Below are positions 1-64,000 of a DNA stretch of 64,000 bases, in pieces. A program made the position numbers and the translations under genes. This DNA comes from Phoronis australis (Eukaryota > Animalia > Phoronida). Each line of letters starts with the position of its first letter. Positions within the stretch are counted from its first letter, which is position 1. Under the pieces are notes generated by a model. It had not been told where the DNA came from. It was given only the letters and a program-made list of their open reading frames with translations, and searched no databases. The stretch spans positions 1,010,564 to 1,074,563 of the forward strand of contig NMRA01000012.1 of the NCBI GenBank assembly GCA_002633005.1, given 5' to 3'.

Positions 1-3000
1 ACCCATTGGTTTTTCAGTCCTTTGACTGGAAGGCATGGATGTAGTGAGAGAGAAAAATTGTTTTATTTTGTTTTGTCTAGAATCTTATTACCAAAGCATA
101 AAGTGGCAGCAAACTCGCCTTCCACCACAAAAGACAATTTTTGATTTAGACCAGTTACCAAGGAGAAATTGGACTCAAATTGTTCCTTCGTCAAAATATA
201 TGTGATTTCTGAGCATGGAATGATCTAGCTGTACGTTATTGCTTGAGGCCATGTGTCGCGAATTCGCGATGCGTGTTGCATCTCATGGGAATTAGGTTTG
301 AAAGAAAAATATAAAAAGACGCAATTATTCTGTGTTATGTTGTAAGTTCACAACACCAGGCTATACAACCTCAGGCTTGTCACGGTGGGTCATTTTATGT
401 GCTGAGCAGGGGCTCAGGGAATAACAAAACTGTCAGTTGTTTGGAAACCGGAAATCATATCTCATTAAAATAACGAACCATTTGACACCTGTTTTATTAA
501 TCAAAAGCTGACTTCAGTTGGATGGAACGTGGGTTTATAGCCGCTAAAATGCCACAAACGAAGTAAAAAAATTGTTGGCACTGCAATCAAAATCTTAATA
601 TTGTTATGTTTTTGTTTAAATCAATGGTTTTAATATTCTTAGATATTTTTTTGATTTATAACTATGATATTTTATGGATTCCCTCTTCTTGTCAAGATAA
701 AATATGAGACTACCATTCATTGTATGTTCCAGGATGTAGAATGCATTTAGCGCCTTGTTTATTACAGCACATTCTATGTCTGCCTGCTCATCTTATATCT
801 AGCCATGCTGTGGTGGCGTTCTTTGACAAATGGGATTCTGACATCTCACTAGGACAAGGCAACCCTGCGACTGATCACCCTCGGTGGTAAGCGACGGCAA
901 TGCAAAATTAACTGTATTCAATCTTCCAATGCCAGCAAAGTTTTACTGCTGTGCTGTTGGCTACAACTTGGAGAGCTGGAAGTTGGATAAACTTGAGGAG
1001 TATCCATGGATACGGTATTTTCAGACATGATTTCTCGAATCAGTGCAACATTTGTAAAACGATGCCAATGTAACAACAAATTCTCCTGCCTTAAGGAAAA
1101 TGGAGATTTTCATCAGTGTCCATTGTATAACTGGAATTTAGCTGGCTTTATTTCTGACAGTTGACACTCTCTTGGTTTCAACATGGATTGTTAACTGGGA
1201 TGCAAGAGCACTGTAAGTGACCATTACCATTCTGTACTTTCTAACTCCAGGAGGTCAAGTGGCGATCATCATTCTCATAGGAGTCCACGACTGTTGAGAA
1301 AAGCTCACAAAGTACTAGGAATAACAAAGAACGATAATAAAGAGACAAAAAAGAATCTTAAAATGCCCCACGCTGTTGGAGATTATGTCCATGAAGGGTA
1401 GGTTTTATGTGATCATTGGAAGGTAGCTGGTTTTGACCCAGTCTGTCGATAATTGTTATAATATATAATGTTCCACAACATTACTCTATCAGTTGTTGTA
1501 GTATATAATGCACCACAGCTCTGTTAGTTGTTGCAGTATATAATGTACCACAGCTCTGTCAGTTTGTTCATGAGGTATTGAGATCAATCTGATAAGGGGT
1601 GGTGTACACCAGTCAAGTTGCCCCCCCCCCNNNNNNNNNNNNNNNNNNNNNNNNNNNNNNNNNNNNNNNNNNNNNNNNNNNNNNNNNNNNNNNNNNNNNN
1701 NNNNNNNNNNNNNNNNNNNNNNNNNNNNNNNNNNNNNNNNNNNNNNNNNNNNNNNNNNNNNNNNNNNNNNNNNNNNNNNNNNNNNNNNNNNNNNNNNNNN
1801 NNNNNNNNNNNNNNNNNNNNNNNNNNNNNNNNNNNNNNNNNNNNNNNNNNNNNNNNNNNNNNNNNNNNNNNNNNNNNNNNNNNNNNNNNNNNNNNNNNNN
1901 NNNNNNNNNNNNNNNNNNNNNNNNNNNNNNNNNNNNNNNNNNNNNNNNNNNNNNNNNNNNNNNNNNNNNNNNNNNNNNNNNNNNNNNNNNNNNNNNNNNN
2001 NNNNNNNNNNNNNNNNNNNNNNNNNNNNNNNNNNNNNNNNNNNNNNNNNNNNNNNNNNNNNNNNNNNNNNNNNNNNNNNNNNNNNNNNNNNNNNNNNNNN
2101 NNNNNNNNNNNNNNNNNNNNNNNNNNNNNNNNNNNNNNNNNNNNNNNNNNNNNNNNNNNNNNNNNNNNNNNNNNNNNNNNNNNNNNNNNNNNNNNNNNNN
2201 NNNNNNNNNNNNNNNNNNNNNNNNNNNNNNNNNNNNNNNNNNNNNNNNNNNNNNNNNNNNNNNNNNNNNNNNNNNNNNNNNNNNNNNNNNNNNNNNNNNN
2301 NNNNNNNNNNNNNNNNNNNNNNNNNNNNNNNNNNNNNNNNNNNNNNNNNNNNNNNNNNNNNNNNNNNNNNNNNNNNNNNNNNNNNNNNNNNNNNNNNNNN
2401 NNNNNNNNNNNNNNNNNNNNNNNNNNNNNNNNNNNNNNNNNNNNNNNNNNNNNNNNNNNNNNNNNNNNNNNNNNNNNNNNNNNNNNNNNNNNNNNNNNNN
2501 NNNNNNNNNNNNNNNNNNNNNNNNNNNNNNNNNCAGACCGCGGCAAACTAAGACAATTTTCTGGTATAGAGTCAAAAATTTGCTGACCCATTGGTTTTTC
2601 AGTCCTTTGACTGGAAGGCATGGATGTAGTGACAGAAAAAAAATGTTTTATTTTGTTTTGTCTAGAATCTTATTACCAAAGCATAAAGTGGCAGCAAACC
2701 CGCCTTCCACCACAAAAGACAATTTTTGATTTAGACCAGTTACCAAGGAGAAATTGGACTCAAATTTTTCCTTCGTCAAAATATATGTGATTTCTGAGCA
2801 TGGAATGAACTAGCTGTACGTTATTGCTTGAGGCCAGGTGTCACGAATTCGAGATGCGTGTTGCATCTCATGTGAATTAGGTTTGAAAGAAAAATATAAA
2901 AAGACGCAATTATTCTGTGTTATGTTGAAAGTTCACAACACCAGGCTATACAACCTCAGGCTTGTCACGGTGGGTCATTTTATGTGCTGAGCAGGGGCTC

Positions 3001-4214
3001 AGGGAATAACAAAACTGTCAGTTGTTTGGCAACCGGAAATCATTTCTCATTAAAATAACGAACCATTTGACACCTGTTTTATTAATCAAAAGCTGACTTC
3101 CGTTGGATGGAACGTGGGTTTATAGCCACTAAAATGCCACAAACGAAGTAAAAAAATTGTTGGCACTGCAATCAAAATCTTAATATTGTTATGTTTTTGT
3201 TTAAATCATTGGTTTTAATATTCTTAGATACTTTTTGATTTATAACTATGATATTTTATGGATTCCCTCTTCTTGTCAAGACAAAATATGAGACTACCTT
3301 TCATTGTATGTTCCAGGATGTAGAATGCATTTAGCACCTTGTTTATTACAGCACATTCTATGTCTGCCTGCTCATCTTATATCCAGCCATGCTGTGGTGG
3401 CGTTCTTTGACAAATGGGATTCTGACATCTCACTAGGACAAGGCAACCCTGCGACTGATCACCCTCGGTGGTAAGCGACGGCAATGCAAAATTAACTGTA
3501 TTCAATCTTCCAATGCCAGCAAAATTTTACTGCTGTGCTGTTGGCTACAACTTGGAGAGCTGGAAGTTGGATAAACTTGAGGAGTATCCATGGATACGGT
3601 ATTTTCAGACATGATTTCTCGAATCAGTGCAACATTTGTAAAACGATGCCAGTGTAACAACAAATTCTCCTGCCTTAAGGAAAATGGAGATTTTCATCAG
3701 TGTCCATTGTATAACTGGAATGTAGCTGGCTTTATTTCTGACAGTTGACACTCTTTTGGTTTCAACATGGATTGTTAACTGGGATGCAAGAGCACTGTAA
3801 GTGACCATTACCATTCTGTACTTTCTAACTCCAGGAGGTCAAGTGGCAATCATCATTCTCATAGGAGTCCACGACTGTTGAGAAAAGCTCACAAAGTACT
3901 AGGAATAACAAAGAACGATAATAAAGAGACAAAAAAGAATCTTAAAATGCCCCACGCTGTTGGAGATGATGTCCATGAAGGGTAGGTTTTATGTGATCAG
4001 TGGACGGTAGCTGGTTTTGACCCAGTCCGTCGATAATTGTTGTAATATATAATGTTCCACAACATTACTCTATCAGTTGTTGTAGTATATAATGCACCAC
4101 AGCTCTGTTAGTTGTTGCAGTATATAATGTACCACAGCTCTGTAAGTTTGTTCATGAGGTATTGAGATCAATCTGATAAGGGGTGGTGTACACCAGTCAA
4201 GTTGCCCCCCCCCC
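1..4214. repeat. Near-identical direct duplication (1-1630 vs 2586-4214) flanking an N-gap
   Basis: Both copies start ACCCATTGGTTTTTCAG and end GTCAAGTTG(C)n; only scattered SNPs and 1-bp indels; N-run 1631-2533 between them. Confidence 0.93.
803..1397 (+). CDS. Duplicate copy of the first two in-window exons of the scaffold gene (803-886, 1281-1397)
   Basis: Same exons as 3387-3470 and 3865-3981 with intact AG/GT sites; one amino-acid difference seen (GDYVHE vs GDDVHE). Likely an alternate haplotype. Confidence 0.55.
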
Positions 4215-7200
4215 TCAGTTGTGTTATTTATGTAGGTTACGCAATAGAGGTTGGGACTTGGGGCATATCAATGAAAGAACAGCAGTTGAAATGGGGTTAT
4301 TTCTCGTTTCTTGTGCTGTAGTCAAACAATTTTTGCCACTTGAAGCAATAAAACAGTTCAATTTTCAATAATGATGGATTTAGTTTTTATAGTCCACAGT
4401 GTCTAAAATGATCAGGAAGGAAAGAATGTTGCCACAAACAGACAGTGGTCATCACTGACACACATCTCTGATCCCTAATCCTGGGCAATTACCTTGTCAA
4501 CCAGGACCATAAACTCTTTGTTAAGCTGTGTTTACTAACCCAGTCCAACTGGAACAGTTGTATGACTAAGAGCAGGGCTTAAAAAGAACTACATTCACTG
4601 GTCTTGCATGTCAATTTCAAAATTCCTGTTGTGTGTGAAGGACACCCATGTACAATGATCCACAAAATTCTAAGCCATTGTGTGGGCTACTTACCTTCTC
4701 CAAATTCAAAATGTCTTTAACATTTGTTAAGTTGTGTTGGTGGTTACAGTCATTTTCAAGCCAATCCACATAGTCAAGTGGATGCAGGAGCCATTCCTAA
4801 CTTTGTGTATTCTACCTTCAGTGAAGAGGGCTTTCTCACTGCAACTTCACCACACTGTCTGTAAAATGTTTAATGTAGCATTCCAAGTATTGCACGGTCA
4901 CACTTGACTTACCTCAAAATCCAACTGCTGCCTGGTGTTTTGGTAATTGGCCCAATTATGTTGCACATCCAGCTGAATTAGACAGGAAAATAATATGGTA
5001 ACTGTACACTGTCGTTTTAGGTTGTAAAACTCACTTTTTTGTCGATTTTCAAAATTCAAAACCTAATCGAGCGTACTTTTCACAAACTATTTAAATATGC
5101 TATTTAAAAACTTTCAGTGTGTGTATGCTGGAAATATTATGGGTCTGATTATCTAGAGAACAAAACCTTCAGCAGCCTGAGACTATGTAGTAACTACAAC
5201 AGCATAGGTATCTTTGATAAATGCCGGCAGATTTCAAGGTATGCCAACCGGTCAAGTTGCCCAATCTCGACCGGTGAAGGTGTCAACATAGGATTCTTAA
5301 ATTTATGAAAGCGAGAATCATTGTGATTTTTTATTACCTATTCCTAGTTGTTCTTTAAAGTTTGTTGAACCCATTTGTTAGCCCATTGGTTTAATGCTGT
5401 AGTGAGTCAGACTATCTTCATTTGCTGCTCATTTTGCAAGATAATTATCATTACTAAAAGTTCAGCCGTAGACATTGTCACAGACCTATAGTAGAAATGA
5501 CATACCCTCCTTTGCCCACACTTTATATATGCCCATTTCACCATGCACTAAGCATGCTCTAGGTACTGCTGTTAAAGCCTGCATTCAAATGTGCCCTCGT
5601 TATTTCAGAGTCAACAATGGCCATCGACCTTTGTCCAGAGAAAATGACACCTCTCACGAAGATAAGCTACAGAGAGACAGCGATGTACCTATTTATGTAG
5701 ACAGCTCGACTTTAAACTCAAACCATGAAGGCGAAAAACAGAGCAGGACTAGTGACTGTCCAGTTTATCTTGACTGTGCTGAATTGAGTGTGAGTTCTAA
5801 GGATGAACTAGTGGTCAAGAATTCCGGTGATACTCCCGTTTGTGTCGATAGTGTTCCATTGAATGTAAATAGTTCTCCTCCTGCGAGTCGGCGAGAGGGT
5901 GACGATGACTCTGACAGTGAAATGCCGCGTTACGCAGCTATCTCTACTTTCAGCAGCAGAAAGAGTAATGAAGTCGACCTAGTTGAAGGGGCCACAGTGC
6001 ATGTCCTGGAAAAGAACATTTCGGGTTTGTTCAGACACAATGTATTTTATGTTAATTAAACGTCTGAAACTGGTCAGAAAAAATGGAAGTTTTCACTGCT
6101 GTTATGTGAAAAGAGCTTTTTTCTAGTGAGTCATTGGTTTATATTTCAAACTATTGATTTGCAGCCTCTCAGTGATAAAAAATTTTCATTCAATTTAGAA
6201 TTAGGTTGACAGCCCCTAATTTCTAAGCAAATTATACTTTACTGTGTGCAAAGTTAAGGATGTTTAACCTAATATTTTGTGAAGAGAGGATTAAGGATTT
6301 GGTTAAACTGGATTGATCTGCATTCCTTTATTACTCACTACCTTCAGTCTCAACTGGTGCAATTCTGGTGAAACAGCAGTGACTATTGGTCGTGTATGTG
6401 AATCTCAGGGCATCACACAGTTGACTCATCGCCATCATTGTAGGTTGGTGGTTCGTGTCAGTTGAAGGCAGTGATACCCAGGGTTGGGCTCCCGGGGCGT
6501 TCCTTGAACCTGCGTCTGTGACTGAGGAAGAAGATGAAGACAAAGATGAGCTTAGTAAGTTGATTTTTATCAAGGGTCTAACAGTCACTCGCATTTTGAG
6601 TACCAGTTTTCTCCCCTGAATAGTAGACATCAAACTGGTTCTCAAAATCTGAGGGCTCTGTAAGTGACTATTGCTGGGGTCTATTTCATCAAAGTGACTT
6701 CAGACTTAAAGGCGAAGGCAACCTTTTTGCACGTCATTTTTAGAAAAAATAAGGTTCGTTGATTATCCCAGACATATTTTTCACTTATTTACTGCTTTTC
6801 GTAATTTAATTAATCACTCGTCATCTACTCTGGAAGTGACGTTTTGGGAGGCAAGAATTTCGCGCCATTTTCTTTTCATATAGTCTGACTGTGAGAGCAG
6901 TCGAGTCAGTCATTGTTCTACCTCGGTTGTGATAAGTTCGGTCGTCGTTTGCTTTTGCTTACAAGTCAGTCAACATGCCACGCTGTTGCTGCGTACTGGG
7001 GTGTACTCATTATCGTCTCACGTACAGAGGAAGAACTGTCCCACTTGCCCGAGTGTCCTGCGACACACTCCCACTGGAGGGTGATCTGAGCACCCAAACT
7101 GCTTACATCCCACCATGTGACTCCCGTGCCACACACCTGGCACCTTCCAAATAGCTCCAATACAAGTCCACAATAAACTTATCAAACTTAAGCTCACCGA

Positions 7201-10200
7201 TCTGTTCATTGGATGACGAACTATCCTCTTCACTGGGTGTCGAACTGGGCCTGTATTCACTCCCACTACTCAACATCGCTGCAGGGCTGCTTACAGGCTC
7301 TGAGCTAGAGACAACAGCACGGGGAATCACTGCTAGTTCCCGGAATTGCATGCAATGGGGTACGTTCGGAGGCACGCGGAACAGTAGATGAAGTGCCTCC
7401 AGTCACTGTATATAGTGGCCACAGCTCGCGAGGCTTCTCGCTTCAAAAACGCACTTCTCGGGGTTGGCGATGGGCACTGCCAGGAATCAACAGCGACGGT
7501 ATCATCGTATGGTACCCTTCTTCAGGCGTTGTTTCGCAGGGACCTTCATCAATTCAGCGTACCTATCTGTCATAATCTGATGGCAGAAAATGCTTGCCAC
7601 ACACTCGGTAACCCTCCATTGCTTTGTACGTTGTGTGGACGGTTAGTGCTGCGTTCTTCACATGAATGAGCTAGCCAAGTACGGCGAAGTGTGTCATCCT
7701 TCGGAAAGCGACGCAAGGTACCCAAAGCGCGTGTGAGACAATAATGAGTACATCCCGGTACGCAGCAACAGTGTGGCACGTTGACTGACTTGTAAACAAA
7801 AGCAAACGATGACCGAACTTATCACAAACGAGGTAGAACAATGACTGACTCGACAGCTCTCACAGTCAGACTATAATGAAAAAAATTGGTGCGAAATTCT
7901 TGCCTCCCAAAACGTCACTTCTGGAGTAGAGGATGAGAAATTAATCAAACTACGAAAAGCTATGTGAAAAATGTGTATGGGATAATCAACGAACCTTATT
8001 TTTGCTAAAAGTGACATAAAAAAGGTTGCCTTCGCCTTTAAGACGGAAGTTTGGTCTTGTGCTTCAACTTCGCAATTTGCGAAATAGTCATGAATGCATC
8101 TCAGTCTAAAAAGTAAAGTATCAGAAATTTTCTCAATAACTTGCAGGTATGTGTTTATTCTAAGACAAATTGCATTTTTGCTCAAAAGAAATTTAATTGT
8201 TTTACAGAAATAGTTGTGTAGTGCATAAGGCCACATTTCTGACTGAAGTCGTTTTTCATGAAACAGGTCCGTGGGTCGTTCGTAATTGATTGAGCCTACA
8301 AAGTTATACTTTTTCTAGAGCTTCCTAGATGGATGAGCCAAGAAAATTTCAACTTATGTCGGGCTTCCTTGCTGACACAGCCAGGAATGTTAGAAATTTG
8401 TAACTTATTTATGGTTTTTTAGGTGGATGAGCTAAGGAAGTTGTTCTTTATCTAGGGTTTTATAAATGGAAGCTGTGTCTAATCTAGGGCTTCAAAGATG
8501 ATTGAACTAAGGAAATTTTAGTTAAATTTTTGTGGGGTTTCGTTGTTAGATGAGCCAGGAAAGCTGTACTTTGATTAAGGGTTTCATTGATGGGTGAGCC
8601 AAGGAAACTGTACCTTTATCTAGAGCTTTATAAGTGTGTGAGCAAAGAAAGTTGTGTTTAATCTGGGGCTTCATAAAATGACTTAGTCAAGAAAGTTGTA
8701 CCTTGTTTATGGTTTTCAGATGGATGAGTTGTACTGTTAAGTCTTCATAGATAGCAAGGTTATGTATTGTGTACTTCATCTAAGGTCTGTTTTATAAAAA
8801 GTGACCTTAAATGACTTAAGACATATATTTGGCTTCCTGGCAAGACTTAAAAAGGTTTGCAACATATTTACCACACCATATTGAGGTTGACAATCATGTT
8901 TATGTAGTACATATATTTGGTCGTAGGCTTGCACTTCACAATTAAAAAACAAGTGTTTAGTCATAATTATTGGAACATCACTGCTTGGAAATAATTGTAC
9001 AAATTATTATCTCACATACTTTATTTTGTGCTAAAGTGATTTTAATTATTTTTCTAAAATAGTTATTTGGAGTTTAAGACCAAATTAAGTCTTACGTTAC
9101 TCCTCATGAAACAAATGCCCGGGACATCATGGATGAATGAGCTCACGACTGTGTTCCGTAGATGCAAAACATTTACGAATAAAGCTAGACATGTGATCAT
9201 GTGCTTTCGCTTGTAATTCTTGACCATATCTGGCAAAGACTTGTGTTTTATTGCGTTTTCGTAAGTCTTGTGCGTTTACGAAATGCAGTTCTAGACAATT
9301 TTCTACAGCTGTACTTTTGTTACAGTCGGCCACTGCAAGGCAGTTTGTGACTACACAGCACAGAGTTCAGACGAAGTGTCGCTGAAGTGTGGAGAATCTG
9401 TCGACGTGTTGTCCACTAGCTTGGATGGGTGGTGGAGAGTCAGGTAGGGTCACACGTAGGTAGGGTCACACGCAGGTAGGGTCACACGCAGGTAGGGTCA
9501 CACACAGGTAGGGACACACGCAGGTAGGGTCACACGCAGGTAGGGTCACACGCAGGTAATGTACATCCAGTGCGTGGACTAATTTTGGGACTTAACGTAG
9601 CATTATTCATCCAAAAAATCGCAACTAGAACACTCACTCTAACAAATTCAATCTCGTGATTTTCCTTTGCATGATAAGATTTTATTGGTTCAGGAAATCA
9701 TAGAGCAATCCAAAGTTTTTACTTCTGAATTCAAATGGATTAAGCTTTGGACTGCGTATTGTACCTAAAAGTGAAACTGTTCCTCAGTTATCTTTCAATG
9801 ACTTCACAGTTCGCCTGTGTGATTGGTGTATAAGCCAAATGATGTCACCGAGAACCAATGAGATGTCTTAGCCAGTTGAACCAGCAGAGCCGGCGAAGCC
9901 GATCAAGTGCTGGCATTTTCAACTGAATGTTTGGAAACACTGCTGTCACAACAACCAAATGTTTAAGTTCAGTTTGATTATTGGGTTAATTAGCATTAAG
10001 ATGTCATGATTAAGCTGTCTGTGGAATGTAACTGTAGCTTTAATCTTTTTGTATTCTAATTCAACTGTCATGTTCTCCAGTGCAAGAATATTGACGTTTG
10101 CTGGCAACAGATGTCTCTGGTCACTGAGGTGAAACATGTCGTGTTATTGTAGATGTTGTGGAGAAGTTGGGTTCAGCCCGGTGGCATGTCTAAGTGAGCT

Positions 10201-13200
10201 CGATTTTCAGCAGCTGGAAAAAGGCAAGTTCATTCGGGAGGCAATCCGCAACAACTCAATATACAGAAAAGCACCACCTCCGAGACGGTAAGTGACTATA
10301 AACAGCAATTTGAAAATTTAACTGAATCTTGAACCGTAGGGATGTAGTTTCCACTTATCAAAAAAGTTTCAATGCATGCAAAATCTATGGAAAACAAAAA
10401 AGCCTAAATACCAGAGTGAAAACTCTTGGAAAATTCATAAGATCACAGACTATAGTACATGGACCACCTACTCTGTCTATTCTCACTGCACAAGATCTGT
10501 ATGTTGCACACAAACTGTGTCCTTAATGATTAGTGGCACCAACCAATGAAGTTAGTCAGTTTTACTTTTGTCATGTATGTCTGGTTTTGTTTGTTGTTGC
10601 TGCTTGGACTTTGCATTTGCTCGTCCTGAACTATTGCCAATTAAATTACAGCACCGTGATTTCTGCTAAAGGTATGCCGAAATGTTATCTTTCGTACTAC
10701 TAGGCAGTAAAACAGGAACCAGACTTTCTCATTGGAATATAATTACTGGAAGATGAGATTAGAACACGAAGCAAGTGGCGCCTCCACTGGCAATTTGCTG
10801 TTTATGATCTATGATAAGATGAACCTTCATTTTGTGACTTCTATCATAAGTTCATGTATTCAAGTATTCTATGCAACACCCACTAACGAATAAATGTATA
10901 CATTATTTGATTGGGAACTATATTAAATGTATAGTGAGTGCCGTTTCACATTAGCGAAAACTGCGATCCTTGCAAAAAATCAAGTCGTCTTGTTTTTTAT
11001 GATTTTATCATGGTCAGAATGGAGCTCTTAACAAACCACTTCATTCTTATTTTAACTTTGAAGTTGGCCATTTTTGACTGGCCGTTATAAGTTCAAGTAC
11101 TTCACCTGTGACGGACATTATTCGTCCAAGTTCCAAAAGTTTTAACATGACATGCTCCGCTGCGTTCTTTGTGGGTATTAAGATCACTGTGATGAGCGCT
11201 GGTGTACACCAGTCAAGTCATTCCACTGTGTTGCTTTGGCAGGCAACACAATAGTTGCTGGGACATTATCAACGAAAGAACATCAGTTGCAGTGCACATT
11301 ATTTATTTCTCTTTTCTTCTGCTAGTTAACCAATTTGTGCCATTCAAAAAATGATTATTAGTTTTTATCGTCAGTGTCTAAAATGGCGGAAACAAATGTT
11401 GCTGCGAACAGGCAAGGGTTAACACTTACACTCATCTCTCCCCTCTTTAATCCCCAAACAAAAAAGCCGGTCATAAAAGTCCAGACTCTGTGGTAAGTGC
11501 ATACTGTAATCCCAACCAGTGAGCAGTCACAGTTACCGGTAGGGAAATGCGATGTAACATGTCTCATCTACTGAAATCATCCTTCTCCTTTGTTTTCTCA
11601 TCCAGTCTGAGTGCAGTATCCAAACCAGTGCCCCAGTTTGATTCATCAGACAGCAGTAGTGATGACAATGTGACGCCTCACCAACCGGCAAAGTCCACTG
11701 TTCAGTACACTCAAGTGGTGTTTGATGATGATGACAAAGTGGTTATAGAAGATGATGTGTCCCGTCTATATGCCAAGTATGTCTTGTTTGTCTTTGTATT
11801 CACCTGTTTAGAGTGCACAGTAAAATCTCACCAATATCAGATAAAAAGAATTGCTAAAATTACCCTTTTATCATTTTTCAACGTCTACTTACACTGTTGT
11901 GAGTGCCCAGAAGTTTTCAACAAAATTTTGTGTGATGGTAGGTGTCGTACAGAAATTGAACATGGTAAAGCATTAAAGTCGTGCCATCTTTCTTATATAA
12001 AAAAGAGAAAAAATTTCAGGTGTGGACCATATTATGTCCTAAATTGGTGAGGTTTTACCGTAGAATGTGTTTCACCGTTAAGACCATAATAATATAGGAC
12101 CCAAAAACAGCATAATTGTTTTGGTTATCGCCCATCTCATTTTGAAAGCTGCATCTCAAAGTTGGCATCAAGTGTCTCTAGGTAAAAAAGAGAAAAACCC
12201 AACGCATTTCAGCTGGCATCTGGTGATGCTGGGGGTGCAGTTGAATGGAAGTTTCCAATCCACTTCACCTAGCACCTGGTGATGCTAGGGCTAAAGAGGA
12301 ATGGAGAGTTCAAATCCATTTGACGTAGCATCTGGTGATGCTGGAAAAAAGATTTCTACCCATTTCAGCTGCCATCAGATGACTCTTTTTTTAGAAAAAC
12401 AATGGAGAATAAAAAATATCGCATCACTACATTAATTTTAAAAAATACCTGGACCAAAACTATTTGTACTATTTTTTGCCTAACAGGACATTTCATATAA
12501 AGTGCTCATCAAGATAATTAGACAAAAATACTCATGTTAAAAGTTATGGTCATTTATGCTAACCAGTAAACTTAAGATTAAAGTATTAAATTATGTTTAT
12601 TTTTGAAAAAGTTTTTTGTGATGTTGAAAAGGCATGATCATGGAATAAGATTTGACACGATTGTTTTTTTTAACTATTATGGTGGCTGTACAAAACTGTT
12701 TTGTCCTAAACATGGATTGTAGAGTGAAGAAACCTGAGAAACAAAAGCGAAAACTTCGTAGAAAGGATTCACCTGTGCTTTATGCAGAAATTGACCAACT
12801 GAGTCTTGTCAAGAAGGAGAGTACTGTAAAGAGTAACGGTGCGCCGCGTGACATGTCGAGTAAAAACACCTATGTCAACTGTTTCCCAAATAACAAGTAC
12901 GTCAACGTCATCTTGAAGGACACTGACAGTGTGCAGGTATGTGTAAAATGGTTGTAATTGACATATAGAAATATGCTAATGTGTCTTATGTCTCTATGAG
13001 GCTATTTCCAGCTTCATTATCTTACTGAAAAATTGGTGTTAACAGCCAAGCACCAATTTTGTATTTAAGATATGCTTCAGGTTATCAAGAAGTGTTATTT
13101 AAATTCAGGTTACCAAGAAGTATTATTTAAATTCAGGTTACCAAGCAGTGATACTTACATTCAGGTTACCAAGCAGTGTTATTTAATTCAGGTTACCAAG

Positions 13201-16200
13201 CAGTGTTATATACATTCAGGTTACCAAGCAGTGTTATTTAATTCAGGTTACCAAGCAGTGATATGTACATTCAGGTTACCATGCAGTGTTATTTAATTCA
13301 GGTTACCAAGCAGTGTTATATACATTCAGGTTACCAAGCAGTGTAATTTAAGTTGGCATTGGCATTTTTGCTTCAAAGCACTAACTTATGATTTTTGACC
13401 AGTGGTCTTTCGTTCTATACTCAAATTAGAAGTTATTTCTTGGATTAAGAAGAACCAGCAATTGATTGACAGGCTTGTCATTTTATGCACGGAAATATAG
13501 TATGGCTGGAACTAGGCTGGTTCTGTGACTGCATGTTAGATGGAGCTTCTAGTTGTTTGTTTGAGACTAAAAGTGATTTTGATGGGTTTCCTTTTGATAA
13601 TTAATTTTTGCACATGTGGTGCCACATAGAAGAACCCAAATGATATGGTTTTCAGTAATGACTCTGCGTGAAATTTTGAGATTTTGGCACAAAAATCACC
13701 ATCATCAGAGCCATCATGTCAGTGAAGTAATGTGTTGGATAATGTATTTATTGCAGGGGAAAGATAAACTGTATCAAGTCACCGAAGCCTATGATGGAAC
13801 AAGTAGTCATGTGGATGGGCTTTGTGTTAAAGCAGGAGATGTTGTCAAGGTAATGTTTGGTGGTGTTTGGTGTTTTTTACTAATAAAAAGAATTGCCAAC
13901 TAATCTTTGGGCTGTTTTTCATTTCAAATTGTGGCTACTTTTCATCAAATATTCATATTTTGTGTTACTAGTGATCTGCACCTGGGCTAGATGTCATAAA
14001 ACTTCAAAAGTTATCCGCTGGATAAATCTGATTGTTCTGAGATGTCACGTACATTGTTCAACAACTGGTGAGTGAAAATGCGACATCATCATTGCTATCC
14101 AGCGTACAACTTTTGTGCAACCAGGACTAGGACTTCAGTACAACCATGCTACAGTGAAGTTGTGTAGTTATTCTTGATTTTTGATTTTGTTTCAAAACAA
14201 AGTATAATACATTAATCTTGTGCCTTTAATACTGAAGAACTATTGTATCTTGTGTATGGGCTGTGTGTGTTTACGTTTGTCGTTGTCTTAGGTTGAGAAA
14301 CATGATGGAGCGATGAGCTACTGTGTACATTGTCAAAAGAACAAGTCTAGTCCAGCTAAAGGATGGGTGCCACAGACAATACTTACTAAATATAATACAG
14401 GTAAGTGTTCATCTACATCATCATTTCCTGATGAAGCCACGCAATTGTATCGAGGACGGGTGTGCCTCCACTTTGGTCAGAATCGTACTGATGCCAATTG
14501 CTGTGATTTGAGGTTATATTTTAATCAATGTCAGTGAATAGATAATTACACTTCAGACGAATATACTATGTTTATTTTAAAGAGGAGGACATGAATGATA
14601 CCAGTTTTACAAAGTCAGACAAGCGAGGATTAGAGGGCTCTCATTTCAACACAGCGACATCTAGTGGAGTGGTGCATTACCAATCCCAATGCGATAAAAT
14701 CTAACTAGTTCCAGACAAAGCTAATTGACCTATTACAAGCTCCGCTTCTTGCGAAAAGTCGACAAACAAACAAGTTTTACCCAGCAACGTGTTGTTTGTC
14801 GGGTAAAATGGTGGCTTTGAAACAAAGATGTGTAAAAACTGATGCGTTCTGATTGGTCAGTTAAGTCGTCACTCAAAATCCTGGCGATAGGTCAATTGTC
14901 AAACTTGCACTTCTGACTTTGTTGTATTTGCCTATAGTTTTTCCAATTTTTTCAGGTGGTTGTTTTGGTGCAGATGCACAGATTTGATATAACACTATCT
15001 CGTATAAATAAACAAGCAAATGAAATTTCACTTTTCTTACCTATTTCGTCCTAAATTGGTGGTACTGTAACCATTTTTCAGTGGTCAGAAATAGGCCCTT
15101 ATCAATCTAACACTCTAAAAGTTCAGCATGAAAGTTACAGAAATAATGACCCCTAGTGGCAGCAGGTAGGAACTAGTCCCAAAAACTCCTCAGCCTCACA
15201 TTCGTGGTGAAAACTGCCAGGTGCGTGAGGTGAATATGTTTGCTGCATGACATGGTAACGATTACTCTCTTTTTACAAGCCATTATTTTTGAGAAAATAA
15301 TTTCCCTTGAAAAAGAACTCTGTTTTGTAAGAAGAGAAAACTGTTTGTGGGGAACATCTGTGCGGTTCTTGACTCTGATGACATCAAAAACATTATTCGT
15401 CCAATGTAAAACTTGCGTGCAATATAGTTCTGTTATATGTTTACATCGCAACAACACATCTGGTTTCCTGTTCCCTTGGTGATGTGATTGTAAGAATAAC
15501 CTGTAGCAACATTTGGGTCTTGTGACCTTGGTGACCTTTTGCAGATTCCCCACCAGCAACATCCAGTTCTGATATGCCAACAGAACAGTCAATGTGCCAA
15601 GACAATAGCTTACTTACTACATCGACCAATCAGTTGCGCCGTTCATCATGTGACCCTCCATTGGCTCCAATAGCACTCTCTCCACGTCTGCACCAGAGGG
15701 AAGTAGCAATAAAGGTAAATGCTGTTCCAGTCAAAGTTGTCGCACATTCTGGCTTATCTGGCTCACCATTTTGGACAAAAGTGCTCCATTTTATTTCTGT
15801 GAGCTTTTGTCGTCGTTAAAAATGGCTTTGCCTAAATTGTTTCAAAATATTGTCTGGTGGTTGTCTTCGAAAATGGTAAAGCATTAATTTGGTGCTACTT
15901 ATCTTTAATAAAAAATAACATTTGACTTATTTACCTTGTTGGTTAGATTTTGTCTAATTCACTCCAACAGCACTTATCTGCACATCAGTCATTTTAGTCC
16001 TTAATCAGTGGGATAACAGCACTTGGATAGACTTCACTGCCTTGAACAAACGTAACGTTTTGTTCACTTCATAGCATTGACAGACTTACTTACAAGTAAT
16101 TCTCTGATATAACACCCAGTCAAGTTTCACTGGCAGATTTTTTACATTCTCTGTCGTTGTAATTAGGTAATACATGAAGTTTGCATGCTTGTGGTGTGAC

Positions 16201-19200
16201 TGTGTGTCAATCCGATTATTACACATAACAAGTATTTAGGTGTTACGTCGTTGCAGCTGAGTTTTTGTTTCTGTATAAAATGTTTATCATGTTCAATAAA
16301 TAGTAAAAAAATTCTCTTGCTTCTGATGGAAACCACACACCGTGCTTTAGTCCTCTGTTTCATGACATCATGTGTCCACAGGAAGAGACCACTGACACCG
16401 TGCACATTGTGGCTAAATGTGGTTATAATGGTGACGTTCCTGGCACGCTAGCCTTCGGCCCCGGAGACTCCGGTCTCCTACTGGACATCAACCCCCTGGG
16501 CTGGTGGCTGGTCAATTTAAAGGGTCTCGAGGGCTGGGTGCCAGGGGAATATTGGAATGAGATGGAGGTAAACTTGTCTGTTATCCATGCATGAGTACTG
16601 GACATGGCGCCACTGTGCCCAGACTGCTTGTTTCTAATACTCTCCTAGTGGCTCAAGCTGTGTTCATTAAACCTTGTTGCTCTTGTGATCTGTTTACAGT
16701 TCCTTGATTGAAAGTCCTTCGTATGCATGCACGAACTATAGTAGAATCTCTGCTTGTCAGTTATCTTTTTTCAATTTGCTTATTAAATTGAAGACTGATT
16801 GAGTAAATATTTGCTTTATTGTTGCATGATATTGGATTTTTTGTTTCCTTGGGGTTTATGAACCTAGTTAGGGGGTCTAAGAGTCATAGTTCTTTAAAAT
16901 GAAACGGGCTTTTATTATTCATTAGTTGGGTCCTTAAATTATGTAACTAGGAATTGGGCTGTACAACGTGACCGTCCTAACCTGGAACCGTTGCAAATTA
17001 AAGGCTGGGTGCATGTACAGCAATTATGATTCAAAATTAGTCCAAAATTCTCCAGTCCCGTTTCTCCCCTTCATCACCAGCGTAATGCGCCCTGTTCTCT
17101 TTAATTAAAGACTGTTTCCATGGTGTTATTGTTGGACCCTCACTAGCTGTTCTCCACTTCAATGGTAACCAAGACCGGTGGTAGCCATTTTCTGATATAG
17201 CGGCAACATAAAAAATATACTTTGTCACTAGATGGCGGTACAATAACTGGTGGACAGCGTTTAGCGTTCTTGAATGGGCATTTAAAACAGTGGGATTTCC
17301 ATGCATTTTTTATGATTTTTGTGACCATCATGCCATTAAATTATCACTTATGGACGGTAGGGTATTTAAAGGGTTCACACATTAGTGTCTGACATCTTAA
17401 ATTGTCTGTGAACACAGAAAGCAACTGTTTTCTCCTTGCTAATTCTGTTCATATTGCACACCAGAAAGTGAAATTGAATCAAGAAGTCACATTCGTGTTG
17501 TCCCAATATTAAAGAGTTGCATGCTGAAAGTTTAGAATTGCCTAGAGCTGCCTCCTGTTCTGTGCTATGTATTCTTTGTTAAAGAGGCTATGAACCTGCG
17601 GTCTCGTCAAAAACTGAACTTTTGATTTAGACCACTTACTCCTGTAAAATTGATCTTGACATGTTCCTTACTTGGAGCTAGAATTGGTTTCCAGTCTTGA
17701 AAATAGATGACCAACCATTGTTGGTGACCATGCTTGGCACATAAAGTGACATTACCGTAATACATCAACTTGTAGAGTCTTGTCTCAAGCTGTAACAAAC
17801 TAGGAGTCCTCTCTAAACCCTGAAACCACCTCTAATTTGACTGAGCATTTGAGACTAATTTCGTACCAGTAGGTGGTCTCAATCAAATTTTTTTAGAAAT
17901 GGAAGACTGGCTTAGAGCACTTTTACTGTATGTCTTGTTGTGCATGGTACTAACCTAAACAGGAAGTGAATAGTGGAAACCAATTACTGGTAACAACTCC
18001 TGTTTGGGATTTTGAAAATTTTTCCTTAAACTGCAATGTACCTTCATGAATAGAAAGATTGCAGTGACATTGTAGATATTCTAGAAATTTTACTCAAACT
18101 TGAAAGCCTCCATTAAGAGCAAAGCACGAAGTGTCTTATGTCTTCTGTTTTAAGTCTGTCACTTAAATAGCTTTACAGTATACAATCTAAAATGCATGAA
18201 TTTTAAGACTTCGTTTCTAGTCTGTCTAGTAGAACTTTAACTTAGCTTAATTTGGTCAATACATACATGCTTTTTCATAGGTTTTCTGTGTTTAGATTCA
18301 TCTGGTCTTGGGTAGTATTAGTCGTTAAAGTACCAATGACTACTGTTTGACCAACTATGTAGATATAGGCGGCTTTCTTGCAAGTGGCTTCTTGTCACAT
18401 TTATTTATTTTTATACGTAAACAATCATTAATGTGTGTATTTGTGTTTAGGAATGAATTAATAAATTATCTGTCTCTTTGTCTATCAGCGACCAAAAGCT
18501 AAAGTGGATAAGGATAAAGAGCCTTCAAAGTTAGAAGATGTCACCAGCCAGCCATGGTACTTTGGGGATATTTGCCGGCTGGAGTGCGAGTCATTGCTAC
18601 TGCAACAGAATGAGAACACTGCTTATCTAGTGAGAGAAAGTAGGAATAGGGTGAGTGAAGGTGGTGCTGTTATGGTTATTTGACAGTTTTGTGAAGCTTT
18701 GTTGTTTACTATAAACTTTAAGGTTGAGAATTTTGAGATGTGTTTCGCAAAAATTATAATTGTTTACTGGACTTACTTGTAATTTTCCCATGGCAAGCTA
18801 CTATTTGTCGATCACTGTCGACTTTTTCAAGCTTATGTGACACCTGGTGGTGGGTGTCACTCTTGAGGAAAGCGGTGGAAAACTTCTGCGACACCCATCA
18901 TCAGGTATCACAGAGGCTTGAAAGAGTCTGCAGTTACCAATGAATTGTTGCTTGCATTTCTCGAGCAAGTCCAGTAAATAATCATGATTTTTCGGACTCC
19001 TATTTCAATGCCAAAGAGTGATAACCTCCATCAATATAATATAATAAGTTAATGATGGTTTAACAAGAAGACTATGGATGCCCTATTTCAGACGCGTATG
19101 CACAAAAGTAAGAACTTGGATTGTTAACTTACCCTTCGTCATAACTTGAATTATAATGAAAGTGGAACATACCTGATGTGTCACAATAATAACAATTGTG

Positions 19201-20155
19201 CACTCTGTCTCGCATAACATGCCATTTACAGTGTATTTCACTGGTGAACATGCCATTTACAGTGTATTTCACTGGTGAACATGCCATTTACAGTGTATTT
19301 CACTGGTGAACCTGTCATTTCAATTACTGATTTTCTGATTGCTGACAATGATGAGAACAGGCTTTCTAGTTTCAGCAAATATACACTTTCATTGACAAGA
19401 GTTAAAACCTGTAGTTTTTAGATATTTGGCTAAATTCGCCGACTTTTCTGTAAGGCTCTACATATCCATAATTGACCTGTTCATCAGCATACATGATGTC
19501 GAGTACAAGGAGCACTCAATACACCAGAATGACATGAAAACCTGACGTCATTTGGTATTCTTCCTAAAGAAATAGTGTTTGGAATGTTACATCAACTCTG
19601 TCAACTTGTGGTTAAACTCATTTGAACTTTAAACTTTAACAGTTGTCTTTGTTTTGTAGCATTTCAACATTATCAGTAACGTAGAAAATGAATCCGAAAC
19701 TAAAAGAGGCGATCCAGATCCCCTAAAGGATACACTTGTTTGTCGAAAAGTACAATTATTTACGTAACATTATCAGTAACCTCTAGTTATGGATATAATA
19801 CTGTACACATTTGCTTGCATGTTTTTTATTATTCCTTTGATTCGTGTACGGCTCAGATAATAACATTAAATTGCACGAGACTCGTATTGTTTTTGACATT
19901 CTGTTTGCTCCACTGTTCATTTGTGCTTTTGTTTGCCTTCAGGTTGGTGATTTCACGCTCTCTGTTGCTTACGAGAACAGAGTGAGACATTTTCCAATCC
20001 GAACCACGGAATCGGGCAAGTTTTTCATCGGCAATCATCACTACGGCAGTCTTACTGAAGTTGTACAGTATTATCAGACACACACTCTTTTCCACAGTGA
20101 ATCAGGAAGTGCCGTCATGCTCGGACAACCTGTCAGAAAACAGAAGGGGGCTTAG
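3387..20155 (+). CDS. Multi-exon PX(C-term)-SH3x4-SH2 adaptor/scaffold, SH3PXD2 (Tks4/5)/p47phox-like with C-terminal Nck-like SH2; 5' end lies upstream of window
   Basis: Phase-consistent GT-AG exons: 3387-3470, 3865-3981, 5609-6024, 6444-6554, 9326-9443, 10153-10287, 11606-11776, 12723-12936, 13757-13849, 14292-14400, 15545-15714, 16382-16567, 18489-18650, 19943-20155 (TAG); about 765 codons without internal stop. SH3-1 YAAISTFSSRKSNEVDLVEGATVHVLEKNIS|GWWFVSVEGSDTQGWAPGAFL; SH3-2 CKAVCDYTAQSSDEVSLKCGESVDVLSTSLDGWWRVR|CCGEVGFSP; SH3-3 YQVTEAYDG..VKAGDVVK|VEK..GWVPQTIL; SH3-4 LAFGPGD..GWWLVNLKGLEGWVPGEY; SH2 PWYFGDICRLECESLL..YLVRES|VGDFTLSV..VRHFPI..LTEVVQYY. First exon HAVVAFFDKWDSD resembles the last helix of PX domains (weaker evidence; the first two exons are less certain than the rest). 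Confidence 0.88.
6710..8037. mobile_element. Non-autonomous THAP-containing Kolobok-like DNA transposon with about 310-bp terminal inverted repeats
   Basis: TTAA at 6706-6709 and 8038-8041; termini AGGCGAAGGCAACC / GGTTGCCTTCGCCT; inverted arms about 6710-7022 and 7732-8037; internal degraded minus-strand transposase fragments. Confidence 0.85.
7023..7779 (-). pseudogene. Degraded N-terminal part of a THAP-domain transposase
   Basis: 7570-7779 PHCCCVPGCTH..RRFPKDDTLRRTWL is the THAP signature (CxxxxC, FP, W); frameshifted downstream pieces DKFIVD.. / ELFGRCQVCG..GAQITLQWECVAGHSGKWDS form a Cys/His zinc-binding block; start codon mutated to GTG; no DDE core present. Confidence 0.75.
8295..8755. 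repeat. Degenerate minisatellite (about 40-45 bp unit)
   Basis: Recurring TTATCTAGGGCTTC..GATGGATGAGCCAAGGAAAGTTGTAC variants. Confidence 0.65.
8784..9122. mobile_element. Second diverged copy of the same MITE family
   Basis: Starts GGTCTGTTTTATAAAAAGTGAC..GACTTAAGAC; shares TTTGGTC-TGCTT-ACTTC-CAATT and ends TCATGAAACA with 8042-8270. Confidence 0.55.
9441..9561 (+). repeat. 16-bp minisatellite overlapping a splice donor
   Basis: 7 x CAGGTAGGGTCACACG (few variants) followed by CAGGTAATG; the first unit spans the exon end at 9443. Confidence 0.95.
12203..12382. repeat. Degenerate about 55-bp tandem repeat, 3-4 copies
   Basis: Recurring CATTTCA(G/C)CT(A/G)GCA(T/C)CTGGTGATGCT. Confidence 0.6.
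13076..13350. repeat. 26-28 bp minisatellite, about 10 copies
   Basis: TTCAGGTTACCAAGCAGTGTTATTTAA alternating with ..GTGATA(C/T)TTACA variants. Confidence 0.92.
18753..18990. mobile_element. Degenerate palindromic MITE-like element
   Basis: Arms TTGTTTACTGGACTT..TTCAAGC..TGTGACACCTGGTGGTGGGTGTC versus GACACCCATCATCAGGTATCACA..GCTTGAAA..AAGTCCAGTAAATAA. Confidence 0.7.
19217..19311. repeat. About 30-bp perfect tandem repeat x3
   Basis: AACATGCCATTTACAGTGTATTTCACTGGTG three times. Confidence 0.9.
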
Positions 20156-22756
20156 GTCATAAGGAAATTCAAATTAGTGAATGTAGTATGAAGTAGTATA
20201 AGAATTTATTCACAAAAACACCTCCCACTACAGAAAGTGTTGTGCACTTTCTCTGGCCAGTTTCATTGCCACTTTGAAGTAAAAATCCTAAGTTGAAAAA
20301 TATCTTCATTCTTATACCCGTGTATACACTGGCTGAAACCCTAGTGTTTTTCTATCATTTTTGCTTGCAGCAAAATCCCAGTGATGTGAACAGTTGCTGA
20401 GGTCACGTTCTGTAGATCTGTGCTGACAGTTTGAATTAACTCAATGCTACTTACATTTTTGCCGATGCTTTTGTAACTATACTCACTTCAAAGAACACAC
20501 ACGTGCATCAAAAGGTTCTTTTGTTAACCATTTTGTCTATGGCAACAAGTGAACTGGCTTAAACATGAACTCCTCCTATGAATGCAATCTGCGAGGTGGG
20601 AAACAATCTACATTGAAAAATCTCCAGATTGAGACAGAATAAAATTAGTTATTTTTGCTCAAGCTAGGAGCTCGTACTAAATTTTAGAAATAATAGTCAA
20701 TATTGGCTTCCAAATTATGAGAAAGACAGCAAAACTCCTCGCTCTATGGTTTCAGCTACACATGATACAAATTTGGGGTTGTAGCGAAAGAATGTACGAC
20801 AGGTAAACAAACAACCATTCACCTCGACATTACACTGGATACGCATGAAAACGTGTTGGCAAATATTTTTGAAGATTTTATGAACTGCCAAGTCTATTTT
20901 GTGACTTTGTTGATACAAAACGCAGTGACCAATATTTGAGAAGTATGACGAATGCCTGAATTGCTCTACTTTCAATCCTCAGAATCAAGAAAATTTAATT
21001 CCTGTCTGCATTTCGCTGTCCAACTTTAAAGACTGTTCAAATTGAAGAATTTTTACCATAACTTTGTGCCTTAACATCACCCTATCTATGTAAAATGTTT
21101 GTGTTTTCGCCACTGTAGAATTGCCAACGTTTTCACCACTGATGTGAACCTAGTATTATAGGCATTGCATTTTCATGGTGGGCTGTTGCCATAAAGTGTG
21201 CTTGATATATTTCAGTCAAGTGTGGGGAGAGAGTCACTTTTAAAATAAAGGTGCTGTACGTTTTCTTCAAATCGTTCTTGTAAATATTAGTTGTTACATC
21301 ATGCGTGCAATTTATATTCAGAGTAAGAGAAAAACATTACTGCAATGACTTACGGAGGTTTGGCACAGTTTTGATTTGTTTTTGAAATTTTTATAAGTTT
21401 ACATATTTTGTATTTTTGTCTGCCTGTTACTGATGTACAAAAAACATGTGATCAGCAAATAAGTTTTTTGTTGCAGTCACCGAAATAAAAGTACCACTGG
21501 CAAAATGGGATATTTACATGGGTTACTGAAAGGACACCTCAAGTGATTTAAGTCCCTTTGAAAATGAAATACTTTTGTTGTGCAATTTCAATTTCTTGCT
21601 GTAACAGCTTTAACTGTAATTTTGAGCTGTTTTACCCCTAAAAGTGTCTCAAGAAAGCATGTAAATTTCAAGGCCACTATTGCCCTGCTCAATTTTGGAT
21701 TACATTATTTGTTGGTGTGAATGAACCATAAGGGGAGTGTCTTCTTTGCCTTTTTATCACAAATTTAATTAATATTGTCCACACTTGTATTTAGCGTGTT
21801 CTCATAGTTCATACAAGATCATCACACTGTTATTAAATGCTTTACTAACAAAAGTAATAACTTTTAAATAACTAATATGTTATTGGAAATCCAAAATATA
21901 TTCAAATGTTTTATAAATAAGTTAACAAGTACTACTTCATGGTAAGCTGTGCCGAACCCCCTTAAACAATTTTTCAAATTTGGTCTCTTCAATTTGAACC
22001 CACATTGTTTCTAACTGCTAAATGTATGTACCAGTTGCAATAACAATGTGGATCCTGTTGCACACTGCTTGTATAATGAGAAAATCTCTTTTGTCACAGT
22101 TAATTGATATTTTTTGATATTAAAATATCTCAGTACTCATTGTTTTGTCCTGTCTAGATTATAGTTCTACTTATGTAAATTTTATATTTTCAAGGTACTC
22201 ATATAGACAAGTAAACCTTACTTTAATTTGTTATTTTGTATTATCATTTTGTTGTATTGTATACCTGATTTCTTTCTGGTTTCCCTTGAAGATATCATAC
22301 CTTCAGAAATAAGTTGGTGATTAGACATAGATAAGAATATTTTGAACATTTTAGGGCACCTTGTATGTCTGAATCTTGTCGGTAGGACTGCTTGTAAAAT
22401 TCATCCAGTCTTTAACAGATTTCACTGTGTGAATGGTCATTTAGCTGGTAAGTGTTATTTGGTACTTTTCTGTACAGCATACAAAATTTAAGGGTTAGAT
22501 TTATTTTGGAAAAGTACAGATATAGTCCTACTATCTTAAAATTCCGATTTCATTTACAAATGTTACTCATTGTGTTTAGTTATTGTTAATCGTGTTTTGC
22601 TAGAGATTATCAATGCATTAAGAATTGTTTATAAATGGCATTCCTATTTGTTATAAACTGTAATTTGAACCTATTACCTTGAATACATGAAATAAACCTA
22701 TTTATACCACAATATTAGCGTCAAATGGCAGATACAATAACCGTTTTGGCGGGTAA

Positions 22757-22826
22757 CCGAGTACGCAGTCGAACCCGGGACTCTGGAATTGCTGGTCGCC
22801 GACTTTAACCATAGACCACTACACCA
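22757..22826 (-). mobile_element. tRNA-derived SINE head / tRNA-like relic
   Basis: Reverse complement GGTGTAGTGGTCTATGGTTAAAGTCGGCGACCAGCAATTCCAGAGTCCCGGGTTCGACTGCG has A-box-like and B-box (GGTTCGA) motifs at tRNA spacing but no intact cloverleaf. Confidence 0.55.
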
Positions 22827-23364
22827 CGTCATGAAGTGTGAAAATAGAATACTTAAATGAGCACGCGCAATAATCGCACGTTCAACAAACCGCATTGTAC
22901 TGTACTTATACGCTCCGAAAAATAAGACACATAATTTCCATAAAAATGATATCTTAATTCAGTGAAATTTTTCTCTCATGTCCTCTTACTTGTAAATCAC
23001 CGATCTCCAGTTTGAATGCGGGTATCGTGTCGTCAGGATCTTTGACTTGAGAATTATATTCAGTTACCAGTGGTAACCTACTTTAGCAGACGATAATTTC
23101 CCGGTCGAAGCCTAGTGTGTAAAAAACGTGTTTTAAGCTATAATACTTGCTTAACCTTAATTTAGAGATTCACTTCATTTCTATGTTGTTTAAATTTCCA
23201 ATTGGTTTTGAGTAAAAGTATTATTTGACAAAAATAGCTCGGCTTTTCTTAAAAGGTCACGACCTCCGACCCCGGGCCTCTGACATAGAAAGTAGTTACA
23301 AAGCCGAGGCGAGTCGAGAAAGGTAGATCGATTCATTGCAATGTTTCTCGTTTAGTATGTGGTA

Positions 23365-23535
23365 TAAATAGATTATTGCATGTTCTCAGTCGTTATCCCC
23401 CTTATCTAGAGCCCTCGTGGATTTTGGAGAATTATCACCCTCGGGGCTAACGCCCCTCGGGCGATAATTCTCCAAAATCCACTCGGGCTCTAGATAACGG
23501 GGGATAACGACTTCGCCATGTAATAATCTATATTT
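23365..23535. mobile_element. Near-perfect palindrome (hairpin MITE)
   Basis: GTCGTTATCCCCCTTATCTAGAGCCC..GTGGATTTTGGAGAATTATCACCC mirrored by GGGCGATAATTCTCCAAAATCCAC..GGGCTCTAGATAACGGGGGATAACGAC, with outer ATAGATTATT/TAATAATCTAT. Confidence 0.85.
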
Positions 23536-23540
23536 ATTTA

Positions 23541-24809
23541 TTATGCGTCCACATATTTATATGTGGTCGCATTAAGCCGTCATCTTCGTCCGTCTGGCGT
23601 CCGCTGCTCTATCTCCAAAACCCTTTGACATAAGTTCATGAAATTTGGCACATATGTTCCGTTCATGAATGGGACGGCATGAGCGAACTTTCGAAGGGAT
23701 CCGTCTACCGGTGTGCCCCCTAGTGGCAATTTTAGTTTTTTACGCTTACCTTTATATCTTCAAAAGTCCTGAACGGATTTTTATGAAATTTGGTATGTTG
23801 GCACCTATTAGTGAGATGATGCTATCCTCCCGTTTTCGGATGGATTCGATGTAGTTTGCGCCACCTAGTGGCCATTTTTACTGTTTTCAAGTCTGTTTTT
23901 TGCGTCCAACCCCTCTATCAACTAAACCGCTCAAAGGATGATTGTGAAAATTGGCATGTATGTGCTTACTAATAAAGAGGACGGTCGACGATGATTTTCC
24001 GACGATTTCGACTAATGTGGCGCCTCCTAGTGGCAGTTTTGTTTTTGTTGCGCCTGTGGCTGTATCTCCTAAACCGTTCGCAGGATCTTTACTTAATTTA
24101 GCAAGTGTATTTAGGTGATGTTGACTACGGATGATGACGACTTTCAGACAGATCTGACTACTGCTGTGTCCCCTAGTGGCAATTTTAGTTTTTTACGTTT
24201 AACTCAGTATCTTCAAAGGTCCTCAACAAATTTTCATAAAATTTTAAATATAGGCATCTATTGGGTGTGATGATGCTATCTGCCTGTTTTTGGATGGAAT
24301 CGAGGTATTTTGCACCACCTAGTGGCCACTTTTGCTGTTTTCAAATCTTGTTTTTGGTGTCCATCCCTGTATCAACCAAATCACTTGAAAATTGGCAAAA
24401 ATGTTCTCAGTGTGAAGACGACCTTTGATGATGGTGACTGATTACTGTGGCGCCTCCTAGTGGTAGTTTTGTTTTGCGCCCACAGTTGTATCTCTTAAAC
24501 CCACTGCTGGATCTTTACTAAATTTAGTAAGTGTATTTATATGAAGATAACAACAGACGACGACCACTTTCAGGCGGATCCAACGGACACTGTGCCCACT
24601 AGTGCCAATTTCATTTTATTCTGTTTTCCTTTGTTTCTCTGAAGTTCCTTGACAAATTTTTATGAAATATGGCATGTTCCTGTTTTTGGATGGATTGTAT
24701 GTTTTTGTGCCATCTAGTTTCCATTTTTATGATACAAATAAATAACCCTAAAAGCACACCATTTGCAATGCATTCGTGGGCGCATTTCAACGCTCCGCGT
24801 TGCTCTTGT
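23541..24809 (+). mobile_element. Helentron-associated (HINE/DINE-1-like) non-autonomous rolling-circle element with internal tandem repeats
   Basis: 5' subTIR ATGCGTCCAC with nearby inverted GTGGTCGCAT; CGTC microsatellite; ATGAAATTTGG motifs; about 150-bp internal repeats; 3' subTIR GTGGGCGCAT (24776-24785) followed by stem-loop CAACGC-TCC-GCGTTG and CTCTTGT. Confidence 0.8.
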
Positions 24810-27800
24810 ATAGTAATTGGTGACTGGGAAGGTCGAAGAGCAAGGACAAAGGTCTACTCATATTCATATATTTAGTTCCCTTCCGCCCCCTCCGGTCCCC
24901 TCAACTTAGTGAACTGCTCATGGGGCGCGGGAAATCTGCACTACGTGCGGCAAAGATGGATACAGGCCATGGAAATATAGTTGGTTTTCGGTGATAGTCT
25001 TGGGGCAAGTAATAGTCTATTGCATTACAGGCATTTTAATGTCTGTTCAACGGTTAGCCACTGACATCTTACGCCAGCTGTACATTTACTACGGAACTAT
25101 TCTTCAAGGCGAATAATGTAAAACTCAGGGCGTTCACAAACTAAGCATTTCGCCCAGCCACTAAACTAACTTCACATGGGTCGTCATGCCTTGGGCATAC
25201 TTAGCTCGTGGGCGGGCGTGTGACAAACTGAAGACGTTTAAGAATTTGATACTGTTGTCGTGCCTATTCTGAAAGCGCGCGTAATACTATATGTGATAAA
25301 AATTAATTTAAGTAAAACTTGTTGCTCATTTTAGTCACACATTTTGCCTGAAACTCCTTCACTTCCAGTTTCGAAAATAGGCATCGCCAGGTGCATAGCT
25401 TCGCACGGTCTATACATGTACACTAAACTGCGTAAATAGCGTCACTTGGCGGAAACACTGCACTTGACCGCTGTGTCCATTGTAAATATTTGTTTATTTT
25501 ATAATCTTTTTCATAGAATATCAATACGTTATGTACATGTTATGCCTGACTTGTATTGCGCACTAAAATACATCTTAAGACGTTATCAATTCGCAGGACT
25601 GCCGCTCATAAGGGTTCTTTTTGACGATCAGTTTTCTTAAACCATTAAAAGGACAAAATTCGCTACTAATTGGCGTTATCCTTCATAATTCCCTACAGAA
25701 AGGTTTACACACTTTGGGAGTTCGAAACTGGTTAAAAAAACTTCCTTTTTTCAACTGCAGAGGGTTTTTAATATTATCTATGTTTATAAACTTAAATAAT
25801 GCCAAACTATTTACTTATTTTAGACAGCATTACAACACTGTTTGTACCGGCCTTAATTTTGTGATAAAATCCAAAAGCCGAAGAATTCTCACGAAAGGGT
25901 TACTTGGTTCATGGAATCTTGATCTGCCAATGTTTAGTGCTTCTGGAACCAAACTGTAAAACGAAAGCTGGAGGCTGCCTGCAGCCACTTTCTGCTTGGT
26001 TAAGTATATCGTTTTCCAGTTGCACCTCCGGGCAAAAATATAATTGAGTACCCCCCAGGGATATAAACCCAATAAACCATTTACCCTTACAAAACCCTTG
26101 TGTGGCCGTATTAGAATAGGCGGCTGGCCGGGATAGACATACACTTCAAGGTGCGCGGTCAGAGTTCACACCAAACGTAACAAACTGCGTACGTCAGTCC
26201 ATGATGGCCACTTTGGATATGCGGAACGCGTCTTATAGGAAGGCATTAGAAGTTGACCTTGCACAAAGTAAAGTGGCAACCAACAGTCCCATGGTAAGTG
26301 CATGAATCTTACCACCTGTGGCTTCGCGCGCAATAGTTGACGAGCTGGGGGCCGTCCGACAGTCGAGCTTGAATTTTACGAGAGGCTGAATAGTTTAGAG
26401 GCTCGAACCCGACCCGCGGTTGTTATGGAATTGTTGGTCTGATGTACTATTTAAGGCCTAAACCCGCCAAGGTGAGTAAAAACTAACTTAGGCCACTTGT
26501 TTCTGTCTCAGATATATCTAGTCTATCTGAGTTTCTATTAAACTGGGCCCAATCACGGTGGCTGTCATCACTCGGGCTGTGAAGAGTTTCTGTAGTCAAG
26601 GCTCATAGGTCAATTGTAAATGAGCCTATCAAGCCCTACTTTAATCTGAGTGATCGATGAACAGTTGAGTGCAGTTTTTATGACGATGACCTATATCAAA
26701 ACTTTTTTGCCAAATCGCCAGGTGTTATAACACTTTAAACGGATGGCTTTAGCCAAAGAAGAATTGTTCCACTACCTATGATAGATGCGTAAGATATTCG
26801 ATTGGAAAAACTTGCTGGGGAGCTGAAATACTATCCAACTTCTACGTCAGCCAGTCATTATGCCTACATCGCACGGCATGTCAAATCCACCCCCGTCCCT
26901 TGTTTACTTATTCGACTGACCGTATCGCAGTTTTTTGTCGAAATTATGGTATTTTTTAGCCCGGGTTATATTTTAAGCCGAGCAAACCGATGTCCTTTAC
27001 GCGTGTGACCCGACGTTATCGGAGTACCGACCTCTTAGCGACAGTTATATTTGTTTAACAAAGATTACCATTGGCGACGCATGATACAGGAATCTGTCTC
27101 ATTTATCTCGAGGCCTAGACAAGTGGTAAATCATACAAGTCTACCTAAAAGTTTCTCTCACATTTTATCACTACAGCGAAGTGGTGTTTCAGTTTCCGTC
27201 GGCATTTCATCGAATTACGAGGCTACATTTCCCTTCGAAGTTCGGTATGGATCGACTAAAGTGAAGACGTTTCGTTCTCGAGATGTTTTCCTAAAGATGT
27301 TTAAACTTTTTCCTTGAACAATTCGGGCATATGTTAAATTCATTTTCTGGAAAGTCTATCCCCAAGAATGTAGCCCACACGGAAACAAAGGTTCCCTGGC
27401 CTTTTCGGGTCACTTCTGAGGTCATGGTACAACGTCACCCCTTCAAATGCAGTCACTCGAAGGCTAATTACGTCTTTGACTTAGGCGAGAGGCACTTGAA
27501 GCTGTTAATATTGTGCCAAAGTTAAGTGATTTCACAATCGTGCAGGCAGTCGCAAGGCAAACTCATGGGGTGATCCTGTTCATTTTATAGATCATAAGGT
27601 GTTAGTTGAATGGCAGGTTCATCCTTGTTTTTCTTTTGCTTAGCATCGTTTTCTCTCCTTTTATATTTTCACTTTTTGTCAGAATTAAGCTATTGAATAC
27701 AGGTATTTTAGAAATGTGTTTTCGTATATGTTTTCTAAAACATTGAACTTAATTTGTCTCCGTGGCCTGTGATTATAACGGTGTTATATCATAGAATCAC

Positions 27801-28039
27801 TCGTGATGCGATTGCATATGTATGTACTCGTTGTTCAACATAATTTTTTTTCTTTCTCGCCCCTCAGTTTTGGAAATAGGTGCTTCGCAGCGCATTTCAG
27901 TATTAGAAACACCAAATTTCAACGTAAACTGAGTGGACTATTTACAGGGTTCACGTCGTCACCATTTTGTTAATGCAGTTAATTTTAATTTTATTAGGTA
28001 AGAGAAAATACGTCATCTCAGCAGTCTCCAACAGTTAGT

Positions 28040-31000
28040 ATGTCGTACGAATTGGAGTTGGACCAAATTGGTGCTGGTGAAATAAACCGAGCCTTAACGT
28101 CGGATGGTGAGATATCAGACTTGAGCTTTTCAAACTCTGGCAAAGTGACAGAAAGAGAGCCTAATGGAAACTCGCAACGAGCAGACGCACAGAATATGAT
28201 TGATGTAAATCGAACTTTCCCGAAATCCGACTGTGAGATTGTGTTGACAGAGCGCAAATTTTCTACGACCAGTGGTGGAGAATATGGAGGTAGTGAACCC
28301 CCTCCCGATGAGCGGCAAACGTGGGGCAAGAAAATGGACTTTTTATTATCCATCATTGGCTTTGCTGTAGATCTAGCAAACGTGTGGAGATTTCCATACC
28401 TGTGTTACAGAAATGGTGGGGGTAAGTGCACAACTTTTGTGGGTTCTTTTGTAATTCTTGAAAATTTTATTTCTTTGAAAAACATAATGATTTTCATTAG
28501 ATGTGGCACAACGAGCGAAAGTGCGACTAATCAGCTAGCTTATAATAAGTCAAAAGGCACCAGTTGTCAGTCTTGTGAGGAAAATCTATTCATTGATTCC
28601 AAAAGTTTTCGTCGCGGCCATGATTAATAAGCGCTCATGCTTGGTATTAAGCCACGTAAAAAGCGCCTGATCACGGAAACACTTTGATAGATTTTCAACG
28701 TTCTGTTATAATTTGAAGTAGCTATTATTCGCTTTGTACACTGTGTTCGCCAGTGACATGTCGACTCGTAGGTAGACCTTCTCAATTCGTTTTTCTTTCT
28801 TTGGAATTTTCTGTTCGGATACATTCGTCAGCGCTAAATAACGTGATCAGCTTATACACCTATTGCATCATCAGTAATCGTCTCTCTGCACTGTTTCTCC
28901 ACAAGAGACAACCTACTGGCCTAATGATGGCGCTGTACTGGCCCAGTACAAGTATACTGGCGTGAATTCGGCACTAAATGAGCTGTACTGTGTGTCTGTG
29001 CTTCATTCGCCCTGTTCCGCAACCTTTTACTGGCCTAATACAACGCTGGTGTGCAAATCGTTATATGGGCCAGCGCTGGCCTGCACCATTTGGCCGTTAC
29101 TAAAGATAGTACAGGACCGCTACTAATGAGCGGCGCAGCACTGAAAAAAGTGGGAGGCTAAAGCCTCCTCACCCCCCCTGCGGTGCACCGCCTATGGACT
29201 ATGTGCGGCGTAGCACTGACAAGAGTGGGGGCTAAAGCCTCCTCCCCCCCACCAGCCCCCTATGGTGCGCCGCCCATGGGGGTTGTAGCATCGCGTCATA
29301 GGCGGATTTAGGGGGGGGCCCGGGCCCCCCCCCCCTTGGCTGCCGCAAAAAANNNNNNNNNNNNNNNNNNNNNNNNNNNNNNNNNNNNNNNNNNNNNNNN
29401 NNNNNNNNNNNNNNNNNNNNNNNNNNNNNNNNNNNNNNNNNNNNNNNNNNNNNNNNNNNNNNNNNNNNNNNNNNNNNNNNNNNNNNNNNNNNNNNNNNNN
29501 NNNNNNNNNNNNNNNNNNNNNNNNNNNNNNNNNNNNNNNNNNNNNNNNNNNNNNNNNNNNNNNNNNNNNNNNNNNNNNNNNNNNNNNNNNNNNNNNNNNN
29601 NNNNNNNNNNNNNNNNNNNNNNNNNNNNNNNNNNNNNNNNNNNNNNNNNNNNNNNNNNNNNNNNNNNNNNNNNNNNNNNNNNNNNNNNNNNNNNNNNNNN
29701 NNNNNNNNNNNNNNNNNNNNNNNNNNNNNNNNNNNNNNNNNNNNNNNNNNNNNNNNNNNNNNNNNNNNNNNNNNNNNNNNNNNNNNNNNNNNNNNNNNNN
29801 NNNNNNNNNNNNNNNNNNNNNNNNNNNNNNNNNNNNNNNNNNNNNNNNNNNNNNNNNNNNNNNNNNNNNNNNNNNNNNNNNNNNNNNNNNNNNNNNNNNN
29901 NNNNNNNNNNNNNNNNNNNNNNNNNNNNNNNNNNNNNNNNNNNNNNNNNNNNNNNNNNNNNNNNNNNNNNNNNNNNNNNNNNNNNNNNNNNNNNNNNNNN
30001 NNNNNNNNNNNNNNNNNNNNNNNNNNNNNNNNNNNNNNNNNNNNNNNCCCCCCTCCCGACCTCCCCCCATTCGGTGCTATGCGCATCTACAATCGTGGTT
30101 CAGTTTGCGCAAATGGTTCCAACCGGACAAAATGTTGGGCCCCCCCCCTTGTGATATTCTAGATCCGCCACTGCGCGTGTTTAAGGCTACTACGTTTGGC
30201 CAACAATACACGTCTCGCAGGGAGTGTGACCGCACGTTCCCGGCAGAATAGCTAGTCACGTGACACGTCTGCTGATCCTATGAGTCATTCCAATGTATTA
30301 AATGATTTAGCAAAAACGGTTGCTCGTAGACTTTTTTGTCGTTTGTGAAAAAAATATTACCCTTCCATTAATAATGAGTTTTTACTTCTGTAATTCGGGC
30401 TTTTCATTTTACCTTAGGCCTACCGTGACAATTTTTCGCCAGGTGTTGTAGTTCACAAAAGTTCACTGCTATTTTCGTGGGAACGTTTCAGTTTCGTGCT
30501 AATACACTCAAGAATCCTTCTCGCCACTTCGGGTTCAAATCAATCTATTTGAGGAGTTACGTACTGGGTGTTACTAAACAGGACTATTTGCAGGAGAGTA
30601 GCTATTCATGGTGACAACGAGGTTCACAATCAAAAATAGTTTAAAATCAATGAATATCAGAGCTGAGCTCCAGCGACGATTTTTCCGAAAAAGGTAAGAT
30701 TACGCAAGACAATGCAAACTCACGTAAGTGAAAAACAGGTGTTTCGAGACTTCACTCGAAAATCACCCGGGGTCAGCCAGCAGAATGCCCGTTACTGTTC
30801 GTCGAAGCTGGAATGTTGAATTGTGGAACCAATCTGTAAATAAAAACTCTATCTCTGCTTCATAAGCTACGATTTCCCACCGGAAGTGTCTCGCGAGTGT
30901 TTTGCCTGCACGGAACGCGCTTCAGGATAATTTATTTTTGGTGGAACTTACTTAATTTCGAATTGATTTAATACGTTGCTGGTGCTATGTTTGATCTTAT

Positions 31001-34000
31001 ATGGTGGAACGCACGCTGGTGTAGCTTTAGATATGAAAATGGCGATTTTATCTTTGGTCTTGAAAAAATAAAACTTCTGACCACTGAACAACAGAAACAA
31101 AGTGCTATATCATTGATGAAACAGTTTCATCGGCCTCTCAAGAACTGAATATCTAGGTAGATGTCCGGCCAGCGTCCAGTTTGTCGGAACAAATTTGTAG
31201 ACAAATGATTTAATCTGACCAAAAACCCGTTAACTTAAGCAGCTCTAGATTTTCATGAAATATATCCGTCGCCAATAATTGAGGTCTTAACAAGAAATTA
31301 TTCCAGCCAACTACTCAAGAGCATTGAAATACCAGCTGACAAGTTCTACTCGCAGAGTAAAAAGTTGACTCACACTGTGACGTAAGTCCTGAAACTACAG
31401 CCGATACCTTTATTCAGAAAAAAACGAACATTAAAATAGCTTGAGGCGTTGTTGCAAATGACTCCAACAGTCTATGCGTTTGTTAGATTCAACTTGGCGA
31501 AATAGTTCTCTTTCAGTTTACCCGAGAAAGCAGAGCTATTTCAAAACGTTTGTTTTGCGGCTTGAGAAATTGCAATTCTTGATTTGATACAAAAATGATT
31601 TTGAAACATCCAACGGCTTGGGTAAAGCAACTTCCGTGGAAAAACGTGTTGACAAAATATTTAAATCATTGGCGAAATAAAATCGCCTCCATGAAATGTC
31701 CTTTTTATTCAGTCAGATGTTCTTGACACTTTCACAGCACCTGTTAACGGCACATTCGTTATTGAATTTCTACCCAAAATTTCAAAAGCTCTCAATGGCT
31801 AAAAAGTTTTGTCAATTTTCATCAATTTATTTTGGGAAAAATTGTAATGTAGTTTTATTGATAACTAAAAGTATAGCCATGAGCTCGTTACAAGTAATTT
31901 GAAGAATTTTTTCACTTCATTTCGATTGAAAATTTCAACGCAATTGTAAAATGCAAATACGTACATGGCCTTTAATATACGAAAATTAATATTTCCATTT
32001 TAGTACAGTTTCTCGATTGTAATTGATGGAAAGTTTGACGTTTAAGAAATGCTATAAAAATTACGTCCTGTTGACTAGAGTTCATGGAAACAGAGATTGT
32101 GACGTTCCTTGTATTGTCGCGACATATGTCGAACATAAACACATCATGATGTTCCAGGTGCCTTTCTCATCCCGTACTTCATGATGCTCATATTCGGCGC
32201 AGCTCCACTCTTCTACATGGAACTCCTCCTGGGTCAGTTTCACCGGGAAGGTGCGGTCACCTTGTGGAAAATTGCTCCTCTTTTCAAAGGTAGAACACGA
32301 TTTTGTTGTTGCCTTCTAGTAACACGTAGTCAGTGCGGGTACAATTCAACAGTGTTTACTTTCAGAAGCGCCTATGTATAGGTTATGAGTTTTGTATTCA
32401 TAATTATTTTGTTTTAGCATTCCACTTACTAATGCTGCCGAAAACCACTCGGTTGCACGATAATTAGTCTCGCTTATTACTATTTTACCACAAAACAAAA
32501 ATACGGTAAAACGAGTTTTTACAACCTTTAAGGTGCATTGTATCTTCTTTCCGAGGGGGGTACTTACATAGGTGGGGTATAAGAGAAATGACGACCAGGT
32601 TGGTGATCTTTTCAAAGCCAGATTTACAACAAAGGGGTGCTTTCTAATTTCCTATGGGTTCACAGTATAGGCTGGGAATGCTAAAAAGGGTTAGTTTTTG
32701 CAACAATCACCGCAGAAGAATTTAATATTATCTTTAGAAACGTTGTGTTAAAAAGTTCAAGCTGCTGTCCAGCGGGCAATAAATAGAATTTATAAACAAT
32801 CAATAAGTCTTTTCTAGGTTTAACTCTGCACAAAAAGAGTACTGTTACGGGAACAAATCTAAAACACTGCTCGACATTTTTATGGAAGTTCACTCTTAAC
32901 GGGTCTGCATACTAATTTCCCAGCTGGCACATCCCCGCCAACAAGTGTTGGAGTGTCACAGTAAAAAAACAACATTGTGATAAAACACAAACTCGCATTT
33001 TACCTCCAATAATTTCGCATGCCATACGCCGTCATGCAGTCGTGTACTTACATACAGGAAACAATATAAATCTTTGCTGGATTTACTTGAGAAAATTAAG
33101 CAATGTTTTCGTTAATTTCGCCAGTTTTGACTGATAATCTCTGTCGATATGTTGTGAACTTGTGTGTGACGGCCTATGTCATCAAAATAACACAGACGAA
33201 GGAACAGTGATTACTCCGGCCGGACCACTGAACCACAAATGATCATGTGACCTGTTAAGAACACAAAATCCGATGGACGGACCCAGGAAATATAACGGTC
33301 GATTATTAAATCCATCTGCAGGCCTATGTATTCGGCTGGTGTGGTCACTGAATCTGATAGTAAAAGGCATAAGTGGTTTATGAATTTTCGGTTCGGCCAC
33401 TAGCGATGAGCACTGGGTGCGGTAGGCTTGTAGGATTTTTTAGTAGTCACCCAGTGCTGTATTACTTACTAATTTAAAGACAAGTATAAGCCCAAGAGCG
33501 TGTACAGCCTGAGATGGTTGTTTATACTGGGGTGTGAATTGATGAATGTGTTTCATTGGCAAGTGGTTGTTTGTTTGGATTGTGCGCCGGCCAGAAAATA
33601 CAATTTCATAAGTTCCAGAATAATACGCGACATTAACTTTTCTGTGAATGTAGGTCTGCCATAGTGCCATGGTTGGTCTGCAGCTCATAGGCGTGCTTCT
33701 TACTGGTTCAAACTTCTATCTTAGCAGGAAAAACAAATAAGATACAAGGCACCTTTCTTCTCCAACAATGTCAATGATGATTAATTGAAATTTACGTTAC
33801 CCTTTGCCCTTGTTAGAATTTCCAATCGGATGTGAACGTTATTTGTACATGTGCTAACTTTAGTCATACGCCCAATCATTCTCCAGTTTTGAATAAATAG
33901 ACAACTAAAATGGACCGCATTACTGCACCGGTTTTCAAAGAACACAAACTCATTTTAAGATGTATTTTTTGAAAAACACATGTGACATTGTAAGTTTGGC

Positions 34001-37000
34001 GCTCTGAGGTATTTTCCTACAGATCATAATGTATATTTTGAACTCACTTTTTCATACACGGGAATGTTTTTGGTTCAAGTAGAAGACGCAAGAACACGAT
34101 TATTACCTACTTAGGTTGAGCCTGATTAAGAAATACTCCGTAAACCCGCTTTGTCAATTTTGTACACTTTTTAGAAGCTGCATGACGAAAAGCGCCGGTG
34201 CCGAGTGTATAGTTGGAAAATCAATATGCTACTGAAATCACCGTATCATATCTACGTAAGGCATACTGCGTCTACGTGCTTCAAAGCTCCGTTATTCCAC
34301 TGTTCGGCTAGAAAAATATTTGCGAGTTCAATGAGACATTACTACAGTTCGTTTTCAGGCATTGGATGGGGAGTTGTGCTCATATCATTCACGGTAGCTA
34401 CATACTACAACGTGATCATTGGTTGGGCATTTTACTACCTGTTCACATCCTTCTCGGCCACCTTGCCGTGGTCAGGCTGTGGCAACGAATGGAACACGTG
34501 TTATTGCTGGGACGGAAATGACAACGTCACCGAGTGCAATAATATGACCGTCAACTCTTCTACTGGGATATCAGCATCGGCGGAATATTTTGAGTAGGTA
34601 CTTCAAGTAACTACGCAGATCACGTATCGTGTTTTTACGGTAATAGGATCTCGCTGTGATTTAATTGAGTTTAATCTTCATAAACAGGTTATTTTCATTC
34701 AAACCGTGTTCTTATAATAGTGACAAAAAGAGTGCAGGTGGCCTGATGCCTTTTGCGGTACATTAGGCGTGCTGGGCCCATTACACTAATCGCCCGAGAC
34801 AAGGCCCAGCATCTATTCTCCGAACTCGAATTGCTGATAATGTTTGCCATTTTAGTACAAAGTTAAGTCTCTTATCTTATTTTATTTTTCTATGCCCCTC
34901 TGTATGATACTTTACGTGAATGAATGTTCAATGTTTAAGTTAGATCGCATGAGTCTAAACTGAACTTAGTTTCAAAGTGTGAGTTATATGAAAAGTTCTT
35001 GTCATGTTTTTCCTTCTTTTTGTCTGAACATTAACCGTTTACTAGTCAGAGTCATTGCTATATGTTTTAACATACAGCAATGACATTTAAAAATGTCTTG
35101 CGTAAAGATACAAGGACTAAGGCGGTTTCCAGGCTGGGTTCCATATATTTGTGATTATCTCAAAAATTATCAAACTGGAAGTCAGAACTTGAAATCTCGA
35201 GTTAAAAATTGATATTTTAGATCGAATTTGGGGACATCATCTTGCGATATTGGACTGGAAAGTCATCTGCGTAAACCAAAGCAAACTCGAGTACAGTCAT
35301 AGACACTTATTATGATTGCGTATACAATAAAAATCGAACAGAAAGTAGCAGAAATAATGTGGAATTCAAGTTCGGAGATTAGACTCCGGGCCCTTGGAGA
35401 CACGTTTCTAGGTATAATATCGTGGAAATTCTAATGTAAAAATTGACATTTTCCAGTCGCGCACTGCTGGGTATGCATCAAAGTGTCGGCATTGGCGATG
35501 TTGGCCCTCCGCGGTACCAAGTAGTTCCCTGCGTGCTCTGTGTATTTCTCATACTCTATTTGTCCCTCTGGAAGGGAGTACACTCCTCTGGAAAGGTAAG
35601 CGGCACCGAGTCATTTCTTTGTCTGTTATGGTAATTTACTAAGTATTGACCGTCTATGTATGCTATGTATAAAGTTGGTAGAAAAATCTGTGTGTTTCAT
35701 TAGATAGTCGTCAAAACGATATTAGCTATGACTCAACCTTTACAAAAAAAGAAAGTCATAATTTGTTACATTCTACAGGTTGTCTGGATAACTGCCACAG
35801 CGCCTTACATCATTTTGTCTATTCTATTTGTCAACGGTCTCTGTCAAGAGGGAGCAGTCGATGGCATTATCTATTTCATTGTACCAAGATTCGACAGATT
35901 AGGAGATCCGAAGGTAAGCTGAACTAGTAAACGTTCACGAGTTTCAAGAATTTGTGATTTTTTTTCTTCATTCTCATTATCATGAATGAGTCATAAAAAC
36001 ACCGATAAATATATTAAAAAATATTTACAGTTTATTTTGCAAGACATTAGCTTATACTTCATGCGGCGAAAAATCTTCGCTGATAGAGCGGATAAAAGTA
36101 ATTTCTATCCGCAAATCAACCGGCACTACAAACTCGTCGACCAAACACTTCAGTGGCCGCTATTTTTCTAGGGAAGACTAGTGTGCTTCCGACCATACTA
36201 GCACTGAAATCACTAGCTTTTCGCTCATGTGATTTTACGAGGTCTTGTGGGATTTTGTTTCTCTTTCTAGAAACTAGGTTTTTGGAACGTTCTTGTTCTT
36301 CCTCAGCTGTCAAGCACATAGCAGATGATATGGCGAACTATTTGAATTTTATTTTGTTTTGTTGCATTTCTCATGGTTGCAATGTGCAAAACCCCTGAAG
36401 CACACTTGAATATCTTTAATTCATATGTTTAACCTCTGAAAATAAACTTCGTTAAAAAACACGACTTGACTTTTTGTTTGCAAGCTCGATACTGGTACGC
36501 TCGTAATTTCGGAACAGTCTCCTTTCTTCGATAGGGTTGCGGGCTTCCTACCGTGTGTTGCATCCACACTCTCTGCTTGTATGCTTCTCTTCCCGCTGTA
36601 GCGTGTATGTCACTGTTACCTAAACTACACGGTTAACGGACTCGTAGACACGGTCACGGACGCATCAACACGACTCACGGACCTGCAAACACCGTCCACT
36701 GACTCACAAATACGAGAACGGACTCACAAAACACGATCCATTCACCCAAATACACAGGACACGGACTCACATTCACGAAGAAATGCGGTTTCGGACAAAA
36801 TGTAGATGTCAGCTGACCCAGGAAGCCGATGAGTCCGTGACCCGTGTTTGGGGGTCCTTTAACCGTATTTCCCCGTGAATATGAGTCCGTGTCCCGTGTA
36901 TTTGGGTGAATGGATCGTGTTTTGTGAGTCCGTTCCCGTGTTTGTGAGTCAGCGGACTGTGTTTGTAGGTCTGTGAGTCATGTTCATGCGTCCGTGACCG

Positions 37001-40000
37001 TGTTTATGAGTCCGTTAACCGTGTAGTTTAGGTACCTTGTATATGTTCATTCCACTCATTGCCTGATAATGAGACATGCAGTCTCGAAATATAGCTAGTA
37101 TTTTAATTTGTTTGTTATGTTTCTCGGTGTTTTACTTCATACCTGCACACCTGAAGAAAGGAGACTGATCCGAAATTACGAGCCTACCAGTATCAAGCTG
37201 TCAAACAAAAAGTCTAGTCGTGCTCTCTACGCCGGAAGTTTGTGTAAACGAAGGGCTACTACGGAACTATACCTCTGAACATAAAAAATGATAATTTTTG
37301 CACCGTGTACGAACTTACGAAATGTATACCTTACTCGTCATCTTCTGTACCAATGTACTACGTGTTTAGGTGTGGATAGACGCGGCCTTTCAAATTTTTT
37401 ACTCGGTCGGTGCGGGATTTGGTGTTCACCTTGCCTTTGCCAGCTATAACAAGTTCCACAACAACTGCTACAAGTAAGTCAAACGTCAAACGACTCACAT
37501 TGCTGCACTTAATGACGCTTGTATTTTGACAGGACGTCGCTTATGAAATGACATTAGCAGGCTGCCACTCTGATTAAGTGCTTCACAATACAGTTTACAT
37601 GTTTTGTTACCCAGGGGACACGATTTAAAAATCTGCGCAAAGCGGAAGTTGTTGCAAGTACTTACACCGTGCAGAAATGAAGATTGCGACCCATGTTTAC
37701 ATCAAAACATCAAACGAAGTGCGGAGTATGTTTTGTTTATCATGGTACTGTGTATCTATATACTTCAGTAGCCTGAGCACGTTCGGTTCTTGGCTTGTGC
37801 ATTATTTTTGTTGCTTTTGCTACGCCGGAGTGATTTAACAAAACAATGATAGGAAATACATGTTCAAGCCCAGAAAATCATGGGCGGCGCAGCACTGAAA
37901 AAAGTGAGGGGCTAAATCCCCCTCAGCTCCCCCTGTGGTGCACCGCCTATAGACCATGTGTGGCGTAACACTGAAAAAATTGGGAGGCTATAGCCTCCCC
38001 AGCTCCCTATGGTGCGCTGCCCATGATTCAACGTGGTCACATCCTAATAGGCCTATGGGGCACCATTTGACTACCTCAATAAAACCAATATAATAAATAG
38101 AAGAACATGTACAACTTTTGCCGAAAATGAGGTAAAATGTATCTAATCGTCATTAAAATCTTCTTCAACATACATCATCGGGGCTGTGTTCCGCAGGCAC
38201 AATTTTCGCGAAAAGGTAATATCACACAAGTCTTCGCGAGATGTCGCCATGCATTACACTGAAGCGAAACACGTGGTCACAGTACCTTTACTCGCCAGTG
38301 TCTTAGGTTTACCGAACGCGACTGTGGACTCAGTTCTGCGAGTTTCTTGAGGGAAAGTGAAATCACACAAGTCTTCTCGAGAATTCGCTATGCATCACAA
38401 ACGAAGCACGTGGTTACAGTCAGCAGTTTTACTCGCTAGTGTCTTGTGTATACGAAACGTGCCTGCTTCATTTGTTAATTACTGGTGTTTCGTTTTAGAG
38501 ACTTCCTCATCACAGTGGGAATGAATAGCTTTACCAGCATCTTCTCTGGCTTTGTCATTTTCTCCTATCTCGGCTACTTGTCGGTGAAAAATGGGGTAGA
38601 CATTGACAAGGTTGCCACGGAGGGTAAGTGGGCGTTTATTGTAAAGGAATTCGCATGAACTGGAGAATCTTTTTAACTTAAAAGTTATATTTAGTAATTG
38701 ACAAAATTAAAATAACACAGTTTTGTTTTTTTTTTCAAACTGTTTTAAAGTTTTATCATTAACGCCGCTAAAAATGACCTAATATCGCCTAAGAGAGCTT
38801 TGTTTCCGACTCGTATGTATTTGAACGGTGTATCCTGGCATTCATTGAATAACAGGCTTGTATGTTGGCATTTAAATCAAAGTAAGGCTTTTTATAGGAC
38901 CCGGGGTCTAAACTTTTTACTCGAAATTGGAATTATTTTTGGCATTTTCTATACTGGAGCACAGACTAATAGCAACTTGTCTTGAAGTCACACAAAAGTA
39001 GAACAGAAAATGACAAAAATAATTTTGAGTTAGATTTCGAGTATTTATATATATCGGACCCCGGCCCCAGATCACTCGTATCTAGCTCCATCGTTCCAGC
39101 CTCCATCGCGCAGTCGGCTTCGTGTAAGCCGAAAATGCAGCCAAAGGAAATGTTGTCTTTAACGACCGCTCAGACCAATGACCATATTAACGTCGTCTGT
39201 TTTCCAGGAGCTGGCCTCGTGTTCGTAGTGTATCCGGAAGCAATAGCCACGTTACCCGTTCCACAACTTTGGGCTGTCATATTTTTCATCATGCTGATAA
39301 CACTTGGACTGGACAGCTCGGTGAGTAGCGCTCGACCGTTCTCTGGAACCTGGTCTAGATCTACACCAAGTTCCCATGAGTTACGAAAACGATAGCAGTT
39401 TCACTGGCCCAAACGCTAAGAAAACGCTACCGTTTTAGACAGGCAGACGAGATGTCCGCGAAGGGGTCATTTTCGCCAGCAGTTATTGTGTTTCTTCGTC
39501 ATCCGAAAATTGTCAAAACACGTTGAAAATTCACTCTTTACCACAAATTGATTAATGTGACGATAAACAAAAGGCCACTTTCCTATGTGTGTCTGGCTTC
39601 AAAAGTGTTGATGTTGCCAGCATGAGAGATATTTTTGCTACACTAGCGAGTGCTATCGAAAACGCAAGCGTTTCTTTATCATTTTTTAAACGGGGTACTG
39701 CCCATCCGAGGCAATTATCGTTATTTTATCAATTATCCTCATTTATATTTAAAAATATAAATGACGGATTTCTCATAATATTTCAAGTGACATCTATTGT
39801 TGTAGATGGGGGGTCTTGAAGCTGTGATGACCGGCTTGAAGGACCAATTGAAAGTACCTCTCAAGAAGCTGAGATATGGTCGCGAGATACTCACGGGAAT
39901 ATTGGTCGGGTCGGCATTCCTCTTATCCATTGCCAGCACTACATATGTAAGTAGGGAAAGTTTTGTGGTCACTTCAGTCCTATAATCCTCAGAGCGTTGA

Positions 40001-43000
40001 TGGCCACCGTTGCCTCACACCCATATGGATGCAGGGGCGGATCCAGGATTTTGAGTTGGGGGGCCACGGCACAGTATTAGCCAGGATATTACCCGTCAAG
40101 CATGCGCATCCCCGAACTTCCAAATGGAATCTTGGAGAATTTTAGGGGGCATGCCCCTCTTGCCCTTCCCCCTAAATCCGCCACTTGGATGAGCTAACCC
40201 TACCATGACATCTCATTAATTACTACAGAACGCAATGATTTCACCCTTGGAAAGCGCCATCGCTCCTGGACCGACAACATCGCATTACCGCACGCCTTGT
40301 TATCATTTTTAAAGAGCAAGTAGACTCGCGTCAGTGACAAAAACAAGTTTTGGCTTAGGTAACCAACTGTTAACAAATCGGCCTCATCCTTTTCCTTACT
40401 CAGATTATGAATAATTTTTAGGCTTGAGATGTCATTATTGCTTCAAACCACGCCCATTAAGGTGCTTGTCGCGGCGGATTAATTTCAGTCGCGAATGCAG
40501 TATCGCTGTCCGACGGATCCCAAAGGATATGATCGCTAACGTTGCTTTGAAAGTGCAAATGCGCCAGTCAAGGTGTTTTTTAAAATCGGATCATGATTTA
40601 TAGCGGCGGTGTGGAGATCGGGGCGAGTTCGGCCCTTAGGACAAATTACTCCGCCTTATACTTCATGCGCGCACCCNNNNNNNNNNNNNNNNNNNNNNNN
40701 NNNNNNNNNNNNNNNNNNNNNNNNNNNNNNNNNNNACTCGCGTCAGTGACAAAAACAAGTTTTGGCTTAGGTAACCAACTGTTAAAAAATCGGCCTCATC
40801 CTTTTCCTTACTCAGATTATGAATAATTTTTAGGCTTGAGATGTCATTATTGCTTCAAACCACGCCCATTAATGTGCTTGTCGCGACGGGTTAATTTCAG
40901 ACGCAAATGCAGTATCGCTGTCAGGCGGATCCCAAAAGATATGATCGCTAACGTTGCTTTGAAAGTGTAAATGCGCCAGTCAAGGTGTTTTTTTAAAATC
41001 GGATCATGATTTATAGCGGCGGTGTGGAGATCGGGCGAGTTCGGCCTTTATGACTAATTACTCCGCCTTATACTTCATGCGCGCACCCAGGGGGACTGCT
41101 CGGGGGCTCGTTTGAGCCCCCCCCCCATTTGGCGAAGGGGGCAAAAAGGTCCGCCTCTGAGAAAATGAGACAAAAGTCCACTAAACAAGCAGAAACACGC
41201 AATTTACAGTGGTGCCCCCGTTTTTTTTTAGTCCGCCCGCACCAAAAGGTCCACAACGCCAGGAATTCGAGCCCCCCGCATTGAAGGGTGGGTGCGCATG
41301 TACTTTAATTTGCAATTGCAGAGAATTCATCAATTACGTACCCCCAAAAAGTCTCCCAGGAAATTCTAAACTTTCTAGTATTCAAAAGTGAAGCTGAAAG
41401 ACTTTTCAGGAATTGCTATTTTATCGAAAATGAGACCAAACTAGACCCGGTACTCTTGACATCATGCAGCAATAACAATTATCCAGTGGGTATGTTTCTC
41501 AGACTCTACTACATACGTCTCATCTCCGTCCATTACACGTCGTAGCTAGATTTGGGGTCAATGGTGTTCGGGCTCTATACAGACACGAATAACAGAGAAA
41601 GCACCGCCATCTTGCTGATGGGTACAAACTGTGACCCCCCTGCTTTATTCTAGATCCGTCAGTGTACTTATCGTTTGTTCTAGTGTGTTGTATATATCAA
41701 AATTAGATTAACAGGGCGAACAAAGTTTATTTAAAATCTATCCCCACAAATATATTTTTGAGCCAACTTCAACATAGTGGTAATTTCATTATGTATTCAC
41801 AAAGGGAGGAATCTATGTGCTGACAATGCTGGACACATTCGCTGCTGGTACCTCGCTTTTGTTCGCCGTCTTCATTGAAGCCGTTGGTGTAGCGTGGCTG
41901 TATGGTAAGGAATTTTTTTTTTGTTTTGTTTTTTTTTTACTTTTCCCCCGTTGTTTGTAAAGGTTAATCACGTCGCATTCATTCATAAAAACATCATTAT
42001 TTGCTGGTTTAGTTTGACGTCATAAGGTTGTGGACTCAGTCAGGTAAAATTAAAATGCCGTAATTAAAAACAATGATAATAATTAGGCCAGATTCGTGAC
42101 CTTTGTAAGTTACTAAGCACTTCAAAAATTATGTCCTGGCTATGGACCCGGTCAATCCCAATCCTTCTGAATACTCTGGGAGCATACAATGGGTGCAACC
42201 GTTGTCCGACAACATCGATTAATCCAAACACGTAATTCTGTAAAAAAAAAACAAGTACTAGTTTGCCCCCCCCCCGTGGTTTTCGGAAAAATCCAAGTCC
42301 GGCAAAATGTAATTGAATGTGCATTTCTGTTCCAACTTGTAGGTCCAAATCGCGTCATAATAGTGGCATATAGGTCTTCCGAATATTTTCCGCTTGTGAC
42401 GATGAGCGCGAGCACTCTGCAGGATCATTTGATTTTCAGTGTTTACCTCTCACTTCAAATTAAAACTGATCTTGGAAAGCTGGGAAATGTTCTTGCCAAT
42501 GCTCTTACAATTTTCTAAAGGAAGAAGTTCACGCAGTTTTTAATAAATTTCTCGGGTTTCGGCTTACGGGTGTCCAATGTCCTCGCTTTGGGGAACATTA
42601 CCATATTCAATAGGCCGACTCAACTACTTCTATCCCGAGGACACTCGACCCAATTCTAAACAGTATGAGTCGAAGATTTGCGCGATTTTTCCCGGTAGAC
42701 ACTAATAAAACATTGACACTAATAAAACTTTTGGCAAAAACATATTCTGGTGTACGGCGTCTGCCCGAGACAATAGCGAGAAAACCTAGTTTCCTCGTAA
42801 CGCACGGCGATATCTCGCGAGGACTTACGCAACTGAAATCTGTCCATGCACTCTGATTTTTGGTATACGACTTTTGGACCACTGTCTACACTTTTATTTT
42901 CACATACCACTCCGCATACGACTTTTTAGCTCGACAGGTCGAGTTGGATCTCGATCCTTTCCACACACTCCGATTAGTCTTAAACGACTCTTGTACAAAT

Positions 43001-44985
43001 GTAAACATCTTTGGAACTGTAGCATAGAACTTCAGCTCTGGAATGCCAACTCCGATCTCACGGCCTCGTGAGAATTGACCTATCGCCAGCCTCCCGTTCA
43101 GTAACGCTCAGGATCTCGTTAAAAAGTAAGACTTCATGACGATGCGCGAGACATTGCCGTGTATTTTAAACGAGAACACGTGTCTTTGGCTAGATTTCAA
43201 ATAGGTCCTACCGTTACTGAACGCAGGCCAGGACTTTGAGTGACAGCTTAAGTGACTAATGAGAACACAGCATTCTTGACACACTTTCGTTTCCAAGTCG
43301 CCATTTTACCCGACAAACAACACGTTGTCGGGTAAAACCAATGAGATAAATAGCACCTCAAGAGTCTCGCTTAATGAACAACAAGAACAAAATGAAAATG
43401 AAGCAGTGAAACTAAGCTTGATTTGATAACTGGAACTCTCGGTCAAACATCAGTAGAGAAAGCATCCGGAAATTCTCAGTGCAAACTCTCGCGACAAGTC
43501 TCGGGGTCGCAAGCTCTAATAATAATAATTGAATACATAGGTCACGTGCGGGAATTGACATCCCTGGTCTAGAGTTGTATGGGCTATAGTATACTCGATC
43601 AGTGAGAGACTGCCCGGGATAGTGATAGCTTATTCACTGATTGAAGTACTCAAACACGAGATGTCCCGTTTTCTTGAAGGGCTCAACCAATTCAATGAGG
43701 ACGCACGTCAAATGCTCGGATTTACGCCAGGGATATTCTGGAGAGTCTGCTGGAAGTTCATCAGCCCGTTCTTTGTACTGGTAAATGAACTCGTCACTTA
43801 GACTTAGGTTCCATATCACACGAATTGCCATTTAGAGTAATGTTTCCCAAACGAGTAAAAAAAGGATCGTTAATAATGAGTTTAGCGGGTTTGTTAAGTT
43901 CAGTTTTCAGGAAATTTCTTATCCATGAACGATGGGTTTGAGATTTTTTCCACAAAAAATGCCCTTGCGATACAGAGACTACGGGCCTAGATTGCTTCCA
44001 AAGGGGTTGTTGCTAATAATTGTTTGGATAGCCACTGTACACTGCTGTTTAGAGTACAGAACGCAAGAGGACATGTAATTAAAATACTCAACGGTCTGAT
44101 CGAGTTTTTGTTGTCGAAATTTCCACCATATCCTCTTCAAAGGACTGTTTAAAACTAGAGCACTTCAGATGGCTTGTAAGACTGATTACCATTTCCCTAT
44201 GAAATGATAAAAGACATTTCGGAAGTTTGCGTTGATCATTTTTTGATAATTTTCCTGAATATTCATGTTTTGCAAACTGAAATTCGACACGTTCCCGGCA
44301 CAGCTGTTACTCGACACATACTCCCTTCGAAACTATTTTAATTCAACTTCTCGGTTGCCTTTGTAGGCTATCATCACCATTAGTGCCATCACCTATCTAC
44401 CTCTTACATATCAAGGCTACATCTATCCCGACTGGGCTAATGTTCTGGGATGGCTTATAGCGGGCTCCTCGATGGTATTGCTCCCTCTCGTGGCCATTTT
44501 CAAGCTCATCACGGCTAAAGGAAAGAACTTTTCGCAGGTAATGCAGCAGTATTGTCCGATATGGGGAAATGTACAACGTCACACCTCAGGAAACCCAGCT
44601 TGGTAGCTCAGTTTACGCTCATGAATGTGCAAACAAGGACAAAATCAATATTATACTAACATTATAGATATGGTTTGCTTTCGTAAAAAAGAAAACGTGA
44701 TTTGTTTAGCGCCCAGGATCCCGTTTCCTTTTGAATTACAGTAAACCCTTCAATTTCACAAGTGCGGTGTTTAAAGACCGACATTTTGATTGTTTAACCT
44801 CTGGTGCCCTCTACAAGAAACATTCGGTTGGCGTTTTGCTACTCCATAAGCTCCAAAAAATCTATTTGAAATATTATTTGTTTCAGAAACTGGCAGTGTG
44901 TATATCTCCAGAATGGGAACATGAGAGCATACTGAAAGGTGAAGAGGTTGAAAGATTTAAACTCAGACATTGGACAGCTATATGA
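28040..44985 (+). CDS. SLC6 sodium/chloride-dependent monoamine transporter (octopamine/noradrenaline/dopamine transporter clade), 658 aa
   Basis: Exons 28040-28421, 32158-32289, 34359-34593, 35457-35595, 35779-35913, 37370-37473, 38499-38623, 39208-39320, 39806-39946, 41805-41904, 43680-43780, 44367-44537, 44887-44985; total 1977 nt, phase-consistent. Motifs: [37 protein letters not shown] (TM1 Asp of monoamine transporters; DLAN not SERT-type DLGN), [63 protein letters not shown]-terminus [10 protein letters not shown] (NET-like). Confidence 0.96.
29126..29279. mobile_element. GC-rich MITE (CATGGGCGGCGC..GCGCCGCCCATG family)
   Basis: Near-copy of 37879-38025 with internal duplication GCACTGAAAAAAGTGGG.GGCTAAAGCC. 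Confidence 0.7.
36619..37032. mobile_element. TA-flanked foldback MITE with about 160-bp TIRs
   Basis: TA|CCTAAACTACACGGTTAACGGACTC ... GAGTCCGTTAACCGTGTAGTTTAGG|TA; arms 36619-36778 and 36874-37032 built from ACGGACTCAC subrepeats. Confidence 0.9.
37879..38025. mobile_element. GC-rich MITE, second copy of the 29126-29279 family
   Basis: TIRs CATGGGCGGCGCA / TGCGCTGCCCATG. Confidence 0.75.
38219..38462. repeat. About 140-bp imperfect tandem duplication upstream of a transporter exon
   Basis: ATCACACAAGTCTTC.CGAGA..CGC.ATGCAT..CACGTGGT.ACAGT..TTTACTCGC.AGTGTCTT occurs twice. Confidence 0.75.
40032..40186. mobile_element. GC-rich MITE with 5-bp TSD
   Basis: CAGGGGCGGATCCAGG ... CCTAAATCCGCCACTT flanked by GGATG on both sides. 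Confidence 0.65.
40324..41087. repeat. About 350-bp near-identical direct duplication flanking an N-gap (40324-40676 vs 40736-41087)
   Basis: Both copies start ACTCGCGTCAGTGACAAAAAC and end CATGCGCGCACCC; gap 40677-40735. Confidence 0.9.
41076..41300. mobile_element. GC-rich MITE with 5-bp TSD (TACTT)
   Basis: TACTT|CATGCGCGCACCCAG ... GGGTGGGTGCGCATG|TACTT. Confidence 0.8.
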
Positions 44986-47216
44986 GTTTGATCGGAGAAA
45001 ATGAGGTTAAGACACTACCACGTCGCTATTAAAAAATTCCGCGATGGGAACATCGCGAAACATTTCCATTGTCCCTGGGTTGGAAGCGGGCAATTATTTA
45101 CTTACTAAGAGTGTGCCAACAAGAAACTCAAAGTCACGGCTATGAACCCGCTTTTGGCTGTCAAAAATACATTTCGATTTAGATCGGTTTTCGCTACCAA
45201 CTTGATCTCAACTCTGATAGCAATTGAAACAATACTCGGCGCATAATGTGACACGCCCGACATTTCACCCAGGGTCTGAGCTAGACTGTCTTCATAGGGA
45301 TACCCTTAATGGGGACAACTACTTGTGACGGGCATCGTGCGAAGACAACTTTGCTCCTTCAAAGTTAAAACACTGACTTCAGGTAATGACAACCTCTAGG
45401 TGGTAGCTGTCTGCAGCATTTACACTTTTATATGTGATACCTATACTTAAAAACTACAGTTCATTTCGCGTAAACCATGAACTATGGTGTTTTAATTGAT
45501 AAAATAGACCCACGTTTGCCAAAATTATGACCCTGTTCCTGTGTTTTAAGATCAGGACATTTGCCTTAGGCATGAGAGCACTAAATTTAAATGAGGCAGA
45601 TTGAGTTGAATAGCAAATTAATAAGTTCTGCGTTTAGGTAAAAAAGTGTGCACAACTTCCACTCGGGCACAACTTGACCACTCCAATGAGATGGGATTAT
45701 AAACCTGACGGAATTACAAATCAGCTTATATCGAGTCTAGTCTCCAGCACTAACTATCTGTCAGCCCAGGAATCGTCTCCAACACGAATATTTCAGGAAC
45801 AGGTCAAGACCAGATTGATAGCGATACGTGTGCTAAATCAAAAGTTTGAACGCGTTTTCATAGCCGCTATAGCCATATTGTTTCCTACAAGTAAAATGAA
45901 GAGCTCATAAATTGAATGCCCAGTTTAGGCTTCTAGCAGCAACAACGGCATGTCTGTCCTCATGTTTAGATATCAATTCTAATTAGAGGCCATTTTACGG
46001 AGGTTGAATTTTCGACATCGAGAATCGCAAAGATGGGTACATGTCTGTTTTAAAACTTCTTGAAATCCCACAAAACTTGCCCATTTCGCAAAAAAGGGAA
46101 AAGAGGGACAACTGGTTCCACCACTGGGGCCCCTTCTTTGTGCATCCTCTCAAGAAAAAGGATATGAGACTAAAATAGCAGAGTTGGTTCTGGTCCTTAC
46201 CACGACTCATTTCGAGGCCTGTGCTCAACGGCGTATCAATTTCAGCCAAGGTCTCGTGTACTTTTGAAAGGCTACACAAAGGGACATGAGCAAGGGTAAG
46301 CAAAGTTTGAAATGCCACGATTTGTCAAACGATGAGTAAAAAATCCAGCATCATTTTTGTCGTCTAAGGCGTATCTTCTTTTTTGAAGTGGGCAATTCAA
46401 TGAAATAGCGCATCACGTCTCGATTTTGAAAAAGACCACGGATTAGAACGAACGGTGCTGCTTTGGCAAAATAGACCAGGAAAACAGAGTCGTGCTTGCC
46501 ACCCGCGATCCCCTTCCAAAAGCTGGGATTTATATAAAAAATATACTATTCAAAACGGGGAAAAAGAGAGCGACATACGACTCCATACTCCCTTGCCAGA
46601 GTGGGATCTCTGTAAAAATGACACACCTTTGCATTCCCAAAAAATTTACTTCTGAATCTGTTTGATCTGGAAAATCTGTGTATATCAAACTTTTCAAGGA
46701 CTAAGCGTTTTCAAGTGAGTGCAAACGAAACACGCTACATTTGAAAAAAACTGGTCACCCAAACAAAAATACTCCGGCTCTGGCGTAGAGACCTCTTAAA
46801 TGATCGTGTGATAGGCGAACAAAGAAAAAATAAACCATTATAATTTATTAGTAAATATACGAAATGGCAATTGAAGATGGCAGGAAACCACTTACCTTGG
46901 CTTACAATGCGTTAACTAATTCAACAATAAATTATCGTCCTCCACATATATTCTAAGAACTAAATTATAAATGAGTGAAAGTTAAGTAAAACTTTCCTTG
47001 TGTAATCCTGGGAAGTATACTTAGTCTCTTGTGTGTATTATGATTGTTGTATTTGTTATGATTTCACTTATTTCTATTTCTACTATATATTGTATATGTT
47101 GCCGATTTAATAAACCCGGTTTATAAAAAATATAATAAATTAAGTTCAAACCAATAGAAAAATACACCAACTTATTACACTCGGCAGAGGCCGCTCTCTT
47201 TCTCACAAGCGCGCGC

Positions 47217-47723
47217 TGCATTCCGCTCTGTTCAGCTGGTTAAAAAAAAGGAAATCGGAAATCCCTTTTGCTATCATAAAATTCCTCACCGTAATATCAT
47301 AGTATTTCTGTTACCAACAACGACATTGAAACCACCAGTGTCTCAAAAAGACGTTGGCGTTGTTTAATCCTAAAATTGTGCATTCTAATTGGAAAATAGC
47401 GTATTGGCTTGAGTTGCCGGCTCATTCGGCAACAAGTCGGAAAAATGTGGCAATGTTTTTAAACATCAAAGCACTTCGGTTAAAGCTACATTTCGCCCCA
47501 TTAAGCTGGCCAATAGGATTCTCAAGTCACAGGCAATGCGTTTATGCGCCATTTTCGAATCTTGAGTCGCTGGTGATATCGATGTTCTTGTTGCCGAGTT
47601 ACACTTACGGTAAAAAATATTATGAGACCGATTTTGTTAAAATCGCTTTCCGTTTTTAGTCTGGTAAACAGGACGAAATGTAGCTTTACGAATTCAACGC
47701 GACAGCTGAACAGCGGTGTAATG
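47217..47723. mobile_element. MITE with CATT.CGCTCTGTTCAGCTG termini
   Basis: CATTCCGCTCTGTTCAGCTG ... CAGCTGAACAGCGGTGTAATG; related ends at 56891-57082. Confidence 0.55.
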
Positions 47724-47731
47724 TCCTTTTA

Positions 47732-47807
47732 CATGCGCGCACCCAGGGGGCTCGAACGAGCCGCNGGGAATTCGAGCCCCCCATATTGAAGGCTGGGTGC
47801 GCGCATG
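47732..47807. mobile_element. Minimal 76-bp member of the 41076-41300 MITE family
   Basis: TTTTA|CATGCGCGCACCCAG ... CTGGGTGCGCGCATG|TTTTA; perfect 15-bp TIR and 5-bp TSD. Confidence 0.8.
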
Positions 47808-48527
47808 TTTTAACTTATCCCAATGTGTTCTCAGTACAAGAACGTAAGTTCCAAGAATAAGCTTGCGTTCGTCACGGATATTTGCCCAAATTAAAGACGG
47901 AAATCACGGTGTAACTACTAATCACCGGAAATCGATGACATTCAACATCATAAGAGACTTATGAGTGACGCAGTTGGAGTAGAAGTCGTGTTTTTACGGT
48001 TAATTTCACCAAGTAAACACAATGCACCTCCACAGGTTCTACAGTCCAATTTAATTGATAATGGCCTTCGCTTATTCAAATGAACGACAGAAAATGTACA
48101 TCAGTCGAAAAATGTCGCCTATCTATTATCCAATTGCAAACTGAAGGAGGAATAATCGAATCCCAATTGATCATTCTGTACTTTTCACGCGCTCACAGTA
48201 CCGTGGAAGCGAAAGACAGAAAATGTGAGTTACCATTGTGCAAAACGTACACTTTGTCGTCCCATGCTTGTAGGTGTAATATATGGAAATAAGTCATTCA
48301 ATATGAATTACAAACAAATACCCTGCGGTGGTAAAATGTCACCGGCTTTACATACAGATCACTATGATGAAAATGTTATCAGCGCATCACCACTAATCCT
48401 ACTATTCAGAGGACCGTGCAAAAGATTAGATGCCTGTGTGGCGGAGTCTGCCGTTCGTTCACAAGATTTCTGTTAGAGCGCCTGGTATCATTCATGTGCC
48501 CCTTGCTCATTTCGAATGGTCCAAATG

Positions 48528-48845
48528 TTAAGGTTACGTAGGACCCTAGAAGAATGTCCAAATGTGACTAATTTCGTAACTTCATATATCAGAAACGGCT
48601 GATTGGATTCGTATGATACTAAAAAGATGCGTTCCACTTTTGCATGAAGGGTATCAAAAATATGACATTATGATTTTGACCAAAAATATCACAAGTTTCA
48701 GAAAATGAAAACTAAATGATAATTTAGAAAACTGCAAAAACGGTTTGAGATTTCATCTTAATCACTTATATCAAATTTGGTCATGTTATTGATCCCTTTT
48801 TGCTATGAATGTACCTTTCTTGTTCCCTAAACAATGGTTTTCATT
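48528..48845 (+). mobile_element. End of a TTAA-AGG type DNA transposon; related inverted copy at about 58880-59252
   Basis: TTAAGGTTACGTAGGACCCTAGAAGAATGTCCAAAT matches the reverse complement of TTGGACATTTTTCAAGGGTCCTACATAACCTTAA (59219-59252); both share GTTCCACTTTTGCATGA. Confidence 0.65.
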
Positions 48846-50071
48846 CAGGACACTGCATGGAGCTTCAACAAGGAAAAAACGTTGTAAAGCCCCAAGACGC
48901 TAAAATAGTTGCCTGTCTAGATATTAGATCCCACAGCACAATAACAGCTTTAATGATACTTCAGTTATCATATTACGACAAACTGGTTATGTTAATGAAT
49001 AACCCAAGCATTCAGTGTATAAAAAACACCAGATTCAACCGCCATCTATCAGAACGTTATGCAAACTCCGCATTATGGTTTGGACAATGTTTACCCGTCC
49101 CATTTGCGAGACCGAACAATATGACTGGAACACTATTGAGAACGGTGCGTTAATGAGGTTGCAGCCATAATCGTGATTCCGGCTTCACAGTATTCCCTAT
49201 ATCAGACCAACTGTACCTTATTTTAACGATGCTATGTCTAATTAAAACCGTGAATATTTAAATTTGTAGCAAGCGCCACCTTATGACTTCCTGGAGAACT
49301 GTGCATACAACTATAATCAGGAAAAGAAACAATTTGTAATTGCGGTTTTAAAGAAAACACCACAACTGATAACCCTTAAAAACAAGTGTAAAGGTATATA
49401 AAACCCTAGTAATTCCAAATATTGATAGTGAAATGAACAAATAATAAAACTGTGCCTTGTTTCATTAGGGTAACATGACATATTACCATACTCATTTACA
49501 TAAAAATAGTCTCGCAAAACGAGGCTTTTGTGAGATTGTAATGCTATCTGGTTCTCGGATGGTTTCCGGCACACCGGAAGTACCGAGGTTGTTTGTAAAC
49601 TAGCACTTCATTTACATATTCACAACTTAATGAGACATAGCATCATTAACTGAATACTTATTTAAAACGATGACTTTCCAAAGCAGTCTGTCTTCAACTT
49701 ACGACCAAAATAATTTTTAATGCTTTATTCTGAAATTATAAACATAGCTGGCATACAAATAGTCCAATAGCATCTCACAAAAAATATAAATAGGGATGGA
49801 TAAACAAATTAATTCATATCGAATCCAATAGGAAATTTAACCCAACATGTAGGACATGGGACAAATCACTGTAAGGCGAAACTGGTGAGCTGAAAGTAAT
49901 ATCAAATTATCCATTAGTAACTATCTTTACAGTATTCGCCCTGAATTATAGCCATGGTTACAGCCAGTAAATTAAAAGCAAAAATAGTGTCAGAGGCTCT
50001 CCATTGTAATGGTTAGGTTCGCACGTTATGATAAAATAGGTAGGGTGTTCCCTGACTTTTGCATCTTATGC

Positions 50072-50222
50072 CCATGGTTTTGGCCAATTTTGATATCTAA
50101 ATGGACATGGTTTTTGGTCGATTTTGGTATCTAAACGGTACCGTTTTGGCCAAGTTTGGTACTTAAAATGGGTAACAGTCAATTTTGTATCGAAATAAGT
50201 CTGGTTTGGTTGATTTTGACAA
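50072..50222. repeat. About 35-bp degenerate tandem repeat
   Basis: Recurring GGTTTTGG(C/T)CAATTTTG(G/A)TATCTAAA. Confidence 0.65.
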
Positions 50223-50858
50223 AGGAATGGGACTACACTTGTTACTACCACCAGAGTTGTTTTTCATTTTTTCGAGAGCTTCCTCAGTGCTCTGTAACGA
50301 GTCCTAACTGAAAACTGTAGTGATGACATCATTCCAACTCACTTTCAGTCACAGTATTGAACTGGGTCACTTTCTGAGTCCGTTATTGATGTAGAAGACT
50401 TTTTTCACGATTTCTAATGTTCAAATTGGCCTACTTTTTCCTGTACCCGTTATGTTTTTAGGAAACCCCCCAGTTCAATGTAGGAGACACATGCTTTACC
50501 AGAGGGACACATGTAGCTTGAGATTTCTAGATCTTAAAGTAAGAACCTTGAATAAAAGCTTGGAAACACCTTAGCATATGTAAGTTGGGTCAGTAACAAG
50601 ATAACAAAGATAAAACTGGCATCAACTTTCAAAATTGTATTCGTAAAAATACTAAAACACCAGTGTAACTTTCTTCTGCAGTTATTTTATTGAATAATAA
50701 TCGCATTTCAAAACTTCTGAAAAACATTTGGAGCAGATTTTATCCTAAAACAGTCTGCAGTGGAGTGCCCCAATGCCTGTCCATTGCCACACTCTCCTCT
50801 AGTCATGATCCAAGATCTGTGCCTGCTAAAATTTGCACTCCTATGAAGAAGACAAAAG

Positions 50859-63999
<13,141 letters not shown>

Positions 64000-64000
64000 T

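Follow-up and report, generated by a model that had tools for sequence, protein, structure and literature searches.

Two groups of described scaffolds are among the closest to the gene analysed here. Tks4/Tks5 (SH3PXD2B/SH3PXD2A) and the invertebrate p47phox-like orthologues share with it a PX domain, a tandem SH3 pair, a PPPRR core, further Tks-type SH3 domains, long disordered linkers and linker tyrosine sites. p47phox (NCF1) and NOXO1 share the tandem SH3 with the W193 and W263 equivalents (numbered by the human row in file S8 of PMC2121648), an autoinhibitory core and a phase-1 intron in the G192 codon. According to the available parts of the two studies, the PPPRR core of Tks4 binds the tandem SH3 (PMC8348221) and residues P299-S304 of p47phox are essential (PMC2121648). 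The standard account, in the accessible part of the latter, gives early animals one p47phox-like organiser and never mentions an SH2 domain.

We examined a window, the whole stretch of 64,000 nucleotides analysed, in which one transcribed and spliced gene encodes four SH3 domains and a terminal SH2. Judged by its sequence, this gene is a member of an old invertebrate, apparently unnamed sister family of p47phox/Tks4/Tks5, and it likely links signalling by tyrosine kinases to the functions of NADPH-oxidase and podosome organisers. We propose, with a probability of roughly 0.5, that its product is an autoinhibited membrane scaffold that would be recruited and switched on by tyrosine kinases.

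Exon chain and transcripts

The chain at 3352-20155 of the plus strand comprises 14 exons with consistent phases and a single terminal stop, and all introns are GT..AG. An earlier note on this DNA had placed the start at 3387; the first exon in the window begins at 3352 instead, giving 787 open residues (775 aa when counted from 3387). The features are as follows.

1..1630, +: 98% identical copy of ~2586-4214, in which the first two exons recur (blastn, 97.98% over 1630 bases)
3352..3470, +: end of PX (aa 1-25 of 787) and start of linker (PX profile, E 5e-4; read overhang; joint 3470>3835, 9 reads)
3835..3981, +: linker exon (joints with 9 and 11 reads)
5609..6024, +: long polar linker and first half of SH3-1 (whole domain aa 191-249); last codon Gly, the p47phox G192 equivalent (reads, profile; NCF1 intron in the same place)
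6444..6554, +: second half of SH3-1, keeping the W193, P206 and F209 equivalents, and acidic SH3-SH3 linker (reads, alignment)
9326..9443, +: first part of SH3-2 (whole domain aa 267-318; Pfam SH3_1, E 1.2e-9; best PDB match p47phox)
10153..10287, +: end of SH3-2, with Cys as the Y279 equivalent; conserved Tyr (10256-10270); start of PPPRR core, which spans 10265-11612 (motif scan, alignment)
11606..11776, +: end of autoinhibitory core and first ITIM-like tyrosine motif, 11700-11717 (reads, motif scan)
12723..12936, +: linker carrying the second ITIM-like motif (12775-12792) and a pair of YxN motifs (12871-12909) (reads, motif scan)
13757..13849, +: first part of the degenerate SH3-3 (whole domain aa 479-543; SH3-3 profile of relatives, 31.1 bits; joint with 14 reads)
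14292..14400, +: second part of SH3-3 (reads, SH3-3 profile)
15545..15714, +: polar linker exon, one donor spliced to exon 12 or exon 13 (15714>16382, 12 reads; 15714>18489, 12 reads)
16382..16567, +: SH3-4, Tks-type, complete in one cassette exon that some transcripts skip in frame (Pfam SH3_1, E 6e-6; reads)
18489..18650, +: first half of SH2 with the alphaA and betaB arginines (Pfam SH2, E 8e-7; joints with 7+12 and 20 reads)
19943..20155, +: second half of SH2 and stop codon (Pfam SH2, E 5e-8; used as search query)
20156..22500, +: 3' UTR, reaching at least 22500 (sense read depth 6-12; AATAAA at 20638, 21244, 21484 and 22691)

Raw RNA reads from three runs of one study, of which about 18-19% each was sampled, contain all 13 of the 13 predicted joints (7-27 reads each), the first mate always lying on the minus strand. 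The splices singled out by the earlier note as a check on its gene model, 16567>18489, 18650>19943 and 3981>5609, are crossed by 7, 20 and 11 reads, respectively. Reads joining 15714 to 18489 reveal an in-frame isoform without SH3-4. Intron 12 shows sense coverage (depth 1-3.5 at 16908-17474) and contains a stop nine codons in; this coverage may reflect an additional isoform without the SH2. The copy at 1..1630 is followed by a run of 903 Ns (1631-2533) and is most likely a second haplotype assembled in tandem.

Pfam detects SH3 domains in exons 5 and 12 and the SH2 in exons 13 and 14. A profile of canonical Tks sequences scores SH3-1, SH3-2 and SH3-4 of the product at 60.7, 48.4 and 24.6 bits and misses SH3-3, which was found in the whole product with a profile of the third SH3 of six relatives. 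With the same profile the cut-out stretch reaches 36.4 bits, where the highest of 500 shuffles scores 6.0, and this SH3-3 is without the binding tryptophan. The arginines of the SH2 phosphotyrosine pocket are invariant in 10 of 10 aligned family sequences and are also present in the window protein. Exon 6, used as query, matched no PDB chain, and sub-threshold Pfam matches of linker exons to MH2, RHEX and Myelin-PO were rejected as compositional.

The earlier note expected a PX domain upstream, and its tail is indeed present. A PX profile of eight relatives, the window protein excluded, placed exon 3352..3470 and its assembly copy at the top of 2924 six-frame peptides. Furthermore, five reads of one run (X3) continue from 3349/3352 into an overhang reading KKKKIIEDFCQ, the PX helix of the family. 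A search of the window for the exon coding this helix found none; the window holds the last ~25 PX residues, and the start of the domain lies outside it. Because of the tail, the read overhang and the orthologues (nine relatives have a whole PX), we infer that the gene encodes a whole PX.

Relatives in other phyla

PX, SH3 and SH2 occur together in one chain in 9 of 57 scanned matches, four of them transcript-sized records and five from named species: Sycon (XP_065197110.1), Nematostella (XP_048582607.1), Capitella (ELT99001.1), Lineus (XP_064619339.1) and Hydra (XP_047141564.1, whose PX, at 21.2 bits, falls slightly below the Pfam cut-off). The design therefore spans at least four phyla, with a sponge, two cnidarians, an annelid and a ribbon worm, suggesting an old sister family; the idea of a singular fusion in one lineage is not supported. 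Its members are built of PX, tandem SH3, PPPRR core, one or two further SH3 domains and a terminal SH2. Echinoderm models keep the SH2 and tyrosine motifs without PX and SH3.

In a tree of PX and tandem SH3, the SH2-bearing members split from 18 canonical p47phox-like/Tks sequences with support of 98/98. Sycon and Nematostella have both paralogues, the canonical ones (P0134 and P0136; a further one, P0112, is from Anneissia) standing beside the SH2-bearing ones, and forcing the two Nematostella paralogues together was rejected (p 2e-54). Among the 120 canonical matches listed, none carries an SH2. Lying across the 98/98 branch from the canonical group, with a terminal SH2 beside PX and SH3, the gene does not qualify as an SH3PXD2A/B orthologue; databases mislabel the Hydra and Nematostella genes as SH3PXD2A/B or 'uncharacterized'.

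It is very improbable, and already largely refuted, that the chain arose as an artefact of gene modelling or by a recent merger of two adjacent genes in one lineage. Short reads do not prove a single molecule from PX to SH2, the intron 12 coverage and stop allow an SH2-less form, and the echinoderm models carry an SH2 without PX or SH3, but every predicted joint was read, the same domain order recurs in annotated proteins of four phyla and in the four transcript-sized records, and the Nematostella paralogues resist being joined.

In line with the earlier note, no named gene with this architecture was found. The family occurs in at least four phyla, and no description of it turned up in the literature; the architecture might be included in an SH2 survey of 21 species (Sci Signal, doi 10.1126/scisignal.2002105) or in reviews published by subscription journals. 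Word-index searches, a weak tool for this family and no proof of absence, returned nothing with the SH2 exon (15 candidates) and, with the family alignment, only 15 proteins, a single one of which belongs to the family. Likewise, the ESM Atlas, covering only clusters of at least 50 and with all feature scores below 0.9, contained no PX+SH3+SH2 cluster.

Comparison with p47phox, Tks and Nck

The best PDB match of exon 5 is p47phox, and a phase-1 intron interrupts the Gly before WW at the same place as NCF1 c.574, bearing out the proposal that SH3-1 and SH3-2 are the p47phox/Tks tandem pair. Equivalents of G192/W193/P206 and G262/W263/P276 are kept in 9 of 9 family sequences. A PPPRR-type core follows SH3-2 in all nine members having the tandem SH3 (aa 345-349 in the window product). 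In contrast, the Y279 equivalent in SH3-2 is aromatic in 1/9 family versus 18/18 canonical sequences, so the SH3-2 groove may bind other ligands or bind less well. The PX has also changed: R42 is kept in 8/8 family sequences, whereas the R43 and R90 equivalents are both Arg in 0/8 compared with 18/18 canonical ones. Basic residues (K/R) remain at the site in Lineus and the window protein (the window K is taken from the overhanging reads), so this branch may still bind lipid.

Relative to Tks4/Tks5, then, the family differs in its terminal SH2, its own side of the tree, a degenerate SH3-3, an altered SH3-2, a shorter PX without both lipid arginines, and a core placed directly after SH3-2 with a tyrosine before it. 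Compared with p47phox/NOXO1 it has extra SH3 domains and the SH2, the S303 equivalent is Leu, the PKC consensus R/K-x-S/T-x-R/K is incomplete, and the p67phox-binding proline-rich tail of p47phox was not seen in the family.

The AlphaFold model of the Capitella protein contains PX, four SH3 and SH2, with pLDDT ~68 over the core versus ~40 in the linker that follows. The tandem SH3 of this model matches p47phox in complex with p22phox (7yxw; TM 0.86, rmsd 2.7), though the model may echo p47phox structures known to AlphaFold. This predicted match, together with the retention of the W193-side residues needed for p22phox binding, would fit a dedicated second organiser of a Nox2-type NADPH oxidase, in which the tandem SH3 sits on the p22phox tail and the SH2 ties assembly to phosphorylated immune or growth-factor receptors. 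The distribution would agree: no named ecdysozoan is among the family members found, and the available part of PMC2121648 places Nox2, p22phox and p47phox-like genes in cnidarians and lophotrochozoans but found none in ecdysozoans. We nevertheless consider this role rather unlikely, for Sycon, Nematostella and Anneissia already carry a conserved canonical paralogue, the SH3-2 groove and PX are altered in the family, and a genome screen, in its accessible part, could not detect the p22phox proline-rich region in a partly predicted Capitella gene (PMC5372347).

By sequence, the SH2 is probably a relative of that of Nck. Nck1/2 also end in an SH2, the nearest neighbour of the family's in both profile search and tree: in the SH2 tree, built without DAPP1, SLP-76, Crk, Vav and others, the family is sister to two sequences of Nck architecture (93/92), and with a family profile Nck1 is the best single-SH2 PDB chain (83.4 bits). 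The Nck likeness proposed by the earlier note is thus the most likely origin of the SH2, but Grb2 as sister was not rejected (AU p 0.27), and single-sequence searches ranked SHP2 or Grb2 above Nck.

Nck itself has three Nck-type SH3 domains, which bind N-WASP, and no PX, whereas the SH3 domains of the family are Tks-type. The earlier note suggested that this may be a 'Rosetta stone' fusion of a Tks-type organiser with an Nck-like phosphotyrosine reader. Such a fusion of Tks5 and Nck could build podosome- or invadopodium-like actin structures through N-WASP. Besides the SH2 grouping, an exon boundary before 'GDF' that a Nck-like genomic fragment (P0046) seems to share speaks for such a fusion, as does the binding of vertebrate Tks5 to Nck, Grb2 and N-WASP described in the available part of PMC7663256. 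Yet SH3-4, beside the SH2, is Tks-type: the SH2-neighbouring third SH3 of one Nck-architecture protein scores 3.8 bits and Tks SH3 domains up to 53.6, suggesting that the SH2 alone was gained and the effector SH3 domains of Nck were not taken in. With the Grb2 alternative standing and the architecture so old, we regard the fusion as unlikely, and a singular Rosetta-stone event is not supported.

Proposed working of the scaffold

A tyrosine lies 3-8 residues before the PPPRR core in 8/9 family versus 1/16 canonical sequences (Fisher p 7e-5, overstated because the range was set after viewing the sequences and the sequences are kin). The ITIM consensus occurs 33 times in 16 family proteins (18.3 expected) and 14 times in 23 canonical ones (25.7 expected), and YxN 30 times (15.6 expected) versus 18 (22.1 expected); both family enrichments are only about two-fold, and 2 of the 16 proteins are without an ITIM match. 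A further motif, Y[ATS][ETQS][IV] (25 versus 2.1 expected), was discounted, having been drawn up from the family itself.

At rest, the PPPRR core of our proposed scaffold would be folded back into the groove of SH3-1 and SH3-2, as measured for Tks4 and p47phox. The SH2 would bind a phosphorylated tyrosine on an activated receptor or adaptor protein, replacing targeting by a PX whose lipid arginines have decayed. A Src-type or receptor kinase would then phosphorylate the pre-core tyrosine and linker tyrosines and free the groove, although a phosphate near the core need not open it, since a Tks4 phosphomimic beside the core failed to release it (PMC8348221, available part). The ITIM-like pair and YxN motifs could subsequently recruit SHP2-type and Grb2-type SH2 proteins. 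Proline-rich partners of the p22phox, WASP or dynamin types would bind to the groove and SH3-4, and skipping of SH3-4 would alter this set.

Gab/DOS and Dof likewise combine a membrane-targeting domain with tyrosine motifs for SHP2 and Grb2. The likeness of the family to these proteins and to FRS2, which shares that layout, is by analogy, with no kinship claimed; the family's targeting parts are PX and SH2, and it adds an SH3 groove with an autoinhibitory core. FRS2 is treated as a docking protein in the accessible part of PMC7260276.

The SH2 could also bind the protein's own phosphotyrosines as a latch or in an oligomer, so that phosphorylation closes or clusters the scaffold without receptor docking. 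Conserved tyrosine motifs and an SH2 in one chain with long polar linkers between them would permit this, and the echinoderm models retain exactly these two elements; no conserved YDxV, the motif read by the Nck SH2 (PMC3507883, available part), was noted among the listed family motifs, and we consider such self-binding improbable.

More broadly, it is possible, and we suggest it tentatively, that the last common ancestor of animals already possessed a pair of p47phox/Tks organisers. Beside the known one there would have been one with an SH2, in which targeting by phosphotyrosine and a tyrosine switch replaced lipid targeting and control by serines, connecting oxidase or actin assembly directly to receptor or Src kinases. 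The second would survive in sponges, cnidarians, spiralians and, truncated, echinoderms, and would have been lost toward vertebrates, flies and nematodes; this loss would explain why it is unnamed and why vertebrate Tks5 must borrow Nck and Grb2. An additional paralogue with an SH2, dating back at least to the split of cnidarians and bilaterians, alters the history of the p47phox organiser. In Hydra, Nematostella and annelids, where the ROS of wounding, regeneration and immunity are studied, it is also a candidate for tying tyrosine kinases directly to ROS or to matrix invasion.

Structure and transcription of the gene

We confirm a transcribed, spliced animal gene on the + strand (3352-20155), with 14 exons, GT..AG introns and an in-phase single frame ending in a lone terminal stop. 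For transcripts we used one set of contigs and three runs of raw RNA reads; the runs come from a single study, all of this material carries the same species label, and ~18-19% of each run was read. All 13 joints occur in the raw reads, with 7 to 27 reads each (98% likeness, 3300-20300, three runs), and at least 7 of 13 at 90% likeness; the reads are short and attest the chain joint by joint. The first mate of joint-spanning reads lies on the - strand in every case. The spliced frame of the earlier note thus stands, including the linker and SH3-4/SH2 joints for which it had called for RNA evidence (7 reads lead out of exon 12). Its start at 3387 gives way to 3352, where five reads of run X3 place the beginning of exon 1: they carry a loose end before 3349, encoding in-frame KKKKIIEDFCQ. 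No sequence encoding this peptide was found within the 64-kb window. From 3352, the product within the window has 787 aa.

Exon 12 (16382..16567), which holds the whole of SH3-4, can be skipped in frame (15714>18489; 12 reads, whereas 12 reads enter exon 12 and 7 leave it). This skip and the start at 3352 are additions to the first model. Intron 12 (16568-18488) shows sense coverage, at a depth of about 1-3.5 over 16908-17474, and read-through from exon 12 meets a stop after 9 codons; thus an SH2-less isoform is possible, as is a retained intron. Several ATTAAA hexamers lie within the same intron.

Pfam finds SH3 in exons 5 (9326..9443) and 12, and SH2 in exons 13 and 14, each taken singly. 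A profile built from canonical Tks rows (those lacking SH2) matched SH3-1, SH3-2 and SH3-4, and p47phox is the best solved relative of exon 5, upholding the p47phox/Tks likeness proposed earlier for the tandem SH3. SH3-3, which has no binding tryptophan, was not found by that profile; a profile of the third SH3 from six relatives matched it at 31.1 bits, and the stretch alone scored 36.4 bits versus 6.0 for the best of 500 shuffles. The PX domain, which the earlier note wished confirmed, is present as its tail: exon 1 (3352..3470) and its assembly copy rank first among 2924 six-frame window peptides (PX profile of eight relatives, E 5e-4), and the read overhang agrees, the upstream PX sequence being absent from the window.

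That copy belongs to 98% identical tandem stretches, 1-1630 and 2586-4214, separated by a 903-base N gap and duplicating two PX/linker exons. They are most likely two haplotypes assembled consecutively and not a genuine exon duplication. Other features are:

9441-9558, intronic tandem array of 16 bases
13076-13351, intronic tandem array of 28/55 bases
19216-19320, intronic tandem array of 31 bases
27998-44603, + strand, SLC6 sodium:neurotransmitter symporter gene, spliced, with Pfam SNF matches in 7 open frames
51281-58500, - strand, gene for an NSUN2-type RNA methyltransferase, with matches to PUA, pre-PUA and RsmB/F

High-copy intronic repeats lie at 6600-8050 and 14770-14900. Read depth exceeds 100 on both strands around 6584-7911 (90% likeness), and related inverted ends near 6720-6970 and 7740-8040 resemble a small DNA transposon. 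The first exon of the SLC6 gene resembles a monoamine transporter. Human SLC6A3 and NSUN2 both lie on 5p15, so the linkage in the window may be old.

An SH2-bearing family

A search of 1.84 billion representatives gave 88 matches to the SH2 exon, of which 57 were scanned with Pfam (the remaining 31 being short pieces, 59-136 aa in length). PX, SH3 and SH2 share a single chain in 9 of the 57, among them proteins of a sponge, cnidarians, an annelid and a ribbon worm. Four of the nine are records without species name; the others are:

Sycon ciliatum, XP_065197110.1
Nematostella vectensis, XP_048582607.1
Capitella teleta, ELT99001.1
Lineus longissimus, XP_064619339.1
Hydra vulgaris, XP_047141564.1 (PX just below cut-off)

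Capitella (30% across 639 columns) and Owenia give the best alignments to the window product, which makes a spiralian the probable source of the DNA. Partial members occur in Owenia, Ridgeia, Paralvinella and Clytia. Long models of Anneissia (P0033/P0102) and Diadema (P0050/P0118) retain SH2 and the tyrosine motifs of the linker, with no PX or SH3, reflecting either split models or real loss. Matches P0084, P0015 and P0024, with a PX or PX-like start, one SH3, SH2 and no tandem SH3, appear to be a shorter family variant. Judged from protein ends, many short SH2 matches among P0001-P0087 look like lone exons predicted from DNA. In one set, to which the Nck-like fragment P0046 belongs, the start coincides with that of the window's last exon; cnidarian-like fragments begin about 12 residues later. 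Going by named matches only, the family appears absent from vertebrates and ecdysozoans.

SH2 occurred in none of the 120 listed of 331 proteins matched from a canonical Anneissia protein; among these 120, Sycon and Nematostella are each represented by a separate canonical gene. In alignment, Kawahara and Lambeth's Nematostella p47phox-like protein (PMC2121648, file S8) starts like the canonical gene, unlike the SH2-bearing one.

No account of a PX-SH3-SH2 protein turned up in the full-text literature within reach, which excluded most subscription papers and the main SH2 survey. 'SH2' is absent from the main text of PMC2121648, and the protein is not described in the accessible portions of PMC7663256, PMC8348221, PMC4342544, PMC5372347, PMC9524095, PMC7260276, PMC3507883, PMC3204972 and PMC12418599. 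Since subscription papers fell outside the search and public annotations display the architecture, we call it likely, and no more, that the family is so far unnamed.

Age of the family and source of its SH2

In a tree of PX plus tandem SH3 (27 rows, 247 columns), a 98/98 branch parts 9 SH2-bearing rows from 18 canonical rows. This unrooted tree, with no outgroup, omits p47phox, NOXO1, Tks4, family rows without PX-tandem SH3, and five of 23 canonical rows as close kin; the window row fills 141 columns only and has unusual composition. Uniting the two Nematostella paralogues was rejected (p 2e-54) and uniting the two Sycon paralogues was not (p 0.08), which places the duplication no later than the cnidarian-bilaterian ancestor and probably earlier. 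Among the p47phox/Tks organisers, the gene belongs to an old family of paralogues that bear an SH2; it is neither a Tks4/5 orthologue nor Nck.

The Nck-like SH2 of the earlier note was upheld in part. In an SH2 tree of 52 rows picked from 93 near-complete domains among the matches (97 columns, several SH2 families missing), the family forms one group (90/65) neighbouring two Nck-like rows (93/92), and when a profile of 10 family SH2s is run against the PDB, Nck1 is the top chain with a single SH2 (83.4 bits, best 60 rows). Against this, grouping with Grb2 was not rejected (p 0.27), and single-sequence searches place SHP2 or Grb2 above Nck. The SH3-4 profile matches canonical Tks SH3s at up to 53.6 bits, and the three SH3s of one Nck-architecture protein at 27.8, 33.5 and 3.8 bits; SH3-4 is thus Tks-type. 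In the simplest history, a Tks gene would have duplicated and one copy gained, once, a terminal SH2 that is probably Nck-related. That the protein acts as a Tks-Nck fusion in actin control seems improbable.

Predicted control of the scaffold

Equivalents of p47phox G192, W193, P206, G262, W263 and P276 are kept in all nine family rows, and a PPPRR-type autoinhibitory core directly follows SH3-2 in all nine. In Tks4 the tandem SH3 is bound by this core, an interaction lost on Pro-to-Gly substitution (PMC8348221). The Capitella protein as modelled by AlphaFold (36-row alignment) contains PX, four SH3 and SH2, the core being better ordered than the following linker. Its tandem SH3 superimposes on the p47phox-p22phox structure 7yxw (TM 0.86, rmsd 2.7), a likeness that may reflect training data. 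Other sites have changed in the family: PX R43 and R90 are both Arg in 0 of 8 family rows versus 18 of 18 canonical rows, and the SH3-2 Y279 position is aromatic in 1 of 9 versus 18 of 18.

A tyrosine lies 3-8 residues upstream of the core in 8 of 9 family rows versus 1 of 16 canonical rows (core uncalled in seven of the latter). ITIM-consensus and YxN motifs, counted with the usual consensus patterns, occur at about twice shuffle frequency in the family and less often than expected in canonical rows (300 shuffles per protein). As rivals to the reading that follows, a dedicated oxidase organiser is unlikely, and an SH2 that binds its own protein is less likely again.

Together, the kept p47phox residues, the core and the family-specific changes lead us to infer, with a probability of about one half, an autoinhibited scaffold that tyrosine kinases would recruit and open. 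Autoinhibited at the outset, it would be brought by its SH2 to activated tyrosine-kinase complexes; tyrosine phosphorylation would then open it, and the opened scaffold may collect SHP2- and Grb2-type readers together with proline-rich partners.
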